DNA of 64,000 nt, from positions 154,682-218,681 of the forward strand of contig JBGTHP010000025.1 in NCBI GenBank assembly GCA_041746105.1. The letters run 5' to 3'. Positions 1-64,000 of this stretch are shown here, in pieces. Both the position numbers and the translations under genes were made by a program. Position 1 is the first letter of the stretch. Each line of letters starts with the position of its first letter. The notes beneath the pieces were generated by a model. It was not told the DNA's origin and did not search any database. It saw only the letters and a list, made by a program, of their open reading frames with translations. The stretch is from Acidimicrobiia bacterium. GTDB taxonomy: Bacteria > Actinomycetota > Acidimicrobiia > Spongiisociales > ZC4RG35.

Positions 1-1
1 G

Positions 2-736
2 GCCTATCCGGCCTGGGATGGGAGCCCTGAGGGGTTTCGGAGAATGCCCGCTTCTTCCGAGCTGAACGTCGAGGGTGATACCCAATACCTCCACGTGACC
101 TCGAATGAAACCATCGGTGGTATCCGGATGGTTTCGCCGCCAGAAACCGAGGTCGCGCTGGTCGCCGACATGTCGTCCGATTATCTGTCTCGACCGATCG
201 ACTGGGATCGGCACGACCTCGTTTATGGAGGTGTTCAGAAAAACCTGGCGCCCGCCGGTATGGCAGTTGTGTTCGTCCGCGACTCGGTGGTCGGAGCCTC
301 AGAGCGCAATCTGCCGAAGTATCTGGACTACCGCTGGCACATCGATTCGAGTTCGCTCGGCAACACGCCGCCGATGTTTCCCATATATGTGATGGGGAAG
401 GTGCTTTCACGAGTCGAGGCGGCAGGAGGTCTTGGCGCGGTGGAGTCGGCATCGATCGAAAAAGCAAGCATGTTGTATGAGGCGATCGATGGATCGGGTG
501 GGTTCTATCGCAATCCTGTGGCCGTTGCCGATCGCAGTCTCATGAACGTCGTATTCAGGTTGCCGAGCGAGGAGCTCGAAGCCAAGTTTCTCGCCGGGGC
601 CGACGCCAGACGGATGATCGGCTTGAAAGGACATCGCAGCGTGGGAGGGTGCCGGGCTTCGCTGTACGCAGCGCTGGAGCTGGCGAGCGTGATGGAGCTG
701 GTGGAGTACATGGAGGAGTTCAGGGCTAGTTACTGA
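2..736 (+). CDS. serC: phosphoserine aminotransferase, C-terminal part (5' truncated at window edge)
   Basis: Frame is open to the window start. C-terminal motif LKGHRSVGGCRASLYAA is typical of SerC. Confidence 0.8.
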   Translation, partial: AYPAWDGSPEGFRRMPASSELNVEGDTQYLHVTSNETIGGIRMVSPPETEVALVADMSSDYLSRPIDWDRHDLVYGGVQKNLAPAGMAVVFVRDSVVGASERNLPKYLDYRWHIDSSSLGNTPPMFPIYVMGKVLSRVEAAGGLGAVESASIEKASMLYEAIDGSGGFYRNPVAVADRSLMNVVFRLPSEELEAKFLAGADARRMIGLKGHRSVGGCRASLYAALELASVMELVEYMEEFRASY

Positions 737-973
737 GGCGGTTGGGAGGGCTATACTCCGGCTGCAGAATTGAAGGACGCTACTGAAGAGGTGGGCGCCC
801 AGCCCACCTCTCGGTGTGTCATGACGACCGTTCTGGCGGCGAATTCCCGCCGGCCTACAACGGGAGTTGTGGGACGTCGAGGTGAGAAGGCGGACCGAGA
901 ACGCGGACCTAGAAGGCGCCGTTCCAGACGATCAGGAGCGGCAGCAGGCCGGAATGAGAATGTGAACGGACTG

Positions 974-1465
974 ATGACAGCAACAAATGAGCAGGAGCTG
1001 CGGGCTCTTCTCGAGCCGTGGCTAGGGGCTGAGGGCCTCGAACTCGATGATCTCGAGTTCGTCGGGGCTGGACGCTCGCGTTCGCTCAGGGTCACCATCG
1101 ACGGGGACGAACTCGATCTCGACCGGATTTCGGATGTGAGCCAGGGCCTTTCTCGGATACTCGATAGTGACGCCGATATCGAAGGCTCATATCAACTTGA
1201 AGTCACGTCGCCGGGACTCGAACGCAAGCTGCGAGTTCCTGCCCATTTTGCCAAGTCGGTCGGCCGAGAAACCAAAGTCAAGATAAGGCGCGACGAGGTC
1301 ACCACGTCGATTACAGGCGTCATCGAATCGGCGACCGATGAGTCCTTCGTCATCGCGACCGACGGCGGCACCGAATCAATCGCATATTCGGACCTGGTCT
1401 CTGCCAAGACCCTGTTCCGGTGGGAAAAGAACCCGAAACCGGGGAAGAAGGAGAATCGACGATGA
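974..1465 (+). CDS. rimP: ribosome maturation factor RimP
   Basis: LEPWLGAEGLELDDLEF...LRVTID...SPGLERKL motifs. Gene order is rimP-nusA-infB. True start is likely the internal ATG at 974; the listed ORF runs from 770. Confidence 0.8.
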   Translation: MTATNEQELRALLEPWLGAEGLELDDLEFVGAGRSRSLRVTIDGDELDLDRISDVSQGLSRILDSDADIEGSYQLEVTSPGLERKLRVPAHFAKSVGRETKVKIRRDEVTTSITGVIESATDESFVIATDGGTESIAYSDLVSAKTLFRWEKNPKPGKKENRR

Positions 1466-2583
1466 AGATCGACGCAGCCGTAATCGAAGCACTCGAGCTG
1501 CTCGAACGTGAACGCGGAGTCACAGTCGACACCATTCTCGACGCACTCGCCAACGCCCTGGTTTCTGCATACAAGCGGTCGCCGGGGGCGGCAGAAGAGG
1601 CGCGTGTGACGATCGACCCCGATTCGGGAGAGATCATCGTCTACGCCCAAGATCTCGATGAAGACGGCAACGTGATCAAGGAGTGGGAAGACACACCTGA
1701 TGGCTTCGGCCGGATCGCGGCCCAAACCGCCAAACAAGTGATCGCTCAACGCCTACGTGAGGCGAAACGGGAGCAGGTTTTTGATGTCTACGAAGGCCGC
1801 GAGGGTGATCTGATCACGGGGATCGTCCAGCAGGTCGACAACAAATTTGTCATTCTCGACCTCGGAGACGCCGAGGCGGTGATGCCGGGGTCCGAGCGGA
1901 TCCCTTACGAGCGACTAGAGCGAGGAAACCGAGCCAAGGCGATCATCCTCGAGGTACGCAACGAGGCCAAGGGTCCCCAGATCGTCGTCAGCCGATCGCA
2001 CCCCGACCTGGTGAGACGTCTGCTGGAACTCGAGGTCCCAGAACTCGTGGATGGCACCATCGAGATCAGCGCCATTGCTCGTGAACCAGGACACAGGACC
2101 AAGATCGCCGTCGTATCACACGATCCGCACGTCGATCCCAAAGGTGCATGTGTGGGCGCCCGGGGCTCGCGTGTGAGACAGGTGGTCAACGAGCTTCGTG
2201 GCGAGAAGGTCGATGTCGTTCAATACCGCGACGATGTCGGCAATTTCATCGCCGAGGCACTCGGACCGGCCAAAGTGCAAGAAGTCATCATCGACGAAGA
2301 AGCGAAGACGGCAACAGTAATAGTTAGCGATCACCAACTCTCCCTTGCGATCGGCAAGGAGGGTCAGAACGCTCGACTGGCAGCGAGGCTCTCCGGCTAC
2401 AAGATCGATATCCGGTCCGATCGCGTCGAGGAAGAGGTGGTCGCCGAGTCCGAGACAGAGGCGGAAGCGATCGCAGCACCCGAGGCGCCAGAAGCTGCCC
2501 CGGTCGAGATGGAGTCCGAGCCGACCGAGGCCGCCGAAGAAGTGTCGGCCATCGATGACGGTTCCGACGGAGAAGAGGAATAG
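1462..2583 (+). CDS. nusA: transcription termination/antitermination factor NusA
   Basis: MKIDAAVIEALELLERERGV... N-terminus. ATGA overlap with the rimP stop. RBS GAAGGAGAA upstream. Confidence 0.9.
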   Translation: MKIDAAVIEALELLERERGVTVDTILDALANALVSAYKRSPGAAEEARVTIDPDSGEIIVYAQDLDEDGNVIKEWEDTPDGFGRIAAQTAKQVIAQRLREAKREQVFDVYEGREGDLITGIVQQVDNKFVILDLGDAEAVMPGSERIPYERLERGNRAKAIILEVRNEAKGPQIVVSRSHPDLVRRLLELEVPELVDGTIEISAIAREPGHRTKIAVVSHDPHVDPKGACVGARGSRVRQVVNELRGEKVDVVQYRDDVGNFIAEALGPAKVQEVIIDEEAKTATVIVSDHQLSLAIGKEGQNARLAARLSGYKIDIRSDRVEEEVVAESETEAEAIAAPEAPEAAPVEMESEPTEAAEEVSAIDDGSDGEEE

Positions 2584-2586
2584 CTC

Positions 2587-4746
2587 TTGGCGAAGATGAG
2601 GATTTACGAGCTCGCTCGCGAGCTCGAATTGGAATCAAAGGACGTTTTGGAAAAAGCGGTAGCCCTCGGCTTCGAGGTGAAGACCGCCTCCTCGAGCATC
2701 GAGGCGACCGAGGCCGACAAACTGCGTAGTGAGTTGGGCGGAGCGCCCGCGGCTGAGACCCCAGCTCCCAAGACGGCTGAAACCGCAGCTCCCAAGACGG
2801 CAAAGACCGCAGTTCCCAAGGCGGCGAAGGCTACGGCACCCAGGGCTGCTTCAGCCGAGATGCCCGTTGAGGCACCCGCCAAGGCCGCGACAGATACGGC
2901 GGCGGCGAAGGCCGAGGAACCACCGGCACCGGCGGCAACAGCCGCCGAAGAGCCTGAGGCGGTGGCGGGCGAAGACGACCTCGAGCTCGTGGAGTTCACT
3001 GCCGGAGGGACCGTAGCCGAGTTTGCCGACGCGCTTGGTCAGCCTGTGAACGCCATCGTCAAGGAGTTGATGGTGAGGGGTCAGGCGGCCGGGGCCATTG
3101 CTGCCATGCCGGCCGAACTGATCGATGAAATTGCCCAGGGGTTCGGTGCCGTTGTTGTGTTGGCAGAGGCGAGCGAAGCACCGGCCGTGATGGCAACGCC
3201 CAAACCAAAGGCAAAGTTCGACGACGCCGAGGCCGATCTTCAACACCGTCCCCCTGTCATCACGGTCATGGGCCACGTCGACCACGGCAAAACAACCCTC
3301 CTCGACACGATTCGCAAGGCGAATGTCGTTTCTGGTGAGCAGGGAGGCATCACTCAGCACATCGGCGCCTATCAGGTCGAGGTGGGCGACAACAAACTCA
3401 CATTCATCGATACACCCGGCCACGCCGCATTCTCCGCCATGCGTGCCAGGGGCGCCGAAGTAACCGACATCGTGGTTCTGGTGGTCGCCGCCAATGACGG
3501 CGTGATGCCGCAAACGATCGAGGCGATCAGCCATGCCAGGGCTGCCGGAGTTCAGCTGGTGGTTGCGATCAACAAAACGGATCTTCCCGGAGCGGATCCG
3601 CTTCGGGTGCGGACAATGCTCACAGAGCACGGAGTCATCACCGAAGAGTTGGGTGGGGATGTACCTTCGGTTGAAGTGTCTGCACTCACCGGCGCAGGCG
3701 TTGACAACTTGCTCGAGGTCATCGATCTGATCTCTCAGTTGCAGGAGTTCAAGGCGAACCCAAAGCCGAAGGCTTCTGGGGTTGTGATCGAATCGCATCT
3801 CGATCCAGGCATGGGTCCGACGGCCACGGTCGTGATTCAGCGCGGAACGCTGAGCCAGGGTGACTCGTTTGTTTCTGGCGCTGTCGCCGGGCGCGCAAGG
3901 GCGATGATGGACCACGCCGGCGAGCGGCTGAAGTCGGCAGGACCGTCCAGCCCTGTTCTGATCATGGGATGGTCCGAGGTTCCGACTGCCGGTGACGCCT
4001 TCGAAGTTGTCGAGAGCGATCGAGAAGCTCGATCGATTGCGTCCGACCGCGAACAGGCGATTCGTGACAGAGATCACCAGATGCCAACTGCGGTCGACCG
4101 CCTCCAGAACCTGCTCGAACAGCTGCGGGGCGAAGACACCGAGCTGAGGGTGGTGGTCAAGGCTGATGCCCACGGTTCGATCGAGGCCCTCCGCGAAGCA
4201 ATCGTGAAGATCAAACGAGAAGACGGGTCGGTCAACATCGTCCACTCCGCGGTGGGTGGCATCAACGAAAACGATGTCACTTTGGCCGAGGTGACGAATG
4301 CCATCATCATCGGATTCAACGTCCGGCCCGAAGGCAAAGCCCGCAAGGCGGCCGAGGCCAAGGGCATCGACATCCGTACCTACGGCATCATCTACGAGCT
4401 GCTCGAGGACATCGAACGAATCCTGGTCGGAAGCCTCACACCCGACAGCCAGGAAGTGATTCTTGGCACCGCAGAAGTCAGGGCGCTCTTCAAGGTGCCA
4501 AAGGCCGGCACCATCGCCGGTTCCTACATCACAGAAGGTGTGATGCAGCGCAACGCCAAGGTTCGACTGATTCGCGATGGCGTCGTGATCCACACCGGGA
4601 CGCTCAGCTCCCTGCGGCGTTTCAAGGACGACGTCAGAGAGGTTGCCTCCGGTTTTGAATGCGGTATCGGGGTCGAGGGTTACAACGACCTCAAGGAATC
4701 CGACGTGATCGAGGCATTCGTTCTGCGGGAGGTTGCTCGCACCTGA
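2587..4746 (+). CDS. infB: translation initiation factor IF-2
   Basis: [13 protein letters not shown]-domain. Ala/Pro/Lys-rich N-terminal low-complexity region. Lies directly after nusA. Confidence 0.95.
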
Positions 4747-5039
4747 TGCAGGCTGCCGCTCTGCGTCTTGAATTGCGGTTCCCTGAAGCTCAATCGCTCA
4801 AGGAGAAGCGCAGGATCCTCAAGCCTCTCAAAGAGGGACTACACAACACTCTGTCGATCAGTTTGGCCGAGGTCGATCACCAAGACGACTGGCAACGAGC
4901 AACTTTGGGCATGGCGATAGTGGCCAGAGATGGTGCGAAGCTGGACCGTCTGATAGATCGGATGAGTGGCTACGTTGACAAGAACAGCGAGATCGAAGTG
5001 ATCGACCTGCGCATCTCATATCTGGAGGACCCGGTTTGA
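4746..5039 (+). CDS. DUF503 (YlxP-like) protein
   Basis: Small ORF between infB and rbfA in the conserved position. Internal ATG at 4746 overlaps the infB stop. Confidence 0.7.
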   Translation: MQAAALRLELRFPEAQSLKEKRRILKPLKEGLHNTLSISLAEVDHQDDWQRATLGMAIVARDGAKLDRLIDRMSGYVDKNSEIEVIDLRISYLEDPV

Positions 5040-5398
5040 GCAATCCCAACTTCTCGCGTATGGAGCGGGTGAACTCGATTGTCAAGGAAGTGGTCGCAGA
5101 AGAGGTGGAGAACCTCAAGGATCCCAGGCTCGAGATGGTCACCATCACCGGCGTCGATACTCATCCGAACCTGCGTGAGGCCACGGTGTATTTTTCGATG
5201 CTCGATCTCAGTCAGGTCGAGGGGGCGAGGGACGCGTTCGAAAAGGCAAGTCCCCGGTTGCGTAAGGTTCTCGGAGATCAGGTCAGGATGAAATACACCC
5301 CTGCCCTGCATTTTCAGGTCGATTCCGGCGTGACATCTGGGAACAGAATCGACATGATCCTGCGGACACTGGCGACGGGTGAGAGCGAGGAAGAGTGA
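5036..5398 (+). CDS. rbfA: ribosome-binding factor A
   Basis: Typical RbfA size and position downstream of infB. MERVNSIVKEVVAEEV motif. Confidence 0.85.
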   Translation: MSNPNFSRMERVNSIVKEVVAEEVENLKDPRLEMVTITGVDTHPNLREATVYFSMLDLSQVEGARDAFEKASPRLRKVLGDQVRMKYTPALHFQVDSGVTSGNRIDMILRTLATGESEEE

Positions 5399-6381
5399 TC
5401 TCCGAAAGCGAAATGAAGCGGGCGGTTGAAGCGATCGAGGGAGCCCGGTCCATCGTTCTCGCCTGCCATGTGGGCCCTGACGGCGACGCCCTTGGTTCGA
5501 TGCTGGGAATGGCCGTCCTGGCACGGCAGGCCGGCAAAGAGGTGTTCCCTTCCTTTGGTGAGCCTTTTGTCGTTGGGGACGCCTACCGATACCTACCGCT
5601 CGACCTACTCGTTCCTCCTGGTTCGGTACCGGCGGCGCCGGAGCTGATGCTGACATTTGACGCCGGATCCGCCGATCGTCTCGGTTCGCTCGCTTCTCAA
5701 GCGGAGAGCGCCAAGACGCTCATAGTTGTCGATCATCACGTGTCGAATACCGGCTTCGGGCATATCAACCTGATCGACGCAAAGGCTGCCGCCACCGCCG
5801 AGGTCTGCCACAGGCTGATCGGGTTTCTCGGATGGGAGATCGATGCGGTGTCGGCTACATGTTTTCACACCGGCCTGGTCACGGACACCGGTCGATTCCA
5901 GTATTCGAACACGAGTCCGTCCACTCTTCGAGTGGCGGCCGACATGGTCGAAGCCGGTGCCCGCCCCGAGGTGGTGGGTCGCCATGTCTACGAAGAAGCG
6001 CCGTTCGGTTATCTGGCCGTAGCCGGGGCCGTACAGGGACGTGCCCAGCTCGATCCCGAGCGGAGACTCGTGTGGTCGACGCTCTTGTTGGACGATCTGG
6101 CCTCGGCCGGGATCGGCCTGGACGATACCGATGGACTGATTGACGCGATCAGGATCGCAACAGAAGCTGACGTTGCGATGCTCCTGAAACAACTCGGAGA
6201 CACCAGGGTAAAAGCGAGCCTCCGCTCACGGGGTCGGGTCGATGTTGGGGCGATTGCGGTCGATTTCGGGGGAGGCGGGCATCACAACGCCAGCGGATTC
6301 ACCTATTCGGGAACACCGGAGCAGGTGGTCGAAGAAGTTCGCAGTCGTCTGGATGCGGTCGGACCGTCAACGGTCAGATGA
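5395..6381 (+). CDS. nrnA: DHH-family phosphoesterase (NrnA-like oligoribonuclease / pAp phosphatase)
   Basis: HVGPDGDALGS and VDHH motifs. Conserved position before truB. Confidence 0.8.
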   Translation: MISESEMKRAVEAIEGARSIVLACHVGPDGDALGSMLGMAVLARQAGKEVFPSFGEPFVVGDAYRYLPLDLLVPPGSVPAAPELMLTFDAGSADRLGSLASQAESAKTLIVVDHHVSNTGFGHINLIDAKAAATAEVCHRLIGFLGWEIDAVSATCFHTGLVTDTGRFQYSNTSPSTLRVAADMVEAGARPEVVGRHVYEEAPFGYLAVAGAVQGRAQLDPERRLVWSTLLLDDLASAGIGLDDTDGLIDAIRIATEADVAMLLKQLGDTRVKASLRSRGRVDVGAIAVDFGGGGHHNASGFTYSGTPEQVVEEVRSRLDAVGPSTVR

Positions 6382-7241
6382 TGGTCGACGGCTTCCTCGT
6401 CGTCGACAAGCCCGCTGGCCGCAGCTCACACGACGTCGTAGCTGCGGTCCGTCGTGTTGTGGGGATGAAGAAGGCGGGCCATGCCGGCACGCTCGATCCG
6501 ATGGCGACCGGAGTATTGGTGGTGGGTCTGGGTCGTTGCACACGCCTGATCAGATTCATCCAGGATCAAGACAAGGTGTACGAAGCAGTTGCCCGCTTCG
6601 GGGTGGCAACCGACAGTCTCGATGCCGACGGCACAGAAACCGGCCGGAACCCGCTCCCGGTGAACCGAGTGGACCTCGAAGCGATCGTGCCTCAATTCCT
6701 CGGGACGATTCTCCAGGTGCCTCCCATGGTGTCTGCGCTCAAACACCGAGGCAAGAGGCTCTACGATCTGGCCCGCGAGGGCGTGGAAGTCGAAAGAGAG
6801 GCGCGACCCGTGGAGATCCACGAACTGACAATCACATCCCTCGAACAGGGCGATTATCCACTGGTGGGGCTTCGGGTGCGTTGTGGTACCGGCACCTACG
6901 TTCGGAGCCTCGCCGACGACATGGCGGCGGCACTGGGAGGAAGGGCGCACCTGACAGCGCTTCGTCGCACGACCACGGGAACGTTGAATCTGGACGACGC
7001 AGTGGCGTGGGACCGGCTCGACGATTGGGAACGACACCTGATCGCCCCGGCACGAGGTCTCAGGCACATGCCTTCCGTCGCCACTGACGATTCCGCGGCT
7101 GTTCGCAGTGGTCGGTCGATCTCGGCCCCTCACGAATTGGCACCAGGAGAGAACTTTCTTGTCGTAGACGCCGATGACAAGCTCCTCGCGGTTTATGGGG
7201 TGGTCGACGACCTGGCACGACCACAAGTGGTCTTGTCATGA
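6378..7241 (+). CDS. truB: tRNA pseudouridine(55) synthase
   Basis: GFLVVDKPAGRSSHDVV...GHAGTLDPMATGVLVVG motif. Confidence 0.9.
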   Translation: MMVDGFLVVDKPAGRSSHDVVAAVRRVVGMKKAGHAGTLDPMATGVLVVGLGRCTRLIRFIQDQDKVYEAVARFGVATDSLDADGTETGRNPLPVNRVDLEAIVPQFLGTILQVPPMVSALKHRGKRLYDLAREGVEVEREARPVEIHELTITSLEQGDYPLVGLRVRCGTGTYVRSLADDMAAALGGRAHLTALRRTTTGTLNLDDAVAWDRLDDWERHLIAPARGLRHMPSVATDDSAAVRSGRSISAPHELAPGENFLVVDADDKLLAVYGVVDDLARPQVVLS

Positions 7242-8173
7242 AGACGGTTTTGACAGGAGACCCGTTCAACTGGAGCGTGGAGCGCCCCACGTCCATCGCG
7301 ATCGGAGTCTTCGATGGTGTTCATCGAGGGCACCAGGCCGTCATGTCGGGCGTCGTCGAGAAGGCCGGCCGACTCGGCCTGATGCCGATTGCGCTCACCT
7401 TTGAGCCCCACCCCCTCGAGTTCTTGGCTCCAGAGCGCGCTCCCAAGCTGCTCACGGCCATCGATCACCGCGTCGAGTTGCTCGGCCAATGTGGGGTAGA
7501 TGTTGTTGGAGTCCTCCCTTTTTTCCAGATTCGTGACCTGCAACCGGAGGTGTTCGCAACCGAGATCCTGAGCAGTCGCCTCAGAGCCGGTTTGGTTGCC
7601 GTCGGTGGGGATTTTCGTTTTGGACAAGAACGGCGAGGCGATGCTGATCTCTTGGGCCGAGTGGGAGAGGTGTCCGGTTTTGAAGTGGAGCTCGTCTCCC
7701 CGGTCACAGCCGCCGACGGCGAGGTGGTGTCCTCGACCAAGATCCGCGCAATCCTGGGAGACGGTGACGTGATCGAGGCAGCCCGTATGTTGGGCAGGCC
7801 GTTTGCAATGCGAAGTGTTGTCATCCACGGCGACGGGCGGGGCCGTCAGATAGGTTTCCCCACGGCGAATCTGCGATCTCAGGAGCGGATGATGGTGCCG
7901 CGGGACGGCGTCTACGCGGCGATGGCCTCCTGGGAAGGTGAGGTTTGGGATGCGGTCGTCAATGTTGGAGTGCGGCCGACCTTTGGAGTAAACCAGCGGA
8001 CTGTTGAGGCCCACGTCATCGGTTTCGACGGTGATCTCTATGGAAGGGAACTCACCCTCTCCTTCGTCCAGAGGATCAGGGAGGAGAAAAAATTCGACAG
8101 TGTCGTTGAACTGTCGAATCAGATCGCTCGCGACCGAGAGGCCGCTCGGATGCTCCTGGGCCACGCTCGATGA
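7238..8173 (+). CDS. ribF: bifunctional riboflavin kinase / FAD synthetase
   Basis: IGVFDGVHRGHQ nucleotidyltransferase motif plus a C-terminal riboflavin kinase domain. Confidence 0.9.
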   Translation: MKTVLTGDPFNWSVERPTSIAIGVFDGVHRGHQAVMSGVVEKAGRLGLMPIALTFEPHPLEFLAPERAPKLLTAIDHRVELLGQCGVDVVGVLPFFQIRDLQPEVFATEILSSRLRAGLVAVGGDFRFGQERRGDADLLGRVGEVSGFEVELVSPVTAADGEVVSSTKIRAILGDGDVIEAARMLGRPFAMRSVVIHGDGRGRQIGFPTANLRSQERMMVPRDGVYAAMASWEGEVWDAVVNVGVRPTFGVNQRTVEAHVIGFDGDLYGRELTLSFVQRIREEKKFDSVVELSNQIARDREAARMLLGHAR

Positions 8174-8547
8174 CTCGGCACATTCATTCTGCCTCGCCAT
8201 TCGAATCCCGTTACGGGTTCAGCCGGGCCCTGCGAGAGGGGTCTCGGATCGAAGTTGCCGGCACCGCGCCCATCCCACAGGACGGGAGCACCGTGCCTCA
8301 GGCCGCTTTCGACCAAATGCTCCTTTGCGGGTCCATCGCGAAGGCAGCGATCGAAAGTCTGGGGGGTGGTCGCGTTATCCGCACGAGAATGTTCATCATC
8401 GATGCCGGCGATGCAGATGAGATCGGTCGCGCCCATCGCCAGCTTTTCGGCACCGACGATCCGGTGGCGACCATGGTTGTCGTCCGGGGTTTGCTCGACG
8501 CTTCCTGGAAGGTCGAAATCGAGGTTGAGGCGGTGGCCACCGACTGA
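8170..8547 (+). CDS. RidA/YjgF-family protein
   Basis: Size and hydrophobic core consistent with RidA. Stop/start overlap with ribF. Confidence 0.65.
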   Translation: MTRHIHSASPFESRYGFSRALREGSRIEVAGTAPIPQDGSTVPQAAFDQMLLCGSIAKAAIESLGGGRVIRTRMFIIDAGDADEIGRAHRQLFGTDDPVATMVVVRGLLDASWKVEIEVEAVATD

Positions 8548-8591
8548 TCGTCGGTGACGCTCAACCCAGGGTTGCTGGCACAATACGGACT

Positions 8592-10652
8592 GTGGAGCGC
8601 CAGTCACGCGACACCGAGGTGATCGCAGCGGTCGTAGTAGGTGACGATCGCCCGGTTCCGGGCGCTCCGGCCGGATTCGAACCGCGCAAGCGCCGGTTGG
8701 CGGCTCTGGTCGTCGTCGCCGGCATTCTGGTCGTCGTCGGCGCTCTTGCGATCAACGTCGAAGGGGAGCCACCTGTCGAGACGAGCGGGGACCTGCAAGC
8801 GCCGGCCGAACCAATACAGGTGCAGCAGGCGCCGATCGTGCCTGCCGTCACCGACCCCGTGCCCGAACTTGCCCGGCGGTGGGCACAACTCGGGCTGCCT
8901 GGTCATGCCGCTTCCGTCGATGGGGGAGACTCCGGCTGGATCGTGGCGTTATCAGGAGACGTGGGGCTATCGGTGGTGACCTCGGCGGATGGGGTCACGT
9001 GGCGTCTCAAAACGATAGACGCCCGCGGCTGGCACACGGTGGTTCATTCCGATTCGCGGGGTCTCTGGCTCGCCACCGCTTCCGAAGCTTCTTCTGAGAT
9101 GTGGCGTTCCGTTGATGGAGGAGGGAATTGGGAGTTGGAACCGCTGCCGGACGAGTCAGGATGGGTGCTCTGGATCGGAGAGGCGGGTGGCGAAACCTAC
9201 GCCGCCGGAATGATCGGATCTCGTCCGTGGACGCCGGGGGAGCCGGCACTCTGGCGGCATCGCCAGGGATGGGAGAGGGTGTCGGTAAAAGGCGGGCGGA
9301 CCGCCCTATATGAGCGACCGAATGCCGACGGTTGGGTTGCGTCTGTCGTCGAATGGCAAGGCGAGGTCTACGCGCTCGGCTCATCGCTGGGTCCGACCGT
9401 CTGGTCGCTCGAATCCGAGAACAGGGTGTTGGTTGGCAACATCGGGTCGGGAGGGTTTGTGAGCGCCGTCGTTCACGATGACAAGTTGTGGGGCACGTTG
9501 GCACTCGAACCATTTGGCGAGGGTCAGCTGATGAAGGGGGCGAGTCCTCAACGTTGGGGGGTGTCACAACCGCTGGCCCAGGGTTCGAGACTCGAGGTCA
9601 TGGACGGTGTTTTGACGATTCTTCGGGGAAATCAGTTGCTGGCGGTTGGTGAGAGTGTGGTCCCGATATACGAGAGATATGAGGGGCTGCCAACCGGTCG
9701 CGAGGGCAGCCATTCGGTATCCGCAATGGCGGGTTGGGGGGCCGACTCGGTGATCGTCGGATATGTGAACGGAGACGTTGCGCTCTGGGTTCGCAAAGAT
9801 GGGAGCGCCTCGGAGCCGGTGTTGGCCCAGAATGAGATGACCTGGGCACCTGTGACCCAGTTGCCCGGTCATGTGATGGGCACGGTGCGCTGGCACGACC
9901 GCGTCTTGTTCAGCACAGAACACGGCGTTTGGGAGGCGACCAGTGATGGGCTCGAGTGGATCGGCCAAATTCAGTCTGGGGGCGGGTGGAACGATTTCCT
10001 CCCCACCGAGGATTCGTTGTTCATCTCCACCCCGATCGGTCTCTGGCGGCTCGACGGTGTGGGCCTCGTCAAGGTCGACGTTCCCCTCGATGCACCGACC
10101 CAGGTGGCCATGGTTGGTGACTCGATGCGGATCGGAACCGTCGACAACCGCCTATGGGAACTGGGAGCTGACGGCTGGGAAGACCTCGGATTTTCCTCGC
10201 AACCCATCGTCGGTTCGGTTCCAGGGGCCTTTGTGGTGGCGAGCTCGGAGGGGTTCGGGCTCACCGACGACGGTCGAGAGATCGTTGTCGCTCCAGAGTT
10301 GTCATGGGGCCAATCCGGGGTTCCCTTCTTCGTGATCGACAGAACCCCGGACTCGACGTTGATTCGTCTGATCGAGGCCTGGCCGGATGGTCGGGAGTTG
10401 AGGGTGCCGACCAGAACACCGAACCAGGTGCTGGTGATCGGTCGAGAGATTCGTGTGCGTTCGGCCACGGAGTTGCTCGTCTCGACCGACGATGGGGCGA
10501 GCTGGCTGGGTTTCCCGGCCGCGCTCGAGTCACACCTGCCGCTCGGGGCGGTGATGTTGCCAACTGATGAGGTAGCCGTCGCCGGCCAGATCGAGGATGG
10601 AAGTGCATGGGTTTTCCATCCGACGTCGGGCCCGAGGCAGTGGCACCGCTAG
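8592..10652 (+). CDS. membrane-anchored BNR/Asp-box repeat protein (Ycf48/sialidase-like beta-propeller)
   Basis: N-terminal transmembrane helix ([19 protein letters not shown]). Several S-x-D-G-x-x-W Asp-boxes ([23 protein letters not shown]). GTG start. Confidence 0.6.
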
Positions 10653-10728
10653 CGTTCAGGATTCGCCCGACGCACGGGCCGTGGTATCATCCGTCCATTC
10701 CATTTCGACGAATTCAGGTTCAACGCGC

Positions 10729-10986
10729 ATGAAGACAACCCAAGAGATCATCACAGAGTTCGGAACACATCCGTCGGACACCGGTTCGCCGGAGGTACAG
10801 GTGGCGCTGATGACCGAGCGGGTCACTCATCTGACCGAACATCTGCGAGAGCACAAACACGACCACCATGGTCGACGCGGCCTGCTCATGATCGTCGGGA
10901 AACGTCGTCGTATGCTCAACTACCTGAAACGTCAAGATGTGGAGCGCTACAGAAAGCTGATCGCGGACCTCGGCCTGCGTCGCTGA
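10729..10986 (+). CDS. rpsO: 30S ribosomal protein S15
   Basis: [12 protein letters not shown]...[34 protein letters not shown]. Upstream of pnp. Confidence 0.9.
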
Positions 10987-10995
10987 AAAAGGTTT

Positions 10996-11030
10996 GAGAG
11001 GAGCGGCTGACCGCTCCTCTCCTGGTTTCG
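10996..11030 (+). terminator. intrinsic terminator-like hairpin after rpsO (in pnp leader)
   Basis: Perfect 11-bp stem GAGAGGAGCGG, loop ctga, then CCGCTCCTCTC followed by tggTTTcgg. Confidence 0.55.
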
Positions 11031-11225
11031 GACAACCCGGCCGTCATTCCGACGGGCCGAGGAACGAAACCGAAGATCCAACCGCAAGGTTGGGATCAGG
11101 TCTGGTCGGTCATCGGCCCACCGGACCACCAACTACACCGAGCCGATACCGGTTGCTAGTTGTGACTCCTCCCCCCGAGGGGTGACCACTGGTAACAGGG
11201 CCGGCTCCAGAATGAAGGAGAAACC

Positions 11226-13670
11226 GTGTCAGAAATCACGGTCAGCGGTGAAGTCGGCGGCAAACAGCTGTCATTCACCACCGGCAAGTTGGCCCTCCAG
11301 GCCGACGGCGCCGTAGTAGCCAGACTCAATGGCACCGAAATGTTGGTTACCGCAACGGCATCCAAGTCGCTCCGCGAAGGGATCGACTTTTTCCCTCTGA
11401 CGGTCGACTTTGAAGAGCGGATGTACGCCGTCGGAAGGATCCCTGGATCTTTCTTCCGTCGGGAGGGACGTCCCAGCGAACAAGCCATCCTCACCTGTCG
11501 CCTGGTCGACCGACCGCTGCGCCCCTCGTTCAAGGAGGGATACCGTTGCGAAACCCATGTGGTGATGACATCACTCTCGGTTGACCCGGAAAATCCGTTC
11601 GATGTGGTCGCGCTCAATGGCGCATCGGCCGCGTTGATGGTGTCACCGATCCCGTTCGAGGGTCCGATCGCCGGCATCCGCCTCGCGCTCAAGAATGGGG
11701 AGTGGGTTCCTTTCCCGACGCACGAGGATCTCGAGCAGTCTGTTTTCGAGCTCGTGGTTGCAGGTGGCAAGAACGATTCTGGCGGCGTGGACATCATCAT
11801 GGTGGAGGCCGGCTCCACCACTGAAGGATTGCGGCTGATCGCCGATGGCGCTCCCGCCTCGGACGAAGAGTCTGTGGCCACAGGACTCGAAGAGTCAAAG
11901 GCCTACATCTCCCAGATCATCGACCTCCAGCTCGAGCTGGCATCCAAGGTCGAGAAGAAGACAGTCGAATACCCGACTGCGATCGATTACACCGACGAGG
12001 TCTACAACAAGGTTCGCAGCGCGGCCGAGGGCCGTGTCACCGAGGCGATAAAAATCGCCGACAAACAACAGCGCAACGCAGCCCAGGATGCAGCCCAAGA
12101 GGGTGTGCTCTCCGAGCTCGGGTACACCGCAGAAGGCAGTGATCCCGCAGAAGCCGCGATGGCCAAACGAGCTTTCAAGTCCGTTGTGAAGGACATGATG
12201 CGAGCCAGGGTCGTGAACGACGGGATTCGCCTTGACGGCCGAGGCGCCGGTGACCTTCGCGAACTCACCTCTGAAGTCGGGGTTGTTGGTCGGGCCCACG
12301 GTTCTGGCCTCTTCCAGCGTGGCGAGACCCAGGTGCTCAACATCACCACTCTCGGCATGCTCAAGATGGAGCAGATGATCGACTCCCTCGCTCCCGAGGA
12401 GTCGAAGCGCTACATGCACCACTACAACTTCCCGCCCTTCTCGACGGGTGAGGTCGGATTCATGCGCGGCCCCAAGCGGCGCGAAATCGGCCACGGTGCT
12501 CTGGCAGAAAGAGCGGTTCATCCGACGATTCCGACACCGGAGCAGTTTCCCTACGCTCTGCGGCTCGTTTCGGAGGTTCTTTCCTCGAACGGGTCGACCT
12601 CGATGGCGTCGGTGTGTTCGTCGACGCTCTCTTTGATGGACGCAGGGGTGCCGATCATGGCTCCTGTAGCCGGGATCGCAATGGGACTGATCCATCGTGA
12701 TGGCAAGTACGTCACGTTGACCGACATCCTTGGAGCCGAGGATGCGCTCGGCGACATGGACTTCAAAGTGGCCGGAACCGCTGACGTGATCACCGCTCTG
12801 CAGATGGACACCAAGCTCCAGGGGCTTCCTTCCGACATCTTGTCGGGAGCACTGTCTCAGGCCAAGGAGGCACGACTCAAGATCCTCGAGGTCATGAAGT
12901 CGGCGATCGCAGAGCCCCGCAGTGAGCTGAATCCCCATGCGCCCCGGATCGAGGCGATCGAAATCCCCAAGGACAAGATCGGCGAAATCATCGGACCCAA
13001 GGGCAAGGTCATCCGCGAGATGGAGGAGCAGACGGGCGCCACCATCGAGATCGAGGAAGAGGGACAGATCGGGATCGTCCGCATCGCCTCCAACGACAAG
13101 GATGTGCTGGCCGCGGCCAAGGCAAGGGTCATGATGATCGCCTTCCCGCCAGAGGCCGAAGTCGGAAAGACGTACGACGGAACCGTCGTCAACATCACGA
13201 AGTTCGGCGCGTTCGTGAACATCCTTCCCGGACGGGATGGGTTGCTTCACATTTCCAAGATGGATCCGAACCGTCGAGTCGAAGCCGCCGAAGACTACGT
13301 GACGCTCGGAGACGTGATCAAGGTCTCGCTCGATTCCGTCGACCCCAAGACGGGCAAACTCTCGCTGGTTCTCGACCAGGAATTGCCGTACAACGGACCG
13401 CCAGAAGGTGAGCGTCGTCCATCGTCGAATGATGATCGCCGTGACGATCGCAGAGGCGGGGGCCGCGACGACCGCGGTGGGCGCGATCGTGATCGTGGTG
13501 GTGACCGCGGCGGCGACCGAGGTGGACGTGGTGGTGATCGTGGCGGCGACCGAGGTGGACGTGACCGCGATAGCGGCAATCGTCAACCACAGTCATCCGG
13601 CAATGACGCCGGCAACCGCAGGGTTGCGCCGTCCTTTGACGAGTCGTTTGACAGCAGCCCCCGCGGCTAA
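11226..13670 (+). CDS. pnp: polynucleotide phosphorylase, with Arg/Gly/Asp-rich C-terminal tail
   Basis: Two RNase PH domains, KH and S1 domains recognisable. GTG start. The last approximately 90 aa are an RD/RG low-complexity repeat. Confidence 0.95.
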   Translation: MSEITVSGEVGGKQLSFTTGKLALQADGAVVARLNGTEMLVTATASKSLREGIDFFPLTVDFEERMYAVGRIPGSFFRREGRPSEQAILTCRLVDRPLRPSFKEGYRCETHVVMTSLSVDPENPFDVVALNGASAALMVSPIPFEGPIAGIRLALKNGEWVPFPTHEDLEQSVFELVVAGGKNDSGGVDIIMVEAGSTTEGLRLIADGAPASDEESVATGLEESKAYISQIIDLQLELASKVEKKTVEYPTAIDYTDEVYNKVRSAAEGRVTEAIKIADKQQRNAAQDAAQEGVLSELGYTAEGSDPAEAAMAKRAFKSVVKDMMRARVVNDGIRLDGRGAGDLRELTSEVGVVGRAHGSGLFQRGETQVLNITTLGMLKMEQMIDSLAPEESKRYMHHYNFPPFSTGEVGFMRGPKRREIGHGALAERAVHPTIPTPEQFPYALRLVSEVLSSNGSTSMASVCSSTLSLMDAGVPIMAPVAGIAMGLIHRDGKYVTLTDILGAEDALGDMDFKVAGTADVITALQMDTKLQGLPSDILSGALSQAKEARLKILEVMKSAIAEPRSELNPHAPRIEAIEIPKDKIGEIIGPKGKVIREMEEQTGATIEIEEEGQIGIVRIASNDKDVLAAAKARVMMIAFPPEAEVGKTYDGTVVNITKFGAFVNILPGRDGLLHISKMDPNRRVEAAEDYVTLGDVIKVSLDSVDPKTGKLSLVLDQELPYNGPPEGERRPSSNDDRRDDRRGGGRDDRGGRDRDRGGDRGGDRGGRGGDRGGDRGGRDRDSGNRQPQSSGNDAGNRRVAPSFDESFDSSPRG

Positions 13671-13822
13671 ACCACAGAACACTGTGCAATGAAGGAGGCC
13701 CTGAATCAGGGCCTCCTTTCTTGTGGGTGCTTGGTTTGCTCCCCGCAGGGTCGGCCACCACGGGCACTTCGTGTCGAATACGCTGGAGGTGGAGGTCAGG
13801 GTCGAGTGGATTGGAGAAGAAC

Positions 13823-14248
13823 GTGAGACGTCTGGCATTGGCGGGACTGTTGTCCGCCCTCTTGTTGTTGCCGGCCGGCGCCGTGGCTGCAGAAGAGTGT
13901 GCGCAGTTGACCGGAGTGGGTCGACTGGATTTCGGAAGAACCGGTTTTGGGGTTCTCCGTCTCAACCTGGATGGCGAAAGGCTCAACGTCGTGTTTGTCG
14001 GCACCGGCTTCGTAGACACCGGCGAGAATACGGCCGACATCTTTTTCGATGTTTTCTTTCCCGAGGGGATCGTGAGCATGGTCGAACATTCAACCAACAC
14101 TCCGCTCACCCCTCCATTGGTTGGCTTCGATTCGACGATCGATGTCCTCGCCGGGGGGAGCGGACAGTGGACATGGTCGGGGACCGCCAACCTCCAGAAG
14201 GGGCGCGCCAACATCCAGCAGTTGTCGGGAACGTTGTGTACCGGCTGA
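13823..14248 (+). CDS. small secreted hypothetical protein (signal peptide)
   Basis: GTG start after GGAGAAG. N-terminal hydrophobic signal-like segment RRLALAGLLSALLLLPAGAVAAEE. No homology recognised. Confidence 0.4.
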   Translation: MRRLALAGLLSALLLLPAGAVAAEECAQLTGVGRLDFGRTGFGVLRLNLDGERLNVVFVGTGFVDTGENTADIFFDVFFPEGIVSMVEHSTNTPLTPPLVGFDSTIDVLAGGSGQWTWSGTANLQKGRANIQQLSGTLCTG

Positions 14249-14376
14249 CCTTCTGATCCACGACAAACAATTCCCGGATGGGGTGGGCCCCACGTGGACG
14301 GGATCAAGGAAGCTCGCGTTGGAGTGTGGTTCGAGGCGTCTCGCCGCAACCGGGCTGTTCTCCTAGCATCGATTCG

Positions 14377-15081
14377 ATGCGGGTCCTCATTCTTCAGCCG
14401 GACGAATACGAGTCGGCAGGTTCCATCGGCGAGGCCTTGGTTGCCGGTGGTGCGTCCCTCGACCACTTCGTCATCCAATCCGATTTCACCTCTCCTCCCG
14501 GCGACGTCGATTTCCCCGACCTGTCTGAGCACGATGTGATCGTTGTGATGGGGAGCCCCTGGTCGGTCTACGACGAGCGGATCGAAGGATGGGTGCAACC
14601 ATTGCTGGCTCATTTGCGGAAGGCGGTCGAAACCGACGTTCCGGTGCTCGGTATCTGTTTTGGGGCCCAGGCGCTGTCAGCAGCGTTTGGCGGAAAAGTT
14701 GAACGCGCCGGCGAGACCGAATTCGGCTGGTACGAACTCGAATCGGAGTCGTCGCTCTTGCGGGGGCCGTGGTTTGAGTTTCATCACGATGTGTTCTCGG
14801 TGCCAACCGGCGCAGAAGAGCTCGCCAGAACATCGGCCGGACCCCAGGTGTTTCGCCTTGGAAGGTCGCTTGCGGTCCAATTTCATCCTGAGCTGGGGCC
14901 GGAGCTTCTGGAGAAGTGGTACCAGTCAGGTGATGAGGGGCGTCTCCAGCGCTCCGGCCTTGACACCGTTTCGGTGATGGAGCAGACAAAGGCGTTCGAA
15001 TCCGAGTCCGCCGATCGCGCCGCCCGTTTGGTCGGCTGGTTCCTCGGAGATTTCGTGGGGGAACCGACCCGATCGGACTGA
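14377..15081 (+). CDS. class-I glutamine amidotransferase-like protein (GATase1 / peptidase C26; possible gamma-glutamyl-amide hydrolase)
   Basis: VLGICFGAQ nucleophile-elbow motif and C-terminal HPE. Internal ATG at 14377 (MRVLILQPDE) is preferred over the ORF start at 14278. Confidence 0.75.
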   Translation: MRVLILQPDEYESAGSIGEALVAGGASLDHFVIQSDFTSPPGDVDFPDLSEHDVIVVMGSPWSVYDERIEGWVQPLLAHLRKAVETDVPVLGICFGAQALSAAFGGKVERAGETEFGWYELESESSLLRGPWFEFHHDVFSVPTGAEELARTSAGPQVFRLGRSLAVQFHPELGPELLEKWYQSGDEGRLQRSGLDTVSVMEQTKAFESESADRAARLVGWFLGDFVGEPTRSD

Positions 15082-15108
15082 TGCCTTCGCCGGGTCAGGT
15101 GTCCCGGG

Positions 15109-16023
15109 TCAGCCCCGGGGCGGTCTGATCCCCCGGAATTCCCAATCGCCGCCAAGTGCGGTCGACAAGACCTCCTCCGATTCAGATGGCTGGGCACCGA
15201 AGGTGTCCGGAATCGGATCCGAGCCCTGGACAACGGTGTTCGTCAACATCCCCAGTCCCTCCACCGCAACCGAAACCTCGTCACCCGGATTTACCGGGCG
15301 CGAGCCGGCCGGAGTGCCCGACAGAATGACGTCGCCTGGCATGAGGGTCATGGTGCGGGCCAGATCGGCCACGAGGTAATACATATCCCATTCCATCTCG
15401 GCAGTCGAGGCATCCTGGACTACCTCTCCGTTGACGGTGGTTCGAATCTTCTTGTTGTGGAAGTCCCAACCTTCGATCAACCCCGGACCAAGCGGGCAGA
15501 AGGTATCCGACCCCTTGACCCTGAGCATCGAGCCGGCGTCGGTGTCACGGAAATCGTGGAGGCCGTAGTCGTTGGCGATGGTGTAGCCGAGGATGTGAGT
15601 CTCAGCCTCGGCCGGAGTGACGCTACGAGTGGTGGATCCGATCACAATTGCGATTTCGCCTTCGTAGTTGAGGTATTTGCAGCCGGCGGGACGTACAACA
15701 TCGCCTCTGTGTCCGTTGAGGGCCGAGGTCGGCTTCTGGAAGTAGGTCGGTGCCGAAGGGAGCTTGGCTCCGAATTCCTCAACCCGGCTGCGGTAGTTGA
15801 GATGGATGGCGATGACCTTGGTCGGTTCGACCGGGGGCAGGTGGATGGCTTTCGCCACGTCTATGACTAGGCCTTCGGCAGTCTCGAAACGCTCGCCGCC
15901 TCCGACGAGCGTCACCGGGGAGCCGTTTAGCAGCACCCTCCGCGTTTCTTTCACCGGTCGACCGCCCTGATCATTCGGGCCCGAACGATAGCTGGTAGCG
16001 TCCACGTATGGCCGTGAGCTCAT
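15109..16023 (-). CDS. fumarylacetoacetate-hydrolase (FAH) family hydratase/decarboxylase
   Basis: Typical FAH-fold sequence (GEIAIVIG...ILGYTIANDY...DVILSGTPAG). Confidence 0.85.
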   Translation of the reverse strand: MSSRPYVDATSYRSGPNDQGGRPVKETRRVLLNGSPVTLVGGGERFETAEGLVIDVAKAIHLPPVEPTKVIAIHLNYRSRVEEFGAKLPSAPTYFQKPTSALNGHRGDVVRPAGCKYLNYEGEIAIVIGSTTRSVTPAEAETHILGYTIANDYGLHDFRDTDAGSMLRVKGSDTFCPLGPGLIEGWDFHNKKIRTTVNGEVVQDASTAEMEWDMYYLVADLARTMTLMPGDVILSGTPAGSRPVNPGDEVSVAVEGLGMLTNTVVQGSDPIPDTFGAQPSESEEVLSTALGGDWEFRGIRPPRG

Positions 16024-17267
16024 TGTTGGGCGATCGTGGTCCTGACTCGGCTGACATCACCGATCACGAGACCTATGTCCGCGGTGTTCCTTATGCCACC
16101 TTCGCCAAACTTGCGGGTAGCGGACCGGTGCTCCGGATTCATGAGTTCGATGGGGGTTGGCACTGGGGTGTCGTCGGCCACGCCGAGATTTCCGAGGTCG
16201 GGAGGGCCTGGGATCGGTTCACCACGACTCGCGGGATTCGCCTGGAGGAAATGGATGAAGAGGCCCTCCATCATCGACGCACGCTGATGGAACACGACCC
16301 ACCCAGCCACACCCGGCTGCGACGAATCCTGCAGGGTGGATTCACCCCCAGAGTTGTCGCGGGATTTGAAGCCGCCTTTCGTGCGCTCACAGGGTTTGTC
16401 CTCGATCCACTGATCATCGAAGGGCGCTTTGATTTCGCAGACAGAGTGGCAAGGGCCCTGCCTGTGCGGCTTCTGTGTCGACTTCTCGGCGTACCCGACG
16501 CAGACGCCGATTTGCTCGTTGGTTGGACCGACCGCCTTGTGTCGAATACCGATCCCGATTTCGTGGTGGGGCAGGACGCCGAAGGAGATTGGCGGCTGCT
16601 TCCGTTTCGGAGCCGGGCGGCGCTGGAGGTATTCCGATATGCGGAGGCTTGTGCGATGGCGCGCCGTGCCGATCCAGGCGACGACGTGGTATCACGGTTG
16701 CTTGGTGCCACCGTCGACGGTCACCCGCTCACCGATCTCGAGTTCAAGAACTTCTTCACGCTCCTCATGGTGGCCGGAAACGAGACGACTCGCCACGCCA
16801 TCAATCACGCCGTGAGTCTGTTGATCGACCACCCGGAACTCTTGGAAGAGGTCCCCCCTTCGTTCGGTTCTGAGGCAGTGGAGGAACTGCTCCGTGCCGC
16901 CTCCGTGACCATGCACTTCCGTCGGACCGCCACGGTTGACACCGAACTCGGGGGGCGAGCGATTCAGGCGGGGGACAAGGTGGTGATGTGGTACGTGGCG
17001 GCCAACGTTGCGCCAGAAGTCTTCGACGATCCCCATGTTTTGAGGATGGACCGTTCACCCAACCCACACTATGCGTTCGGGGTAGGACCCCACCATTGCC
17101 TGGGGGCATCGTTTGCTCGATTGGAATTGAGGGTCGTGATCGAGGAGTTGATTCGACGCGTTTCTGGTATCCGACTCGGAGGTGAGGTCGTTCGCCTTCG
17201 ATCGAATTTCCACAACGGGATCAAACACCTGCCGGTGGTCGTGATGGCACGGGGAGACGGTCAATAA
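16008..17267 (+). CDS. cytochrome P450
   Basis: Heme-binding loop FGVGPHHCLGASFARLE. ETTRH I-helix region. Approximately 419 aa. Confidence 0.85.
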   Translation: MAVSSLLGDRGPDSADITDHETYVRGVPYATFAKLAGSGPVLRIHEFDGGWHWGVVGHAEISEVGRAWDRFTTTRGIRLEEMDEEALHHRRTLMEHDPPSHTRLRRILQGGFTPRVVAGFEAAFRALTGFVLDPLIIEGRFDFADRVARALPVRLLCRLLGVPDADADLLVGWTDRLVSNTDPDFVVGQDAEGDWRLLPFRSRAALEVFRYAEACAMARRADPGDDVVSRLLGATVDGHPLTDLEFKNFFTLLMVAGNETTRHAINHAVSLLIDHPELLEEVPPSFGSEAVEELLRAASVTMHFRRTATVDTELGGRAIQAGDKVVMWYVAANVAPEVFDDPHVLRMDRSPNPHYAFGVGPHHCLGASFARLELRVVIEELIRRVSGIRLGGEVVRLRSNFHNGIKHLPVVVMARGDGQ

Positions 17268-17268
17268 C

Positions 17269-18063
17269 ATGTCCGGAATGGACGGTTTCCTTTTTCCTCG
17301 AACCGCTCGCGGTGAGAGTTCGCTGCTGCCTCCTCCACCGTGGCATTACTCGGGCGAAATGCTCACCGTCGAATACCGGACGGACCCTGTAAATATTCGA
17401 GCGCTGCTCCCCGATGGAGTTGAGCCCCTCGACGATGACCCTGGAGCGGTGGCGCTGATCTGGGCCGACTGGCAGAGTTGTTCCGACCGCTTCGACGAGA
17501 TTCTTGATCCAGTTCGCAGCCAGTACAAGGAGGCGTTCTTCGTTATCCGCTGTCGATATCAGGATCGGCCGTATTCCCGATGTCCATTGATCTGGGTGGA
17601 CAAGGACTTCGCCCTGGTCCGTGGATATCACCAGGGATATCCGAAGAAGCTCGGAGAAATCTGGATGACCCGACCGGTTTCGATCGGGCGCGCCGGACCC
17701 CGGCTGGAACCAGGCGGTCGCTTTGGCGCCACGCTGTCTTCAAATGGCCGCCGGCTGGCCGAGGCGCGTTTTTCGCTGGTTGAGCCCACCGATCGCCCTG
17801 GTTTCGTCAATGCCCATCCCATGCTCCACAACCGCTGGTTTCCGGCGATCGAATCGGACGGTTCCGACAGCGTCGACGAACTGGTGACGATGAGTGGGTA
17901 TGACGGCGCGATCGCCGACGTGTGGCGAGCGGATGCCGAGTTGGCCTTGGGAGCCAGCCCCACCGACGAGTTGGAGCTGCTCACTCCCATTGAGATCATT
18001 GGCGGGTTTTATCACAGAGTTGGTGTCTCGTGGCGTGCGGGCACCACGCTCGAACGCCGATGA
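17269..18063 (+). CDS. acetoacetate decarboxylase-like (ADC superfamily) protein
   Basis: N-terminal PPPWHYSGEML motif characteristic of the ADC-like family (MppR-like). Confidence 0.65.
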   Translation: MSGMDGFLFPRTARGESSLLPPPPWHYSGEMLTVEYRTDPVNIRALLPDGVEPLDDDPGAVALIWADWQSCSDRFDEILDPVRSQYKEAFFVIRCRYQDRPYSRCPLIWVDKDFALVRGYHQGYPKKLGEIWMTRPVSIGRAGPRLEPGGRFGATLSSNGRRLAEARFSLVEPTDRPGFVNAHPMLHNRWFPAIESDGSDSVDELVTMSGYDGAIADVWRADAELALGASPTDELELLTPIEIIGGFYHRVGVSWRAGTTLERR

Positions 18064-18542
18064 GCCAGGATCGCGATGATGACATTCGAAGGGTTGTGGG
18101 CGGCGGCCACGACTTCGAGTCGATGGCTGCGGTCCTCAATGTGTACCGGGCGGCGACCTCGATCCGAAATCAGATCGAGCGAAAACTCCTGAACCGCCAT
18201 GGGCTCAGTTGGGGAGGGTTCACCGCGCTGTTCGTGCTGTGGATCTGGGGGCCGATGGAGTCTCACCGCCTGGCCGACGAATGCGGCCTCGCCAAGGGAA
18301 CGCTCTCGGGCGTGTTGACCACCTTGGAACGACGAGACCTGATTCGACGAAACCGGCTCAGCTCCGATCGCCGGCGAGTCGAGGTCGTGGCCACCGGCGC
18401 CGGGCTCGAGTTGGTCAAGGCCGTCTACCCGGAATTCAACCGGCTCGAAACCGACGTGACATCGTCGTTGACGGGAGAAGAAAAACGTCTCCTTGCCGAC
18501 ATGTTGGGACGGCTCCGTCGAACCGCAGAAGGAATTGGTTGA
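18060..18542 (+). CDS. MarR-family transcriptional regulator
   Basis: Winged-helix region (GPMESHRLADECGLAKGTLSGVLTTLERRDLIRR...DRR). ATGA overlap with the upstream stop. Confidence 0.8.
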   Translation: MSQDRDDDIRRVVGGGHDFESMAAVLNVYRAATSIRNQIERKLLNRHGLSWGGFTALFVLWIWGPMESHRLADECGLAKGTLSGVLTTLERRDLIRRNRLSSDRRRVEVVATGAGLELVKAVYPEFNRLETDVTSSLTGEEKRLLADMLGRLRRTAEGIG

Positions 18543-18600
18543 CGGGACGATCGGTCACAACATATCGTTTGGGGCCGAATGATCGAGAGAGAGGACGGCT

Positions 18601-19476
18601 ATGGGTGAGATCGTCGGCGTCGGATTGGTCAGCCACGTGCCTACCACCATGCTGCCAGAGGCGACTCGCCTCGAGCTGAACGATGGCAAAGAACTGAGCT
18701 TCATTCCAGGCTATGCCAGGCTTCGTCGAGAGGTGCTCGATCCGCTCGAGGCCGACACGATCGTCATTTTCGACTCACACTGGTTCACAACTGTCGAGCA
18801 TGTCGTCTCTTCCCACGAACGACGAGCGGGGGTGTTTACCAGTTCGGAGCTCCCAAGGGGTATGGCCCAACTCACCTATGACTATCCGGGAGACCCAGAA
18901 CTCGGTCGGGCGGCGGCGCGGATCGGCGCCGAGCTTGGAACACCAACACATGCATCAGAAGATCCCTACCTGCCGGTCTACTACGCCACGACCAACCTCG
19001 TTCACTTTCTCCGCCGCGACGAACGAGTTGTTTCGGTGAGTGTGGTCCAAACCGGGGAGACCGAAGATTTTCTCACCATGGGCGCCGCAATCGGAGCGGC
19101 AGTGGCGGAGGTCGACCGGCGGGTAGTGCTCTTTGCCTCCGGAGGCATGAGTCACCGGTTCTGGCGGCTCAAGGAATTGGTCAAGCATGAAGCTTCTGAT
19201 CCGGTTCACATCACCTCGCCAGATGCCCGTGCCGCGGATCTCGAACGGATCGAATGGATGAAACAAGGACGCCACGACTTGATCATCGACGGAATGGACA
19301 ACTATCTCCGGCACCATCCTGAAGGTGACTTCGGGCACTACTTGATGATGGTTGGGGCGGTCGGCGGGAAAGCCTGTGTCGCCCCGGGACGTATGTATTC
19401 GGAGTATGAGAGCTCGGCGGGCACCGGGCAGGTCCACATGTGGTTCGACCGCCCGGATCGGGGTTGGAGCGGCTGA
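18601..19476 (+). CDS. class III extradiol ring-cleavage dioxygenase (LigB family)
   Basis: LigB-family features (VIFDSHWF...GGMSHRF). Approximately 290 aa. Confidence 0.8.
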   Translation: MGEIVGVGLVSHVPTTMLPEATRLELNDGKELSFIPGYARLRREVLDPLEADTIVIFDSHWFTTVEHVVSSHERRAGVFTSSELPRGMAQLTYDYPGDPELGRAAARIGAELGTPTHASEDPYLPVYYATTNLVHFLRRDERVVSVSVVQTGETEDFLTMGAAIGAAVAEVDRRVVLFASGGMSHRFWRLKELVKHEASDPVHITSPDARAADLERIEWMKQGRHDLIIDGMDNYLRHHPEGDFGHYLMMVGAVGGKACVAPGRMYSEYESSAGTGQVHMWFDRPDRGWSG

Positions 19477-19487
19477 GGACGCGCCGG

Positions 19488-20636
19488 TCAGCGCGAGCGG
19501 CCGGTGGGAGAGTCAGACATCGTCAGGGATTGTCGATTTTCGAGTGTGAATCTGTCCTCCGGCTTCCAGCGTCCCATCGCCATTCCGGCAACATATTCGC
19601 CAACCACCGGCGCATGCTTGAAGATCGAGCCCGAACCTCCCCCGGCAAAGATCACGTCCGGTTGCTCTGGATGAAAGTCCAGCAAGAAGTGGGTATCCGG
19701 GGTCATCACGATCTGGCACACCCTCTGGTCCATGATCGGTTGTTGCGCCAACTCCGGGAAGCGATATGAAAGGTACTGCCGGCTCCGGGTGAGGGCACCC
19801 TGGTCCACCACCCGGTCGTCGTTGTCGAGGTCGATGTCCGTTTCGTGCCACGCGATTACGGCCTTGAACCCGCATCCTTCGACATCCGGAATCCCGTAAC
19901 CGGGGTAGCCGTGATCGATCCAAACCGGATGGTTGTCGGCGTGATATCTGGTGCTACCCGGCGGGGGCGCGGTGTAGATCACGTCCTGGCGCACAACCCG
20001 CAGCACTCGTCCCAGGGTTTGTCGATACATCTGGCCCATCCATGCCCCAGTCGCCACCACCGTCCGATCCGCCTTCAGCGGCTCCCCGTCCAGTTGGAGT
20101 CTTTCTTTGGCGCCGGTGCTCGGTCGTCCCAGTCGGAACCGCCCTCCGAGTGTCTGATACTCCTCGAACGCCCTGACCAGCGCTCGTCGTGCCCAGATGA
20201 ATCCTGCCTCGGGTTCGAATATGGCGAACTCGACCCGCTGGAAGTTCATGTGCGGATAACGCTGTTCCAACTCGTCTCTGGCAAGGCGAAAAGCTGGTAT
20301 CCCGAGGCGTTCCAGCGTCGGCAGGGCTGCTGCTTCCCAGGCGGAATGGCCGGTGGCCGCCATCACCAGACCACCGGTCTGGCGGAAGAGTTCGGTGTTC
20401 CAGTCGCGACCCAATTCCAGCCAGCGTTGCCGCGACTCATACTGCCAGCGGGTATACAGCTCGTCTGCGCCGTGAGCAGACCGGGTCACCCGGTGATGAT
20501 CAGAGGAGGCCGCCCTGGCATGTCCCGGCTCCCAGCCGTCGTACAAAACAACGTCACACCCCTGTTTTCGCAGCTCCAATGCAGTCATCACGCCTACGAT
20601 GCCAGCACCGATTACGGCGTATCGAGTGGCGGTCAT
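19488..20636 (-). CDS. FAD-dependent oxidoreductase (DAO family; sarcosine-oxidase-beta / PuuB-like amine oxidase)
   Basis: N-terminal YAVIGAGIVGVMTALEL Rossmann (GxGxxG). Start taken at the internal M (MTATRY...). Confidence 0.8.
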   Translation of the reverse strand: MTATRYAVIGAGIVGVMTALELRKQGCDVVLYDGWEPGHARAASSDHHRVTRSAHGADELYTRWQYESRQRWLELGRDWNTELFRQTGGLVMAATGHSAWEAAALPTLERLGIPAFRLARDELEQRYPHMNFQRVEFAIFEPEAGFIWARRALVRAFEEYQTLGGRFRLGRPSTGAKERLQLDGEPLKADRTVVATGAWMGQMYRQTLGRVLRVVRQDVIYTAPPPGSTRYHADNHPVWIDHGYPGYGIPDVEGCGFKAVIAWHETDIDLDNDDRVVDQGALTRSRQYLSYRFPELAQQPIMDQRVCQIVMTPDTHFLLDFHPEQPDVIFAGGGSGSIFKHAPVVGEYVAGMAMGRWKPEDRFTLENRQSLTMSDSPTGRSR

Positions 20637-20669
20637 GGCTCTCCCGGGGTCGCTTTCACGTCGCTTGAA

Positions 20670-20683
20670 TACTGTATACAGAA
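20670..20683. promoter_or_regulatory. palindromic operator-like motif tACTGTATACAGaa (site 1 of 4) in the divergent promoter region between the FAD-oxidase gene and the GS-like/BMC operon
   Basis: Perfect 10-bp palindrome CTGTATACAG at 20672-20681. Related motifs at 34236, 36346 and 36858. Confidence 0.55.
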
Positions 20684-20722
20684 TAGCTAGGGTCGCGCCA
20701 GCACAACCGAGGAGGATCATTG

Positions 20723-22012
20723 ATGGCGGCGCTCGATGAGGGCATCACAACGGTGGTGATGGGGATTGGCGACCTCAACGGCATCCTCCGCGGCAAGCGC
20801 ATCCCGATCTCGCACTGGCCAACGATCCGCGAGGAGGGGATGGCGCTTTCCAACGCCATCTTCGCCATGGACATGAATTGTGACATCTGGGACACACCCT
20901 ACGCCAACATGGGGACCGGTTACCCCGATGTCAGGGTGTTCCCGCTTTCGGAGAAGCCCCACCTGATGCCCTGGGATCCCGGCGCGGCGTTTGTGATGGG
21001 AAGGGTCGAAAAAGAACACGGCGGCCCACTCGAGATCGACCCGCGCAACGCTTTGGTGAAGGTCACGGAGAAGGCCAGTTCCATGGGACTGAACGTACTG
21101 ATCGGGGCCGAGCTCGAGTTCTTTTTGCTCGATCCGGAAACCCTCCAACCCCGGGACAGCGGCATCCAGGTCTATGGGTTGGAGCGAGCGATGGAACTCG
21201 AACCCGTTCTGGGCCCGATTCGCGACCAGTTGGTGGCGGCGGGCATCCCGATCGAACAGTCCAATCCGGAATATGCTCCCGGCCAGGTCGAGGTGAACAT
21301 CCGGTACTCGGACGCCCTCGAAACCGCCGACAGGGTGGTGGCATTCCGTGGCATGGTCAAACAACTGGCCGTGACGCATGGGTATGTCGCCTCCTTCATG
21401 GCCAAACCGTTCTTCGAACACTCCGGAAACGGCTTCCATGTGCACCATTCGGCAACCGACGATTCGGGCAAGAATCTCTTTGCCTCGGGCGGCCATCTAT
21501 CGGACCTGGGGACGTCGTATCTCGCCGGGTTGCGCAAGCACATGATGGAACTGGCAGTGTTCTCGGCTCCCAACCCAAACGCCTACCGGCGCCGGCAGCC
21601 TTACACCTTTTGCCCGATCAACAACGCATGGGGAGTCGACAATCGTACGGTCGGCCTCCGGGTGATCGAAGGACCGGACAAGATCGTGCGTGTCGAGCAG
21701 CGAGACGCGTCAGCCGACGCCAACCCGTATCTTCTGCTCGCGGGCCAGATCGCCGCCGGTTTGGCCGGCATCGAGGGTGGCTGGGACCCGGGGCCGGCAG
21801 AGACAGGCGATGGATACGCCAACGAAGCTGCAGATCCGCTCCCGCTGGAGTTAGGCTCGGCTATCGCTCTCGCTCAAGACTCAAACCTGATCAAATCCGT
21901 GTTCGACCCTGATCTGTTGGGTATCTATCTCAGTCAGGCGGCGAGAGAGATCGAATTCATCGGTGCCCAGGTCACGCCGCTCGAGCGTGAACGTTATCTC
22001 CGGAGCTTCTGA
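20723..22012 (+). CDS. glutamine-synthetase-like gamma-glutamyl-amine ligase (GlnA3/GlnA4/PuuA/GmaS-like)
   Basis: GS catalytic motifs GAELEFFL, NPEYAPGQVEVN, SGNGFHVHHS, NPNAYRRR and NRTVGLRV. Approximately 430 aa. RBS GAGGAGGA 7 nt before the ATG. Confidence 0.85.
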   Translation: MAALDEGITTVVMGIGDLNGILRGKRIPISHWPTIREEGMALSNAIFAMDMNCDIWDTPYANMGTGYPDVRVFPLSEKPHLMPWDPGAAFVMGRVEKEHGGPLEIDPRNALVKVTEKASSMGLNVLIGAELEFFLLDPETLQPRDSGIQVYGLERAMELEPVLGPIRDQLVAAGIPIEQSNPEYAPGQVEVNIRYSDALETADRVVAFRGMVKQLAVTHGYVASFMAKPFFEHSGNGFHVHHSATDDSGKNLFASGGHLSDLGTSYLAGLRKHMMELAVFSAPNPNAYRRRQPYTFCPINNAWGVDNRTVGLRVIEGPDKIVRVEQRDASADANPYLLLAGQIAAGLAGIEGGWDPGPAETGDGYANEAADPLPLELGSAIALAQDSNLIKSVFDPDLLGIYLSQAAREIEFIGAQVTPLERERYLRSF

Positions 22013-22317
22013 TGAGATTGGCACGCGTCGTCGGTACGGTCACCGCAACCACCAAAGATCGGGCACTGGAAGGGCATCGGTTTCTGGTTGTCGACCTGGT
22101 CGACCCCGACGGTGTCGTCATCGACCCGCATCACGTTGCTGCGGATGCGGTAGGCGCCGGCACCGGCGACTTGGTCCTGGTGACTTCAGGGTCCTCGGCG
22201 AGGCAGGCACAGCGAACAGTCGCCCTTCCCGCGGATTTGGCCGTTGTCATGATCGTTGACGAGATCGCAATGAGCGGACAGGGTGAGGCTTTGTCCAAGC
22301 ACAAGAAAGGAAAATGA
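22012..22317 (+). CDS. bacterial microcompartment vertex protein BMC-P (EutN/CcmL/PduN family)
   Basis: MRLARVVGTVTATTKD...GHRFLVVDLVD...VAADAVGAGTGDLVLVTSGSSAR matches the EutN/PduN pattern. tgATG overlap with the upstream stop. Confidence 0.9.
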   Translation: MRLARVVGTVTATTKDRALEGHRFLVVDLVDPDGVVIDPHHVAADAVGAGTGDLVLVTSGSSARQAQRTVALPADLAVVMIVDEIAMSGQGEALSKHKKGK

Positions 22318-22320
22318 GTG

Positions 22321-22602
22321 ATGGCAGATCAGATTGCCCTGGGCATGATTGAGACGCGGGGGGTGGTGGCGTCGATCGAGGCCGCCGATGCGATGGTGAA
22401 AGCCGCAAACGTGGCACTCGTCGGGCAAGAAAAGGCGGGCGGCGGCCTGGTTGCCGTTTTTGTCCGCGGCGAAGTTGGAGCCGTCAAAGCGGCGGTGGAT
22501 GCCGGCGCAGTCGCTGCGAACAAGGTTGGCGAAGTGATAGCCGTTCACGTTATCCCGCGCCCGGCGACCGAGATCGAGGGCATCCTCCCTCAGACGTCTT
22601 GA
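22321..22602 (+). CDS. bacterial microcompartment shell hexamer protein BMC-H (PduA/EutM/CcmK-like)
   Basis: [58 protein letters not shown]...VHVIPRP is near-identical in pattern to PduA. Confidence 0.95.
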
Positions 22603-22610
22603 ACTGATCG

Positions 22611-23780
22611 ATGACGACCGCGGGTTTCCATGAGGCGGTTGCGGCGTTTTCTGCGCCGGTTTCGGCTCGCCCCGACCCCAGAACGCCGGCTCGGGTCACC
22701 GTGCTCGGCTCGGGGGTTGAGGGTCGCGCCCTCGCGGCATGGTTCCTGGCAGAAGGCGCAGACCAGGTCAGTCTCTTCTCGGTGTACCAAGATGAATTGA
22801 CGGCACTTGCCCGAGGATCGATCACTCTGCGCGGAGACGGGCCGGTGGGGACATTCCGAGTAGGGGGCGAGGCCCCGTCGATCGCGTCGACATCGGTTTT
22901 GGATCGGTCGGTGGAAGGTGCCGATCTGGTCGTGATTTCGGGCCCCGTGCTGAAACAACGGACCTATGGGCTGGTGGTCGCCCCTTACCTACACGACGGT
23001 CAAACAATCTTGGTGGTTCCTGGTCGGTCGCTGGCGGCCCTCGAACTCCTTCAATCGATCCGTGCCGGTGGCAGCACCGCCGATGTGCGCTTGGTGGAGG
23101 TCGATGATCTACCTTTTGACATCGGCGTCGATGGGTCGACTCTGACGTTGACCCGGCGCCGGACCGTCAGAGCCGGTGTCTACCCCGGCTCGGCCACATC
23201 GGTTCTAGAGGGTTTGCGTCGTTTTTTCCCGGAACTGGTTTCCGCCACGTCGGTCCTCGATTCGACCCTTGGCGACGGTTCGGGCATCGTCTCGATCCCG
23301 GCGCTCCTGGTGGGCGGACCCGGCGCACCACCCATCGAAAGTGCAGGACCTCCCGGTGCGGTGTTGCTGAACCCGAACACTTTCCGCGGGCTGATCGGGG
23401 ATGCCCAAATACAATTGGTGGCGGCGTTGGCAGACGAGCGCAGAGAAGTGGCGAGTCGCTTTGGGTTGCGTGCGCTCCCGAGCGACGAAGAATGGTTGGA
23501 TGCCGTGGCAGGCTCCACAGAGGGCACTGGAGTGCGAGCAGTCCCTGACGAAGCCACCGCCCGCAGTCTGCTTCGAGATGCGGTGCTCGGCTCCCTTGTC
23601 CCCTTGACGTCGATGGCGAACGCCGCCGGCGTCGCCGCCCCGGTCACGGAAGCCATGATCGAGTTGTCGGAGCGCGTTCTTGGGACCGCGCTGCGAGCCA
23701 GCGGCAGGAATCTGGATCTCTGCGGGCTAGGGGGCCTGAGTGCGCCCGAGATTCGGGCCCGGCTGGCGGTGGCGTCGTGA
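22611..23780 (+). CDS. NAD(P)-binding oxidoreductase, opine-dehydrogenase-like (Rossmann N-domain plus helical C-domain)
   Basis: VTVLGSGVEGRALAAWFLAEG dinucleotide motif resembles opine DH (VLGLGNGGHAFAAYLALKG). Approximately 389 aa. 8-nt gap after BMC-H. Family assignment is tentative. Confidence 0.5.
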   Translation: MTTAGFHEAVAAFSAPVSARPDPRTPARVTVLGSGVEGRALAAWFLAEGADQVSLFSVYQDELTALARGSITLRGDGPVGTFRVGGEAPSIASTSVLDRSVEGADLVVISGPVLKQRTYGLVVAPYLHDGQTILVVPGRSLAALELLQSIRAGGSTADVRLVEVDDLPFDIGVDGSTLTLTRRRTVRAGVYPGSATSVLEGLRRFFPELVSATSVLDSTLGDGSGIVSIPALLVGGPGAPPIESAGPPGAVLLNPNTFRGLIGDAQIQLVAALADERREVASRFGLRALPSDEEWLDAVAGSTEGTGVRAVPDEATARSLLRDAVLGSLVPLTSMANAAGVAAPVTEAMIELSERVLGTALRASGRNLDLCGLGGLSAPEIRARLAVAS

Positions 23781-25159
23781 CCGATGCCGACCTGAGAAGT
23801 ATCGCCCAGGCGCGGCGCGCAGTAGAGGCCGCCCATGTCGCCCAGCAGCGATTTCTTGCCACCGATCCGTCACGTATCGACGAGATCGTCGAGGCGATGG
23901 CGCGTGCGGTCGAGATCGACGCCGCCCGACTCGGCGCGCTCGCAGCCGAGGAGACCGGCTACGGCAACGCAGAGGACAAACGAATCAAGAACCTCTTCAA
24001 CTCGATCGGAGTCGCAGAGTGGCTGCGCAACGTCAAGACTCTTGGAGTCCTATGGCAAGACCCGGTTACAAAAGTGGTGGCGATAGGCGAACCGATGGGG
24101 GTAGTGGTCGCCCTAATCCCGGTAACCAACCCGACCTCGACCATCATCTTCAAAGTGCTGTCTGCGGTGAAAGCCGGCAATGCCATCGTGTGTGCACCAC
24201 ATCCACGCGGGGTCGGGTGCGGAATGGAAACCGTAAAAGTGATGATGACTGCGGCGGCCGAGCACGGGGCGCCGGACAACCTGATCCAATGTCTTTCCGA
24301 GGTGACCGTCGAGGGCACCCAGGAGCTGATGCGCCACCGCCGGACGTCGGTGGTCATGGCGACCGGGGGATCGGCGATGGTTCGAGCGGCCTATTCCTCC
24401 GGTAAACCGACCCTGGCGGTGGGCCCAGGGAACGTGCCCGTGTACGTCCATGCGTCGATGCGCGACGAGCTTCGCGAAGTCGCCGATCAAATCCTCACGT
24501 CCAAGTCGTTCGACTACGGCACGGCGTGCGCAGCGGAGCAGGCCGTGGTCGTCGACAGGGCCGTCGCCCCGCTGCTCGAACAGGAGGTCCGCCAATTGGG
24601 CGGCTACTTCTGCACGACGGGTGAGGCAGCCAGACTGGCCGATGTGATCTTTGACGACAACCAGGTGATCCGGCCTGGGGGAGTGGGGCAGTCGGCCTCC
24701 GAACTCTCTCGCAGGGCAGGTTTTGGAGTTCCCCCCAACACCCGTGTTCTCCTCGCCCGTGAGAGCGAGGTCGGACGAAACCGCCCACTCTCGCTCGAGA
24801 AACTGAATCCGGTGCTGGCCTGGTACGACGCCCCGAGTGAGGATCAGGCGTATGAACTGTGCTTCCAGATCTTGCGATTCGGCGGTAGGGGTCACACTTC
24901 GGCGATCCACACCAAAGATCCCGCCATTGTCGCCCGGTTTGGCCGCCTACCGGCAGGAAGGGTCCTGATCAACCAACCGGCGCTGATGGGGGCAATGGGA
25001 TACTCGGCCGACCTCGAACCGAGCTTCATGCTGGGCACGGGGACCGTATCTGGCTCGATCGTGTCAGACAATGTGACCGCCTTGCATCTGATCAACATCA
25101 AACGTGTCGCCTACGAGTCGAGACCGTGGCGCAGCATCTACGACGTATACGGAGCGTGA
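23777..25159 (+). CDS. CoA-acylating aldehyde dehydrogenase (EutE/PduP family)
   Basis: Approximately 460 aa with FDYGTACAAEQ active-site region (cf. FDNGxxCxSEQ). Lacks the ELGGKSP/GQxC motifs of hydrolytic ALDHs. Sits between shell genes. Confidence 0.85.
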   Translation: MTDADLRSIAQARRAVEAAHVAQQRFLATDPSRIDEIVEAMARAVEIDAARLGALAAEETGYGNAEDKRIKNLFNSIGVAEWLRNVKTLGVLWQDPVTKVVAIGEPMGVVVALIPVTNPTSTIIFKVLSAVKAGNAIVCAPHPRGVGCGMETVKVMMTAAAEHGAPDNLIQCLSEVTVEGTQELMRHRRTSVVMATGGSAMVRAAYSSGKPTLAVGPGNVPVYVHASMRDELREVADQILTSKSFDYGTACAAEQAVVVDRAVAPLLEQEVRQLGGYFCTTGEAARLADVIFDDNQVIRPGGVGQSASELSRRAGFGVPPNTRVLLARESEVGRNRPLSLEKLNPVLAWYDAPSEDQAYELCFQILRFGGRGHTSAIHTKDPAIVARFGRLPAGRVLINQPALMGAMGYSADLEPSFMLGTGTVSGSIVSDNVTALHLINIKRVAYESRPWRSIYDVYGA

Positions 25160-25161
25160 CC

Positions 25162-25791
25162 ATGAACCGACCTGGAACCGTGGTCAGAGCCCTGCTTCAG
25201 ATCGATCGACTTCAGCCAAAATTCGCCGCCTACAACGGTGCCACCGTTCAGGGGTCTATTCCCCTCGCCGGGGACACGATCCTCGTTGGCGAGATGGCGC
25301 CAGGCAACGAGGTGTTCAGATTGATCGACACCGCCTTGAAAGCAGCCACCATCGAGGCGACCAGCCAGATCGTGGAGCGCGAATTCGGGTTCTTCATCCT
25401 CCGATCACCCAGTAATGCGGAGATCAGCGCAGCCCGCGACGCGATTCTGGCCCATCTCGGGATCACGATGTCCGATCGGCTGAAACCGGTCGTGGAATCT
25501 ACCCAGATCATCACCTCGGTTGAGCCCTATCAGGCCCAACTTCTCAACAAATGGCGCAAAGGGTCCCTTCTGGTACCCGGCCAAACTCTCGGCATCGTCG
25601 AATGCGCTCCCGCTGCCTATATCTCGATAGCGGCCAACGAGGCCGAGAAGTCGGCCGATATCGACATCGTCGAGGTACGCGCGGTCGGCCGTTTCGGTCG
25701 ATTCTTCATGTCGGGATCGGAAGCGGCGGTTGAGACCGCAATGGAGGCGGCCGTCATCGCACTCCAAGCGGTAGAAGGAAGGGCCCAGTGA
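25162..25791 (+). CDS. tandem-domain BMC shell protein (BMC-T-like)
   Basis: Two approximately 90-aa BMC-like halves. The second half (TLGIVECAPAAYISIAANEAEKSADIDIVEV...GSEAAVETAMEAAV) is a clear BMC domain. Confidence 0.7.
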   Translation: MNRPGTVVRALLQIDRLQPKFAAYNGATVQGSIPLAGDTILVGEMAPGNEVFRLIDTALKAATIEATSQIVEREFGFFILRSPSNAEISAARDAILAHLGITMSDRLKPVVESTQIITSVEPYQAQLLNKWRKGSLLVPGQTLGIVECAPAAYISIAANEAEKSADIDIVEVRAVGRFGRFFMSGSEAAVETAMEAAVIALQAVEGRAQ

Positions 25792-26999
25792 CCTCTGGTC
25801 GACCGGTGATTCACCCCGGGGCCGGGGTGATCGGCGAGGTCGATGTGCTCGGCGCGTTCCGGCAGGGACGCCGTACGCTCCATGTCCAGCCAAGCGCCCT
25901 GGTCACCAATCAGGCGGCGGAGGCGGCTCAGCGGCTCGGTGTTTCCATTGTTGTGGGGGCTCCGACGGCGGCGGCAGTGCCCGCCACCGACGGGGCCGCG
26001 GTACTCCGCCGATCGCTTTACCGACGCAGCCCGAAGTTTGTACCGTCGGAAAAGCCCAGAGGCCTCCAACCATCGACGCTGGGACGACTCGTTATCGTGG
26101 GAGCGGGCGGTGTCGGATCCAATACGGCCCATCTGGCGGCTTCGCGCTCGCTTGCCCACGAGATCGTGCTCATCGACGTGGTTCCAGGATCGGCGGCCGC
26201 CACTGCCCTCGACCTCGAACATTCGGCCGGCATCACCGGTTCAACATCGCGTTTGAGTGGAGGAACCGACCTGGCGATGATCGAGGGGGCCGACGTCGTG
26301 GTCATAACCGCCGGTCGGCCCCGGTCCCCTGGCATGTCCAGAAGTGATCTGGTCGGGACCAATGGCAGGGTTGTACGCCAGGTGTCGGAACAAGTGGCGT
26401 CGGTTGCCCCGGGATCCGTCGTGATCGTTGTCACGAACCCACTAGACGAGATGACCGTGGAGGCGCTACGTGCAACCGGCTTTCCCAGAGAGCGCGTTCT
26501 GGGGATGGCGGGCACTCTCGACTCCGCACGATTCAGGTCGTCCTTGGCGAGAGCCGCCGGCGTTGACCCTGGCGATGTCGAGGCGATCACTCTGGGTAGC
26601 CATGGCGAGGAGATGGTCCCGATCATCAGCACCGCCACGGTACGCGGCCGTCCGCTTGACACGGTGCTGACTCCCGAGCAGATCGACCGCTGCGTCGCCG
26701 AAACCGTTGCGGGAGGTGGTCAAATCGTCGCGCTTCGCAAATCGGGCTCCGCAACCTTGGCTCCGGCCCACGCAACGCTCGAGGTTCTCGAGTCGATTCG
26801 AGGCGCCCGGGCGGGAGCCATCCCGGTTTCGATTCGCTTGGAAGGCGAATACGGGATCAGCGGCACGGTGGTGGGTGTTCCAACAATATTGGGCTCGGCC
26901 GGCGTGATCGAGATCGTCGAGTTGCCGCTGGCCTCAGGAGAAATGTCTGCACTGGCTCGCGCCGCGGCCGCCGTCGCCGCCCGAGTAGCCTCGGTCTGA
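25788..26999 (+). CDS. L-lactate/malate dehydrogenase-family oxidoreductase with approximately 95-aa N-terminal extension
   Basis: LVIVGAGGVGSNTAHL Rossmann, VVITAGRPRSPGMSRSDL and GSHGEEMVPI LDH/MDH motifs start at about aa 100. GTGA overlap with the BMC-T stop supports the long N-terminus. Confidence 0.8.
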   Translation: MTSGRPVIHPGAGVIGEVDVLGAFRQGRRTLHVQPSALVTNQAAEAAQRLGVSIVVGAPTAAAVPATDGAAVLRRSLYRRSPKFVPSEKPRGLQPSTLGRLVIVGAGGVGSNTAHLAASRSLAHEIVLIDVVPGSAAATALDLEHSAGITGSTSRLSGGTDLAMIEGADVVVITAGRPRSPGMSRSDLVGTNGRVVRQVSEQVASVAPGSVVIVVTNPLDEMTVEALRATGFPRERVLGMAGTLDSARFRSSLARAAGVDPGDVEAITLGSHGEEMVPIISTATVRGRPLDTVLTPEQIDRCVAETVAGGGQIVALRKSGSATLAPAHATLEVLESIRGARAGAIPVSIRLEGEYGISGTVVGVPTILGSAGVIEIVELPLASGEMSALARAAAAVAARVASV

Positions 27000-27526
27000 T
27001 GGGTTTCGAAGAAGTCGAGTTCGGGTCTCGCAAGGTTGTGGCCGTGAGCCGGCCTTCCAAGCCGCGTAAGCGTGAGGGCCGGGCAAGCACGCAGAAGCCC
27101 GATCCATCGGAGCCGCCGGCCGACACGGGAGCGGTCCTGGTTCCCCTTGATCAGTGGACGAGTATTCTCAACCAACTCGGAAACCTCCACCAGGCGGGTC
27201 AGCAGATGGCCGACGCCAGGGAACGGGCGGCGAAGGCCGAAACGGAAGCCTTTTTCCTCAAGGAGCGGCTGCGGGAATTACGAGAGGAACTTGCCAAGGC
27301 GAGAGCTGCGGCCACGGAATTCGTCAACAGCACCGCATCCGTCGACACCGAAGTGGCTCCAACCGACACCGGGGTCACTGCGACCGGCGATCCGGCAAGC
27401 GGCGCAAGCGAAATCGGCCAAGTCCAAGAAGACGAAGACGTCGCCATTGACCTCACCACCGACCGGGTGCTCATTGTCAGGCTTCCGAGCAGAGTCACCA
27501 AATGGTGGCTCGAGCGGCGGACCTGA
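26999..27526 (+). CDS. hypothetical coiled-coil protein
   Basis: ATGA overlap with the upstream stop. E/K/R-rich helical composition. An alternative-frame ORF (27072-27545) looks like an Arg-rich translation artefact. Confidence 0.45.
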   Translation: MGFEEVEFGSRKVVAVSRPSKPRKREGRASTQKPDPSEPPADTGAVLVPLDQWTSILNQLGNLHQAGQQMADARERAAKAETEAFFLKERLRELREELAKARAAATEFVNSTASVDTEVAPTDTGVTATGDPASGASEIGQVQEDEDVAIDLTTDRVLIVRLPSRVTKWWLERRT

Positions 27527-27545
27527 TGAGAAAGCCGACGGCGCT

Positions 27546-28457
27546 GTGAGAGTGGCAGCAGTTCAGGCGGCTCCTGTTTGGCTCGACCGCGCCAAAACGA
27601 TCGAGGTCGTCGTCGATTCGATCGCGGCGGCGGCCGCCGGGGGAGCAGAAGTGGTCGCCTTCCCGGAGACGTTCTTACCCGGATATCCGGTATGGGTCGA
27701 CATGACCGACGCCGCCAGTTGGGAAAATCCGCGTCAAAAGGACGCATACGCCTGGTATGTGGACCAGGCGGTTGATCTGGCGGGCGCCGAGTTCGAGTTG
27801 GTGGTCAATGCCGTGAAAGACCATGGCGTGTTCGCCTATGTCGGGGTGGTGGAGCGATCAGCTTCTGCTGGTTCGGTCTACTGCACCTTGGTGGCGATTC
27901 ATCCAGACGAAGGTGTGGTGGGAGCACACCGCAAGCTCAAGCCGACCTTTGGGGAGCGTTTGGTCTGGGCCGACGGCGATGGAGCCGGCCTGAAAGCCCA
28001 CAGATGGAAGGAGGCGACCCTCACCGGATTGAACTGTTGGGAGAACTGGATGCCACTGGCGCGAGCAGCCATGTACTCGCTCGGGTCACAGATTCACATC
28101 GCGACGTGGCCCGGATCGACGAAACTGACCCAGGACATCACCCGGTTCATCGCCAAGGAGGGCAGAGTGTTCGCAGTCAGCGTCGGCGGTGTCTATCGGG
28201 CAGAAGATATCCCCTCGTCATTCCCACTTGCCGAGCAAATGCTGGCGCACGCCTCTGAGTTCTACAACGGTGGTTCGATGATTGTTGCTCCGGACGGGTC
28301 TGTCATCGTCGGGCCGGTGGCGTCGGAAGAGGGGCTGTTGTTCGCCGATCTCGATCTTGCGATGGTTACGCGGGAACGCCAGAACTTCGACCCGTCAGGT
28401 CACTACTCCCGTCCCGACGTGCTACACCTAGCCGTCGACAGGAAACGAAACGCCTGA
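27546..28457 (+). CDS. carbon-nitrogen hydrolase (nitrilase/amidase superfamily)
   Basis: VAAVQAAPVWLD...AFPETFLPGYP (Glu), HRKLKP (Lys) and LNCWENWMP (Cys) form the Glu-Lys-Cys triad. GTG start. Confidence 0.8.
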   Translation: MRVAAVQAAPVWLDRAKTIEVVVDSIAAAAAGGAEVVAFPETFLPGYPVWVDMTDAASWENPRQKDAYAWYVDQAVDLAGAEFELVVNAVKDHGVFAYVGVVERSASAGSVYCTLVAIHPDEGVVGAHRKLKPTFGERLVWADGDGAGLKAHRWKEATLTGLNCWENWMPLARAAMYSLGSQIHIATWPGSTKLTQDITRFIAKEGRVFAVSVGGVYRAEDIPSSFPLAEQMLAHASEFYNGGSMIVAPDGSVIVGPVASEEGLLFADLDLAMVTRERQNFDPSGHYSRPDVLHLAVDRKRNA

Positions 28458-28488
28458 TCGGACTGCCGGTCCGATTGGGTCGGATTCG

Positions 28489-29658
28489 ATGCCTACGGTA
28501 TCTTCGAAACTGATGGCCAAACCGCTCAAAATCGCTTTGCTCGGTACCAAGTTCATGGGAAAGGCGCACTCTCATGCTTGGGCCAATGCCGCCAAATTCT
28601 TCGATCTGCCCCGCCGACCGCTCCTCCACGTCGTAGCCGGGAGAAACCCGGAAGAAACGAGCGCATTTGCCGATCGCTGGGGGTGGCAGAGCAATACGAC
28701 CCGCTGGATGGATGTTGTCGAAGACCCCGACGTCGACCTCGTCGACATCGGGACCCCCAACTCGCTTCACGCAGGTCAGGCGATCGCGGCGCTCGAGGCG
28801 GGCAAACATGTGGCGTGCGAGAAGCCAATGGCGGGAACTCTGGCCGATGCGCGTGAGATGATGAAGGCTGCAAAGAAGGCGCATACTCAGACCTTCGTCT
28901 GGTACACGTATCGTCGTGTGCCTGCCGTCGGTCTGGCCCACCAATTGGTCAAAGAGGGCAGGCTCGGACGGATCTACCACGTGCGCGCCAGTTATCTCCA
29001 GAGCTGGGGAGGGCCGGAGACGCCGTTGCTGTGGCGTTTCCGGGGTGAAGAGGCCGGTTCCGGGGCTCATGGTGATCTCAACGCCCACATCATCGACATG
29101 GCGCGTTTCATCACGGGGGACGAGATCTTCGAGGTGTCGGGTGCGATCGAGCAGACGTTCATCAAGGATCGGGCGCTTCCGGGTGACCCGGCCAGAAGGG
29201 GCCGGAGCACGGTCGACGATGCCGTGTTGTTTCTTGCCCGCTTCCAGGGGGGAGCGGTCGGTTCTTTTGAGGCCACGAGGCTGGCGACCGGCATCAAGAA
29301 TTCGAATCGGATCGAGGTCCACGGCGAGCTGGGTGCCATCGCTTTCGATTTCGAGCGGATGAATGAACTGCGCTTCTTCGACGCGACCGCGCCAACCCGG
29401 CTGCAAGGTTGGCAAACCATCCTCACCACCCACGAGACACATCCCTACGCCGGATCGTGGTGGCCGGATGGGCACTGGCTAGGTTACGAACACACGTTCA
29501 CGAACCAGGCAGCCGACATCGCCCGGTCGCTTTCGCGCCGCAAGCCCGAGCTGCCGCTTCCTGACTTTGCCGATGCCTACCTCACCCAGCGAGTGATGGA
29601 GGCGGCGATCACCTCGGCGCGTGAACGGACACCGGTCAAGCTGTCTGAGATCAAATAA
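28489..29658 (+). CDS. Gfo/Idh/MocA-family NAD(P)-dependent oxidoreductase
   Basis: LKIALLGTKFMGKAHSHAW N-terminal Rossmann and EKPMAGT motif. Confidence 0.85.
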   Translation: MPTVSSKLMAKPLKIALLGTKFMGKAHSHAWANAAKFFDLPRRPLLHVVAGRNPEETSAFADRWGWQSNTTRWMDVVEDPDVDLVDIGTPNSLHAGQAIAALEAGKHVACEKPMAGTLADAREMMKAAKKAHTQTFVWYTYRRVPAVGLAHQLVKEGRLGRIYHVRASYLQSWGGPETPLLWRFRGEEAGSGAHGDLNAHIIDMARFITGDEIFEVSGAIEQTFIKDRALPGDPARRGRSTVDDAVLFLARFQGGAVGSFEATRLATGIKNSNRIEVHGELGAIAFDFERMNELRFFDATAPTRLQGWQTILTTHETHPYAGSWWPDGHWLGYEHTFTNQAADIARSLSRRKPELPLPDFADAYLTQRVMEAAITSARERTPVKLSEIK

Positions 29659-29673
29659 CAATCCGGGTCCTGG

Positions 29674-30105
29674 TTGAATCCGGGGATGACAACAAAACCG
29701 CGACTGGGTCACCAGCAGGCGAAGCTGATCGTGGACGAGATCGGAAAGCAGCTCGAGGCACATGACGAAGGGGCGGCCGTCGCCGTGGTCGACGATCACG
29801 GCGAGCTGATGGCATTCTTCCGGACGGACCGATGCCGGCTTCCGTCGATCCAGATCGCGATCAACAAGGCGTACGCCGCCGCCAGAGAACAAATCGAATC
29901 GGCCGAACTGGGAGCGCGCTCACGGGAGGAGGGCTGGCCGATGACCAACTTCGGTGATCTGCGGTATCCGAGCTGGGGCGGGGGTGTTCCGATCCGGATC
30001 GACGGGGTGGTGGTCGGTGCGGTAGGGGTGAGCGGGCTGGCAGAGGCCCGCGACATCGAGCTGGCGCGGGCCGGGGTGCGGGCAGGCGTCCGTGCCGACG
30101 GCTGA
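29674..30105 (+). CDS. GlcG/DUF336 heme-binding-like protein
   Basis: GAAVAVVDDHGELMAFFRTD...GGGVPIRIDGVVVGAVGVSG pattern of DUF336 (also found as the PduO C-terminal domain). Confidence 0.7.
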   Translation: MNPGMTTKPRLGHQQAKLIVDEIGKQLEAHDEGAAVAVVDDHGELMAFFRTDRCRLPSIQIAINKAYAAAREQIESAELGARSREEGWPMTNFGDLRYPSWGGGVPIRIDGVVVGAVGVSGLAEARDIELARAGVRAGVRADG

Positions 30106-30149
30106 CCGGATATACAGTTCTGCCACGGACCCGCAGGATCGTTTCGGAT

Positions 30150-30422
30150 GTGGTCGTAGGGCTGAGCGACTTCGAAGAGATCATCGCCGCACTGGACGGG
30201 GAAGCCTGGCATGGCACGGACGAGGACTATTTCATGGCGCTGATGATGCATGCGATTGACAAGTTGCCGGTTGCTCGAGTCGTCGAGCTGGGTGCCACCG
30301 TCTTAGAACAACACGACAACCACTGGGGCAAGCGAACGGCCGCAAACATTCTTCAAGAACTGGCCTGGGAAAGCCCAACCGAGCTCTCTCCGCCGCTCCT
30401 TCGAACTACATGTTGCAGTTGA
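30150..30422 (+). CDS. hypothetical small protein
   Basis: ORF only. No motif recognised. 3' end overlaps the convergent toxin gene. Confidence 0.3.
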   Translation: MVVGLSDFEEIIAALDGEAWHGTDEDYFMALMMHAIDKLPVARVVELGATVLEQHDNHWGKRTAANILQELAWESPTELSPPLLRTTCCS

Positions 30423-30735
30423 CGGCGACCGCCAAGGCCGCGCACACCGCCCGCATGCGCCCGTCACTCAACCTGCCGAGGCGTTCGGTCAGCGTTCCGA
30501 TCGAAACACTCTCCAGCGAGTCGAGATTGACAGCAGACTGGAGGGGGATCGGATCCTCTCCGGGCTCCAGCAGCACCTCGCTCGCAAGCCCGCGGATCGT
30601 TGTCGTGCATGGAGCGATCAGCGCTCTTCGAAGGCGGGGGATCGCCACGTCTCGAGAAAGAACCACCACTGGGCGACGACGGATGTCAGGCAACTCGCAC
30701 CACCACACCTCGCCCCTCGCCGGTAGATCCTTCAC
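30406..30735 (-). CDS. MazF/PemK-family toxin (mRNA interferase)
   Basis: [11 protein letters not shown]...RPVVVLSRD...[12 protein letters not shown] pattern. GTG start at 30735 gives a 4-nt overlap with the antitoxin stop. Confidence 0.7.
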
Positions 30736-30968
30736 GAAGAGGCTGCCGCCTCTCGAAACGACGCCAGGTCGCCCCATTCATCAATCTCATCGAGGGGACG
30801 TTCGTCGTAGGCGGCGTATCCGGCGTCGATCTCGGCTGCGCGATGTTTGGCTACCAATGCACCGAGAGCTTCATCGAGCAGGGCGGCGTCGTTCAGATCC
30901 GACCTCAGGTTCCTCGCGTTCTCCAAGAGCGACTCGTCTACCGTGGTGCTAACCCGTATGCGTGACAT
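30732..30968 (-). CDS. antitoxin (MazE/ribbon-helix-helix-like) of the adjacent toxin
   Basis: Small acidic ORF ([16 protein letters not shown]...) immediately upstream of and overlapping the toxin. Confidence 0.55.
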
Positions 30969-31179
30969 GGCATAACTATGCCACAATATGTGATCTTTTC
31001 AAGACCCCGGTCTGTCACGGCCTCGAAGCCCGCCCCGGCGGACGGCGACCAAGATCCTCCCAACAACCGAGGCGTGGAGCGGAACCTGAGTCTTCGGGTG
31101 AAGAACCCCACGAGTGTCAGCCGGGAATTCCACTCCGCCCACCAGGGACGGGTCGAACCAGCCGCGCAGGCGGCTACGG

Positions 31180-32601
31180 TCACCAGGTGAAGGGCCGGTC
31201 GATACCGGCCATCTTGACGCCGGTGAACGCGCTCGCCTCCAGGCTCAGTGCACGGAGATCCTCGACCTCGAGGTTGTGCACCGAACTTTTGCCGCAAGCC
31301 TTGGCCAGCAGCGTGATCTCCATCGTCATCGCCGTCAGGTAGCGAGCCACCCTTTCGGCCCCGGCTGCGACCTGCATGCGTTTCTCCAGCTCGGGGTCTT
31401 GTGTCGTGATTCCGACCGGACAGCGTCCGGTGTGACAGTGGTGACACTGCCCGGGAGCGGTACCCAACGCTTCGTAGTCGTCGAGATACCTTGGACTGTT
31501 GCACCCCAGTGCCATCAGAGCCGCGGTGCCGATCATGACACAGTCGGCGCCGAGGGCGAGAGCCTTGGCCGCATCAACACCGGAGCGGATTCCACCGGCG
31601 GCCACCAACTTGACCTCGTCGGCCATGCCGCAATCTTCCAGCGCCTGTCTGGCGGCTCTGATCGCGGACAGGGTGGGAATGCCGGTGTGGTCGAGCAGCA
31701 GTTCTGGTGAGGCGCCGGTCCCTCCCTCGGCCCCATCGACCACGATCACGTCGGCGCCGGCCTTGGCGGCGATGGCCACATCAAAACGAGGCCGGGTGGC
31801 CCCCATCTTGACAAACATCGGGATCTTGTAGTCGGTCGCCTCCCTCAGTTCCTCGATCTTCACCTGGAGATCGTCGGCGCCGAGAAAATCTGGGTGACGT
31901 ACGGTCGAACGTTGATCCACACCCAGCGGCAACGAACGCATCTTGGCCACTCGTTCAGAAACCTTCATCCCGAGCAGGATTCCACCGGTCCCCGGCTTGG
32001 CCCCCTGGCCAACGACTATCTCGATTGCGTCTGCCCTTCGCAGATGATCCAGGTCGAGCATGTAACGCGACGGGGTCATCTGGTAGACGAGTTTGTTGGA
32101 TGCCTCGCGTTCGTCTTCGAGCATCCCGCCCTCGCCGGTACACGTCATCGATCCGACCTTTGAGGCGCCGTATCCGAGGGCGGCCTTGGCCGACGCCGAG
32201 AGAGCGCCAAAAGACATCGATGCGATGTATATCGGGATCCCCAGGTCGAGTGGCTGTGAAACAAGACCCTTGCGGTCGCCGAGGACTGTGCGGGTGTCAC
32301 AGCTCTCTCGGTATCCTTCGAGAGGGAGTCGAGTCATCGAAGCCGGAACAAAAACGAGGTCGTCAAAGGTGGGAAAACTCTTGTTTGCGGTGGTGAAACC
32401 ACGAATCTGATAGCGGCCGAGCCTCGACAGTGCGTGGACCTCCGATATCGACTCCGGGGTCCACCGGATCGACTTTCCTGGTGCGTACGAGGATGGGACC
32501 CCGGCCGGGCGCCCGCCGATTCCGCCGTCGGTCATCGCCACCGCGTCTTCGTCTGGCATCGGGAATGGGTACTGGTACCCCTGGGTCAGATCATCAGCCA
32601 T
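31180..32601 (-). CDS. glutamate-synthase-family FMN-binding protein (GltB domain 2-like; MgsC-like)
   Basis: Glu_synthase FMN/Fe-S domain (GGTGASP, CxxGxC cluster region). Approximately 473 aa. Confidence 0.85.
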   Translation of the reverse strand: MADDLTQGYQYPFPMPDEDAVAMTDGGIGGRPAGVPSSYAPGKSIRWTPESISEVHALSRLGRYQIRGFTTANKSFPTFDDLVFVPASMTRLPLEGYRESCDTRTVLGDRKGLVSQPLDLGIPIYIASMSFGALSASAKAALGYGASKVGSMTCTGEGGMLEDEREASNKLVYQMTPSRYMLDLDHLRRADAIEIVVGQGAKPGTGGILLGMKVSERVAKMRSLPLGVDQRSTVRHPDFLGADDLQVKIEELREATDYKIPMFVKMGATRPRFDVAIAAKAGADVIVVDGAEGGTGASPELLLDHTGIPTLSAIRAARQALEDCGMADEVKLVAAGGIRSGVDAAKALALGADCVMIGTAALMALGCNSPRYLDDYEALGTAPGQCHHCHTGRCPVGITTQDPELEKRMQVAAGAERVARYLTAMTMEITLLAKACGKSSVHNLEVEDLRALSLEASAFTGVKMAGIDRPFTW

Positions 32602-33278
32602 GCGCTCGCATCCCTACTCTCGAAGTGCCACAACCGTTGCCCCGACACGATTTTCTTCCAGTCGAACGAACCCGTTATGTCGAGGCCGGCCAGCAGCTGG
32701 GATACGTCGGCAACCTCTTCTGCCGTCGGCTCGACGACATCCGTATCCACGCCGAGAGACTTGATCGGCCCTGCCACCCACACCTCGCCACCCCACAACG
32801 AATCACCGCACGCGTCCTCTGTGCCCTCGAGGGCGATGATGCGACCGGCGTGGGCCATGAACCCCGTCAAAAACCCGACCTTCCCCTCCACGACGATGTC
32901 GCCGCCCTTCATTGCCACACCGCAGCGGGGTCCGGCGTCGCCTTTGACATGGATCAGTCCGCCCCGCATGGAGGCGCCAACGCTCATCCCTGCGTACCCG
33001 TCCACGGTGACGGATCCCTTGGCCATGGCCTCACCGGTACCCCAGCCGGCGTTGCGGGTGACCCTGATCGTCGCCCCGTTGTTGAGGCCGCCGCAGTAAT
33101 AACCGACCGAACCGTCGAAGAGGATGTCGGCGCCTTCCGGCAGCGCAACCCCGAGGTTGTGTCGCGAGAGGGTGTCGCGAACCATGACCCGTTCACCTTC
33201 TGCGATTGCCATACGGATCTCGGCGTTCACCTCTCGGATCGGCCTGTCGCCGACAACCACCTCCACGCGATCGGTCAT
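32586..33278 (-). CDS. glutamate synthase GXGXG-domain protein (MgsB-like)
   Basis: Repeated GxGxG beta-helix motifs (GDAGPRCGVAMKGGDIVVEG). Confidence 0.8.
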   Translation of the reverse strand: MTDRVEVVVGDRPIREVNAEIRMAIAEGERVMVRDTLSRHNLGVALPEGADILFDGSVGYYCGGLNNGATIRVTRNAGWGTGEAMAKGSVTVDGYAGMSVGASMRGGLIHVKGDAGPRCGVAMKGGDIVVEGKVGFLTGFMAHAGRIIALEGTEDACGDSLWGGEVWVAGPIKSLGVDTDVVEPTAEEVADVSQLLAGLDITGSFDWKKIVSGQRLWHFESRDASAWLMI

Positions 33279-34219
33279 ACGCCGACTCCCACCCCGGTGT
33301 GGTAGATGTGGCTTTCGAGAGGCCCGTCGTAATTGATGACCGACACTTCATCCCGGTAGATCTTTCGGATCGCCTGTTCTTCTGTTGCGATGGCGACATT
33401 GCCGTCCGCCTCATCGACGACGACGAGCGGCTTGATGGCGAATCGATCCTTGGCGAAACCGACCATGTCCTCGGTTGACAGGATGTAGGTGAAACATCCG
33501 TCGAGCGCCGACTTGGACATCTCCAATGACTCGGTCAGTGAATTCCCTGCCGCCATCTGATCCGAAAGCCAGACCGCAATGACCTCGGAGTCGTTTTGGG
33601 TCTTGAAGTCATAACCCTTCCGTTTCAGGCGATCGGTGAGGAGGTAATAGTTGGTCAATTGGCCGTTGTGGACGATGGCGATGTCTGGATAGGGGCGCGC
33701 CCAGAACGGATGGGAGGCGGTGGGGGATACGAAGGACTCTGTGGCCATTCTGGCGTTGCCAACACCGTGAGTTCCCCGAAAGTCCCGTACCCCATGTTTG
33801 TCGGCTACCTCGTAGGCATCTCCGAGGTCCTTGATGATTTCGAGGGATCGACCAACCGATTGCAGCTCGAGGCCAGGGATGTGGTCTGCTTCGGCCAACC
33901 AGCGTTCTAGCCCGCTCTCGGGGTCGCCAACGATTGCCCTGATCGACACGTGACGTTGATTCAGCGAATCCCACGTCGGGTCTTCGAGGAAATCGGAGCC
34001 GTGTTCGCGGCTTACGGCGAGAAAGGTGTCCAACACCGAGGAGATGTCAGAGCGATCGGCGGCCACCGCTCTGATGACATAACCAGACTCACGCCTCGGC
34101 CCGTAGAGACCGAATCCGGTGGAATCGGCGCCACGATGGCGCTGGGCCTGCATCATTTCGACGAGGTCTTGTCCCAGTGATCCATCTAGGGAGCAGATTC
34201 TGGCGGCTATTCCGCACAT
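33275..34219 (-). CDS. class-II glutamine amidotransferase (GltB N-terminal domain-like; MgsA-like)
   Basis: MCGIAARI N-terminal nucleophile Cys. True start taken at the internal M (34219) so that Cys is residue 2. Confidence 0.85.
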   Translation of the reverse strand: MCGIAARICSLDGSLGQDLVEMMQAQRHRGADSTGFGLYGPRRESGYVIRAVAADRSDISSVLDTFLAVSREHGSDFLEDPTWDSLNQRHVSIRAIVGDPESGLERWLAEADHIPGLELQSVGRSLEIIKDLGDAYEVADKHGVRDFRGTHGVGNARMATESFVSPTASHPFWARPYPDIAIVHNGQLTNYYLLTDRLKRKGYDFKTQNDSEVIAVWLSDQMAAGNSLTESLEMSKSALDGCFTYILSTEDMVGFAKDRFAIKPLVVVDEADGNVAIATEEQAIRKIYRDEVSVINYDGPLESHIYHTGVGVGV

Positions 34220-34235
34220 TCCAACCTCCGGTGTG

Positions 34236-34249
34236 TACTGAATACAGTA
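34236..34249. promoter_or_regulatory. palindromic operator-like motif TACTGAATACAGTA (site 2) upstream of the split glutamate-synthase-like operon
   Basis: 5-bp inverted arms TACTG/CAGTA with AATA spacer, 17-20 nt upstream of the corrected start. Confidence 0.5.
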
Positions 34250-34278
34250 TACCATCTGCCTTGGCCACCGCGGAAGCC

Positions 34279-34881
34279 CTAGACGGCGAGGAGGTGGTCG
34301 AGAAGCTCGAGATGGTCGCGGGCTTCTGCAGGTTTGATCGGAATCGAGTAGGGCGGCATCGGAGGGAAATACACCGCGGTGATGGTGCCGGGAAGCGGAG
34401 TGATCACGATGCGCCGGCCACCCTGGTCGCTTTCGACAACGATCGACTTCAGTTCGGAACGGCCTGCAAGCCTTGTCGTGGTCTCGTCCGACAACCGCGC
34501 CCCGAGTCCGTCGTCGAGGCCCTTCTTGCGAACGAATCGTTTCTTGTCGAAGCGATATTCAAACCGGCTCGGGTCGGGACCGAGGGTCCCCGTGATCCCA
34601 ACCCATTGGGTGTCGATCAGTGCGCCGAACATCCGGTATCGCCCATGAAACCCGACTTCAATCGTGCGATCGGTCAGTTCGACCCTGGCCGACTGGAAAA
34701 GCGTGTCATCGATGTCGACTGCTTCGCCAAAACGTTGCAGCAGGGCGGCGGTCGGAACCTCCATCAACGTCTGGCGGCGCTGTCGATATAGCCGGCGCGC
34801 CCGTCGGCGCAGGCTCAGCGGGATGGAGCCGGTCTTGCGACCGGCTCCATCTGGCAAAACCTCGTCTCCGCTCGAGGTCAT
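34279..34881 (-). CDS. hypothetical protein, translationally coupled to the upstream permease
   Basis: ATGA overlap with the permease stop. No confident family. Confidence 0.5.
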   Translation of the reverse strand: MTSSGDEVLPDGAGRKTGSIPLSLRRRARRLYRQRRQTLMEVPTAALLQRFGEAVDIDDTLFQSARVELTDRTIEVGFHGRYRMFGALIDTQWVGITGTLGPDPSRFEYRFDKKRFVRKKGLDDGLGARLSDETTTRLAGRSELKSIVVESDQGGRRIVITPLPGTITAVYFPPMPPYSIPIKPAEARDHLELLDHLLAV

Positions 34882-36293
34882 ATCTTCTGTTCCACCTCTT
34901 CGCTGAGATGGTCTACGACGCCAGAGCTCGATCGCAGGAGCCAGCAGAGCACCGCGCCGACGAAGGATCCGCCCACCATCCACAAGGCCCTCCGGCCGAA
35001 GAAGGCGTGACCGTCGGAGACGGGGAGGAAGGCATTCCACCAGACATACAGCGTCATCGCAAGACCGAGCGCCGGTACCACCAGCGGGAGTTTGAATGGC
35101 CTATCCACACTCGAATTGGTGAACCGGGAGACGATCACCAAGACGTGGTAGACGGCATAGAGCAGGATCCAGGTGTAGGCCGCCGTGAATATCTGCTCGA
35201 TCACGCCGCCGTAGGCGATCGCAACCCAGGTGTAGACCACTGCGGTGACGATTGTCGCCACCCAGGGCGTCCGGTAGCGCGGATGGATATGGCCGAATAC
35301 TCTGGACAGGGGTCCAAAGAAGTGGCCGTTACGTGCGATCCCGTAGATGATGCGAGGCATTGCTGCATAAACGATGGTCATCGAGGCGAAGGTCGCCAGC
35401 ACCGAGGCCAGAGCCATCAGGACCCGGCCGCTGCTGCCAAACATCGCGATTCCGACATCGAGTTGGGGAGCGTCCTCGGACACCTGTGAGATCCAGTCGG
35501 CATTGATTCCGCTGACACCAAGCCCCATGAACAACGACGTAGCGAGGATGGCAAAAATGCCGTACACGATCCCTCGCGGGATCGACCGGGTCGGGTCCTT
35601 GGTCTCCTCGGCCAACGGGGCGACAAACTCGATACCGACGAAACTCCAGAAGGCAAAACCGCCGGTCAGTGCCAACAATCCGGCGTAGCCCCCGAAATCA
35701 GGGATGGCTGCCGGAACCGCAGACCATGACCAGCTTCCGAGGTCGGAGAAACCACCAAACGCCGCTGCTCCGAAAAACCAGCGGATGCCGAGCATGCCGA
35801 CGAGCAACGTCAGTTCGAGGCGCGCCAGGGCTTCGATTCCGATCAGGTTGGGAACCACCGCCAGGATGGTGAGGATGACGATCCACATCGACACCGACCC
35901 CGCATTGAAGAGTCCCTGCGCGCCAAACGCGCCGGCGGTGGTCTCTCCGCCACCGGCGAAGGCGAACATCACATAAAACAGAAAGCCGAGGAACACCCCG
36001 ACGATCGTTTTTCCGGCCTGACCTCCCGGAGTTGCAGCGGCCCCGTAGTCGTATAGGGCCCCGGCCTTGGGGTAAGTCGTGGAGAGTTCGGCCGCCGACA
36101 GGCCCAACAACAGGTTGAGCACTGCCGAGGCGACCAGCGCCAGGGCAAAAGTCCTTCCGCCAAGGAACCAGCCTTGGAAGTCGGACACCAGGGTGCTGGC
36201 GGCGACCACAAGGCCGACTCCAGCCGCAAAGATGTCCCACGTTCCGAGTGCCTTGACCAGGCTCTCGGATTGCTCGATGTCTACTTTTGCCAT
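34878..36293 (-). CDS. APC-superfamily amino acid/amine permease
   Basis: Approximately 12 predicted transmembrane segments. Typical APC N-terminal region. Confidence 0.85.
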   Translation of the reverse strand: MAKVDIEQSESLVKALGTWDIFAAGVGLVVAASTLVSDFQGWFLGGRTFALALVASAVLNLLLGLSAAELSTTYPKAGALYDYGAAATPGGQAGKTIVGVFLGFLFYVMFAFAGGGETTAGAFGAQGLFNAGSVSMWIVILTILAVVPNLIGIEALARLELTLLVGMLGIRWFFGAAAFGGFSDLGSWSWSAVPAAIPDFGGYAGLLALTGGFAFWSFVGIEFVAPLAEETKDPTRSIPRGIVYGIFAILATSLFMGLGVSGINADWISQVSEDAPQLDVGIAMFGSSGRVLMALASVLATFASMTIVYAAMPRIIYGIARNGHFFGPLSRVFGHIHPRYRTPWVATIVTAVVYTWVAIAYGGVIEQIFTAAYTWILLYAVYHVLVIVSRFTNSSVDRPFKLPLVVPALGLAMTLYVWWNAFLPVSDGHAFFGRRALWMVGGSFVGAVLCWLLRSSSGVVDHLSEEVEQKI

Positions 36294-36345
36294 GCCTCCT
36301 CCTCGTTTGGCCGGCGTCCAGTTTGTTTCTCTCCACCAAACTGAA

Positions 36346-36359
36346 TCCTGTATACAGTC
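36346..36359. promoter_or_regulatory. palindromic operator-like motif tCCTGTATACAGtc (site 3) upstream of the APC permease
   Basis: Same 10-bp palindrome CTGTATACAG as site 1, preceded by ACTGAAT. Confidence 0.5.
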
Positions 36360-36425
36360 GGTAAAGTTAGCCGGTCGCCGAACGCGAGGTCGGCCAAATC
36401 GGGCATCTTCTGGCGAACGGGCGGC

Positions 36426-36821
36426 TCAGAGAATGCTGGAGATTATGGCGTCGACTTCAACCTCGACCACCATGCCAGGTGTGGTGAGGCCAACGGCAAC
36501 ACCGGTGGTCACGGGGCGTATCCCGGCAAAAACCTCTCCGTGGGCCCGGATGGCGTCGTTGGAGACCGCCATGTCGGAGAAGTAGAGACGGGTACGGACC
36601 ACATCGCCGAGAGCGGCGCCGACGTCGGCGAGAGCCTTGGCGACACGAGCGAAGGCATAGATGGTTTGGGCGTACCCGTCCCAGGGTGCATGCAATTTGC
36701 CAGAGGGTTCGATCGCGGTGGTGCCGGCAACAAAAACAAAGGCACCCACTCGTTTGACCCTTGCGTACGAGCCGATCTCTTCGAACCGGCCGCCGCCACC
36801 GACGGTCTGAATCTCCACCAT
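36426..36821 (-). CDS. RidA/YjgF-family deaminase
   Basis: AGTTAIEPSGK...YFSDMA...VTTGVAVGLTTPGMVVEVEVDA pattern. Confidence 0.8.
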   Translation of the reverse strand: MVEIQTVGGGGRFEEIGSYARVKRVGAFVFVAGTTAIEPSGKLHAPWDGYAQTIYAFARVAKALADVGAALGDVVRTRLYFSDMAVSNDAIRAHGEVFAGIRPVTTGVAVGLTTPGMVVEVEVDAIISSIL

Positions 36822-36852
36822 CGTGGTTACGTTAGTGACGGTTAGTCTTACT

Positions 36853-36871
36853 CTGCATACTGAATGCAGAA
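36853..36871. promoter_or_regulatory. operator-like inverted repeat CTGCAT-actga-ATGCAG / TACTGAATGCAGAA (site 4) in the RidA-GntR divergent promoter region
   Basis: 6-bp inverted arms. Differs from site 2 by one base. Confidence 0.5.
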
Positions 36872-36906
36872 TGCGGTCCGGTCTACAGACAGATGGCGGT
36901 GATCCG

Positions 36907-37602
36907 ATGAAGTTCGAGCGACTCGAACGAAGCAGTGTTCGGTTGGCCGACTTCGTCTACGAGCAGATCTTTGCCGCCGTCCTGAGCGGCCAGATCTCGC
37001 CAGGGGAGAGATTGGTCCAGGAGGTTCTGGCCGACCAGATGGACGTCTCCCGGACGCCGGTGCGGGAGGCACTCCTTCGGCTGGAGTCCGAAGGCATCCT
37101 CGAGTCGTCGGATCGCGGTGGATTCATGGTGCGTTCGTTGGACGTTGGTGAAATTCGGGGAACCTACGAACTTCGGGCTGCGGTAGAGGGTTTTGCCGCT
37201 CGGCTCGCTGCGGAACGGGGCCGGCCGGAATCGATAGCTCACATCAAATCTGCAATTGCCGCCGCCGATGCCAGACCCACCACGCTGGACGCCGGTTTTG
37301 AACTGAACCGTCTCGTCCATCGTGCGATAGTCGAGGCGGCCGACAACCCCGCTTTTCTCGATTCCTTCGATTCGGTGTGGGGTCGGTCTCAATCATTCAG
37401 GATGTTCGCCAAGCTCCACGAAACCGAGCTCCGTTTTCTCGACGCCGAACCCGACCATCATGCAGTACTCGACGCAATTCTGGCCGGCGACGGTAGCCGT
37501 GCCCAGCAAGCGCTGACCGACCACATCCTCTCGGGGCTCGAACTCCAGCTCGGTGTGCTCGAGTCGGCCATGGCAGTTGAAGCCGGCACCGACCCAGTCT
37601 GA
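36907..37602 (+). CDS. GntR-family (FadR/FCD subfamily) transcriptional regulator
   Basis: N-terminal winged HTH (PGERLVQEVLADQMDVSRTPVREALLRLESEGIL) and C-terminal FCD-like helical domain. Confidence 0.85.
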   Translation: MKFERLERSSVRLADFVYEQIFAAVLSGQISPGERLVQEVLADQMDVSRTPVREALLRLESEGILESSDRGGFMVRSLDVGEIRGTYELRAAVEGFAARLAAERGRPESIAHIKSAIAAADARPTTLDAGFELNRLVHRAIVEAADNPAFLDSFDSVWGRSQSFRMFAKLHETELRFLDAEPDHHAVLDAILAGDGSRAQQALTDHILSGLELQLGVLESAMAVEAGTDPV

Positions 37603-38826
37603 TCAACCGACGACGATCGGGAGGTGCTTGACGCCGTGGATGAAGTTTGATCGAAGTCGTTCGGCCGGGGCGGCGAGGTGCATGCGCTCGAGGTGGGGGA
37701 GCAGTGCTTCCAGGGTGACCTGAACCTGAAGACGGGCAAGGCCGGCGCCGAGGCAATAGTGAGGGCCTGCCTTGCCGAACGAGACATGATCGTTGGGGTC
37801 GCGGCCGATGTCGAAGGTGAGCGGGTCGGGGAAGACGGTTTCGTCGAAATTGGCAGAGACGTACCACATCGTGACCTTGTCACCGGCACGAATCGTTTCG
37901 CCGTGCATGGTCACGTCCTCGGTTGCGGTACGACGAAAGTGGTAGATGGGACTGGCCCAGCGGATGATTTCCTCGACGGCGCCGGCGAGCCCATCTGGGT
38001 TCGCCTGCAGCTTCGCCACCACCGCCGGCCGTTCGAGCAAGGCGAGAGTTCCTTGAGATATGGAGTGTCGCGATGCCTCCTGGCCGGCGATCATCAGAAC
38101 GGTAAAGAAATTTTTGAACTCGGCGTCGGTCAGGGGTTGGCCATCAGGTTCGGATTGGAGGATCGCGGTGAGGACATCGTCGCGGGGGCGGGCGCGGCGC
38201 TCGGACGCGAGTTCTGCCGCATATTCGTAGGCCTCAAGCCCGGCAATCGTTCCAAACGGTGCAAATCGGGCGCGTTCGTCCGAACCGGCTTCGAGGTAGT
38301 CGGGGTCGCTCTGCCCGAGCATTCGGTCTGTCCAATCGATCAGGCGAGATGAGTCCGATTCGCTGACGCCGAGGTGGCCGCACAACCACAACACCGGCAA
38401 GGGTTTGGCGATCGCCGAAACGAGATCGAACGAGGTCTTCTCCATCGCCTCGTTGACGACCTCTGTGGTGAGAAGGCGAAAGGCGGTTTCGTAACTGCGC
38501 ACGACTTTGGGGGTGAAGCCCGGGGTCACCAGCCTCCTCAACCTTGTGTGTTCAGGCGGGTCGAGGTCCAACATCGAGCGTCGGACCGCAAGCTGGTCAT
38601 CGTCGAGTTGCTCGAGGGTTGAACCGTGAGCCGAAGAAAACCGGCGCCAATCGCGTCCGACCTCGACAACATCCTCGTATCGAACGAATGCCCAGAATCC
38701 AGCGCCATCGGGTTCTTGGTGGAAGCTCAGTGGTTGTTCGGTTCGGAGGCGACGGAATCTCTCGTGCGGGACCGCTTCGACATAGAGATCGGGATCGGCG
38801 ATATCGACCAGCGTCGCCGCTTTCAT
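37603..38826 (-). CDS. cytochrome P450 (second copy, paralogous to 16008-17267)
   Basis: FGKAGPHYCLGAGLARLQ heme loop. Shares RSNFIHGVKHLP C-terminus with the first P450. Confidence 0.85.
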   Translation of the reverse strand: MKAATLVDIADPDLYVEAVPHERFRRLRTEQPLSFHQEPDGAGFWAFVRYEDVVEVGRDWRRFSSAHGSTLEQLDDDQLAVRRSMLDLDPPEHTRLRRLVTPGFTPKVVRSYETAFRLLTTEVVNEAMEKTSFDLVSAIAKPLPVLWLCGHLGVSESDSSRLIDWTDRMLGQSDPDYLEAGSDERARFAPFGTIAGLEAYEYAAELASERRARPRDDVLTAILQSEPDGQPLTDAEFKNFFTVLMIAGQEASRHSISQGTLALLERPAVVAKLQANPDGLAGAVEEIIRWASPIYHFRRTATEDVTMHGETIRAGDKVTMWYVSANFDETVFPDPLTFDIGRDPNDHVSFGKAGPHYCLGAGLARLQVQVTLEALLPHLERMHLAAPAERLRSNFIHGVKHLPIVVG

Positions 38827-40280
38827 CCGACAGAACCCGTGAGGATCTGGAGGGTCTTGAGGTCTGAGTGGAAGTCGAGGGCATAGTCGCCACCCTCACG
38901 GCCAATGCCGGAGATACCACATCCTCCGAAGGGAGCAGTGAGGTCCCGCACCAGAAAACAGTTGGTCCACACGATGCCAGAGCGGAGTTCGCGGCCAACC
39001 CTTTCTGCCCGTTCGGCCGAACCGGTGTACACGATGGAAGCCAACCCGTAGCGGGTTGAATTGGCGAGCGTGATGGCATCCGCCTCATCTTCGAACGTCT
39101 GAAATGTCAACACCGGGCCAAACACCTCACGTTGAACCACCTCTGAGTCATTGGAGCCGGGAACGATGACCGTCGGTCGATACCAGAGCCCCTCGTCGGT
39201 GAGTCGCCCTCCGCCGATCAGGATCTCATCGCCGCCGATACGAGCGCGCTCAACAAATCCCTCGACCCTCTCCATGTGGTCCGGGTGGATCAGCGGAGAG
39301 ATGGTGGTTGCGGACTCCCTGCTGTCACCGAGTACGTGTGAGTCGGTGTACGCCAGAAACGCCGACAGAAATTCGTCGGCTATGTCCCGTTGGACCAATA
39401 GTCGAGTTCCTGCCAAACACACCTGACCGGCGTCGTCGAACTGACCGGCGGCCTTCTTGGCTGCAGAGTCGATGTCGGCGTCGTCAAAAACCAGGAATGG
39501 CCCTTTGCCACCCAACTCGCCGGTGAACGGAACGATGTTGGCGGCGGCGGCGGCACCGATGAGGCGCGCCGTTTCGGGCGAGCCTGTGAACGAGATCCGT
39601 CTGACGGCGGGATTGGCCACGAGGGCTGCTCCCGCTTCTTCGCCGTGACCTTGGACGAGGTTGAAGACACCGGGAGGGAACCCTGCCTCCATCACCAGGT
39701 CGGCGAGCAGAGACGCCGAGAGCGGGGCCCACTCCGCCGGCTTCAGAATCACTGGATTTCCGGCCGCCAGGGCAGGGGCCAGCTTCCACGTGGACAGCAG
39801 CCATGGTGCGTTCCAAGGCGTGATGATCACCGCCGGACCCGCCGGCATCCGAATGACGAGATTGTCCGTCCCCTTTGAGGCCCAATTCCGCTCCTGGTAG
39901 GCCGTCGTCAGGTCCGCATAGTTACGAAAGTTTTCGGCTCCACGGTGGATGACTCTGGCCAAAAGGCTCTCCAGCAACATCGCCATGTCGAGACACTCCA
40001 CCGTGGCAATGTCGTCGATGCGATTGTCGATGAGGTCGGCGAGCCGGTGGAGAAGTGCCGCTCGTTCTGCTACCGGAGTCCGGCCCCACGCCGGAGCGGC
40101 CCGCATGGCGGATTCCACCGCGGCTTCCGCGATCGTGGCGTCGCCTCGTGACACGTCGGCCAGTTTCAAGTCCCAATCCAGGGGTGAACGGACCTCAAAA
40201 GTTGCATCCGAATCCACACGGTATCCATCGATCAGGTGGCCGGTGGCGACCGAGATGCCCTCGATTTCGATTCGGTTCAT
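38823..40280 (-). CDS. NAD-dependent aldehyde dehydrogenase (hydroxymuconic-semialdehyde / betaine-aldehyde DH-like)
   Basis: GELGGKGP, FDDAGQVCLAGTR catalytic Cys and ITPWNAP motifs. Approximately 485 aa. Confidence 0.9.
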   Translation of the reverse strand: MNRIEIEGISVATGHLIDGYRVDSDATFEVRSPLDWDLKLADVSRGDATIAEAAVESAMRAAPAWGRTPVAERAALLHRLADLIDNRIDDIATVECLDMAMLLESLLARVIHRGAENFRNYADLTTAYQERNWASKGTDNLVIRMPAGPAVIITPWNAPWLLSTWKLAPALAAGNPVILKPAEWAPLSASLLADLVMEAGFPPGVFNLVQGHGEEAGAALVANPAVRRISFTGSPETARLIGAAAAANIVPFTGELGGKGPFLVFDDADIDSAAKKAAGQFDDAGQVCLAGTRLLVQRDIADEFLSAFLAYTDSHVLGDSRESATTISPLIHPDHMERVEGFVERARIGGDEILIGGGRLTDEGLWYRPTVIVPGSNDSEVVQREVFGPVLTFQTFEDEADAITLANSTRYGLASIVYTGSAERAERVGRELRSGIVWTNCFLVRDLTAPFGGCGISGIGREGGDYALDFHSDLKTLQILTGSVG

Positions 40281-40319
40281 GTGAGTCCAGTCGTTCGGTG
40301 CCGAACTATATGCGATCGT

Positions 40320-41249
40320 CTAGACCAGGGATTGGTGGAGGAGTCTCAGGAATCCTTCACGAGAGGCTTCGAGAACCACATCGGTATTTGGGACTTCTCC
40401 CGTATTACGGAGATGGTCAACCACTGTTTGGCCGCGGCTCCATCGCCCTTCGGTTTCAATTCCCACGAAGAGGCGTTCCACCCGGGTGGCAATGGACGGT
40501 TCTATCGCCACCGCCATCGCGATCGGGTCGGGGAGATCGAAGCCGGATATCTTCGTCTCCCTGTTGGAGAAATCCTCGAGGACAGCCTGGATATCTACGG
40601 CAAAACTGGCGAGATCGGTACCAAGTGCTCGAATGGCCGCCTGATCGTCGGTGTCGAATACAGCGTATTTGTAAGAGATGTCCCAGCCAACCATTGTGAT
40701 CGGGATTCGTGACCTGAAAACCATGTCGGCCGCATGCGGATCCGCCCAGAGGTTGTATTCGGATACAGGCGTGACGTTTCCACGACCGTCACCGACCCCA
40801 CCCATCATGACAAAACGGGAACAGATGGATGCGAGGTCCGGTCGGCGCTCCAACACTTTGGCGACGTTGGTGAGAGGGCCAAGCGACACAAGGGTCAATT
40901 CGGGTCCCCACCGGTCGAAGGTATCGATGATCACGTCGATGGCGTCGCCATCTGCCGGCTCGCGCCCGGACAGAAGGAGACCGACATCGCCCATACCGTC
41001 GAAACCATGCGTTTCCTCGGCCGTTTCGAGAGGGATGGACAGTGGTTGGGAGGCGCCGGCGTATACGGGTACCTCGGACCGACACAGGTCGACCACGTAA
41101 AGGGCGTTTTGGACCCCCTGCTCGAGCGGGACGTTGCCGGCGACGACGGTGATTGCCTCGACCGTCAACTCGGGGTTTCTCAACGCCATTATCAATGCGA
41201 CGGCGTCGTCTGAGGCGGTGTCCGTGTCGATCAGGAATCGCCGGGTCAT
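40320..41249 (-). CDS. nucleoside hydrolase (IU-NH family)
   Basis: N-terminal DTDTASDDAVAL aspartate cluster. Confidence 0.8.
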   Translation of the reverse strand: MTRRFLIDTDTASDDAVALIMALRNPELTVEAITVVAGNVPLEQGVQNALYVVDLCRSEVPVYAGASQPLSIPLETAEETHGFDGMGDVGLLLSGREPADGDAIDVIIDTFDRWGPELTLVSLGPLTNVAKVLERRPDLASICSRFVMMGGVGDGRGNVTPVSEYNLWADPHAADMVFRSRIPITMVGWDISYKYAVFDTDDQAAIRALGTDLASFAVDIQAVLEDFSNRETKISGFDLPDPIAMAVAIEPSIATRVERLFVGIETEGRWSRGQTVVDHLRNTGEVPNTDVVLEASREGFLRLLHQSLV

Positions 41250-41314
41250 CACCGGACGGTAGCGGTCCCGTCCACGCCCGATAAGGTTCATTCAAAGTCG
41301 AGCCAGGAGTGCGA

Positions 41315-42499
41315 ATGCGTCGAGCTGTCATTGTGTCCACGGCCAGAACCCCAATCGGGAAGGCCTATAGGGGAGCGTTCAACGACACACCGGCACCGAC
41401 GCTGGCCGGTCACGCGATTCGTGCCGCGGTCGAGAGGGCCAGTGTCATGGGGGAAGAAGTCGACGACGTGATTCTGGGTTGCGCGATGCAACAAGGCACT
41501 CAAGGACTCAACGTTGCCAGGGTGGCGGCGATCGCGGCGGGTCTCCCCACTTCGGTGTCGGGCATGTCGATCGACCGCCAATGTTCTTCCGGCCTGATGG
41601 CCGTTGCCACCGCCGCCAAACAGGTGGTCATCGACGGAGCGCCGGTTGTCGTAGCCGGTGGGGTGGATTCGATCAGCCTCGTCCAGAACGAGCACATGAA
41701 CATGTATCGCGCAGCCGATCCGGCCGTCCTCGAATCACGGCCTGATATGTACATGCCGATGATCGACACCGCCGAGGTTGTCGCCAAACGTTACGGCGTC
41801 ACCCGCGACGCGTGCGACGAATATGCGCTCCAGTCTCAGGCGCGCACCGCCCAAGCCCAGAACCTCGGAAGATTTGCAGAAGAGATCATCGAGGTCTCGG
41901 CTCAGAAGGCCATCGTGAATCGTGAAACGGGTGAGACCACCTATTCGGATGTGAGTTTGTCACTCGATGAAGGAAACCGACCCGAAACCACGCTCGATGC
42001 GCTCGGCTCTCTTCAACCGGTGAGAGGAGCAGGTGGCAATGTGACCGCGGGTAACGCCTCTCAGCTTTCTGACGGGGCGGCGGCGATGGTGTTGATGGAG
42101 GCGGGCGAAGCCGAACGTCGAGGGCTGGAGCCGCTCGGTGCCTATCTCGGGATGGCGGTAGCCGGAGTTGACCCCGACGAGATGGGGATTGGGCCGGTGT
42201 TTGCAGTGCCGAAGCTGTTGGAGCGGACCGGCAAAACAATCGATGACATAGATCTATGGGAACTCAACGAGGCGTTCGCGGTCCAGACTCTCTACTGCCG
42301 TGACCAACTCGGCATCGACAATGAGGTGTTCAACGTGAACGGGGGTGCAATCTCGATTGGTCATCCCTACGGAATGAGCGGCGCCAGGATGGTCGGCCAG
42401 ATCCTCCTCGAAGGCAAGAGGAGGAAGGCCCGCTACGGGGTTGTGACGATGTGTGTTGGCGGAGGGATGGGGGCCGCCGGGCTGTTCGAGATCTTCTGA
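41315..42499 (+). CDS. acetyl-CoA C-acyltransferase (thiolase)
   Basis: [19 protein letters not shown]-terminus. C-terminal [11 protein letters not shown] motif. Confidence 0.9.
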
Positions 42500-42526
42500 T
42501 CCGCCTCAACGATCCGGGGTCGAGGT

Positions 42527-43732
42527 TCAGCCGACAGATTCGACCAGGATCGCGATCCCCTGACCGACACCGATGCACATGGTGGCCAGTGCGAACCGGC
42601 CGTCGCGGCGTTTGAGTTCTTGGATCGCAGTGCCGGTGATGCGTGCGCCGCTCATCCCAGTCGGGTGACCGAGGGCAATGGCTCCGCCGTTCGGATTCAG
42701 GTGCTGCGCGGTCTCGGCGACGCCGAGGGCTCTGGCACACGCCAGCACCTGAGACGCGAACGCCTCGTTGATTTCGACAACGTCCATCTCGGCAATCGAG
42801 CGTCCGGTGAACTCCATCAATTTCTGGGTTGCCGGAATCGGACCGGTGCCCATCAGGCGAGGTGCCACCCCGGCCGTCGCCACCGAGACCACACGGGCGA
42901 GTGGCCGAAGCGAATAATGCTCGACAGCGCTCTCTGATGCGAGCAACAAGCCGGCGGAGCCGTCGTTTATGCCTGAGCTGTTGCCGGCTGTCACCGAACC
43001 GCCTTCCCGGAAAGCCGGGCGCAGCTTGCCCAACGATTCGGCGTCGGTCCCTGGCCTTGGGTGTTCATCGAGGTCGACGACAGAGCTGTCAGCACCCCGG
43101 CCGGTGGCGACGGCAACGATCTCTTCTGCGAGGATCCCGGCCTTGATGGCGGCGGCGGTCCGGTCCTGGCTTCTGACAGCAAAAGCATCCTGGTCGGCGC
43201 GGCTGATTCCAAACTCGGTTGCGACATTCTCGGCGGTCTCGCCCATCGAATCCGTGTGGCCGGCTGCAGTCATCAAAGGGTTCGTGAACCGCCATCCGAG
43301 TGTGGTGCCCTCGATTTCGGCGGTGGTCGCATATGCCCGTTCGGCTTTCGGGATCACGAAGGGCGCACGTGACATCGACTCCACGCCACCGGCAATGATC
43401 AGGTTGGCCTCACCGGTTCGAATGGCCCTTGCCGCCTGTGCGATCGCCTCCATTCCCGATCCGCAAAGCCGGTTGACCGTCGCTCCGGGAACGGAGATCG
43501 GGAGGCCTGCCAGCAGCAGCGCCATTCTGGCGACGTTGCGGTTGTCCTCCCCTGCCTGGTTGGTGGCACCCAGGTAGACGTCGTCGAGGTCTTCCCAGGA
43601 GACATCTGGATTGCGATCCATCAATGCCTTTATCGGCACCGCCGCCAGGTCGTCGGTTCGAACTCCGGCGAGGGCGCCTCCGTAGCGGCCAACGGGAGTT
43701 CGGATGTAGTCGACGACAAATGCCTCGCCCAC
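42527..43732 (-). CDS. acetyl-CoA C-acetyltransferase (thiolase), second copy
   Basis: VVDYIRTPVGRYGGAL...CIGVGQGIAILVE motifs. GTG start at 43732 chosen. Confidence 0.85.
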   Translation of the reverse strand: MGEAFVVDYIRTPVGRYGGALAGVRTDDLAAVPIKALMDRNPDVSWEDLDDVYLGATNQAGEDNRNVARMALLLAGLPISVPGATVNRLCGSGMEAIAQAARAIRTGEANLIIAGGVESMSRAPFVIPKAERAYATTAEIEGTTLGWRFTNPLMTAAGHTDSMGETAENVATEFGISRADQDAFAVRSQDRTAAAIKAGILAEEIVAVATGRGADSSVVDLDEHPRPGTDAESLGKLRPAFREGGSVTAGNSSGINDGSAGLLLASESAVEHYSLRPLARVVSVATAGVAPRLMGTGPIPATQKLMEFTGRSIAEMDVVEINEAFASQVLACARALGVAETAQHLNPNGGAIALGHPTGMSGARITGTAIQELKRRDGRFALATMCIGVGQGIAILVESVG

Positions 43733-43734
43733 GT

Positions 43735-45411
43735 TCAGTTCCTCGCCAGGGGTTTGTATTTGATCCGATGTGGTTCGGTCGCAGCCTCGCCGAACTCCCG
43801 CTTCATGAAGTCCTCGTACTCGGAGTAGTTGCCCGTGAAGAACCGTACCTGTGATTCTCCCTCGAAAGCAATGATGTGTGTGGCGATTCGATCGAGGAAC
43901 CAGCGGTCGTGGCTGATAACCAGCACACATCCCGGGTAGGCCTCGATCGCCTGCTCCAGGGCTCTCAGCGTGTCGACATCGAGGTCGTTGGAAGGTTCGT
44001 CCAAGAGGAGGACGTTGCCCCCCCGACGAAGCATCTTGCCCAGATGGACCCTGTTTCTCTCTCCACCGGAAAGGGAGCCAACGGTTTTTTGTTGATCCGA
44101 TCCCTTGAAGTTGAGAGATGCCACATACGCCCTGGCATTTACCTCTCGTTTGCCAATCCGAAGTAACTCGTTTCCGCCGGAGATCTCGTCAAAGACGGTC
44201 TTGTCGGCATCCAATGCATCCCGGCTTTGATCGACATAGGCGAGGTCGACAGTCGACCCGATTTCGATCGTTCCGGTGTCGGGAGCGTCCTCCCCCGTGA
44301 TCATGCGAAAGAGGGTCGTCTTACCGGCACCATTGGCCCCGATGATGCCGACCACGCCGGCAGGAGGTATCTGGAAGGTCAGGTCCTCGATCAAGAGTTT
44401 GTCCCCGAACCCCTTGGACACGCCATCGGCCCTGATCACCAGATCGCCGAGTCGCTGAGTGAACGGGATCTCGAGAGCGAGAGCAACCTGTCGCTGTTCG
44501 GTCGACTGTGCCTCGGCGACCAGTCGCTCATAGGCACCGAGACGTGCCCTTCCCTTGGCCTGTCTCGCCTTGGGCGACATCCTGACCCATTCCAGCTCCC
44601 GTTCGATTTCTCGCCGGCGCGCTGAAGTCTGTTTTTCCTCCAGAGCGAGCCTGGCCTGTTTCTGCTCCAGCCACGACGAATAGTTGCCCTCAAACGGCAT
44701 ACCTCGGCCGGAATCGAGCTCGAGGATCCAGCCGGCCACATTGTCGAGAAAGTAACGATCGTGGGTGACCGCGATCACCGATCCGGGGTAGTCGGCCAAG
44801 AACCGCTCCAGCCACGCGACCGACTCGGCGTCGAGGTGGTTGGTCGGCTCGTCGAGCAAAAGCAGGTCGGGTGCGGACAGCAGCAGCCGGCACAACGCAA
44901 CTCTTCTTCGTTCGCCGCCAGACAGCGTCTTGACGCTCGATTCTGCAGGGGGAACCCGGAGGGCATCCATCGCGATCGCCACCTTGCGATCGAGGTCCCA
45001 GGCATCGGCGGCCTCGATCCTCTTCTCTAGCGCCGCCTGCTCCTCTCCGAGCTTTTCGTAGTCCGCCTCCGGATCGGCCCATGAGGCCAGAACTGCGTTG
45101 TATCGATCGATCAACGACTGGGTCTGCCCGACCCCATCCATGATGTTGCCGAGGACGTCTTTGTCGTCGTCCAGATGAGGCTCCTGCTCGAGCAACCCGG
45201 CGGTGTAGCCGGGTAGTAGCTGGGCCTCACCGGTGAACGAATCATCGCGCCCGGCCATGATGTTCAGAAGTGTGGATTTCCCGGCCCCGTTGTGACCGAG
45301 AACGCCGATCTTGGCGCCGTAGTAGAAGGAAAGAGAGATGTCCTTGAGGATGTCGCGACTTGGAGGCACATGTTTTGAACACTTGTACATCTGATAGATG
45401 AATTCGGGCAT
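43735..45411 (-). CDS. ettA: ABC-F ATPase, energy-dependent translational throttle EttA-like
   Basis: MPEFIYQMYKCSKHV N-terminus. Two ABC domains (GHNGAGKST; second Walker A GANGAGKTT). Start at internal M (45411). Confidence 0.9.
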   Translation of the reverse strand: MPEFIYQMYKCSKHVPPSRDILKDISLSFYYGAKIGVLGHNGAGKSTLLNIMAGRDDSFTGEAQLLPGYTAGLLEQEPHLDDDKDVLGNIMDGVGQTQSLIDRYNAVLASWADPEADYEKLGEEQAALEKRIEAADAWDLDRKVAIAMDALRVPPAESSVKTLSGGERRRVALCRLLLSAPDLLLLDEPTNHLDAESVAWLERFLADYPGSVIAVTHDRYFLDNVAGWILELDSGRGMPFEGNYSSWLEQKQARLALEEKQTSARRREIERELEWVRMSPKARQAKGRARLGAYERLVAEAQSTEQRQVALALEIPFTQRLGDLVIRADGVSKGFGDKLLIEDLTFQIPPAGVVGIIGANGAGKTTLFRMITGEDAPDTGTIEIGSTVDLAYVDQSRDALDADKTVFDEISGGNELLRIGKREVNARAYVASLNFKGSDQQKTVGSLSGGERNRVHLGKMLRRGGNVLLLDEPSNDLDVDTLRALEQAIEAYPGCVLVISHDRWFLDRIATHIIAFEGESQVRFFTGNYSEYEDFMKREFGEAATEPHRIKYKPLARN

Positions 45412-45460
45412 GACGACGAGGGTAGACCGCCCCGGTTGCTCCCCGGCCGATGACCTCCAA

Positions 45461-45597
45461 ACCGCTTTTATTGAGGTGAGGGGTGCGTCAGCCCCCGCTT
45501 CGCGCGCCAAAACGGTGTGGGGCATCCGACCCGGCTTTTTATGAGGTGAGCGGGGCGTCGGCCTCCGCTTCGCGCGCTAGAACCGCTGGGGAACCGC
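45461..45597. repeat. approximately 70-bp imperfect tandem direct repeat (2 copies) in the ettA-metallopeptidase intergenic region
   Basis: gcttttattgaggtgaggggtgcgtcagcccccgcttcgcgcgccaaaac versus gctttttatgaggtgagcggggcgtcggcctccgcttcgcgcgctagaac. Each copy has a GC hairpin and a GAGGTGA element. Confidence 0.6.
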
Positions 45598-45635
45598 TCA
45601 CAGATCATCCAGGTTTGTCGAAATAGGCCGATAGA

Positions 45636-47609
45636 TTGTCATCGATGCGCCGGATCGTTCTGGCCGCCATGATTCTCGGCGGCACCCTCGCAGTTGCTCC
45701 ACTTCCTGTCATGGCGGCAGAGGAGGGCCTCGAGGTGGCCGCAGTCGCAACCTACCGGCTCGAGGAGTCCGCGGTGTCGGTATCCGTCGTTCTCACCCTC
45801 GAGAACACGCTCCCGACCCGCGAGGAGGGAGGGGTCACCTTCCAATACTTCTTCGATCACATCGTTATTCCAATCCCGGCATCGGCCGTGGCGATCGGCG
45901 CCACCAATGAAGGCGGTAGGCGGCTCGCCCTGGAAACGACGGAGGGGACGGGAGTGCTCCAAGTTGATGTCGCGCTCGCCGGCCCGCTCTTGTTCGGGGA
46001 GACGACCGAAGTGAGGCTCGAATTTGATCTAGAAGGTGCTGAGGCGCGATCGGAGGGGCCTATCAGGGTGAATCCCGCCTACGCGTGGTTTTTTGCATGG
46101 GCATACGGAGACCCTGGGCGGTCAGAAGTCGCAATCGAGCTGCCGAGCGCGTACACGTTCGAATGGTTGGGTGGCCCAGTCGTCGAAACAGAAGGGGACG
46201 GCGTCGTTCGATTGGTGGCGCCGGCGATCGCCGATCCGGATCAGTGGTTCGTTGCGGTGAGCGCCAGACGGGATGCGTCCTTGGACTCGGGTTCCGTGAG
46301 TTTTTCCGGCGGGACGCTCAACATCCGGTCCTGGCCTGCAGACACGGAATGGGCGACCTTCGTCAGCGACACTGCCCGCCGAGCGCTGCCTCGCCTGATC
46401 GAGGCGGTTGGCCTCGACTGGCCCAAAAATTCGATCGAAATCCTGGAGGCATACACCCCGACCATCTATGGATACGCCGGGTGGTATCTGCCGGATCGCG
46501 GCCGAATAGAGATCGGTGAAGATCTCGACGCCCACGTCATCTTGCATGAGGCATCTCACGTTTGGTTCAACCAGACACTCTTTCAGGAGCGATGGATCAA
46601 CGAGGGCATGGCCGAGGAGTACGCCTTTCGCGCCAGGACGGCGGTTGGCCTGCCCGGTCCCGATGTACCGGATTCACTCGACGAAACCGCCCCCTTTTCA
46701 CTCAATAGGTGGGAGGTTCCGACCTTCTTGCGGGACGACTCCTTCGAAGACGAGTTATACGGCTATGGAGCTTCTTGGTTCGTAACTCACCTGCTGGTCG
46801 AAGATATCGGACTAGAAGCGATGCAAGAAGTGATCGCGGCAGCCGATGCGGATCTGATCTCCTATCGCGGCGCGGGGCAAGCCGAAATCGTGGATGCCCG
46901 AGACGACTGGCGCCGATACCTCGACCTTCTTGAAGAAATCGGCGGGTCACAAAAAGCAGAGCAGATCTTTAGGGATCTGGTGACGACTCGTATCGAGGAG
47001 GAGGCTCTCGACCGTCGCGCCCGAGCCCGAGCCGGCTACCGGGAACTCGAACTGATAGCGGGCGAGTGGGCGCTCCCGACCGTGTTGCGGATGGCGATGA
47101 ACGAATGGGATTTCGGGCTGGCCGAAAGCCTCATTCCTCAACTTTCGGTGATGCTCGAGAACCGGAACAAACTGGTCGAGACCGCCGCACGTCTCGACCT
47201 CAACCCGCCTGATCTGGAGAGAATGTTCGAGACCGCTACGGACCTGCGCCTCGTGGCGGGCGAGTTGCACGACCAGTTGGCCGCGATCGGAACAGTCGAG
47301 CAGAGTGCGTTGGCGATCGCCCGCCCAAGGAATCTCTTCGAGTCGGTGGGGATGTGGGGTGACAGCGTTGAAGAGGAGTTCGAACAGGCTCAGCTCGCAT
47401 TCGAGGCAAACGACCTGGTGGGCGCCGTCCAATACTCTGGGCTGATCTCACAAACCCTGAGTGGTGCAGAAGTTGTCGGAGAGAGAAGGCTGGCTGTTGG
47501 TGTCGGGATCATGTTGACGCTGGCGGCCGGCGTCTGGTTGGTCGCACTGGGGAGGCGTCGGCCTCAAGGCACGTCGATCACCCAGACATCCTCTTCGCCC
47601 AACGATTGA
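45636..47609 (+). CDS. membrane/secreted HExxH zinc-metallopeptidase-like protein (gluzincin-type HEASH...NEGMAEE)
   Basis: N-terminal signal sequence. HEASHVWFN...WINEGMAEEY motif. C-terminal transmembrane helix. Exact peptidase family not resolved. Confidence 0.55.
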   Translation: MSSMRRIVLAAMILGGTLAVAPLPVMAAEEGLEVAAVATYRLEESAVSVSVVLTLENTLPTREEGGVTFQYFFDHIVIPIPASAVAIGATNEGGRRLALETTEGTGVLQVDVALAGPLLFGETTEVRLEFDLEGAEARSEGPIRVNPAYAWFFAWAYGDPGRSEVAIELPSAYTFEWLGGPVVETEGDGVVRLVAPAIADPDQWFVAVSARRDASLDSGSVSFSGGTLNIRSWPADTEWATFVSDTARRALPRLIEAVGLDWPKNSIEILEAYTPTIYGYAGWYLPDRGRIEIGEDLDAHVILHEASHVWFNQTLFQERWINEGMAEEYAFRARTAVGLPGPDVPDSLDETAPFSLNRWEVPTFLRDDSFEDELYGYGASWFVTHLLVEDIGLEAMQEVIAAADADLISYRGAGQAEIVDARDDWRRYLDLLEEIGGSQKAEQIFRDLVTTRIEEEALDRRARARAGYRELELIAGEWALPTVLRMAMNEWDFGLAESLIPQLSVMLENRNKLVETAARLDLNPPDLERMFETATDLRLVAGELHDQLAAIGTVEQSALAIARPRNLFESVGMWGDSVEEEFEQAQLAFEANDLVGAVQYSGLISQTLSGAEVVGERRLAVGVGIMLTLAAGVWLVALGRRRPQGTSITQTSSSPND

Positions 47610-48520
47610 CGTAGTTTTGTCAACGTCCGCTCCACCAGCGGATCTCTACCGTCCCATGCGACGATGGCTTCGTCGACGGCTGCGGCGACCCAGCCATCCC
47701 GTCGGCCTATGGCGGCCCCGGCTTGGCGCCTGTCGGACGGCGCCTTTCGCTCACGGATGGACACAGAAGTTGCCCTTTCCAACAGGCTTCGAAAAACTGT
47801 CTGGCTGGCGGCGGGCCACGTCGACTCATAAAGCGGAAACGGCAGAACCACGGCCAGTGCGATTCCGGCTTCGATCGCGGCCTCGGCCGCCATTGTCTCC
47901 ACTCCAAGCCCCAAGCCGGAGACCACAACCAGGTCAGGATGCATCTCGCGTTTGGCTTTGATCACCCTGGTCAGTTCTGATCGGACGTGACGAGACGTCA
48001 GGTTTTCCTCGTAGCCGCCGAGTTCTGGTGGTTTCTGGCCCGTCACCAGGATTCGATACCCAGGGGCGAGACCGTCGGACTTCGCAGGTCCAGAAGCGCC
48101 TTTTGGGAGTTTTTCGACCTCGGCCACCGCAAGTTGGTCGGCAGCGTCGTTCCATCGATCGCCTGAATGCCCCTTTACCCACTTGAAATTGATGCCACCG
48201 GATTGATATGCCATCACTATCGGTTCCCACAGATCGCGGTTTGCCACAGGTTTGCGCTGGCTGTTGACCCACCCTCGCGCAAGCCAGCCTTTCCACCAAC
48301 CATCACGAAAACAGTTGACAAGGTATGTGGAGTCAGAAACGATCTCGAGTGGTCGTTCAAGGGTCGAGATCGCCTCGAGGGCGGCCCGCAGCTCCATGCG
48401 CTGATTGGTGGTCGGGTTCTCGCTCCCCGATGCCGACTCGCCGCCCGGCACCACCCACGCCCACCCTCCCGGGCCCGGGTTTCCGGAGCACGCCCCATCG
48501 GTGTAGACGGTTGTGGTCAT
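47564..48520 (-). CDS. rnhA: RNase HI fused to a C-terminal SLOG/Rossmann-like domain
   Basis: MTTTVYTDGACSGNPGPGGWAWVV...TNQRMEL...KGHSG RNase H motifs. C-terminal approximately 150 aa LVVVSGLGLGVETMAAEAA resembles a SLOG/YpsA-like fold (tentative). Confidence 0.75.
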   Translation of the reverse strand: MTTTVYTDGACSGNPGPGGWAWVVPGGESASGSENPTTNQRMELRAALEAISTLERPLEIVSDSTYLVNCFRDGWWKGWLARGWVNSQRKPVANRDLWEPIVMAYQSGGINFKWVKGHSGDRWNDAADQLAVAEVEKLPKGASGPAKSDGLAPGYRILVTGQKPPELGGYEENLTSRHVRSELTRVIKAKREMHPDLVVVSGLGLGVETMAAEAAIEAGIALAVVLPFPLYESTWPAASQTVFRSLLERATSVSIRERKAPSDRRQAGAAIGRRDGWVAAAVDEAIVAWDGRDPLVERTLTKLRQSLGEEDVWVIDVP

Positions 48521-48555
48521 GAGCTCATGATGGCAGCGCCACGAAGATCCTCGGA

Positions 48556-49431
48556 ATGATCGGTTCAGTCGACCAGTATTTGCGCATGGAGCGAAAAGCA
48601 GATTGGTACCCCGACCCCTCGCGCCGTCATCAGGTGAGGTATTGGGATGGGACCGGGTGGACAGAACACGTTGCCAATGACGGTGTGTCAGGCAGTGATC
48701 CGGTCGACGGACTCGATCGCCTCGATGCAGCCCTGACCCTCGACGAGGCCAATGATCCGGAGAAGATCCGGCGACAGGTCTCCGAAACAGGGGCGAGGGG
48801 GGCGGGTTTGGGTGAAACCGCATCGGGAGGAGGGACACTTTTCACGGAGCCTGTTCTCGTCGTGAATCAGAAGGCAAAGTTGATCGAACTGGCTGCTCAG
48901 TATGGGATATTCGATTCCAAAGGGAATCAGATCGGATCGGTGAACCAGACCGGTCAGAGCGCCCTCAAAAAAGCGGCGAGGCTGTTGCTCGACGTCGATC
49001 AATACATGACGCACCATTACGAAGTCCTCGACCGTTCTGGTCAGCTCGTCATGCGCCTCACCAGACCCCGCAAGATCTTCAAGTCGAAAATTCTCGTGAC
49101 CGATGCGAACGGATCCGAGATCGGCGGTATCAGCCAGGAGAACATGATCGGGAAGATCAATTTCGGGCTGCACGCCGGAGGCAACCGACTCGGAGCGATC
49201 AAGGCAGAAAACTGGCGAGCTTGGAATTTCAGGATCGAGGACGCCGGCGGCGAGGAGATCGCGAGAATCACCAAAACGTGGGAGGGGATCGCCAAGACTC
49301 TCTTCACCACGGCCGACAACTACGTCGTGCAAATCCATCGTCCGATAGAGCAACCGCTCCTATCGATTGTGATTGCCGCTGCGGTTTCGATCGACACTGC
49401 TCTGAAACAAGACGAGCGAGGACTGAACTGA
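48556..49431 (+). CDS. DUF2510 (WYPDP...RYWDGTxWT) N-terminal domain protein with LURP-one/scramblase-like C-terminal domain
   Basis: DWYPDPSRRHQVRYWDGTGWTEH motif. C-terminal tubby/LOR-like repeat pattern. Confidence 0.55.
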   Translation: MIGSVDQYLRMERKADWYPDPSRRHQVRYWDGTGWTEHVANDGVSGSDPVDGLDRLDAALTLDEANDPEKIRRQVSETGARGAGLGETASGGGTLFTEPVLVVNQKAKLIELAAQYGIFDSKGNQIGSVNQTGQSALKKAARLLLDVDQYMTHHYEVLDRSGQLVMRLTRPRKIFKSKILVTDANGSEIGGISQENMIGKINFGLHAGGNRLGAIKAENWRAWNFRIEDAGGEEIARITKTWEGIAKTLFTTADNYVVQIHRPIEQPLLSIVIAAAVSIDTALKQDERGLN

Positions 49432-49454
49432 CCGCCGTCCGGTAGCCTCGGAGC

Positions 49455-50354
49455 GTGCCAGAGTTGCCGGATATCGTTGTCTACCTCGAAGCGCTGGAAC
49501 GTCATGTCGTCGGTAAGCCGATTGCGGCGTTCAAGGTGGCATCCCCTTCTTTGTTGAGGACGTTCAAGCCGTCGTATCAGGCGATCGAGGGTCGCGCCGT
49601 GGCCGGGGTGTCCCGCATCGGGAAACGAATCGTGTGGGATGTTGAGGGAGGTCTATACCTTGTCATCCACCTGATGATCGCCGGCCGGCTCAAATGGACC
49701 GACAAGCCGGGAGGTGCCGTGCCCAAAAAGGTGGGGCTCGCCGCCTGGGACTTTGACGACGGGCGCCTGCTCCTGACCGAACAGGGCACCCACAAACGCG
49801 CCGGAGTCTGGTTATTCGACGACGTTGAGGTCTTGCGGGCCGAAAACCGGGGTGGGATCGAACCGCTGGATTCCGACTTGGCTGCCTTTTCTTCTGCATT
49901 GACAGCGGAGAACCGAACGCTGAAAAGGGCGCTGACCGACCCCAGGATCTTCTCAGGAATCGGCAATGCATACTCCGACGAAATCCTCTGGGAGGCATTT
50001 CTGTCGCCTGTGAAAAGAACAGGGCAGATGTCGGCTGATGAAATCCAGCGTCTCCACATCGCCACCGGGGTGTCGTTGCGAAAGTGGACGGACCTGCTCC
50101 GCCGAGAGGTGGGGGATGGATGGCCCACAAAAGTCACTGCGTTTCGGCCAGAAATGGCGGTTCACGGAAAATTCGGTGAAGCGTGTCCTCGATGTGGAGA
50201 CCCGGTCCAGAGGATCGTTTACGCATCGAACGAGACGAATTATTGCGCCACCTGCCAGACCGGAGGAAAGTTGCTGGCAGACCGATCACTGTCCAGGCTT
50301 CTGGGCGAGGATTGGCCAAAGACACTGGAAGAACTCGAGGAGCGACGTTCGTGA
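49455..50354 (+). CDS. Fpg/Nei-family DNA glycosylase/AP lyase
   Basis: MPELPDIVVY N-terminal PE-catalytic motif. C-terminal CPRCG...CATCQ zinc finger. Confidence 0.85.
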   Translation: MPELPDIVVYLEALERHVVGKPIAAFKVASPSLLRTFKPSYQAIEGRAVAGVSRIGKRIVWDVEGGLYLVIHLMIAGRLKWTDKPGGAVPKKVGLAAWDFDDGRLLLTEQGTHKRAGVWLFDDVEVLRAENRGGIEPLDSDLAAFSSALTAENRTLKRALTDPRIFSGIGNAYSDEILWEAFLSPVKRTGQMSADEIQRLHIATGVSLRKWTDLLRREVGDGWPTKVTAFRPEMAVHGKFGEACPRCGDPVQRIVYASNETNYCATCQTGGKLLADRSLSRLLGEDWPKTLEELEERRS

Positions 50355-50399
50355 GGCCGTAGATCTTGGTAACGGCGAACTCACCGAATCAGTCGCGGC

Positions 50400-52868
50400 C
50401 TATTCCGCCCCGATCAATTTTGCCACTTCGGCGCGTGCCAGTTCCGCCACACCCTGGGCTTTGAGCAACCGGCGCGCTACGGACGTAGCCCGTGCCTCGG
50501 CCTCTTCGAAACCGGCGGCGTCTGGCCCGGACTGGTCGGTCCCGTTGGTCCGGAGAGAATCGAGTTCGGCTTCGGCCTGAGCCATTTGCACCTCGAGCGT
50601 TCTCAACCTCTCGACCGCGGTTTCGGCTCGTTCTTCTGCTTCGGCCAAAAGGCCGTGGCGTCCTGTCTCCGGTCCGGCGTTCAGCTCAACCGGCGCAGCA
50701 GCCATCACGGCTGCCGCCAGGGGAAGGCGGGCGATGAGGGCGTCCACGGGCTGATCGAACAGAGTGATCAGTTCGTTCTGCCGGACCTTTGCGGGCAGTA
50801 GCACCAGGGCGGCGTCTGCTGATTCGCCCGCAACCGCGGTTGCAAACGCGCCACGCACGGCTCGGAGGGTGGCGGGGATTCGCGCTTCTTCCAACACGTC
50901 TGCCAGTTGGCTCTCGATCTCGGCTTGTTCGTCGGCGTTGGTGGCGCTGGCGAGGAGGCGGATCTTCGAGTCCGCCCAGTCCGGGGTCCGGGTGAACAAG
51001 TATGCTGCCAACAGGGCGAGTCGACTGGCGTCATCGTCACGCCACCAGACATCGATACGCCGGTCCTGCCTGGCTTCCGAGATAGTCCAACGGGCCTGAT
51101 CGGTGGTTGCACACACCACGTTTGAACCAAACCGGATCACATTTGCCACTGCCCGTCCAAAAGAACGGTGGGGATCGCTGCCGGTCAGCTCGCTCCAGCC
51201 GAACAGGACCGTGTTCGCCTTCAGCGGACCCACCCCAAATGACTGGACGATGACGGGCAAAGCCTCCATCGCATCGGGGGCGAGGACAGCCAATGGAAAA
51301 ACGTCGAGGTCGAGTGACTCCACTTGTTTCTCCAACTCACGCTGGACTTCCTGGCGGTGCCGGCGCATGATTGCCCCCTCACCGCTCAACACCTGCACGA
51401 CGGCGGCCAGTCCACTGCCTCCTTCCAGCCAGCCTGCAAAACGCATCAGTCTTTCGCGTCGGTCGGCATCGGCCGAGAACGCAAGAACCTGTGGACGCCA
51501 GTTGCGAGCGTGCTCCTGCTCCCCGGACAGCGCCCGGATGCTCTCGACGGCTCGTGAGAAGTAGTGGGCGTGTGAGGCGTCGGCCCAACGTTCTGGCCGG
51601 CTTGTGCCCCTCAGATACTGGTAGATGCCAAAGATCACGATGACGGCGGCCACGCCGGCGGTGGGGCTGATCGCCAGCATGGCTCCGAGGCAGGCGATCG
51701 CTCCCAGCAGGCTCAGTCGTTTGTCGAAGAAGCGGAACCTCGGGCGGAATGAAGGGCTTGCGGCTCTTGCCTCGTAGTAGGTGGCGTAGTTGATCAGCCC
51801 GTATGAGATGAGGAAAAACATCGAAACGACCGGGGCGATGACATTCAGGCTGCCAAGAGCGATGGTGGCCAAAGCCAGTCCGAGTGAGAGAAGAACGGCT
51901 CGACGTGGGTTGGCACTTGGCCCGTATCCCTTGGCAAAGGGGTTGAGCACGGAAAAAACGCGGTCCGACGCCAGAGATTGGAGGATGCGAGGCGCTCCCA
52001 GGAAGGAAGCCATCGCAGAAGACAAGGTGGCCGCGATGACGCCGGCATCGATGAGAAGGGGAATCCAGGCGACACCTCGCATTGCCCCGGTTTCGACGGC
52101 GAGGGTCTCGAGCGAAATAGAACCGGCGAGGAGGACGGTGATGCTCAAATAGACGACGGTCGAGATCCCCACTGCGGCGAAGGTCCCAATCGGCAAGCTC
52201 TTGCCCGGGTTTTTCAAGTCACCCGACATGCTTACACCTTGAGTGAAACCTGTCACGGCTGGAAAGAAGATTGCAAAAAGGGCCCAGAAACCGAGGGCGG
52301 TTTTTGGTCCGGCCCAGGAATCGGCGAGGATCGAACCATCGAATTCGCCGACGGTCCCGACGTAGATCGATGCGAGCGCACCGACCAGTAGTGCCATTAC
52401 GACAAACTGAAATCGGCTGGCCACGTCGGCTCCGAGCCAGGCAAGCAGGAACAAACCGGCAACCGCGATTGCCGCGATGAATTGAGGCGCTCGTGCCGCC
52501 TCCCAGCCGACGATGTCCGATATCGCTTCACCAAACCCGATCGCGTAGAACGAGATCGATACCGATTGTGCAAGGAAGAGGACTATGCCGATGGCCCCAC
52601 CGAACTCAACCCCAAGCGTGCGTGAGATGAGGTAGTAGTCCCCGCCGGCCTTGACGTCGATGTTGGTCGAGATTGCAGCCAAGGAGATGCTGGTCAGGAT
52701 CGACACCGCGGTCGCGACTCCAATGATGGCGAGGGTGTTTCCGAGGCCTCCGTTTCCCACCACATAACCAAGGCGGAGGAAGAGGATGATGCCAAGGATC
52801 GTGAGGATCGACGGGGTGAAGACACCGGCGAAAGTGCCGAGTGTGCCTTTCCCGTTTGTTCGATCCAC
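50400..52868 (-). CDS. cation-chloride cotransporter (SLC12/CCC)-family transporter with large C-terminal cytoplasmic domain
   Basis: N-terminus closely matches the CCC family. GTG start at 52868 with AGGAGA RBS. The listed ORF extends to 53000 across a LexA box, which is unlikely to be coding. Confidence 0.8.
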   Translation of the reverse strand: MDRTNGKGTLGTFAGVFTPSILTILGIILFLRLGYVVGNGGLGNTLAIIGVATAVSILTSISLAAISTNIDVKAGGDYYLISRTLGVEFGGAIGIVLFLAQSVSISFYAIGFGEAISDIVGWEAARAPQFIAAIAVAGLFLLAWLGADVASRFQFVVMALLVGALASIYVGTVGEFDGSILADSWAGPKTALGFWALFAIFFPAVTGFTQGVSMSGDLKNPGKSLPIGTFAAVGISTVVYLSITVLLAGSISLETLAVETGAMRGVAWIPLLIDAGVIAATLSSAMASFLGAPRILQSLASDRVFSVLNPFAKGYGPSANPRRAVLLSLGLALATIALGSLNVIAPVVSMFFLISYGLINYATYYEARAASPSFRPRFRFFDKRLSLLGAIACLGAMLAISPTAGVAAVIVIFGIYQYLRGTSRPERWADASHAHYFSRAVESIRALSGEQEHARNWRPQVLAFSADADRRERLMRFAGWLEGGSGLAAVVQVLSGEGAIMRRHRQEVQRELEKQVESLDLDVFPLAVLAPDAMEALPVIVQSFGVGPLKANTVLFGWSELTGSDPHRSFGRAVANVIRFGSNVVCATTDQARWTISEARQDRRIDVWWRDDDASRLALLAAYLFTRTPDWADSKIRLLASATNADEQAEIESQLADVLEEARIPATLRAVRGAFATAVAGESADAALVLLPAKVRQNELITLFDQPVDALIARLPLAAAVMAAAPVELNAGPETGRHGLLAEAEERAETAVERLRTLEVQMAQAEAELDSLRTNGTDQSGPDAAGFEEAEARATSVARRLLKAQGVAELARAEVAKLIGAE

Positions 52869-52973
52869 GTTTGTTCTCCTGTCGAAATCGAGTCTGCGAG
52901 GCGCAACGTTACAAGGCCCCACCGTGATTGAGAGGCAGAGTGACCATGGCAGTTTTTTGTGTAGGTATCGACC

Positions 52974-53001
52974 TTGACATCGAACATACGTTCGATACAA
53001 T
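52974..53001 (+). promoter_or_regulatory. sigma70-like promoter TTGACA-N16-TACAAT with embedded LexA/SOS box TCGAACATACGTTCGA
   Basis: -35 TTGACA at 52974-52979. Perfect Actinobacteria/Gram-positive-type LexA palindrome at 52980-52995. -10 TACAAT at 52996-53001. Located upstream of imuA'-imuB. Confidence 0.7.
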
Positions 53002-53209
53002 CACTTGCCCTCAACTCGAGTGAGTTTCGGCTTTTAGAGCCTCAAACACGGGCTCGTCACCCTGTGCCACGAACAAGGCATGAGGCCAGAAGGAGGTTGG
53101 AGTGGGCGAGGTTGGAGTGGGTATTGAGTCAAATTCGATTTGACCAGGAAAGTATGCAAACCGAGTCAATAGGTTTGGATGCCAACCGGATCGCCGTAGC
53201 GAGGGCAAG

Positions 53210-53905
53210 ATGCTCGAACATTCGCTTTTGAGTTCCGTTCTCACCGATGGATCATCGAGTGGGCAGATGTTCGACCGTTGGGATCTCTCAACTCGTATCC
53301 AGGATCCCGTTCAGGATCTGTTGAGATTGCAGCCGGGTCGTCCGGTCGAACTGATCGGACCGCTTGGTTTCGGGTTGTCGCGTCTGGGTTATCGCCTTCT
53401 TGCCGAGCCATCCCAGCAGGCGCCTGTGGTCGTCCTGGATGTGAGAGGTTGGGTTTCGCCTCAGGCTGTCTGGGAAGCGGGAGTTGAACAAGACCGATTG
53501 GTCATCGTCTCATGTCCTGATGAACGAGTGTGGCCCAAGGTTGTCGCTGCTTTGTGCGAAGGAGTGAAAGCCATCTATGCCGAAGTACCGACCGGTGTCA
53601 AAGATCAGGACCTAAGACGACTGGCAGCCTTGGTCAGGGCGCGCCAGGTAGGTCTGGGTCTCAGGCCTTTGGGCGGTCCGCTTCCTTCAGGGATAGCCCA
53701 TCTTCGGTTGCGTCCCATAGAGGTGCGTTGGTCGGGAAATGACCGGGGTCATGGCCGTTTGAGTAAGCGAACCCTGGTTCTGGAGGCCGAAGGCCGAGGG
53801 GTTTCAGGGATCACACGAAGAATCGAGGTGGAAGACGATGGCACGGACACTGTGCGTGTGGTTTCCGGATTGGTCACTGGGAGCCCCAGGCACGCCGTCG
53901 GGTGA
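53210..53905 (+). CDS. imuA': ImuA'-like SOS mutagenesis cassette protein
   Basis: Position upstream of imuB downstream of a LexA box. Size approximately 230 aa. No strong motif. Confidence 0.6.
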   Translation: MLEHSLLSSVLTDGSSSGQMFDRWDLSTRIQDPVQDLLRLQPGRPVELIGPLGFGLSRLGYRLLAEPSQQAPVVVLDVRGWVSPQAVWEAGVEQDRLVIVSCPDERVWPKVVAALCEGVKAIYAEVPTGVKDQDLRRLAALVRARQVGLGLRPLGGPLPSGIAHLRLRPIEVRWSGNDRGHGRLSKRTLVLEAEGRGVSGITRRIEVEDDGTDTVRVVSGLVTGSPRHAVG

Positions 53906-55304
53906 ACCGGTGATGGTGGTGGGCGAGGCCGGTCGCGTGGTGGCGGCTTCGGCTCAGGCACGCCTGACCGGCGTCGATTTGGGTATGCCTCGGCGGCAGG
54001 CGGAGATGACGGCTCCTGGAGCCAAGGTGCTTTCCCGTGATGTGGCCGAGGAGTGGCAGCGATTCGAAGCCGTGGTTGCTGCCATCGAGGAGATCGTTCC
54101 CAAGGTCGAGGTGGTGGAACCCGGTCTTGCTTTTGTCCCTCTGGCCGGTGCCATCCGCTACTACGGCGGTGAAGAAACGTTGATCGAGATCCTCTCATCA
54201 AAGCTGGAACTCCATGGTCCGCGGTTGGGTGTGGCCGACGGACCATTCGCGGCATCTTGGGCAGCAAGGGAATCTTCGGCCGGCTCGCCAAACATCGTGT
54301 ATGACACCAAGCAGTTCCTGGCCGATCTGGATGTCGCCGCCCTCACCGGCGAAAGCCCTGATGCCGAACATCTGGTCGCAACTTTTCGGTGGCTGGGAGT
54401 GACCACCCTTGGCGCTTTGGCGCAACTCCCGCGCGAGGCATTGGCTTCGCGTTTTGGTGCATCAGGACTCGTCATGCACCGACTTGCCCACGGCGAGGAT
54501 CGGATGCTCGACCCAAGGGACATTCCAGTCGAACTGGCGGTGGAGGCCGTTTACGAGGACCCATTGGAAAATCTCGATCAGGCCGGTTTTGCGGCAAGGG
54601 CAACAGCGGCGCGACTCATGAATGGACTACACGGCCGTGGTTTGGCACCTCACCGTGTCGTGATCGAAATGGAATCGGCTCGAGGTGAGATTCGAAACAG
54701 AGTTTGGCGCTCGCTCGATCCGTTCACAGAGAACGCCCTGGCCGATCGAATCTGGTGGCAGTTGCGAGCTTGGTTGGAAGCAGGTCAGATCCAAGGGGGG
54801 ATTACTCGTCTGAAACTCGACCCTTCCGATACATCGGGGAGCGGGCGTCAATTGGCATTTTTTGAAGATGTTGGAGCAAGACTCGAGGCAGAACGTGCCT
54901 TGGCGAGGGCTCAGGCCCTGCTCGAACCCAATTCCGTCCGTCAAGCCGTGCCAAAAGGAGGAAGGATGCCAGATGAGCAGGTTGTCTGGTATCGGTGGGG
55001 AGAGCCTCCTCCGCCACGTGATCTTGAAGCTCCCTGGCCTGGTCGAACCCCTCGCCCCACACCCAGTCTGATCCCTCCAAGACCTCATCCGCTCGAAATC
55101 GAGTGGGACGAGGGGCATCCAGTTCGGATCCGGCTCGGCTCACGTTGGGAGCCGGTGATCAATTGGAGTGGCCCCTGGCGTCTCGTCCGCAAATGGTGGG
55201 CCGGTGAACAACCGGTTGACCGTTATCAGTTGGTGACGTCGGCGGGAGCGTTTTTGTGTCTTGTTGATGGTGATGGAGCTCGTTTGGTCGGTGTTTATGA
55301 CTGA
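53838..55304 (+). CDS. imuB: ImuB, Y-family-polymerase-like inactive paralog
   Basis: MARTLCVWFPDW N-terminus typical of ImuB. Y-family palm/finger-like sequence without the DE catalytic dyad obvious. Overlaps the imuA' 3' end in another frame. Confidence 0.8.
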   Translation: MARTLCVWFPDWSLGAPGTPSGEPVMVVGEAGRVVAASAQARLTGVDLGMPRRQAEMTAPGAKVLSRDVAEEWQRFEAVVAAIEEIVPKVEVVEPGLAFVPLAGAIRYYGGEETLIEILSSKLELHGPRLGVADGPFAASWAARESSAGSPNIVYDTKQFLADLDVAALTGESPDAEHLVATFRWLGVTTLGALAQLPREALASRFGASGLVMHRLAHGEDRMLDPRDIPVELAVEAVYEDPLENLDQAGFAARATAARLMNGLHGRGLAPHRVVIEMESARGEIRNRVWRSLDPFTENALADRIWWQLRAWLEAGQIQGGITRLKLDPSDTSGSGRQLAFFEDVGARLEAERALARAQALLEPNSVRQAVPKGGRMPDEQVVWYRWGEPPPPRDLEAPWPGRTPRPTPSLIPPRPHPLEIEWDEGHPVRIRLGSRWEPVINWSGPWRLVRKWWAGEQPVDRYQLVTSAGAFLCLVDGDGARLVGVYD

Positions 55305-55352
55305 CGATCGATCACCCGGACCTCAGCAGTTCTCCGTCCCTGCGAACACCTT

Positions 55353-56087
55353 CTAGCGCAGCGCCATTTCCCGTAGCCGGCTCTCGATCAACGCGTGAGT
55401 CTCGGACCGGAGCCGATCGATATCGCCTCGCCCGAGTCCTTCGGTAGGGATCGGTGTGTCGATCATGACATCCACTCGACCTGGTCGGATGGTCATGGCG
55501 CCTGGTTGCCACATCTCCCAGGTACCTTTGATCGTCACCGGAAGAATCGGCATCCCCGCAGCAACCGCCATCGTGAAGGCTCCCTTCTTGAAGGTCCGCA
55601 GCTCACCGTTTCGACTCCGAGTTCCCTCCGGATAGATGATCAGCGAGTGTCCCCGTGCGATCACCTGCGAGGACTGAAAATTGACCGAGTCGATCGCTGC
55701 ACCCTTCGCTTGACGGTCCACCTCGACAATTCCGATCGCCTTCATCGCAGTTCGCAAGAGAGGGATCGCAAACAATTCCTTTTTTGCCAGGTAGCGGATC
55801 GGGATCGGCAGAGCCTGGAAACAGACCATTACATCGAAGTTCGAAACGTGGTTTGCCACGACCACATACGAATGTGTCGGATCGACGTTTTCTGTCCCCG
55901 AAATCGTCAGCTCGCACCCGGCCGGCACCAGCCATGACCGCGCCCACGCCTTGATCAGGGATTCGATGAAATGACCGTCCGGTCGTACCCGCGAATAGGC
56001 GATGACAGCGATTGCTATGAACCCTGTGGATAACAGCCCCGAGAGCAGGGTGAGCAGCGTGCGAGGTACAGCGATTATGGCTCGCAT
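55353..56087 (-). CDS. plsC: 1-acyl-sn-glycerol-3-phosphate acyltransferase
   Basis: VVANHVSNFD (HX4D) and YPEGTRS motifs. Confidence 0.8.
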   Translation of the reverse strand: MRAIIAVPRTLLTLLSGLLSTGFIAIAVIAYSRVRPDGHFIESLIKAWARSWLVPAGCELTISGTENVDPTHSYVVVANHVSNFDVMVCFQALPIPIRYLAKKELFAIPLLRTAMKAIGIVEVDRQAKGAAIDSVNFQSSQVIARGHSLIIYPEGTRSRNGELRTFKKGAFTMAVAAGMPILPVTIKGTWEMWQPGAMTIRPGRVDVMIDTPIPTEGLGRGDIDRLRSETHALIESRLREMALR

Positions 56088-56142
56088 CGAAAGGGACGAT
56101 AGCGAGGTGATGCCACAGCAACTAGCTCGTTAGCGTGGTCGG

Positions 56143-56694
56143 ATGGACAAACCTTCACTGCGGACATGGGCAATGCACCTGACGCCGCCGAGCACTGCGG
56201 AGAATCGGGACGTCGTCGAAAACCTGGTGCGCTGGTTGTCCCTCCAGCCGGCCACGACCGTGCTCGTGTACTTGTCGATGGCGGGAGAACTGGCTGCAGA
56301 GCAGGTTGTCCCCCGCAGTCCGCAGCACAGATTCGCCACGACACGAACACCGGCCAAAGGTCCTTTGACGATTCACGACTTCGACGCCCCACGAGAGCGG
56401 CATCGTTTCGGCTACGAGCAGCCCTCGGAGGAGTCATCGGTGCTGGACGGCAGAGAAATCGGAATCGTATTGGCTCCGGGACTTGCGTTCGACGGCCAAG
56501 GCAATCGTCTGGGATGGGGCAAAGGTTATTACGACCAGTTGCTCGCCTCCCTGAAGGCAGAAGTTGTCGGCGTCACGTTGGATCGGCGCATGGCAAAGGT
56601 GGTGCCACACGAGGCGCACGATGTCAGAGTGGACTGGCTGGCCACGGAATCAGGAGTTGTTCTGGCGATTCAGCCGGCAGACGCAGACCAGTGA
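56143..56694 (+). CDS. 5-formyltetrahydrofolate cyclo-ligase
   Basis: GWGKGYYDQLL signature. Confidence 0.8.
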   Translation: MDKPSLRTWAMHLTPPSTAENRDVVENLVRWLSLQPATTVLVYLSMAGELAAEQVVPRSPQHRFATTRTPAKGPLTIHDFDAPRERHRFGYEQPSEESSVLDGREIGIVLAPGLAFDGQGNRLGWGKGYYDQLLASLKAEVVGVTLDRRMAKVVPHEAHDVRVDWLATESGVVLAIQPADADQ

Positions 56695-57074
56695 GTTGAC
56701 CTTTCGACCGTGATCCTGATCCCCGACCCTCGCGGCGGACGATCTCGATAGGGCTCATATTTCGACACCAGAGCCGCGGTGTCGGCCGAGCTGAGGAGGT
56801 TGACGACGGTGGCCCGTCCGTCCAGTCGATACCACCAGAGAGCGGTCCAATCATCGTCATAGTGATCGACGAGGATGCTGACTCGCGGATCGTCTTCGAT
56901 GTTCTCAATACGTTGGAGGGCGGATGTCGTCTTCGGCTTGTGGTCGATGGGTGAAATGATTCCGCCATCGACCACTGCGAAGACGATCGGCACGAGGTGA
57001 GGCGTCCCGTCAGGGGTGACCGTGGCAAGTCGGGCGATCGGGGCCGAGAAGACTCGGCCGGGAATGGTGATCAT
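56670..57074 (-). CDS. PPOX-class (pyridoxamine-5'-phosphate-oxidase-like, probably F420-dependent) protein
   Basis: Split-barrel FMN/F420-binding family pattern (RLATVTPDGTPHLVPIVF...DHYDDDW). Start at internal M. Confidence 0.6.
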   Translation of the reverse strand: MITIPGRVFSAPIARLATVTPDGTPHLVPIVFAVVDGGIISPIDHKPKTTSALQRIENIEDDPRVSILVDHYDDDWTALWWYRLDGRATVVNLLSSADTAALVSKYEPYRDRPPRGSGIRITVERSTHWSASAG

Positions 57075-57790
57075 CAGGTCGCTGCGAATGCGGCGCCAAG
57101 AGCGAGATCGACGGCGTCGGCCCAAACGGTGTGACCGGCGGCAGTCGGGTGGAAACGATCAACGGAGAATATTTCCGGGTCCTGGAAACTGTTGCGAAAC
57201 GCCCAATGGTCGGCCTTGAGAATCCCTTCGGCCGCCGATATGTCGGTGGCAACACGATCAATGCGGGCGGCCCGGGCGGTCATCAGGCGGCTGAGCGGCT
57301 GACGGAGCCGAGGGATCGTTCCGAGGTCGCCAACTCCCATCAACATGGTGCAGCGCGAATGGTGGCGAACCGCTCTCACGATCTCCTCGAGGTTCGCGCG
57401 AAAACGGTTGGTTGAAATCCCTCTCAACGCGTCGTTGCTCCCGACGGCGATGAACGCCAAGTCGAACTGGCCAGAAATGTGAGGGATCTGATCTCTGAGC
57501 AATGACGATGAGGTCGCCCCACCTTTGGCCAACGAAACGATGTCGATCGTTTGTCCCTGCCTCCGAGCGAGCTGGGTGATCCAGATGTCCTCGGCCGTGT
57601 CGAGTCCGGGACCGGTAGTTGTCGAGTCTCCGAGCGCAAGCCAACGCCGATCAGGAGGACCCGCGCCCACTCTTCCTGAAGCGTCGAATTCGGGCAGTTC
57701 CGGAACTGGTTCGAGAATTGCGAGCAGCATCTCTGCTGCCAACAAACCCGTCCCGGCCAGCGCCGCCGATCGAATCAGTGAACCTGCCAT
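57074..57790 (-). CDS. SGNH/GDSL hydrolase
   Basis: LALGDSTTTG block I and IAVGSNDALRG block III. Start at internal M (MAGSLIRSAALAG). Confidence 0.7.
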   Translation of the reverse strand: MAGSLIRSAALAGTGLLAAEMLLAILEPVPELPEFDASGRVGAGPPDRRWLALGDSTTTGPGLDTAEDIWITQLARRQGQTIDIVSLAKGGATSSSLLRDQIPHISGQFDLAFIAVGSNDALRGISTNRFRANLEEIVRAVRHHSRCTMLMGVGDLGTIPRLRQPLSRLMTARAARIDRVATDISAAEGILKADHWAFRNSFQDPEIFSVDRFHPTAAGHTVWADAVDLALGAAFAAT

Positions 57791-57836
57791 TGCCACGTGA
57801 CAATTTTTGTACCTCGGAGACCCATCGGCAAGTGAA

Positions 57837-57862
57837 ATGGGGGGCCGCCGATCGGCGGCCCC
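57837..57862 (-). terminator. GC-rich perfect hairpin (GGGGGGCCGCCGATCGGCGGCCCCCC) downstream of the secreted repeat-protein gene
   Basis: 11-bp G/C stem with 4-nt loop located 18 nt after the stop of the minus-strand gene. No clean U-tract. Confidence 0.45.
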
Positions 57863-57879
57863 CCATTCGCCCCACGATT

Positions 57880-58956
57880 TCAGTGGATTTCTGCACCCAC
57901 TTTTGTGAACGTGAAGACCTTGCGATGTCCCTCGCTGGTCTCGAGGATGACCTCGAACGTCTTCCCGACCGGTGCGGTGTCGAATACCACTTTGAGGTCC
58001 CATCCCCCCCCGTCACCGATTTCCGTCCGTCCCGATCCGTAATCGGAGAAGATTTCGATCACCGTTCCTGGTTTGCCCTCTCCGTAGAAGACGTCATACG
58101 GCGGGTCCTCCGAGCATGACCCGTATTTCTGGGCTGCCCAGAACTCGTGGACCGCCTCAACCCGAGTGAAGTTGAAGGTCTTGGAGTGTCCGGCGGCGTC
58201 GGAGATCGTGACCGGGAACGTGACGCCGACAGGCGCCTCGAACCAGATCTTCATGTCCCATTCGCCGCCGTCTGAGGCTTCGGTGGAAGCACTCCCGTAC
58301 TTCGAGGTGCCGGTGATCTTGGTCCCGGGTGATCCCGTGCCCCAGAACTTGTCGTAAGAATCGGCGTTCTCGCCATACTTCTGGTTGGCGCTGAACTCGA
58401 CCACCTTCGGCGCCGACACTTCGTAGACGACGGTGACCGACGCACTCGACACGTTGCCTGCGGCATCGTGGGCCTTGAAGGTCACCGTTGTTTTGCCTTG
58501 GTTCACGTTCAACGTGATCTTCCAATGGCCGTCGGCACCGACCTCGGCCTTGTGTTCTCCGGCCGTCACCTTGGCTCCGGGCTCGGTCTCCCCGGAGAAG
58601 GCCACTGTCTTCTCCGCGACAACGGTTCCATTGGCCGGTTTCAGGATGACCAACTCGGGCGGGGTGGTGTCTTTGACCGAAATCTCGGGATCGACCTTTT
58701 TTGCCACGTCGGTCTTGGTCTCTTTTTTGGCGCTCTCGACGGCAGCGCTCTTGTCCTCCGACTTTTTGGTGAACTCGTGGGACTCTGGGGCTGGTTGTAC
58801 GGCGACCTCTGCGGAAGCCGTCGGCTTCTCTAGCGGCGTGTCGCGGGGTGGGGGCGCCTCTGAGGCGCCTGGGAGGGGCGATCCGACCTGTGCCACTGCG
58901 ATCCCGGCGATGAGCACCGTGCAAAAGCCGACCACGAAGGAGGTCGTCTTCTTCAT
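57880..58956 (-). CDS. secreted protein with Ig-like domain and two tandem approximately 75-aa repeats
   Basis: Signal peptide MKKTTSFVVGFCTVLIAGIAVA. Internal repeat KYG...D..(F/Y)GxGxPGT.I......G...TE..DGG.WD.K..F...PVG.TF.V.....GH.K.F.FT.V. Big-like segment VTFKAHDAAGNVSSASVTVVYEV. Confidence 0.6.
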   Translation of the reverse strand: MKKTTSFVVGFCTVLIAGIAVAQVGSPLPGASEAPPPRDTPLEKPTASAEVAVQPAPESHEFTKKSEDKSAAVESAKKETKTDVAKKVDPEISVKDTTPPELVILKPANGTVVAEKTVAFSGETEPGAKVTAGEHKAEVGADGHWKITLNVNQGKTTVTFKAHDAAGNVSSASVTVVYEVSAPKVVEFSANQKYGENADSYDKFWGTGSPGTKITGTSKYGSASTEASDGGEWDMKIWFEAPVGVTFPVTISDAAGHSKTFNFTRVEAVHEFWAAQKYGSCSEDPPYDVFYGEGKPGTVIEIFSDYGSGRTEIGDGGGWDLKVVFDTAPVGKTFEVILETSEGHRKVFTFTKVGAEIH

Positions 58957-59057
58957 CTCATTTCCTTTCCCTGGCTGTGGCCCACCCACTTACCCTCTCA
59001 CTCGTCCCAGGAAGCAAATTGGTTTACTCGGACCCCCAATCTGCCGACAGAAATCAC

Positions 59058-60581
59058 ATGGCTCAGGCTTCTCGAGTTGAATTGACAGTTCCCATGACCA
59101 TCGCGAAGGTCGGTGGGAGCGCCCAACCGTCGCTGGCAGCGATCCGAAGGAACGCCGATCACCTGCTGTCGGGTGAACTTGCCGAGGAACAGAGGGCGGC
59201 GTTGGTCGAAATCGAGGGCGCGGTCATGCGTTTGCAGACCATGTTCAGCGACCTCGCCGACCTGGCGGCTCTCGAAGCCGGTTCTTTCCTGCCTACCGAA
59301 ACCGAATTCCACCTCGCCGATGCGATGAGAGAGGCGGTTCGAGTAATGCGCCCCCAGGCGATGGAGCGCGGCATCGATCTTTCGGCTGCGGGGCTCCGAA
59401 CGCTCCCCAAGATGGTCATCGGCGATCCCGGTCGGTTGCGTCAGGTACTCCAGCACCTTCTTTCGAATGCGATCGAGGCGACGGCGTCGGGAGTTGTGAG
59501 TCTTACCACCTCCACCATCGCCGACCGGGCCGACGGTGCCGCGGTTCGATTCGAGATCTGGGACACCGGATCCGGCATCGCCACCGATGACCTCGAGCGA
59601 ATATTCGATCCATTTGAAACTGCGTCGAACTTCCCAACATTTGGCGGACCCGGTCTGGGGCTGACGGTCGCCGACAGACTCGTACAGGCCATGGGCGGGA
59701 CGATCTCGGTCCAGAGCCGACCAGACACCGGTTCGGTGTTTTCGTTTGAACTGACGTTCCAAAAGCCCGAGCAGCCGAGCACTCGGATCGATCTGAAGCA
59801 GGGCCCTGCATGGATTGTCGTGATCTCGGATGCCGCCGGTCCCAGCCACCTCGCTCCGCTACTAGAACGTTTCGGGCACACCGTCACCGCTTTCGCCGCC
59901 CCCGAGACGGCGGCCGCTTCTCTCGGCCTCGACGAGAGCCTGCTTCCCGACCTGATCATCATTGCTCCCACCGGGCGACCGTTCGATATGGCTCGGCGTG
60001 TCGCGGAATCCCCGATGCTGGGGCGAGTACCCATGCTGATGGTGGCGCCGGACGGGATCAGGGGAGAAGCGGTCACATGCGAGGCGCTGGGCCTCGACGG
60101 ATACCTCGCTCAGCCGGTGTCTCCGGTCGATCTCATGGAGTCGGTCGATCTGCTGCGCAGCCGCAATCGTCGGGCGGGCTCGCTCGTGACACGCCATCTG
60201 CTGCGCGAGCGGCGTGGATCCCTCAAGATATTGGTGGTCGACGGATCCCCGACTCGCCGAGGAGCACTGTTGCGCAACCTCGAACCGCTCGGACATCGGG
60301 TGGAGGCGGTAACGAATGGTTCGCTTGGCCTGGCAGCGATAACCACAGGGGGCTACGACGCAGTGATCATCGATGACGAGATCGACGATCTCGACTGTTT
60401 GTCACTGGCGAGGGCCATCCGTCGCTGGCAGGTCGGAGTCGGACAGAAGATCCGACTGGTCGGAGTGGTTCCCCTCGGCCGTGCCGTAGATGAACGCCGC
60501 TATCGGGCGGCAGGTCTGGACGACGTGGTTCCAAGAAGCGCCGGTCTCGAGCACGTCCACTCTGCTCTGGTCGCCCGTTGA
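59058..60581 (+). CDS. hybrid sensor-kinase-like protein (HATPase_c plus two REC domains) with degenerate phospho-sites
   Basis: HATPase_c (EIWDTGSGI...GGPGLGLTVADRL). DHp-like region lacks the conserved His (VGGSAQPSLAAI in place of HELRTPL). REC1 lacks the acceptor Asp. REC2 retains VIIDDEID. Confidence 0.7.
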   Translation: MAQASRVELTVPMTIAKVGGSAQPSLAAIRRNADHLLSGELAEEQRAALVEIEGAVMRLQTMFSDLADLAALEAGSFLPTETEFHLADAMREAVRVMRPQAMERGIDLSAAGLRTLPKMVIGDPGRLRQVLQHLLSNAIEATASGVVSLTTSTIADRADGAAVRFEIWDTGSGIATDDLERIFDPFETASNFPTFGGPGLGLTVADRLVQAMGGTISVQSRPDTGSVFSFELTFQKPEQPSTRIDLKQGPAWIVVISDAAGPSHLAPLLERFGHTVTAFAAPETAAASLGLDESLLPDLIIIAPTGRPFDMARRVAESPMLGRVPMLMVAPDGIRGEAVTCEALGLDGYLAQPVSPVDLMESVDLLRSRNRRAGSLVTRHLLRERRGSLKILVVDGSPTRRGALLRNLEPLGHRVEAVTNGSLGLAAITTGGYDAVIIDDEIDDLDCLSLARAIRRWQVGVGQKIRLVGVVPLGRAVDERRYRAAGLDDVVPRSAGLEHVHSALVAR

Positions 60582-60775
60582 CGGTTGTCGACCCGGCCAC
60601 TGGACTGCAAGCCATCCTCAGAGCATTGGTTGTCAGGGCGCCGACCCATCGACGCTCACATGACGTGGGTGGCCGGCCGAGGATTTGGAGCAAAGGCCAT
60701 CTGGCAACATCGAGCGGAACTTGACCAGGGCGCTGAGCTACAGAGGGGCCGAATCGATGGCCGACCGAGTTCCCC

Positions 60776-61123
60776 CTACGGTTCCCGACTGGCGGCGGCC
60801 GCCCGTTCTTCTGCCCGTTCTGCAAGTGCGGCTTTCACACGATCACCGAGTCCGAACCGGGTCTTTGGTCTCAAATCGATCACAGCTCCGATTGCGTCGG
60901 AGAACCCGTTCGGATCGTCGGGATTGAAGGTGTGGAGGACTCCATCGAGGGTCATCTGGAAGCGGAACACGGTGAGGCGCTCGACTTTGAGATCCACCGC
61001 GGTCCACGCGCCATACCGTTTGTACTCGCTATAGATCCGGACCCACTCCTCGTCTATCTGGACCGTGACGACACTGGCGTGGCCCACCTCGTGAGAAAGC
61101 AGCCTGCCGCGATACAGTTGCAC
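60776..61123 (-). CDS. hypothetical protein
   Basis: ORF with protein-like composition. No motif recognised. Confidence 0.4.
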   Translation of the reverse strand: MQLYRGRLLSHEVGHASVVTVQIDEEWVRIYSEYKRYGAWTAVDLKVERLTVFRFQMTLDGVLHTFNPDDPNGFSDAIGAVIDLRPKTRFGLGDRVKAALAERAEERAAAASREP

Positions 61124-61277
61124 GTCCGTCCTCCTTGCCCAATCCGTCTCTGCCCTTGGGACAGGCTACTCGTCCGGGGCGTCTAGGTCCAGAGACCCAC
61201 GCTGGAGCGGCCTCCCGTGGTTTGCGCTTCTGGCAGCGGTGCCGGTCCGCTTGAATGGTTGGAACATGAGGAGACCG

Positions 61278-62069
61278 ATGGAATTCGAACACCTGACGTT
61301 CAGTGTTGACGATGGGGTTGCCGAGGTGACCATCAGTCGACCGGATGCAGCCAATGCCATGGACCGTCAGTTGATGTATGAGTTGATGCATGCCGCCATT
61401 CACTGTGATGAGGATGATGACGTCAGATCGGTCATCATCACCGGCGCAGGCGACCGGTTCTTTTCGGCGGGAGGTGACCTGGCGTCGTTTCGTGATGCCG
61501 AAGACGGTGCCGGGTCGCTTCTGAAGGAAATGACCACCTACTTTCACGCCGCCATTTCGCGATTTTCGCGTATGAATGCGCCGGTTGTGGCGGCAGTCAA
61601 CGGTGTTGCGGCGGGGGCCGGTCTGTCGCTGGTCGCAGCATGCGATTTGGCCATCGCGGCCGACAGTGCACGCTTCGTTTCTGCCTATACCGCTTCGGCG
61701 CTCACTCCTGACGGCAGCTCCACGTATTTCCTGCCGAGGCTGATCGGAGTGCGGCGCAGTATGGAATTGATGATCACCAACCGCCGCCTCAGTGCCACCG
61801 AGGCGCTCGAATGGGGCATCGTCAACGAGGTCGTTCCGGCAGCCGAACTCCTTCCCACTGCGCGGGCGCTCGCCGCCTCGCTGGCGACTGGAGCTACGGT
61901 GGCATTCGGCGCCGTGAAGGCCATGCTCCATCAATCACTCGGTGGGACGCTGGAATCCCAGATGGAGATGGAGGCCAGATCGATCGCGGCGATGAGCCAC
62001 ACCGTCGATGGCCGCGAAGGGATCAAAGCATTCTTCGACAAACGTCCACCAGTCTTCGAGGGCAGGTGA
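61278..62069 (+). CDS. enoyl-CoA hydratase/isomerase (crotonase family)
   Basis: VIITGAGDRFFSAGGDL oxyanion-hole motif. Confidence 0.85.
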   Translation: MEFEHLTFSVDDGVAEVTISRPDAANAMDRQLMYELMHAAIHCDEDDDVRSVIITGAGDRFFSAGGDLASFRDAEDGAGSLLKEMTTYFHAAISRFSRMNAPVVAAVNGVAAGAGLSLVAACDLAIAADSARFVSAYTASALTPDGSSTYFLPRLIGVRRSMELMITNRRLSATEALEWGIVNEVVPAAELLPTARALAASLATGATVAFGAVKAMLHQSLGGTLESQMEMEARSIAAMSHTVDGREGIKAFFDKRPPVFEGR

Positions 62070-62074
62070 CCTAG

Positions 62075-64000
62075 TTGTATCAGCCCATCAACAAGGTCCG
62101 TTTCGTCACTGCGACCACCCTCTTCGACGGTCACGATGCGTCCATCAACATCTTCCGGCGAATGCTCCAGGCGTCGGGAGCGGAAGTGATCCACCTCGGC
62201 CACAACCGCAGTGGCATCGACATGGTGGAGGCCGCCATCCAAGAGGACGCCCAAGCCATCGCGGTCACCTCGTATCAGGGCGGGCACATGGAGTTCTTCC
62301 GATACCTCCGTGACCTTCTGGTGGAAAGAGGGGCTCATCACATCAGGCTTTTTGGCGGGGGTGGTGGCACCATCCTTCCGTCCGAAGGTGCCGAGTTGAT
62401 GGACTACGGGATCACCCGCATCTACTCGCCGGACGACGGCCGCCAGCTGGGTTTGCAAGGAATGATCGACGACATGCTCGAACGATCCGATTTCCCAACC
62501 GGCGAACTCGATGCCGATTTCACCCTCCCGACGCCGGCCACACCGGCGGCAGCCCTGGCGAGACTGATCTCGGCGGCAGAAAATCATCCGGACAAGTATT
62601 CGGAGATCCTCGATCGGATCAGTCGCTCCGCGGCCGGCACCCACGTCCCGGTTCTCGGGGTGACCGGTACCGGCGGATCAGGCAAGTCTTCGTTGGTGGA
62701 CGAAATCGTCGCCAGGATGATCAACGACTTCGACGACCGCCGCGTCGCCATCATTTCGGTCGATCCGTCCAAGAGAAAGACCGGTGGCGCCCTTCTGGGC
62801 GATCGGATCCGTTTCAACTCCTTGCCGCACGAACGTTTGTTCATGAGGTCGCTGGCAACTCGCCAGTCGCACCTCGCATTGTCGCCGGCTGTCAGGGCGG
62901 CCGTTGAGATCGTCAAGCTCGGCGGTTTTGATCTCGTAATCCTCGAGACGTCCGGCATTGGTCAGTCCGACACGGAGATCATCGACCATTCGACTATCTC
63001 CATGTACGTGATGACCCCGGAGTATGGCGCCGCAAGCCAGCTGGAAAAGATCGACATGCTCGACTTTGCCGACCTGATCGCCATCAACAAGGCCGATAAA
63101 CAGGGAGCCGCGGACGCCGAACGAGAGGTAAAAAAGCAGATAAGGCGCAACCGTGGTCAGTTCGATGGTCCGGACGAGGAGCTCGGTGTCTTTCGGACGG
63201 TCGCATCGGATTTCAACGACCCCGGCACCAACCGTTTCTATCGAGCGGTGCTTGAGCGGCTCGATCAAGCGGGTCCGAGCTCATGGATGAGCAGGCACCG
63301 TATGTCGGAATCGGATGGAGACAAGCAACCGATTGTCCCGATTGATCGAAGGGACTATCTGGCCACCATCACCCGCCATACACGGGAATACCGGCGATGG
63401 CTCGACGAGCAGGTCGAAAACGCCGACATCCTGCAAGCCCTGCTCAAAACCGCCGAAGTCATCGATGATCAAGCTCCGCTCGTCTCCGCCATCGAGGCCG
63501 GTCGGAAACGGTTGACGGCGGAGAACCGTCAAATGATCGATAGATGGGACGACATGATCGCCCGTTACTCGGCCTCTCGCCTCGAATACACGGTTCGTGG
63601 CCAAACCGTCAGCGGCGATCTCCTTCATGAAACGCTGTCCCAGCTATCTATTCGAAAGGTGGCAATGCCGCGATATCGGAGTTGGGGTGACCGGCTGCGA
63701 TGGCTGCACCAAGAGAACGTTCCTGGTGAGTATCCGTTCACGGCGGGCATCTACCCACTCAAGCGGACCACAGAGGACCCGACTCGGATGTTCGCGGGCG
63801 AGGGCCCACCGGAGCAGACCAATCTCCGTTTCCACTACCTGGCCAAAGGTATGGAAGCCAAACGGCTTTCAACGGCGTTCGACTCTGTCACGTTGTACGG
63901 GGAGGATCCGAGCGAACGGCCCGACATATATGGGAAGGTCGGGAACTCCGGCGTATCGGTCGCAACTCTCGATGACGCCAAGAAGCTCTACTCGGGTTTT
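62075..64000 (+). CDS. icmF: fused isobutyryl-CoA mutase IcmF (B12-binding domain, MeaB-like GTPase, mutase domain), 3' truncated at window edge
   Basis: Self-translated frame, not in the supplied ORF list because there is no stop in the window. KVRFVTATTLFDGHDASINIFRRMLQASGAEVIHLGHNRS (B12 DxHxxG), GVTGTGGSGKSS P-loop, then GEYPFTAGIYPLKR...EDPTRMFAGEGPPEQTNLRFHYL mutase region. TTG start directly after an in-frame TAG. Confidence 0.85.
   Translation, partial: MYQPINKVRFVTATTLFDGHDASINIFRRMLQASGAEVIHLGHNRSGIDMVEAAIQEDAQAIAVTSYQGGHMEFFRYLRDLLVERGAHHIRLFGGGGGTILPSEGAELMDYGITRIYSPDDGRQLGLQGMIDDMLERSDFPTGELDADFTLPTPATPAAALARLISAAENHPDKYSEILDRISRSAAGTHVPVLGVTGTGGSGKSSLVDEIVARMINDFDDRRVAIISVDPSKRKTGGALLGDRIRFNSLPHERLFMRSLATRQSHLALSPAVRAAVEIVKLGGFDLVILETSGIGQSDTEIIDHSTISMYVMTPEYGAASQLEKIDMLDFADLIAINKADKQGAADAEREVKKQIRRNRGQFDGPDEELGVFRTVASDFNDPGTNRFYRAVLERLDQAGPSSWMSRHRMSESDGDKQPIVPIDRRDYLATITRHTREYRRWLDEQVENADILQALLKTAEVIDDQAPLVSAIEAGRKRLTAENRQMIDRWDDMIARYSASRLEYTVRGQTVSGDLLHETLSQLSIRKVAMPRYRSWGDRLRWLHQENVPGEYPFTAGIYPLKRTTEDPTRMFAGEGPPEQTNLRFHYLAKGMEAKRLSTAFDSVTLYGEDPSERPDIYGKVGNSGVSVATLDDAKKLYSGF

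Follow-up and report, generated by a model that had tools for sequence, protein, structure and literature searches.

The window analysed here, a stretch of 64,000 nucleotides from a chromosome with mostly Acidimicrobiia MAGs as its nearest relatives, carries a block of 11 co-directional genes (20720-30105), all confirmed and all but one matching a known family. A first-pass annotation of this DNA had described 11 co-directional, mostly overlapping genes, and all of them were found in place. Since these genes overlap or are separated by gaps of 1-32 nt, their spacing fits a single transcription unit, as predicted from the sequence. The core of the gene set that had been described is real, but conserved partners lying beyond its limits had been overlooked. 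These are a divergent FAD oxidase, MgsABC-like genes, RidA, a permease and a GntR regulator. The features are listed below, with their strand and best supporting matches.

14278..15081, + strand: class-I glutamine amidotransferase/Peptidase_C26 protein, PuuD-like candidate gamma-glutamyl-amide hydrolase (GATase 53.8 bits, Peptidase_C26)
19488..20636, - strand: monomeric-sarcosine-oxidase-like FAD amine oxidase, divergent from the BMC operon (Pfam DAO 151 bits)
20671..20682, no strand: palindromic operator ACTGTATACAG in the oxidase/GS divergent promoter
20720..22012 (alternative start 20723), + strand: glutamine-synthetase (GS)-like, putative gamma-glutamyl-amine ligase of the probable MIC2 core (Gln-synt_C 282 bits)
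22012..22317, + strand: BMC-P vertex pentamer (EutN_CcmL 89.8 bits, cutoff 25)
22318..22602 (alternative start 22321), + strand: BMC-H hexamer (BMC 95.4 bits, cutoff 24.5)
22611..23780, + strand: opine-dehydrogenase-like NAD(P) oxidoreductase (1bg6 profile match, AF2 and Foldseek)
23777..25159, + strand: CoA-acylating aldehyde dehydrogenase, AldDH (acetylating ACDH model TIGR02518, 480 bits)
25162..25791, + strand: BMC-T of the double-stacking CcmP/CsoS1D kind, BMC-Tdp (NF053796, CsoS1D_N and BMC)
25788..26999, + strand: N-extended malate-dehydrogenase (MDH)-type enzyme (PRK06223 324.8 bits, cutoff 283)
26999..27526, + strand: 175-aa protein without family match, clade-specific insertion
27546..28457, + strand: nitrilase-branch C-N hydrolase (CN_hydrolase 141-143 bits)
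28489..29658, + strand: Gfo/Idh/MocA oxidoreductase (family match)
29674..30105, + strand: GlcG/HbpS-like (DUF336) protein, specific to the window (HbpS-like 96 bits)
31180..32601, - strand: MgsC-like FMN domain of an N-methylglutamate-synthase-type enzyme (Glu_synthase 317 bits)
32586..33278, - strand: MgsB-like GXGXG subunit (GXGXG 48 bits)
33275..34219, - strand: MgsA-like class-II amidotransferase subunit (GATase_6 and GATase_7)
34237..34248, no strand: second operator copy, ACTGAATACAG / ACTGTATTCAG, 18 nt upstream of the MgsA start
34878..36293, - strand: APC-family amino acid/amine permease (AA_permease_2 76 bits)
36347..36358, no strand: third operator copy, about 55 nt upstream of the permease start
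36426..36821, - strand: RidA-family imine/enamine deaminase (Ribonuc_L-PSP 69 bits)
36823..37602, + strand: GntR/FCD transcription regulator (GntR and FCD domains)

The three shell genes reported previously passed the BMC and EutN thresholds in the HMM search. For BMC-T, Pfam sees one BMC domain (40.9 bits), precomputed Pfam annotation gives CsoS1D_N plus BMC, and the CcmP model NF053796 spans residues 7-208 (207 bits). In agreement with the earlier claim of only one BMC-H, tblastn with the shell proteins revealed no second copy of any shell gene in the 64-kb window. Together with the GS-like ligase, the opine-dehydrogenase-like enzyme, the acylating AldDH and the N-extended MDH, the shell proteins form a seven-gene core. 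Gene presence was counted in 49 related loci with full flanks; each of the seven core genes, as well as the divergent sarcosine-oxidase-like FAD oxidase, was found in 49/49. Gene order is constant in the 14 mapped loci and also in the loci listed with called genes. Furthermore, across three bacterial classes, BMC-H (median identity 76%) and BMC-T (about 80%) are at least as well conserved as the enzymes. As judged from these genes, this is a genuine metabolosome-type BMC locus, with a minimal shell made of one H, one P and one T protein.

The CoA-acylating AldDH of the first-pass annotation was confirmed (median identity 66%). A check of its ends for an encapsulation peptide had been suggested; residues 3-449 match positions 1-446 of TIGR02518, so that the enzyme has no terminal extension. 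Its translation contains SFDYGTACAAEQ around the candidate catalytic Cys, which we take to be the catalytic Cys motif of the family. The GS-like ligase resembles gamma-glutamyl-amine ligases in sequence and scores under the cutoffs of the models for GS type III, GlnA and gamma-glutamylputrescine synthetase. For instance, it reaches 228.6 against a cutoff of 469.6 with TIGR03105 (type III glutamate--ammonia ligase), which we take as the GmaS-type model. Among PDB sequences, those nearest to it belong to GS-like proteins, one of them NpaA1 (8wwu), an enzyme that glutamylates 1-naphthylamine; the two methylamine ligases score lower.

The enzyme encoded between BMC-H and AldDH had been called opine-dehydrogenase-like and this name holds, although its Pfam Octopine_DH score (26.6) is below the cutoff of 30. 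Its family profile matches 1bg6 (CENDH) in the PDB over the full length (E 1e-30), and 1bg6 is also the top Foldseek match of its AF2 model (pLDDT 88), with TM-scores of 0.76 (query-normalised) and 0.84 (target-normalised). The model has a helix at residues 3-14 followed by a disordered linker (15-27), and homologues of about 360 aa start at profile position ~28, without the N-terminal extension. This modelled helix is encapsulation-peptide-like, and the protein, encoded in 141 species genomes, is a candidate lumenal signature enzyme. In the HMMER alignment, CENDH His202 aligns with Glu (Ser in the window protein) and Asp297 with a column holding Asp or Cys. Because these two residues, which we take to be catalytic in CENDH, are not conserved in the alignment, the protein may not be a true opine dehydrogenase.

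The LDH/MDH-family enzyme with a long N-terminal extension was also retrieved: a conserved extension of ~98 aa precedes the PRK06223 match. AF2 predicts a mix of strands and helices over residues 14-56 of the extension and one helix over 69-80, which would correspond to a basic helix preceded by a small alpha/beta domain. This enzyme is close to the Chloroflexus MDH 1uxi (E 5e-74, about half of the aligned residues identical by eye). The contexts GRPRSPGMSR, LDSARF and GSHGEE are kept in the alignment and presumably hold the dicarboxylate-site residues Arg102, Arg109, Asp168, Arg171 and His195.

The last four genes of the block are lineage-specific add-ons and not part of the core. The 175-aa protein has no Pfam or NCBIfam match, and its gene occurs in 1/49 full-flank loci and in three related loci in all, each belonging to the closest clade, which is of Acidimicrobiia type. 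The nitrilase, which probably starts at GTG 27546 and not at the ORF start 27072, reaches 188 bits with a Nit6803-family model, below that model's cutoff; its gene was found in two of the 49 loci and in only three related loci. Both genes are patchy even inside this clade. The Gfo/Idh/MocA gene has a counterpart in one full-flank locus (26% identity) and the GlcG/HbpS-like gene in none of the 49. Hence, the nitrilase, Gfo/Idh/MocA and GlcG genes, which had been counted as part of an unusual enzyme set, are not conserved with the shell.

Other partners flank the block. The FAD oxidase likely starts at ATG 20636, the ORF itself continuing to 20720, and has no terminal extension. In NCBIfam it matches N-methyl-L-tryptophan oxidase and soxA_mon best, and it aligns over its full length with MSOX 1el5 (E 1e-34). 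In the alignment, it keeps the equivalents of MSOX Cys315, Arg49, Arg52, Lys265 and Lys348; in the MSOX numbering used here, the Cys is taken to link the flavin and the Arg and Lys residues to bind the carboxylate. The MgsABC-like N-alkylglutamate synthase genes lie within 10 kb of the core in 25-27 of the 49 loci. The MgsA-like protein starts at ATG 34219 (MCGIAARI...), behind a GGAGG ribosome-binding site read from the sequence. The MgsC-like protein shares 79-93% identity with those of other loci carrying the gene, and JGI labels its homologues 'methylamine---glutamate N-methyltransferase subunit C'. RidA occurs in 44/49 loci, its gene being directly 3' of the MDH gene in proteobacteria, where the GntR/FCD regulator gene (21/49 loci) adjoins the Mgs operon. 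The permease has weak matches to general amino-acid transporter and ethanolamine permease models, whereas an ABC transporter of the Liv/HAAT type takes its place in proteobacterial loci. The PuuD-like gene is a variable accessory, near 15/49 loci with the window protein as query and 24 loci with a proteobacterial one. In addition, a GntR-MgsABC-GS-PuuD module was found without any BMC genes.

A shared operator connects several of these genes. The motif ACTGTATWCAG has six matches in the window (three palindromic sites) versus 0.38 expected, and none of 100 shuffles reaches six. Allowing at most one mismatch, the palindrome was found in the oxidase/GS divergent region of 68 of 70 related loci, and extra copies recur at two positions, which in the mapped loci are ahead of the Mgs operon and of the transporter. 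Since in the window the operator lies within the divergent promoter of the oxidase and BMC genes and also ahead of the Mgs operon and of the permease, it would define one regulon joining them. The GntR/FCD regulator is its probable binder.

The locus very probably belongs to the MIC2 type, listed by Sutter et al. 2021 (Supplementary Data 2) without assigned function. The seven core genes of the window agree with it feature by feature. This predicted membership relies on the catalogue text, which concurs on the family assignments, the AldDH without extension, a 6PGDH-like protein with a short helix at its N-terminus and a shell set of one H, one P and one T. The suggestion of an undescribed type is therefore refuted for the core genes, already described as MIC2 in that work.

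We consider it likely that the locus encodes a MIC2 metabolosome with a proposed route from an amine to an aldehyde and then to an acyl-CoA, of which the substrate and the order of steps are tentative. The enzyme families involved all act on glutamate-type C-N bonds or on products thereof. A small amine would be imported and gamma-glutamylated by the GS-like ligase, and the MgsABC-like enzyme would convert the gamma-glutamylamide into an N-alkylglutamate. This secondary amine would be oxidised to glutamate and an aldehyde, in the version favored here by the encapsulated opine-dehydrogenase-like enzyme, which would use NAD+ and release the aldehyde in the lumen. Outside the shell, this N-alkyl amino acid or imine, or one related to it, would be processed by the FAD oxidase and RidA. 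AldDH would then convert the aldehyde to acyl-CoA within the shell, and MDH would reduce oxaloacetate to malate, regenerating lumenal NAD+. We give the amine-to-aldehyde function even chances, and the specific roles of the opine-dehydrogenase-like enzyme and MDH are doubtful. Since the FAD oxidase, aldehyde-releasing by homology, has no terminal extension, the aldehyde could be made outside the shell. Further points against this route are that no CoA-recycling enzyme is present, that MgsABC genes are near only about half of the loci, and that the GntR-MgsABC-GS-PuuD module exists without BMC genes. Moreover, an amino-acid-like substrate fits the amino-acid-type transporters as well as a simple amine.

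Other readings were weighed. That all 11 genes, including those for nitrilase, Gfo/Idh/MocA and GlcG, form the functional core of an undescribed metabolosome is very improbable: they are co-directional and closely packed, and GlcG/DUF336 proteins are known from other BMC loci, but the core agrees with the published MIC2 and the four last genes are rare among the 49 loci, the nitrilase and 175-aa genes being patchy even in the closest clade. It is hardly credible that the shell genes are relics and that no compartment is formed; the restriction to three shell genes without PTAC or ADH would fit such decay, but their presence in all 49 loci, in fixed order and in three bacterial classes, and the identity levels of BMC-H and BMC-T argue against it. 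A methylamine organelle, using a variant N-methylglutamate pathway to confine formaldehyde and convert it to formyl-CoA, is quite improbable. The layout parallels gmaS-mgsABC-mgdABCD, with the MSOX-like oxidase replacing MgdABCD, and the annotation of MgsC homologues points the same way; however, the ligase falls far below the TIGR03105 cutoff and, among PDB entries, has closer relatives in other GS-like proteins than in the two solved methylamine ligases, the conserved set includes no formyl-CoA or C1 enzymes, and amino-acid-type transporters would be odd for methylamine.

Two further possibilities concern the substrate. An amino-alcohol organelle (ethanolamine or 1-amino-2-propanol), RMM/AAUM-like but reaching the aldehyde via gamma-glutamylation, would be a specific-substrate version of the amine route and is unlikely. 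The catalogue sets the MIC2 AldDH beside those of MIC1 and RMM1, the best AldDH match is an acetaldehyde-type ACDH model, and in L086, an abundant marine MIC2 contig, an APH-type kinase and a class-III aminotransferase, the RMM signature pair, adjoin the locus. However, this pair was found neither in the other 80 loci nor in the scanned window ORFs, tblastn of the window with the two L086 proteins gave no match, the weak permease match to the ethanolamine model is far under its cutoff and no core gene points to a hydroxylated substrate. The breakdown of a ready-made secondary amine or of an imino acid of the opine type (for instance the N-carboxyalkyl amino acids of marine invertebrates) also has a low probability. 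The compound would be imported like an amino acid and cleaved by the opine-dehydrogenase-like enzyme and the MSOX-like oxidase, AldDH trapping an aldehyde such as glyoxylate. In its favor, among solved structures the lumenal enzyme is closest to an opine dehydrogenase, 1bg6, which we take to be catabolic, the oxidase keeps the presumed carboxylate-binding residues, the transporters are of amino-acid type, and the regulator belongs to the FCD type, whose members usually respond to carboxylates. Marine carriers are numerous, and an invertebrate, the bryozoan Bugula neritina, was the source of at least one carrier. Nevertheless, this reading leaves the universal GS-like ligase and the co-regulated MgsABC unexplained, the presumed CENDH catalytic residues are not clearly kept, and canonical opine cleavage yields keto acids rather than aldehydes.

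As the first-pass annotation had noted, the organization is not that of eut, pdu, GRM or RMM loci, and the locus differs from the EUT, PDU, GRM and RMM types in favor of MIC2. Its report that PTAC, Fe-ADH and classical signature enzymes are missing was borne out, none of PTAC, Fe-ADH, EutBC, PduCDE or glycyl-radical enzyme being found in the window ORFs scanned. How MIC2/3 regenerate NAD+ was described in a 2024 paper as an open question in the field; in the amine route proposed here, a malate/oxaloacetate shuttle by MDH would replace the usual alcohol dehydrogenase. The conserved and co-regulated neighbors suggest that MIC2 breaks down an amine via glutamate-linked intermediates, with ligase and MgsABC steps that parallel those of the methylamine pathway GmaS-MgsABC-MgdABCD.

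Gene calls were made from the ORF list and its translations, followed by Pfam and NCBIfam scans, and every gene that the first-pass annotation had named was recovered in place. The operon and its companion genes in the window are:

19488-20636, minus strand: divergent FAD oxidase resembling monomeric sarcosine oxidase (MSOX)
20720-22012, plus strand: glutamine synthetase (GS)-like ligase, first gene of the operon (Gln-synt_C, 282 bits)
22012-22317, plus strand: BMC-P shell protein (EutN_CcmL, 89.8 bits)
22318-22602, plus strand: BMC-H shell protein (BMC, 95.4 bits)
22611-23780, plus strand: opine-dehydrogenase-like protein (match to the Octopine_DH helical domain, opine-dehydrogenase fold)
23777-25159, plus strand: acylating aldehyde dehydrogenase, AldDH (TIGR02518, 480 bits; Aldedh, 86.8 bits)
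25162-25791, plus strand: tandem-domain BMC-T of the CcmP/CsoS1D kind (NF053796, 207 bits; CsoS1D_N and BMC)
25788-26999, plus strand: MDH-type enzyme with an N-terminal extension of ~98 aa (PRK06223, 324.8 bits, exceeding the cutoff)
26999-27526, plus strand: 175-aa ORF, family-less in Pfam and NCBIfam scans
likely start GTG 27546, plus strand: C-N hydrolase of the nitrilase branch (Pfam and NCBIfam scans)
28489-29658, plus strand: Gfo/Idh/MocA oxidoreductase (Pfam and NCBIfam scans)
29674-30105, plus strand: GlcG/HbpS-like protein (Pfam and NCBIfam scans)
31180-34219, minus strand: three MgsABC-like genes
34878-36293, minus strand: APC permease
36426-36821, minus strand: RidA
36823-37602, plus strand: GntR/FCD regulator

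A search by tblastn with the shell proteins found no further shell gene in the 64 kb, so that the single shell set claimed earlier stands. As was also claimed, the window ORFs scanned include no signature enzyme of the EUT, PDU or GRM systems (EutBC, PduCDE, glycyl-radical enzyme) and no PTAC/ADH core, Fe-type alcohol dehydrogenase included. The RMM-type kinase and aminotransferase were not found in the window either, by tblastn with the pair from the related locus L086 or as Aminotran_3 or APH domains in Pfam scans. Scans of the window for sigma-70 promoters (2 versus a shuffled mean of 1.6) and for intrinsic terminators (12 versus a shuffled mean of 8.3, sd 3.2) were uninformative.

The first seven genes of the operon correspond to MIC2 (metabolosome with incomplete core 2), which is described in Supplementary Data 2 of the BMC catalogue of Sutter et al. 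2021 (PMC8217296). This catalogue lists 22 MIC2 loci, from Acidithiobacillia, Alpha- and Gammaproteobacteria and two Actinobacteria, and gives them no function. It reports an AldDH without encapsulation peptide (EP), a pfam02866 LDH/MDH whose N-terminal extension of ~70 aa is found solely in BMC context, a protein of the 6PGDH-like superfamily whose N terminus may form a helical EP of ~10 aa, a pfam00120 glutamine synthetase and an absence of satellite loci (PMC8217296). The window likewise encodes a pfam00171 AldDH without EP, an N-extended pfam02866 LDH/MDH (Ldh_1_N and Ldh_1_C begin at residue 100), a 6PGDH-like protein with a short helical N-terminal peptide, a pfam00120 GS-family protein and a shell set of one H, one P and one Tdp, paralogues being absent from the 64 kb and a second BMC locus absent nearby. 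Since the seven-gene core shows every MIC2 feature that could be tested, the locus is a member of this described type. Identity to loci of the same architecture reaches 65-86% for AldDH and 76-91% for BMC-T. The window differs from the catalogued type by its longer MDH extension (~98 aa versus ~70 aa) and by four added downstream genes, encoding the 175-aa protein, the nitrilase, Gfo/Idh/MocA and GlcG. The first-pass annotation had suggested that this may be an undescribed or rare type of metabolosome; the undescribed reading falls, as a described type with the same core genes exists. The locus is hence a new, probably Acidimicrobiia MIC2 member with lineage-specific passenger genes, not a new type.

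Relatives were sought using the opine-dehydrogenase-like protein as marker, whose alignment led to 141 species genomes, from which 80 loci were kept. The closest ones (56-60% identity in this protein) are mostly Acidimicrobiia MAGs. The others belong mostly to marine Alphaproteobacteria (Paracoccaceae/Rhodobacteraceae, Hyphomicrobiales, Hoeflea, Nitratireductor, Microbaculum, Ruegeria profundi, Aliishimia ponticola) and, for some, to Gammaproteobacteria. Presence of the window genes was counted by tblastn in the 49 loci with full 10-kb flanks. Eight genes, encoding the FAD oxidase, GS, BMC-P, BMC-H, the opine-dehydrogenase-like protein, AldDH, BMC-T and MDH, are present in 49 out of 49. RidA is found in 44 of these loci, the three MgsABC-like genes in 25-27, GntR/FCD in 21 and a class-I amidotransferase (PuuD-like) in 15. 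Gene order is identical in 14 mapped loci and in those for which called genes are listed. The common layout runs from the optional GntR, MgsABC and PuuD-like genes to the oxidase on the minus strand, then GS, P, H, opine-dehydrogenase-like gene, AldDH, T, MDH and RidA, and ends with a transporter, which is a Liv/HAAT-type ABC system in Proteobacteria and the APC permease in Acidimicrobiia-type loci.

The four exotic-looking downstream genes do not follow the shell. Among the 49 loci, the nitrilase occurs in two, the 175-aa ORF in one and Gfo/Idh/MocA in one (a weak match, 26% identity), and GlcG was not found by tblastn, nor were LigB, the acetoacetate-decarboxylase-like (ADC-like) gene and MarR. 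Judging from these counts, the four genes are late additions. The operon described earlier as unusual thus exists as a set of genes, but its unusual part is not conserved with the shell. Inside the closest, Acidimicrobiia-type clade, the nitrilase and 175-aa genes have a patchy distribution, the 175-aa gene recurring in three close relatives only (L005, L008 and L009). Inspected by eye, this ORF, directly 3' of the MDH gene, looks partly low-complexity with a central helical stretch. Gfo/Idh/MocA and GlcG, then a MazF-type toxin-antitoxin pair, are effectively confined to the window. This pair (30406-30986, minus strand) lies between the BMC and Mgs operons and is absent from related loci; its toxin gene is of the PemK/MazF type (55 bits), and the small ORF upstream of the toxin gene is weakly similar to CcdA/VapB antitoxins.

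The island is set in a housekeeping neighbourhood (nusA-infB-truB-pnp), and pnp is upstream of the locus in two relatives too. Genes resembling those of aromatic catabolism lie on either side (15109-19476 and 37603-40280): FAA hydrolase, two P450s, an acetoacetate-decarboxylase-like gene, MarR, a LigB-type dioxygenase and an HpaE-like aldehyde dehydrogenase. The P450 at 16008-17267 also occurs in L005, L007 and L008, which are close relatives. LigB, the ADC-like gene and MarR were considered as an ARO-type part of the system and rejected, being found in none of the 49 loci. Three long ORFs have no Pfam match (8592-10652, plus strand, 686 aa; 45636-47609, plus strand, 657 aa; 7193-8200, minus strand, 335 aa); they may be unknown proteins or spurious ORFs in DNA of 61% G+C.

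The 84-nt divergent region between the oxidase and GS genes contains a perfect palindrome, ACTGTATACAG. Copies of this candidate operator, with consensus ACTGTATWCAG, are located as follows:

20671-20682, either strand: operator copy in the oxidase/GS promoter region
34237-34248, either strand: operator copy before MgsA, 18 nt upstream of its corrected start ATG 34219 (MCGIAARI...)
36347-36358, either strand: operator copy ~55 nt upstream of the permease start
36859-36869, either strand: weaker site

With at most one mismatch, the first three sites give 6 strand matches in the window versus 0.38 expected, a number reached by 0 of 100 shuffles, and all three lie in island promoters. Furthermore, the operator is present in the oxidase-GS divergent region of 68 of 70 related loci (L004-L083), from three bacterial classes. 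Additional copies recur at two positions, which in mapped loci precede the Mgs operon and the transporter, respectively. Since the oxidase/GS, MgsA and transporter promoters have this operator in common, the BMC operon, oxidase, MgsABC and transporter are predicted to form one regulon, adjacency aside. A GT..AC core is typical of GntR-family operators. The motif fits this core, and the neighbouring GntR/FCD protein is therefore the likely binder.

The operator also precedes MgsA in loci devoid of BMC genes (L085 and L087). For instance, an Arenicellales MAG (L085, 7582-13934) carries a GntR-MgsABC-GS-like-PuuD-like module without shell, AldDH, MDH, opine-dehydrogenase-like or oxidase genes. 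The GS encoded there and that of the window share 62% identity, and the module is found in 165 blocks of the assembly collection. Since it occurs in this MAG without BMC genes, the amine-processing module is separable from the compartment. Moreover, MgsC (31180-32601) is 79-93% identical between Acidimicrobiia-type and proteobacterial loci, versus ~44% for the oxidase and ~45% for the opine-dehydrogenase-like protein, which suggests that the Mgs genes either are under very strong constraint or were transferred recently.

With the family profile of the opine-dehydrogenase-like enzyme, a full-length match to the opine dehydrogenase CENDH (1bg6) is obtained (E 1e-30). The AlphaFold model (pLDDT 88) also has 1bg6 as best Foldseek match (TM-scores 0.76 and 0.84), followed by octopine and metallophore opine dehydrogenases, then ketopantoate reductases. 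It places a helix at residues 3-14 and a disordered linker at residues 15-27. An exhaustive profile search shows the N-terminal extension in the ~60 clusters that make up this subfamily, and generic homologues of ~360 aa begin at profile position ~28. Since the extension is missing from generic homologues, the modelled helix is predicted to be an EP with the usual signature. We take His202, Arg292 and Asp297 to be the catalytic residues of CENDH; the positions compared lie at residues 222-228 and 322-323 of the window protein. In an HMMER alignment that is uncertain at 25% identity, the His202 column holds Glu in most family members and Ser in the window protein, and that of Asp297 holds Asp or Cys, with an invariant Arg nearby. 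Family invariants include the motif GPVLKQRTY and several Arg residues.

The first-pass annotation had pointed to the termini of AldDH and of the MDH as possible sites of encapsulation peptides. Residues 3-449 of the 460 of AldDH align to TIGR02518 positions 1-446, hence this enzyme has no terminal extension. The MDH does carry one, which is shared and conserved by over 100 homologues 390-405 aa long and is modelled as a small alpha/beta domain (residues 14-56) followed by a basic helix (residues 69-80). The catalogue suggested that it resembles EutQ/cupin proteins (PMC8217296). This homology was rejected, as the extension has no Pfam, PDB-profile or significant Foldseek match and its model is not a cupin; no significant relative of any kind was found by these sequence and structure searches. 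The MDH domain itself is close to the Chloroflexus enzyme (1uxi, E 5e-74). Its active site, which we assume to comprise His, Asp and three Arg, one Arg specifying oxaloacetate, keeps the corresponding sequence contexts in the alignment.

The oxidase aligns with MSOX end to end, without terminal extension, and its best-scoring NCBIfam models are MSOX/MTOX. The positions that we presume to be equivalent to the covalent-flavin Cys and the carboxylate-binding Arg and Lys of MSOX are conserved, which together with the alignment implies an N-alkyl alpha-amino acid as substrate. The family has a conserved C-terminal tail (...DRF.i..R..LS..ESPSGR; 19488-19560 and homologues in 15 other loci), which is not an amphipathic helix; the protein is no longer than MSOX. 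The GS-like protein scores below the cutoffs of the GlnA, type III GS and gamma-glutamylputrescine synthetase models. Its PDB neighbours are GS-like proteins including NpaA1, which glutamylates 1-naphthylamine.

Six families of the regulon (GS-like, MgsABC-like, MSOX-like, opine-dehydrogenase-like, RidA and PuuD-like) act on glutamate-type C-N bonds or imines. The layout parallels the methylamine pathway GmaS-MgsABC-MgdABCD. As the most economical reading, we infer a four-step amine route. The GS-like ligase would convert an amine into a gamma-glutamylamide, from which the MgsABC-like synthase would form an N-alkylglutamate; oxidation of the latter would give glutamate and an aldehyde, itself converted into acyl-CoA within the shell. 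The opine-dehydrogenase-like enzyme would be the favoured source of aldehyde in the lumen since it bears the EP-like helix. NAD+ could be recycled by MDH, from oxaloacetate to malate, and acyl-CoA and CoA might pass through a gated BMC-Tdp. MIC2 would then be the first microcompartment on a gamma-glutamyl/N-alkylglutamate amine pathway, with cytosolic GS-like and MgsABC-like enzymes making the N-alkylglutamate, the opine-dehydrogenase-like enzyme cleaving it in the shell, AldDH making acyl-CoA, an encapsulated MDH acting as a malate/oxaloacetate shuttle and one GntR-type regulator acting through ACTGTATWCAG. We offer this full scheme tentatively, as a possible but doubtful one. Points against the amine route are that the oxidase, which homology designates as the aldehyde releaser, shows no targeting signal, and that the transporters near MIC2 loci are of amino-acid types. 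For the ABC-transporter binding protein, matches were weak and limited to generic binding proteins of the Leu/Ile/Val type. The locus of Sulfitobacter aestuariivivens (L084, GCA_014763045.1) has in its ABC-transporter operon an alkyl-sulfatase-type gene (13649-14914, Lactamase_B and Alkyl_sulf_dimr), unique among the loci examined; it was discarded as a substrate clue, being absent from all of the 80 loci other than this one.

Other substrates can be envisaged. The complete MIC2 locus of a marine metagenome contig (L086, Ga0068471_1051313) has beside it an APH-type kinase and a class-III aminotransferase (4072-6337). They lie ~2 kb upstream of its Mgs operon, separated from it by RidA and GntR, and MgsC of the contig belongs to a cluster of 369 sequences. 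This RMM/AAUM pair is a weak hint of an amino-alcohol substrate, but its absence from the other 80 loci and from the window leaves that reading unlikely. Preformed opine-type substrates would suit the opine-dehydrogenase fold and the clear full-length CENDH match of the marker protein; however, the presumed catalytic His and Asp are not clearly conserved, and we hold this origin of the aldehyde to be improbable too. Methylamine with formaldehyde as the aldehyde is quite improbable, since the GS-like ligase misses the cutoff of TIGR03105 (228.6 versus 469.6), presumably the GmaS-type model. We give almost no credence to the shell genes being relics.

If the amine route is true, its chemistry would be new to BMC biology and would provide a new way to recover amine nitrogen and carbon in bacteria that are, on present sampling, mostly marine; its very small shell set would also be offered for engineering. 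The locus is not itself a discovery, the type having been catalogued in 2021; its importance is moderate and comes from MIC2 being functionally unsolved, one of the metabolosome types without assigned substrate, signature enzyme or cofactor-recycling route. A 2024 paper still placed MIC2/3 among the types whose NAD+ regeneration is undetermined, and full-text searches found nothing on MIC2 function past the catalogue and this remark. MDH is the obvious candidate for NAD+ recycling. Our comparative results make the type testable, with a fixed eight-gene core, co-regulated glutamate-linked amine enzymes and a candidate operator and regulator. Because of the conserved regulon and operator, the EP-bearing opine-dehydrogenase-like enzyme and the MDH predicted to be encapsulated, tests can be made directly in cultured carriers, among them Sulfitobacter aestuariivivens, Ruegeria profundi ZGT108, Hoeflea poritis E7-10, Aliishimia ponticola and Microbaculum marinum.

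The MIC2 text of the catalogue makes no mention of the conserved oxidase, nor of RidA, MgsABC, transporter, GntR and operator, all described here. MIC1 shares with the window an N-extended pfam02866 dehydrogenase and the closest AldDH, but its entry in the type-HMM table includes a Zn-type alcohol dehydrogenase HMM and lacks a GS-like ligase (PMC8217296). RMM1/AAUM of Mycobacterium and Rhodococcus has in common with the window the handling of an aldehyde, in the window presumably amine-derived, by a related acylating AldDH, as well as BMC-Tdp shell proteins, a permease and the absence of a classical alcohol dehydrogenase core, whereas its signature pair (APH-type kinase and class-III aminotransferase-like phospholyase) is missing from the window and occurs in just one of the 81 related loci.

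The N-methylglutamate pathway also combines a GS-like gamma-glutamyl ligase, a three-subunit MgsABC-type synthase and a sarcosine-oxidase-family oxidase in a cluster, here co-regulated. The canonical form, with a GmaS equivalog and heterotetrameric MgdABCD, was not found, Mgd subunits being absent nearby: the ligase fails the presumed GmaS-type model and the oxidase is monomeric and MSOX-like instead of heterotetrameric with a folate-binding subunit. Beyond this pathway, the window adds a BMC shell, an acylating AldDH, MDH and the opine-dehydrogenase-like enzyme. Finally, the Puu pathway (PuuA, PuuB, PuuC and PuuD) shares with the island a GS-like ligase, a DAO-family FAD oxidase, aldehyde dehydrogenases and a Peptidase_C26 gamma-glutamyl hydrolase. 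In contrast to Puu, the oxidase of the window is nearest to MSOX/MTOX, its AldDH is CoA-acylating, and both MgsABC and a shell are present.

Follow-up and report, generated by a model that had tools for sequence, protein, structure and literature searches.

The dehydrogenase encoded in a BMC operon of the window, the 64,000-nucleotide stretch of Acidimicrobiia DNA analyzed here, carries an N-terminal extension that most likely serves as a shell-binding domain rather than as an amphipathic encapsulation peptide of the classical kind. The extension contains a module of approximately 47 residues whose homology, by profile alignment, lies with the H1/H2 region at the N-terminus of EutQ and not with the EutQ cupin domain. 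Because that EutQ region associates with the shell in Salmonella, and because the module is also found fused to other BMC enzymes, shell binding is the most likely role. Judged by its gene content, the locus is a MIC2-type BMC (metabolosome with incomplete core) of Sutter et al. 2021. Taken as a whole, the findings are probably, at somewhat better than even chances, explained by a MIC2 dehydrogenase that uses a shell-binding module and would recycle NAD+ for the CoA-acylating aldehyde dehydrogenase (AldDh) of the same operon.

The extension is already known. The 2021 catalogue lists it for the pfam02866 protein of both MIC2 and MIC1 loci, where it was described as approximately 70 aa long, EutQ/cupin-like and possibly ligand-binding (Sutter et al. 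2021, Supplementary Data 2). Its appearance here is a re-discovery, of worth as a pointer and not as a surprise. New here, from sequence comparison, are the placement of the homology on the non-cupin N-terminus of EutQ and the presence of the same module on PduL, Pta, RpiB and adenosyltransferase homologues.

A MIC2-type locus and its relatives

The operon runs in the order GS-like enzyme, BMC-P, BMC-H, opine-DH-like protein, AldDh, BMC-Tdp and MDH, with one divergent gene at its start:

19488-20720, minus strand: DAO-family FAD oxidoreductase, divergently transcribed (Pfam, related loci)
20720-22012, plus strand: glutamine-synthetase-like (GS-like) enzyme, first gene of the MIC2 operon (Gln-synt_C, E 5.8e-84)
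22012-22317, plus strand: BMC-P (EutN/CcmL) shell protein (Pfam)
22318-22602, plus strand: BMC-H shell protein (Pfam)
22611-23780, plus strand: opine-dehydrogenase-like / 6PGDH-like-superfamily protein (Pfam Octopine_DH)
23777-25159, plus strand: CoA-acylating aldehyde dehydrogenase, AldDh (Pfam, NCBIfam)
25162-25791, plus strand: BMC-Tdp (CcmP/CsoS1D-like) shell protein, likely ATG at 25162 (Pfam BMC, homologues)
25788-26999, plus strand: MDH coding sequence, 403 aa, GTG start, TGA stop at 26997-26999 (ORF call, Pfam, NCBIfam, homologues)

The GS-like enzyme is a candidate gamma-glutamyl-amine ligase. The opine-DH-like protein matches the Octopine_DH C-terminal domain at 26.6 bits, under the cut-off of 30, as do its homologues, and its superfamily assignment is weak; its N-terminus has a short helix, GFHEAVAAF, followed by a Pro-rich linker. 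AldDh is an Aldedh protein closest to acetylating ACDH. Its Pfam match begins at residue 10, and inspection of its N-terminus found no encapsulation peptide or extra helix. The BMC-Tdp ORF as listed starts at GTG 25126 and scores 207 bits, under the cut-off, with NCBIfam CcmP; its homologues are 207-214 aa long and contain CsoS1D_N and BMC domains. The ORFs scanned in 17269-40280 (most, not all, of that stretch) include no PTAC, Fe-ADH or PduS.

These features agree with the catalogued MIC2 type: a pfam00171 protein that has no encapsulation peptide, a pfam02866 protein with an extension, a pfam00120 protein and a 6PGDH-like protein with an N-terminal helix. The minimal shell, with a single BMC-H, a single BMC-P and a single BMC-Tdp, is the same, as are the operon content and order reported for the MIC2/MIC1 pfam02866 protein, whose extension is found only in the BMC context. 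Nothing essential sets the window locus apart from catalogued MIC2, and it is best regarded as another member, with a 175-aa ORF, a CN-hydrolase and a GFO/IDH/MocA gene as lineage-specific additions.

Contigs from Acidimicrobiia-like, Sulfitobacter, Immundisolibacterales and other sources have the same gene order. MIC2 is widespread: the search for related loci recovered it from the marine Roseobacter group, SUP05, Granulosicoccaceae, Arenicellales and soil Actinobacteria, and the catalogue's Alpha- and Gammaproteobacteria and Actinobacteria are matched. Orthologous loci in species-representative genomes have similar extensions, as the preliminary description had suggested looking for, and in all 56 the extension-bearing MDH gene lies directly 3' of a BMC-T gene. 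The core upstream genes are present in these loci wherever the contig reaches, apart from three with no GS-like match. The DAO-family gene, which sits divergently beside the GS-like gene in the gene-called loci, was detected by tblastn in 45 of the 56, the absences falling mostly where the contig is too short. Among loci whose MDH has no extension, 22 of 24 have no BMC gene within 9 kb.

Translation and conservation of the extension

Within and just before the MDH gene, the following features are relevant to the extension and the enzyme behind it:

25774-25783, plus strand: Shine-Dalgarno-like GAAGGAAGGG, 4 nt 5' of the MDH GTG, within the end of the BMC-T gene (sequence reading)
25788-25791, plus strand: GTGA, overlap of MDH start and BMC-T stop, translational coupling (sequence reading)
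25821-25961, plus strand: EutQ-N-type alpha/beta module, residues 12-58, proposed shell-binding domain (AF2, hhalign, profile search)
25962-26078, plus strand: linker, residues 59-97, low confidence with a conserved motif (conservation, AF2 pLDDT 49-75)
26079-26996, plus strand: NAD-binding and catalytic domains of an LDH-like (type 3) MDH, residues 98-403 (Pfam, NCBIfam, 1uxi)
26310-26342, plus strand: active-site loop A175-G-R-P-R-S-P-G-M-S-R185 (1uxi alignment, invariant columns, loop motif census)

The BMC-T ORF ends at 25791 and shares 4 nt with the MDH start, so that the GTGA overlap described earlier is borne out in the sequence. The tight junction is kept across 64 loci: the overlap is 4 nt in 33 and 1 nt in 16, and in 58 the BMC-T stop and MDH start are -7 to +3 nt apart. 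No in-frame start codon was found between codons 64 and 104 of the MDH ORF, and codon 104 already falls within Rossmann strand 1, which rules out internal initiation close to the Rossmann domain.

The extension is absent from ordinary lactate and malate dehydrogenases, and the Rossmann domain begins where the preliminary description had placed it, near residue 100. Pfam assigns residues 100-239 to Ldh_1_N and residues 243-395 to Ldh_1_C, and the alignments to the best 60 solved LDH/MDH chains (294-346 aa) begin only at query residue 97-101. Residues 1-100 match no Pfam family even at E<=10, and no NCBIfam family covers the extension. In contrast, the best 120 homologues are 364-456 aa long (385-437 in all but three) and cover 89-100% of the query, the nearest named homologue being from an Acidimicrobiia MAG at 70% identity. 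Conservation of the approximately 98-aa extension reaches from Alpha- and Gammaproteobacteria through Actinobacteria, and 34 diverse N-termini share V14, G16, G27, T40, R75 and L77 without exception. In its GC1/2/3 pattern the extension agrees with the remainder of the gene. Homologue coverage, invariant residues and codon pattern agree with the earlier suggestion of translation, and as judged from them the extension is translated, under selection and no chance addition.

The linker that follows the module contains the motif D68-G69-x5-R75-x-L77-Y78-R79-R80-x-P82-x-W84, with F at position 84 in the window protein and a helix predicted at residues 69-79. Besides the invariant R75 and L77, D68, Y78, R79, P82 and W84 are conserved at 90% or more. 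A profile search found no relatives of this motif elsewhere; two apparent matches, P0154 and P0174, were rejected as unrelated repeat proteins whose scores were inflated by repetition.

The EutQ-type module and its proposed shell binding

It had been proposed that the segment SALVTNQAAEAAQRLGVSI could form an amphipathic encapsulation helix. AlphaFold (AF2) prediction of the N-terminus gives no lone amphipathic helix. It gives a six-element alpha/beta module (strand 14-15, helix 17-25, strand 30-33, strand 38-39, helix 41-50, strand 53-56) with pLDDT 80-95 whether the full-length protein or the N-terminus alone is modelled, and SALVTNQAAEAAQRLGVSI covers a strand, the 10-residue helix 41-50 and a second strand of it. 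The targeting role implied by the proposal is retained as the best reading, but the helix lies within a folded module and the classical peptide is given up.

Such a peptide, a single amphipathic helix near that segment that docks on the shell as the peptides of PduP, PduD and EutC do, is a most improbable account of the extension. Those peptides do resemble it in their terminal position, in the linker that follows (of low confidence here) and in their presumed recruitment of cargo to the shell, and helix 41-50 is amphipathic, with a hydrophobic moment of 0.63 over 10 residues. The hydrophobic-moment scan, however, did not separate this helix from other segments or from known encapsulation peptides. 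The peptides of PduP, PduD and EutC are single amphipathic helices of 15-20 residues, whereas the MDH module is a folded alpha/beta unit approximately three times longer, with helices of only 9 and 10 residues and the candidate helix held between its strands. Additionally, conservation spans the whole module (V14, G16, G27, T40, A43, A47 and R49), the module is found also at C-termini and in tandem, and the linker is conserved and not, as the classical arrangement would have it, poorly conserved.

The kinship with EutQ comes from several comparisons. By hhalign, the 34 N-termini align with E. coli EutQ so that residues 13-58 correspond to EutQ 3-49, with probability 78% and E 1.8e-5. The module HMM scores EutQ at 21.5 bits, compared with a maximum of 9.9 in 5000 shuffles. 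A profile search of 1.84 billion proteins returned EutQ proteins, confirmed as such by Pfam, with E from 2e-6 to 8e-4, and in the EutQ-family matches scanned the module is N-terminal, ahead of the Pfam EutQ/cupin match. The same search returned fusions to RpiB, PduL, Pta and Cob_adeno_trans (PduO-type adenosyltransferase), as well as C-terminal copies and tandem-module proteins. Within the window and three related loci, a six-frame scan found the module only in the MDH ORF. A Foldseek search of the N-terminal model against the PDB gave no solved structure resembling the module: no match fell below E 0.1, and the matches were of a generic small alpha/beta kind. The preliminary description had allowed that the extension might be an unrelated domain fused by chance; the EutQ-homologous module is BMC-associated, and the extension is therefore a known domain fused for a reason.

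In EutQ of Salmonella and E. coli, as in the MDH, an N-terminal module of approximately 46 residues is followed by a flexible region and then an enzyme domain, and both modules have the motif ..I[TG]xxDVxxAxxxGxxxLxVxxxxhhTxxARxxAxxLGh.h in common. EutQ differs in that its H3/H4 bind cargo peptides and its C-terminal part is a cupin/acetate-kinase domain, whereas the MDH has its own linker motif and an LDH/MDH domain. Residues 1-99 of EutQ are sufficient to target GFP to Salmonella Eut BMCs, a variant with H1/H2 but lacking H3/H4 colocalizes with shells, and deletion of residues 9-41 causes shell and cargo to separate (PMC12487888). EutM binding is lost when residues 1-100 are removed (PMC4827028). 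An interface of EutQ at the edge where hexamer and trimer meet has also been reported. Shell binding has been demonstrated for EutQ only, and for the MDH module it is proposed by analogy. Points that weigh against it are the approximately 26% identity over approximately 46 residues, the hhalign probability, which was obtained against a single EutQ, and the alignments ending at EutQ residue approximately 49, with no counterpart of H3/H4 in the MDH extension.

The role suggested in the 2021 catalogue, an EutQ/cupin-type ligand-binding or regulatory domain that senses a pathway metabolite and modulates the dehydrogenase, is most unlikely to be correct. The region of EutQ that aligns is residues 3-49, before the cupin domain, which starts near residue 100 in both E. 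coli and Salmonella. AF2 predicts a compact alpha/beta fold of small size with no beta-barrel. A cupin-like fold of the extension is thus ruled out by the AF2 fold and the EutQ 3-49 alignment. The same module occurs on unrelated enzymes and in tandem arrays, and therefore a protein-protein adaptor fits better than ligand binding.

It is also highly unlikely that the module tethers the MDH to the shell's outer, cytosolic face, there to handle a metabolite that crosses BMC-Tdp. The coupling of the MDH gene to that of the large-pore BMC-Tdp would suit such a tether. PduL, RpiB, Pta and ATR are lumenal enzymes in characterized BMCs, and as further partners of the module they argue against it. The shell face bound by EutQ is itself disputed: Held et al. 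assumed in their model that EutQ lies on the cytosolic face of EutM (PMC4827028), which would favor the outer face, but in vivo work of 2025 places EutQ with cargo, as a bridge to the shell (PMC12487888).

A putative shell-binding module of this kind, found on several BMC enzymes, suggests a general, portable BMC-targeting domain of approximately 47 residues, which could serve engineering. The kinship with the EutQ N-terminus points to how cargo is recruited where classical encapsulation peptides are lacking.

The catalytic domain and its proposed role in NAD+ recycling

By profile matches and residue alignment, the product of the MDH ORF is a member of the LDH-like malate dehydrogenase family, malate being only a putative substrate. 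It scores 324.8 bits with the NCBIfam PRK06223 subfamily (NF004863; cut-off 283), 290.2 with the bacterial MDH equivalog TIGR01763 (under the cut-off of 351.85) and 211.3 with L-LDH TIGR01771 (under 303.55). Residues 100-399 align to residues 4-302 of Chloroflexus aurantiacus MDH (1GUY/1UXI) at E 5e-74, with the catalytic residues and the MDH-type Arg102 in common. In the 1uxi alignment, R179, R185, D245, R248 and H272 correspond, in established LDH numbering, to Arg102, Arg109, Asp168, Arg171 and His195, and D130, which closes strand 2, is the NAD-specific Asp. All six are invariant across 78 homologues, and catalysis is therefore selected for in nearly all lineages.

Compared with Chloroflexus MDH, the window protein has 98 extra N-terminal residues, an R-P-R-S loop in place of A-P-R-K, and a BMC operon around its gene. 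The loop census gave R-[PA]-R-[small] for extension-bearing proteins and [LFV]-P-R-[KQ] for housekeeping MDHs; R177, at position 100, is a hallmark of the extension-bearing clade. A neighbour-joining tree built on the catalytic domain shows the extension-bearing and extension-less MDHs as reciprocally monophyletic, the window MDH clade standing apart from the latter.

In the proposed mechanism the module would, like that of Salmonella EutQ, bind the shell through BMC-H, BMC-T or both, and during shell assembly would bring the dehydrogenase, which is tetrameric in related enzymes, to the lumenal face. Inside, the MDH would re-oxidize the NADH produced by the CoA-acylating AldDh by reducing oxaloacetate, or a 2-oxo-dicarboxylate like it, to the 2-hydroxyacid, and so replace the NAD+ recycling done by alcohol dehydrogenase in Pdu and Eut metabolosomes. 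This recycling for AldDh is plausible by analogy; alcohol dehydrogenase, PduS and PTAC are all missing from the conserved MIC2 core, and how MIC2 regenerates NAD+ has been listed as undetermined (PMC11626177). The preliminary description had called a 2-hydroxyacid dehydrogenase in this role unusual; an LDH/MDH-family recycler had already been predicted for PVM and considered for MIC1 in 2014 (PMC4207490). PvmO of PVM and PduQ/EutG are the proposed functional analogues, each as the second dehydrogenase that would regenerate NAD+ for the acylating AldDh within its compartment. Unlike the MDH, PduQ and EutG are Fe-alcohol dehydrogenases that act on the pathway aldehyde, and PvmO falls in HMM group HMM02866_1_pvmeut whereas the MIC1/MIC2 protein falls in HMM02866_2_mic12.

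It is possible, if on balance unlikely, that the MDH is a pathway enzyme and not a recycler, oxidizing a 2-hydroxyacid or reducing a 2-oxoacid from the opine-DH-like enzyme as a committed step. Opine dehydrogenases release 2-oxoacids, which fits such a step, and the second NAD(P) dehydrogenase of the locus could then do the recycling. The loop, remodelled relative to housekeeping MDHs in that position 100 is Arg and position 103 is a small residue, and the score under the MDH equivalog cut-off would also be in keeping with a pathway substrate. Against this, Arg102, Arg109 and Arg171 suit oxaloacetate/malate, and a metabolosome needs an NADH sink, for which the conserved MIC2 core offers neither alcohol dehydrogenase nor PduS. 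Recycling could just as well be the task of the opine-DH-like enzyme, and the missed TIGR01763 cut-off and the active-site loop unlike that of housekeeping MDHs speak against recycling of the malate type.

One lineage, P0143, found in two independent samples, has kept the extension and lost Arg102, Arg109, Asn140 and Asp168, a loss that is unexpected in a recycling enzyme; this pseudo-enzyme is a single cluster. Such a protein would fit the doubtful reading of the MDH as mainly a structural hub, an enzyme turned into a linker of the EutQ type, in which the four modules of the tetramer bind the shell, the linker motif binds cargo such as AldDh, and catalysis is secondary. The MDH is the sole module carrier in the three related loci, AldDh has no encapsulation peptide of its own, the linker motif is conserved as strongly as the module, the MDH gene is tightly coupled to that of BMC-T, and EutQ offers a precedent as a shell-cargo bridge (PMC12487888). 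However, the catalytic residues are invariant in the 78 homologues, similarity to EutQ H3/H4 is not detected in alignments, and the degenerate enzyme is limited to its one cluster. The recycling dehydrogenase with a shell-binding module is preferred.

A wider form of the proposal, which is decidedly unlikely, would make the MDH both a EutQ-equivalent organizer and the redox valve of MIC1/MIC2, combining shell nucleation, cargo capture by the linker and an oxaloacetate/malate shuttle. With four to each tetramer, the modules would nucleate at the shell, perhaps on co-translated BMC-Tdp, and the linker motif DG-x5-R-x-LYRR-x-P-x-W would capture peptide-less cargo such as AldDh. The oxaloacetate/malate couple would move reducing equivalents across the shell, as a bacterial counterpart to the malate shuttle of mitochondria, and the degenerate P0143 lineage would have retained the scaffold role alone.

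The extended dehydrogenase and its locus

The dehydrogenase of the LDH/MDH family (hereafter the MDH) is encoded in a bacterial microcompartment (BMC) operon directly after a BMC-T shell gene.

Features of the BMC operon and its divergent neighbor (window coordinates, strand)
19488-20720, -: DAO-family FAD oxidoreductase, divergent, upstream of the BMC operon
20720-22012, +: glutamine-synthetase (GS)-like gene (Pfam/NCBIfam scan)
22012-22317, +: BMC-P
22318-22602, +: BMC-H
22611-23780, +: 389-aa protein with a weak Octopine_DH C-terminal match (opine-DH-like)
23777-25159, +: CoA-acylating aldehyde dehydrogenase (AldDh)
25162-25791, +: BMC-T, CcmP/CsoS1D-like
25774-25783, +: purine-rich, Shine-Dalgarno-like GAAGGAAGGG, read from the sequence
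25788-26999, +: MDH, 403 aa, GTG start

This gene set matches the 'MIC2 - 22 loci' entry (metabolosome with incomplete core) in Supplementary Data 2 of Sutter et al. 2021, and the feature is thus of a kind that the catalogue already contained, re-discovered here; according to the same catalogue a similar domain is present in MIC1 too (PMC8217296). The same gene order was found at five homologues of differing lineages. What the refinement adds is a testable mechanism: a proposed EutQ-N-type shell module, conserved BMC-Tdp coupling, a single clade of extension-bearing MDHs and a wide distribution.

Pfam places Ldh_1_N at MDH residues 100-239 and Ldh_1_C at 243-395, and no Pfam family matches residues 1-100 even at E<=10. 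The best 60 solved LDH/MDH chains (294-346 aa) all align from residue 97-101 onward only, the top chain being Chloroflexus aurantiacus MDH (1uxi; E 5e-74, query 100-399 against chain 4-302). These results bear out the preliminary description: the extension is genuine, and ordinary LDH/MDH enzymes have nothing equivalent. Its further proposal that the extension is translated also holds: it is conserved in homologues, its GC1/2/3 pattern resembles that of the remainder of the gene, and in-frame ATG, GTG and TTG codons are absent between codons 64 and 104, the latter lying within Rossmann strand 1, so that a canonical-length product is impossible. The best 120 database homologues measure 364-456 aa (all but three 385-437) at 89-100% query coverage. 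Across 34 diverse aligned N-termini V14, G16, G27, T40, R75 and L77 are invariant, and conservation is 90% or higher at A43, R49, L50, G57, P58, D68, Y78, R79, P82 and W84.

The reported overlap of the GTG start with the BMC-T stop was confirmed: bases 25788-25791 read GTGA and are shared by the two genes. The junction is conserved, with a 4-nt overlap in 33 loci, a 1-nt overlap in 16 and a spacing of -7 to +3 nt in 58 of 64. As listed, the BMC-T ORF begins at GTG 25126, which gives a 34-nt overlap with the AldDh gene; the alternative ATG at 25162 is the likelier start, since homologues are 207-214 aa long and this ATG directly follows the AldDh stop.

Similar extensions in orthologous loci, which the preliminary description suggested looking for, were surveyed with one genome per species, and the resulting 80 loci were split by extent of match to the MDH query. 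The query is matched from residue <=31 to ~400 in 56 loci (extension-bearing) and from residue 80-100 onward only in 24 (extension-less). Extension-bearing loci come from Ruegeria, Sulfitobacter, Paracoccaceae, Hyphomicrobiales, Hoeflea, Geminicoccaceae, Ca. Thioglobus, Granulosicoccaceae, Arenicellales, Chromatiales, Solirubrobacterales, Acidimicrobiia, Thermocrispum and Nocardioides. Neighborhoods, checked with an extension HMM and by tblastn with the window core proteins, have BMC-T immediately upstream of the MDH in 56/56 extension-bearing loci; where contigs are long enough AldDh, the opine-DH-like gene, BMC-H and BMC-P are all present, and the GS-like gene in all but three. No BMC gene lies within 9 kb in 22 of the 24 extension-less loci, the two exceptions (L065 and L084, both Actinomycetota) being BMC-like loci of another kind whose MDH lacks the extension. 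Extension-bearing and extension-less MDHs come out as reciprocally monophyletic in a neighbor-joining tree built on the catalytic domain.

At these two exceptional loci we noted L084:3377-4456, L084:8725-10005 and L065:3263-4354; in L084 the module described below resides on a separate 284-360-aa ORF without Pfam match, not on the MDH. In another related locus, L047, the module occurs a second time, on a small ORF (11509-11862) downstream of the MDH.

A module related to the EutQ N-terminus

The AlphaFold2 model of the full-length MDH (78 homologues) has pLDDT 90.2 and pTM 0.86. Residues 12-58, the module, form a small alpha/beta unit (pLDDT 82-95) of strand 14-15, helix 17-25, strands 30-33 and 38-39, helix 41-50 and strand 53-56. 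The isolated N-terminus yields the same module, which is thus predicted to fold on its own. The free amphipathic encapsulation helix suggested previously is not borne out, as that segment comprises a strand, helix 2 and a strand of the folded module.

A Foldseek comparison of the module with the PDB gave no significant match. EutQ was chosen by resemblance of its N-terminal sequence, and E. coli EutQ was tested as a single hypothesis: with a 34-sequence profile, hhalign aligned MDH 13-58 with EutQ 3-49 (probability 78%, E 1.8e-5), and the extension HMM scored 21.5 bits against EutQ, compared with a maximum of 9.9 over 5000 shuffles. Searching 1.84 billion representative proteins with the profile returned 162 matches at E<=1e-3. 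Beyond the MDH family, Pfam-verified EutQ proteins are matched at residues ~2-61, before the cupin (P0178, P0180, P0201, P0222, P0268), which places the homology noted in 2021 in the N-terminal part of EutQ, outside the cupin. Other carriers are an RpiB homologue (P0207), Pta (P0215), a trypsin-like peptidase (P0258), PduO-type adenosyltransferases (P0243, P0251) and PduL P0220, which has two C-terminal copies. Carriers have in common the motif ..I[TG]xxDVxxAxxxGxxxLxVxxxxhhTxxARxxAxxLGh.h, and judged by its sequence relatives the module is a mobile BMC-associated domain. Proteins of 200-255 aa without Pfam domain combine two or three matched copies with a C-terminal encapsulation-peptide-like helix and look like dedicated shell-cargo scaffolds (P0156, P0158, P0161, P0162, P0164, P0170 and P0175; helix ..LFxxVKxAVLARL..VDxVIRxVL).

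By homology to EutQ, we infer that MDH residues 12-58 would bind the MIC2 shell and thereby recruit the enzyme. In Salmonella, EutQ 1-99 is sufficient for targeting GFP to Eut compartments, deletion of H1/H2 (residues 9-41) separates shell from cargo, and EutQ with H1/H2 but without H3/H4 remains with the shell (PMC12487888). EutQ without residues 1-100 no longer binds EutM in vitro (PMC4827028). Salmonella H3/H4 bind cargo peptides, namely those of EutC and EutE (PMC12487888), whereas the homology of the MDH module covers EutQ 3-49. A six-frame scan of the window and three related loci found the MDH to be the sole protein with the module.

Catalysis, NAD+ recycling and the linker

The protein belongs to the NCBIfam PRK06223 malate dehydrogenase subfamily (324.8 bits, cut-off 283) and falls below the equivalog cut-offs for both bacterial MDH and L-LDH. 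Residues R179, R185, D245, R248, H272 and D130 are invariant across 78 homologues; in established LDH numbering the first five correspond to Arg102 (the MDH determinant), Arg109, Asp168, Arg171 and His195, and D130 is the NAD-specific Asp. The active-site loop (residues 175-185, window 26310-26342) reads R-[PA]-R-[S/T/G]-P-G-M-x-R in the BMC clade and [L/F/V/I]-P-R-[K/Q]-P-G-M-S-R in extension-less relatives. Because the loop is remodelled in the BMC clade, oxaloacetate is a plausible but not certain substrate. An Arg at loop position 100 without the extension was seen in L084 only, itself a BMC-like locus.

The conserved MIC2 core contains no alcohol dehydrogenase, PduS or PTAC, and MIC2 is one of the types for which, according to a 2024 paper, NAD+ regeneration 'has yet to be determined' (PMC11626177). 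An LDH/MDH-family gene has already been predicted as the NAD+ recycler of PVM compartments and considered for MIC1 (PMC4207490). The best reading, at roughly even odds, is that the MDH would serve as NADH sink for AldDh; the main alternative makes it a pathway enzyme and leaves NAD+ recycling to the opine-DH-like protein.

The linker (residues 59-97, window 25962-26078) is modelled with low confidence except for one helix at 69-77, and its motif D68-G69...R75-x-L77-Y78-R79-R80-x-P82-x-W84 is conserved as strongly as the module; no relatives of the motif were found outside the extension-bearing MDH family. The database protein P0143, identical in two independent sequencing runs (L088:9001-10188, L089:7658-8845) and located in a MIC2-like locus, retains the extension and linker motif, although Arg102, Arg109, Asn140 and Asp168 have been lost. 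It is probably a pseudo-enzyme, a hint of a structural role that does not depend on catalysis. Together with the conservation of the linker motif, P0143 is the basis for a reading in which the MDH protein would be an EutQ-like hub besides being an enzyme.

Flanking genes and a possible substrate

Further genes near the locus (window coordinates, strand)
31180-34255, -: N-methylglutamate-synthase-like trio (GATase_6/7, GXGXG, Glu_synthase)
34878-36293, -: amino-acid permease
36823-37602, +: GntR/FCD regulator

About half of the scanned loci have the trio within 9 kb. Five gene-called loci have a permease or ABC transporter, GntR, RidA and a C26 gamma-glutamyl hydrolase; RidA and the hydrolase are found in related loci only, where an ABC transporter may replace the permease. 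The MIC2 entry makes no mention of the flanking trio, permease, GntR and DAO set (Sutter et al. 2021, PMC8217296). Together with the GS-like and DAO genes, this flanking set suggests, as speculation from gene content only, that a primary amine is catabolized via gamma-glutamyl and N-alkylglutamate intermediates to an aldehyde.

The MDH stop codon overlaps the ATG of a 175-aa ORF (26999-27526, +; overlap TGATG) that matches nothing in Pfam or NCBIfam and has a central segment that is coiled-coil-like by eye (..ERAAKAETEAFFLKERLRELREELAKARAA..). This ORF is lineage-specific or spurious, since the gap from MDH to CN-hydrolase is only ~160 nt in the related loci L002 and L003. The CN-hydrolase/nitrilase-like ORF (27072-28457, +) is listed at 461 aa, with homologues of ~300 aa and a Pfam domain from residue 160; its first ~150 residues look out-of-frame and Arg/Pro/Ser-rich, and translation probably begins near 27540. 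The BMC locus is preceded (17269-19476, +) by genes for an acetoacetate-decarboxylase-family protein and a LigB-type ring-opening dioxygenase, and genes for a cytochrome P450 and an aldehyde dehydrogenase of the non-acylating type lie downstream of it (37603-40280, -).

Follow-up and report, generated by a model that had tools for sequence, protein, structure and literature searches.

A split glutamate-synthase-like gene trio with a predicted iron-sulfur site accompanies a MIC2-type bacterial microcompartment and may encode an N-alkylglutamate synthase

The N-methylglutamate synthase MgsABC (EC 2.1.1.21) forms N-methylglutamate and NH3 from methylamine and glutamate, a reaction which is redox-neutral. 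In the reference N-methylglutamate (NMG) cluster, located on plasmid pAMI6 of P. aminophilus, the gene trio is found together with glnT and with genes for sarcosine-oxidase-like beta, delta and alpha subunits. A second system of relevance here is MIC2, an uncharacterised type of bacterial microcompartment (BMC) whose function is listed as unknown and which comprises one BMC-H, one BMC-P and one BMC-T protein, an aldehyde dehydrogenase, an LDH/MDH, a 6PGDH-like protein and a pfam00120 GS-like protein (Sutter et al. 2021, PMC8217296). The N-terminal extension of the MIC2 LDH/MDH has already been described, and for the 6PGDH-like protein a short N-terminal extension was noted as a possible encapsulation peptide (PMC8217296). 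As far as the available parts of this catalogue go, its text and family tables leave a glutamate-synthase-like trio unmentioned, its MIC2 passages name neither RidA nor a regulator or an operator, and the DAO profile is listed only for MIC6, another type (PMC8217296).

The DNA analysed here (the window, 64,000 nucleotides from an Acidimicrobiia bacterium) holds three co-directional genes on the minus strand. Subunit A (33275..34219, 314 aa) is a class-II (Ntn) amidotransferase (Pfam GATase_6, 3e-16; GATase_7, 1e-15), subunit B (32586..33278, 230 aa) is a GXGXG beta-helix protein (PF01493, 1.3e-12) and subunit C (31180..32601, 473 aa) carries the FMN glutamate-synthase domain (PF01645 Glu_synthase, 2e-94). 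A and B overlap by 4 nt, B and C by 16 nt, and the latter overlap is kept identical in a Nitratireductor homologue (locus L087). The initial annotation had described precisely such an overlapping, co-directional set of three separate genes and had placed the true start of subunit A at MCGIAARI, and the Pfam matches at these coordinates and four lines of evidence for the start bear this out. MCGI forms the N-terminus in four of five aligned subunit A homologues, the fifth having been entered from a later called start; a GGAGG ribosome binding site lies 6 nt 5' of the ATG at 34219; the alternative ATG at 34255 overlaps a conserved operator; and Cys1 is required by Ntn amidotransferases. Hence ATG 34219, which yields Met-Cys1, was assigned as the start. 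Besides Cys1, the GNARMATES, VHNGQ and NDSE motifs were all found when subunit A was aligned with its homologues.

Subunit C possesses a GC-x20-C-x2-C-x4-CP motif, three Cys of which align with the 3Fe-4S ligands of GltB and thus mark a predicted cluster site; the "Fe-S" label that had been attached to the FMN subunit is thereby substantiated. The four Cys are invariant in 83/83 related loci, whereas both canonical MgsC sequences under study carry Glu/Asp, Tyr, Trp and Asp at the corresponding positions. As canonical N-methylglutamate synthase is redox-neutral and these two MgsC lack the Fe-S Cys, the invariant motif points to a chemistry beyond what the model proposed below would need. Identities of subunit C amount to 77-90% within its own clade, 54-57% to canonical MgsC and about 30% to GltB, and the NCBIfam GltB model NF008730 scored 146.5 bits as compared to its cut-off of 1047. 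For subunit A the values are 52-77% within the clade and 33-34% to canonical MgsA, for subunit B 62-83% and, with regard to the canonical glxC/MgsB of locus L005, 36%. The tight subunit C clade is found in Acidimicrobiia, Alphaproteobacteria and Gammaproteobacteria. It shares with MgsC a 16-residue insertion relative to GltB, and in a neighbor-joining tree (computed without bootstrap values) both occupy a common branch apart from GltB, within which the window clade forms a separate branch and departs from the organismal phylogeny. Of the initial annotation's likening of the genes to MgsABC, the domain split and the closeness to MgsC stood, with the refinement that the trio is not orthologous to characterised MgsABC and forms a distinct clade marked by its Fe-S Cys motif. 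Judged by motifs and placement, the trio is neither an ordinary GOGAT nor canonical MgsABC.

A distance of 9-11 kb separates the trio from the GS-like ligase and from a full BMC shell set. The ligase gene (20720..22012, plus strand, probable start ATG 20723; Gln-synt_C, 5.8e-84) encodes a protein that was aligned with E. coli GlnA, PuuA and two GlnT/GmaS sequences. Here, Asp50 is replaced by Ser and Glu327 by Phe; across the ligases, Ser or Ala stands at the former position and Phe at the latter, which is also exchanged in GmaS (Trp) and PuuA (Tyr). The metal, ATP and glutamate residues are all retained (E129, E131, E212, E220, H269, H271, R321, R339, R344, E357 and R359 are kept in the alignment). 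Since the ammonium-site residues Asp50 and Glu327 are replaced, the protein is, as far as its residues tell, a gamma-glutamyl-amine ligase and not a glutamine synthetase, which argues against a GS/GOGAT pair for nitrogen assimilation. GmaS was considered as its identity and rejected, because the GmaS model TIGR03105 (type III glutamate-ammonia ligase equivalog) scored 228.6 with a cut-off of 469.6 and identity to GlnT of locus L005 is 30%; scores with the GlnT and PuuA models likewise stayed under the cut-offs. Among the best PDB relatives, over about 410 residues, are 11ZS (about 5e-53) and 5DM3 (about 5e-52), which are distant and below orthologue level, followed by the GmaS entries 7CQL and 9QUR; 5DM3 we take to be Csal_0679 of an ethanolamine-pathway cluster. 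A GS-like protein encoded beside the trio in Arenicellales is 62% identical to the window ligase.

Downstream of the ligase gene, the plus strand encodes the remainder of a full MIC2 set (20720-26999), so that the BMC of the window matches the catalogued type and is identical to it in composition. The genes for BMC-P (EutN; 22012-22317; PF03319, 1.7e-25) and BMC-H (22318-22602; PF00936, 2e-27) are followed by that of an opine-dehydrogenase-family NAD(P) enzyme (22611..23780), the 6PGDH-like protein of the catalogue, which matches PDB 1BG6 over its full length (1.4e-16) and has a short N-terminal segment conserved across phyla. Next come a CoA-acylating, EutE-like aldehyde dehydrogenase (23777..25159; TIGR02518, 6.5e-144; PF00171), a tandem-domain BMC-T protein (25162..25791; PF00936, with CsoS1D_N and BMC domains on record for a homologue) showing 71-92% identity across phyla, and an LDH-like malate dehydrogenase (25788..26999), which scores 324.8 with NF004863 (cut-off 283), is extended by about 100 aa at its N-terminus and has, within GRPRSPGMSR, an Arg at what we take to be MDH specificity position 102. 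On the minus strand, the gene at 19488..20636 (start ATG) encodes a monomeric-sarcosine-oxidase-like FAD enzyme, i.e., a secondary-amine oxidase (PF01266), for which the NCBIfam models of N-methyl-Trp oxidase (6e-54) and soxA_mon (6.5e-48) both stayed under their curated cut-offs and MSOX (PDB 1EL5) was matched at 1.3e-34.

Trio and ligase operons are linked by a 16-bp palindrome, ATACTGTATACAGTAT, which precedes the trio, precedes the GS-BMC operon and sits at the GntR/RidA promoter. A search of the window with ATACTGNATNCAGAAT, allowing up to 2 mismatches on both strands, returned three places, each on both strands, and hence 6 matches as compared to 0.06 expected by chance: ATACTGTATACAGAAT at 20669-20684 between the oxidase and GS-like genes, GTACTGAATACAGTAT at 34235-34250, 15 nt before the start codon of subunit A, and ATACTGAATGCAGAAT at 36857-36872 in the divergent RidA/GntR promoter region. 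These positions are conserved in 51/85 loci across phyla; for most motif-carrying loci, the trio-side copy starts about 30-60 nt 5' of the tblastn match to the GATase, and for many loci the GS-side copy starts about 73 nt 5' of that to the GS-like gene. The adjacent GntR/FCD-family regulator (36907..37602, plus strand, 231 aa; PF00392, PF07729; gene length in agreement with the L001 call) probably binds the palindrome and controls the trio and GS-BMC regulon. On the minus strand, the trio operon opens with a RidA/Rid-family imine deaminase (36426..36821; PF01042 on record; TIGR00004, 1.6e-8), followed by an APC-family permease (34878..36293; AA_permease_2, 3.7e-21), likely the substrate importer, to which the NCBIfam amino-acid and ethanolamine permease models gave weak matches. 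The gene between the permease and subunit A (34279..34881, a called gene in L001) encodes a hypothetical 200-aa protein that has a weak DUF3156 match on record and no Pfam match at E 0.01; it is confined to Acidimicrobiia loci and co-occurs with the permease in 10 loci. The shared operator that the initial annotation had reported was thus recovered, and together with the loss of Asp50 and Glu327 from the ligase it speaks for a role other than general nitrogen assimilation, as had been proposed.

Across 51 genome loci with full flanks, the same GS-like ligase was found within 10 kb of the trio in 42 and was missing within this distance in 9, so that the island's ligase holds as the suggested partner, though not as a GmaS. 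RidA and a GntR gene adjacent to the trio are each present in 36 of these loci, the MSOX-like flavoenzyme in 32 and a minimal BMC set in 29. Where a BMC is missing, its place is taken by a non-acylating aldehyde dehydrogenase together with a pipecolate-oxidase-like enzyme, Arenicellales loci show no oxidase nearby, proteobacterial loci also contain class-I amidotransferase/C26-type hydrolases, and in Acidimicrobiia loci a P450 adjoins the GntR gene. A class-I GATase/PuuD-like gene occurs in the window at 14278-15081; in the non-BMC locus L088 no C26 hydrolase was found within 10 kb. In reverse sampling, which started from the BMC-T gene, the trio was present in 12/17 MIC2-like metagenome loci that extended for 2.5 kb or more upstream of the oxidase gene and in 0/28 loci of a related BMC type. 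Taken together, shared regulation and joint inheritance across bacterial phyla tie the trio to the GS-like ligase, the MSOX-like enzyme and the BMC. Between BMC and non-BMC loci, trio, ligase and oxidase show no length difference suggestive of an encapsulation peptide, which implies that the aldehyde may form outside the shell, unlike in classical metabolosomes.

The explanation which we favour, with moderate confidence in it as a whole, is that the trio forms a single heterotrimeric enzyme, a paralogue of N-methylglutamate synthase with a four-Cys iron-sulfur motif, that would perform an N-alkylglutamate-synthase-type reaction within a pathway which leads, mediated by glutamate, from amine to aldehyde and feeds the BMC, the regulon thereby degrading a small primary amine or amino alcohol via glutamate-bound intermediates. 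We infer each of the chemical steps, as well as the nature of the amine, the aldehyde-releasing enzyme and the task of the iron-sulfur cluster. Initially, the amine would be imported, by the APC permease here and by a LIV-type ABC system in Proteobacteria, and the GS-like ligase would convert it into a gamma-glutamyl-amide at the expense of ATP. Next, subunit A would cleave this amide by means of Cys1 and the amine would pass to FMN subunit C, where it may be joined to the 2-oxoglutarate/glutamate skeleton, yielding N-alkyl-L-glutamate, with subunit B serving as structural beta-helix. The MSOX-like flavoenzyme would then oxidise the N-alkyl bond, a step to which the opine-dehydrogenase-like BMC cargo may add or for which it may substitute, and RidA would aid imine hydrolysis to glutamate and aldehyde. 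Finally, the acylating aldehyde dehydrogenase would convert the aldehyde into acyl-CoA inside the MIC2 microcompartment, the malate dehydrogenase being a candidate for NAD+ recycling. The cluster possibly accepts the electrons of the oxidase, whereby oxidation and reductive N-alkylation would close a redox loop. In favour of this explanation it was counted that the oxidase (MSOX, N-methyl-Trp oxidase) and the opine-dehydrogenase-family cargo belong to families acting on N-substituted amino acids. Counted against it were the four-Cys motif, which the model does not need, the C26-type hydrolases in Proteobacteria, the 9/51 loci without a nearby GS-like gene, the Arenicellales without oxidase, and the fact that the nearest characterised relative of the ligase stems from an ethanolamine gamma-glutamylation route in which no trio is needed. 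More tentatively, trio, ligase and oxidase could represent the missing aldehyde-generating front end of MIC2, with the trio as an undescribed iron-sulfur-dependent N-alkylglutamate synthase whose cluster is redox-coupled to the oxidase, so that amine and 2-oxoglutarate would give aldehyde and glutamate without PLP. If true, this would define a new metabolosome type, fed by ATP-driven deamination of a small amine from gamma-glutamyl-amide via N-alkylglutamate, and would provide the MIC2 organelle with a testable function, small-amine breakdown through glutamate-bound intermediates.

Three other explanations were weighed. Rather unlikely, in our view, is a Puu- or ethanolamine-like route with a dedicated GOGAT, in which an amino alcohol or a diamine would be glutamylated by the ligase and then oxidised at its free end in the BMC, through the dehydrogenase bearing the conserved N-terminal segment together with the acylating aldehyde dehydrogenase, a class-I amidotransferase/C26 or CN-hydrolase would free glutamate, and the trio, as iron-sulfur glutamate synthase, would re-make glutamate from the released nitrogen (glutamine or gamma-glutamyl amide, 2-oxoglutarate and external reductant). 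Such a route would account for the Cys at the GltB cluster position and for the PuuD-like genes of the proteobacterial loci and of the window, and 5DM3, if Csal_0679, is encoded beside Csal_0678, an ethanolamine-binding protein from the gamma-glutamyl ethanolamine pathway. However, the cluster has no conserved gene for GltD, for a ferredoxin domain or for another electron donor, in the tree the trio is placed with MgsC instead of GltB, the conserved oxidase is of the MSOX type for N-substituted amino acids and not of the PuuB type, and L088 does without a C26 hydrolase in its vicinity.

That the trio is plain MgsABC, supplying nitrogen from methylamine, is less probable still. Identical three-gene architecture, the subunit C identity to MgsC and the JGI label "methylamine-glutamate N-methyltransferase subunit C" given to some close homologues speak for it, but the partner ligase is far from GlnT/GmaS, mgdABCD is absent from the window and from the annotated neighbourhoods examined, subunits A and B are just 33-36% identical to their canonical counterparts, and the Cys motif differs. 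Moreover, the CoA-acylating aldehyde dehydrogenase of the BMC would suit aldehydes of at least two carbons rather than formaldehyde, and both the canonical type (P. aminophilus) and the window type occur in the order Rhodobacterales, which suggests paralogy. Very improbable is that the trio serves this Acidimicrobiia bacterium as its housekeeping glutamate synthase (archaeal-type, split): the domains and the Fe-S cysteines of the trio do resemble those of split GOGATs, and neither gltB nor gltD was found among the Pfam-scanned ORFs of the 64-kb window (most of those of at least 200 aa), yet the trio shares a pathway-specific operator with the BMC-ligase operon, has no reductase subunit, departs from organismal phylogeny and occurs in Ruegeria, Nitratireductor and similar hosts, which normally carry gltBD.

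With GltB and the split archaeal-type GOGATs the trio has in common the amidotransferase, FMN and GXGXG domains, the Cys at the 3Fe-4S position and the QGAKPG and GGTGASP motifs. It differs by lacking a central-domain match, by its low identity, far under the NCBIfam cut-off, by a fourth Cys and an insertion between Cys1 and Cys2, and by its pathway-specific regulation; an electron-donor partner (GltD or a fused ferredoxin domain) was found neither in the scanned window ORFs nor in the conserved neighbourhoods. PuuABCD (putrescine) and the ethanolamine pathway known from Chromohalobacter, Agrobacterium and Phaeobacter (PMC10132767) resemble the system in having a GS-like ligase without Glu327, an aldehyde dehydrogenase and, as seen in proteobacterial loci of the clade, a class-I amidotransferase-type hydrolase, but possess no glutamate-synthase-like trio, MSOX-type oxidase or BMC. 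The isopropylamine (ipu) cluster, known from Pseudomonas sp. KIE171 and from Arthrobacter aurescens TC1, is similar in that it combines a permease and a P450 with a GS-like gamma-glutamyl-alkylamide synthetase, an aldehyde dehydrogenase and a hydrolase of the amidotransferase type; no Arthrobacter plasmid was among the FMN-subunit matches listed. Closest is the likeness to MgsABC, which extends to the gene order (Ntn amidotransferase, GXGXG, FMN) and its tight or overlapping packing, as laid out in the canonical loci L005 and L086, to the inserted 16 residues of the FMN subunit, and to the linkage with a regulator of the FCD family, a GS-like ligase and an enzyme of the sarcosine-oxidase family. 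The window clade is set apart from it by four Cys and roughly 25-40 additional N-terminal aa on subunit C, by a monomeric oxidase instead of the four-subunit MgdABCD (no Sox alpha/beta/gamma/delta-type genes were found in the window or the annotated neighbourhoods examined), by a ligase other than GmaS, and by being coupled to an aldehyde dehydrogenase, often also to a BMC.

The three glutamate-synthase-like genes, co-directional on the minus strand and overlapping by 4 and 16 nt, lie exactly where the initial annotation had placed them, and Pfam assigned their domains: subunit A (34219..33275, 314 aa; GATase_6/7, 1e-15 to 3e-16), subunit B (33278..32586, 230 aa; GXGXG, 1.3e-12) and subunit C (32601..31180, 473 aa; Glu_synthase, 2e-94). 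The start of subunit A at MCGIAARI, also proposed there, proved right, since MCGI forms the N-terminus in 4/5 aligned homologues (the fifth entered from a later called start), GGAGG is found 6 nt upstream and the alternative in-frame upstream ATG (34255) overlaps a conserved operator. Within the FMN subunit (subunit C) both the QGAKPG and the GGTGASP motif are kept, and the Fe-S part of its description as an FMN/Fe-S GltB domain was borne out by alignment, which places its cysteines at the GltB 3Fe-4S ligand position. The motif GC-N-[ST]-P-R-x14-G-x-C-H-H-C-H-T-G-x-C-P-V-G is carried by the window protein and by 83/83 related loci. Judged from its sequence, the trio is a paralogue of N-methylglutamate synthase (NMGS, MgsABC) with an iron-sulfur cysteine motif.

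Within its operon the trio comes last, being preceded by RidA, an APC permease and a 200-aa protein of no assigned family, in this order from the first gene; a GntR/FCD regulator gene is divergent from this operon. A DUF3156 label for the 200-aa gene, weak on record, was dropped as our own Pfam scan did not reproduce it, and a promoter/terminator scan of 30.3-37 kb gave no signal above chance. Convergent with the GntR gene runs a minus-strand operon (37603-41291) of P450, aldehyde dehydrogenase (HpaE-like) and nucleoside hydrolase, which is reminiscent of the P450 reaction in the isopropylamine (ipu) pathway; P450 adjoins GntR in 6 loci, i.e., five Acidimicrobiia and one unclassified MAG. The ipu cluster was set aside as closest model, its likeness being judged by secondary descriptions. 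On the plus strand, a second operon comprises GS-like, BMC-P, BMC-H, opine-dehydrogenase-like, acylating aldehyde dehydrogenase (AldDH), BMC-T and malate dehydrogenase (MDH) genes and is preceded by a divergent DAO-family gene. Between both operons, genes for a PemK-type toxin with a small ORF, a GFO-family oxidoreductase, an HbpS-like protein and a CN-hydrolase are located. The PemK/MazF-type toxin gene (30735-30406, minus; PF02452, 9e-15) and the 78-aa ORF upstream of it (30968-30732), possibly an antitoxin, are also paired on the identical Logan contig L001. The CN-hydrolase (Nit6803-like) ORF at 26999-28457 possesses an N-terminal extension of ~160 aa overlapping a 175-aa Ala/Glu/Lys-rich ORF without Pfam match, hence the gene boundaries are ambiguous here; among loci of Acidimicrobiia type, a CN-hydrolase gene comes after that for MDH in 3 from genomes and one from a metagenome.

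Further genes surround this region. The left flank (1-13670) is a housekeeping rimP-nusA-infB...truB-ribF...pnp region, and the right flank encodes two thiolases, an ABC-F ATPase, an RNase H fusion, an Fpg-family glycosylase and an SLC12-like transporter. Beside the oxidase gene, FAA-hydrolase, P450, acetoacetate-decarboxylase-family (ADC) and LigB-dioxygenase genes (15109-19476) look aromatic or ring-cleaving, and an aromatic-type (ARO) BMC, as suggested by these genes at 15-19.5 kb, was considered. It was rejected because outside the window the ring-cleavage genes do not accompany the cluster (FAA-hydrolase 1/85, P450 6/85, ADC 0/85, LigB 0/85 loci) and because the shell and enzyme set fits MIC2. 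A plus-strand class-I glutamine amidotransferase / Peptidase_C26-like gene (14278-15081), 4.4 kb from the oxidase gene and without operator match, encodes a protein 29-32% identical to the trio-flanking class-I amidotransferases of Nitratireductor and may represent the gamma-glutamyl hydrolase of the system.

The operator motif which the initial annotation had described as shared is real. Allowing for <=2 mismatches, ATACTGNATNCAGAAT locates to 20669-84 between the oxidase and GS-like genes, to 34235-50 just upstream of subunit A and to 36857-72 in the RidA/GntR promoter region, giving 6 strand-wise matches as compared to 0.06 expected. The palindrome ATACTGTATACAGTAT recurs in 51/85 loci with all phyla represented, starting ~30-60 nt upstream of the amidotransferase match and ~73 nt upstream of the GS-like match, and is also found upstream of transporter genes. 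Its TGT-N-ACA core fits GntR-family operators. From the shared sites it follows that the trio and the GS-BMC operon most probably constitute one regulon.

The GS-BMC operon fits the MIC2 type of Sutter et al. 2021, which was grouped with the 'metabolosomes with an incomplete core' and whose substrate, signature enzyme and NAD+ recycling were listed as unknown in 2021 and 2024. The catalogue gives 22 MIC2 loci with no known function, makes no mention of a glutamate-synthase-like trio in its text or family tables and lists its DAO family profile for MIC6 only (Sutter et al. 2021, PMC8217296). A literature search on MIC2 or microcompartments together with N-methylglutamate or gamma-glutamyl pathways returned nothing on such a link, and the trio's membership of the MIC2 regulon appears to be undescribed in the searchable literature. 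Comparison of the window proteins with 85 related loci by tblastn identified, within 10 kb in the 51 full-flank loci, the GS-like gene (>=55% identity) in 42/51, RidA and GntR in 36/51 each, the MSOX-like (monomeric sarcosine oxidase-like) oxidase in 32/51 and the four-gene BMC set in 29/51. When metagenomes were sampled in reverse, starting with BMC-T, the trio was present in 12/17 MIC2-like loci reaching >=2.5 kb beyond the oxidase gene, the remaining 5/17 being undecided because the gap can reach 7 kb in genome loci, and in 0/28 loci of a related BMC type (BMC-T 51-60% identical). The metagenome loci L143-L168 hold a second BMC-T group, 51-60% identical to MIC2 BMC-T, with AldDH alongside (39-55% identity) but neither trio nor oxidase nor GS-like gene; it presumably represents a related BMC type, for instance MIC1. 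Non-BMC loci retain GntR, RidA, a LIV-type ABC transporter, the trio and the GS-like gene, and L088, the sole one seen in detail, also encodes a pipecolate-oxidase-like enzyme and a non-acylating aldehyde dehydrogenase; the LIV-type binding protein of a non-BMC locus was discarded as substrate clue, its PDB relatives being distant (best 6e-21). Thirteen loci encode a small protein of ~116-120 aa (L087, Nitratireductor, 12239-12601; L083, 12211-12561), absent from the window, which in proteobacterial MIC2 loci sits between class-I amidotransferase and oxidase; carrying a conserved C-x2-C-x5-C...C-P-N motif and no Pfam match, it might be a partner for metal or redox functions. From Acidimicrobiia to Roseobacter-group isolates, trio, ligase, oxidase, RidA, transporter and BMC appear to be conserved as one regulon linked by the operator, which renders the open MIC2 question testable in strains amenable to culture (Ruegeria sp. 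ANG-R, Lentibacter algarum, Falsiruegeria mediterranea, Aliishimia ponticola).

Aligned with E. coli GlnA, the GS-like protein keeps every metal, ATP and glutamate ligand, and carries Ser in place of Asp50 and Phe in place of the Glu327 flap, where GmaS holds Trp and PuuA Tyr. It scores below the cut-off of both the GlnT and PuuA models, and among solved structures its best relatives are 11ZS and 5DM3, the latter of which we take to be Csal_0679. Csal_0679 is encoded next to Csal_0678, which binds ethanolamine in the gamma-glutamyl ethanolamine pathway (PMC10132767). Taken together, the replaced residues, the model scores and the solved relatives identify the GS-like protein, on alignment grounds, as an amine ligase and not a glutamine synthetase. 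The DAO gene belongs to the monomeric sarcosine oxidase / N-methyltryptophan oxidase type, and the '6PGDH-like' cargo shows full-length homology to opine dehydrogenase 1BG6; both the oxidase type and the opine dehydrogenase family act on N-substituted amino acids. The aldehyde dehydrogenase of the BMC operon is of the CoA-acylating EutE type, and the LDH-like enzyme, above the cut-off of the malate dehydrogenase model, has Arg at what we presume to be the MDH specificity position.

The best-supported reading is that N-methylglutamate-pathway logic would be applied to a larger amine. The ligase would form a gamma-glutamyl-amide, which the trio would turn into an N-alkylglutamate; the MSOX-like oxidase, or the opine-dehydrogenase-like cargo, would cleave the latter into glutamate and an aldehyde with RidA helping, and the MIC2 compartment would oxidise the aldehyde to acyl-CoA. 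While we infer this chemistry, the anatomy, co-occurrence, operator and residue patterns are observed. The NMGS reaction is redox-neutral and does not call for the invariant four-Cys motif, which may provide an electronic link between the trio and the oxidase. These same cysteines also speak for the main rival, a Puu/Eto-like gamma-glutamylation route with the trio as dedicated GOGAT, as do the class-I amidotransferase genes in proteobacterial loci; this route, however, lacks an electron-donor gene and leaves the MSOX-type oxidase unaccounted for. A housekeeping GOGAT is unlikely: subunit C reaches 146 bits with the NCBIfam GltB model as compared to a cut-off of 1047, therefore it is not an ordinary GltB. 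Among the window ORFs scanned (64 kb), neither gltB nor gltD was found. If the chemistry of the N-alkylglutamate pathway holds true, it would provide a high-affinity, ATP-driven route by which small amines are scavenged in the ocean for nitrogen and carbon.

Plain MgsABC for methylamine is likewise an unlikely identity of the trio, of which subunits A and B share just 33-36% identity with canonical MgsA and MgsB. Closest to the FMN subunit in plasmid records are 'FMN-binding glutamate synthase family' genes adjoining glnT (54-56% identity), and on Paracoccus aminophilus pAMI6 this glnT-linked cluster also holds sarcosine-oxidase-like beta, delta and alpha subunit genes, hence it is a canonical N-methylglutamate cluster. 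The FMN subunit itself sits in a very tight clade (77-90% identity; subunit A 52-77%, subunit B 62-83%) hosted by Acidimicrobiia, Hyphomicrobiales, Arenicellales, SUP05 and others as well as by Rhodobacteraceae isolates (Ruegeria, Lentibacter, Falsiruegeria, Tropicibacter, Aliishimia). Both the Cys-motif survey and the tree draw on full-length matches alone, taken from a search of 1.84 billion representatives, the output of which held many fragments and two odd sequences (P0121, P0124). In the neighbour-joining tree, computed without support values, the neighbours of the window clade are two further proteins with four Cys, followed by canonical MgsC, with archaeal-type proteins lying outside. 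Acidimicrobiia are nested among Proteobacteria in this tree, suggesting that the cluster has spread horizontally. The cluster proteins of these two groups share unusually high identity (FMN subunit 77-84%, BMC-T 71-82%, AldDH 62-69%, GS-like 55-64%), and together with the uniform GC content of the window (0.58-0.64) this points to the entire cluster having been transferred horizontally long ago, as opposed to a recent island. Widely mis-labelled proteins of the 'FMN-binding glutamate synthase family / MgsC' fall into two kinds, one with a cluster site devoid of cysteines (canonical NMGS, two sequences examined) and one with four invariant cysteines, a split which bears on how methylamine use is annotated for marine metagenomes. 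The two canonical MgsC sequences share an insertion with the window clade but hold Glu/Asp, Tyr, Trp and Asp at its four Cys positions, whereas archaeal-type FMN proteins carry the compact motif C-x2-C-x2-C-x4-C or C-x5-C-x4-C.
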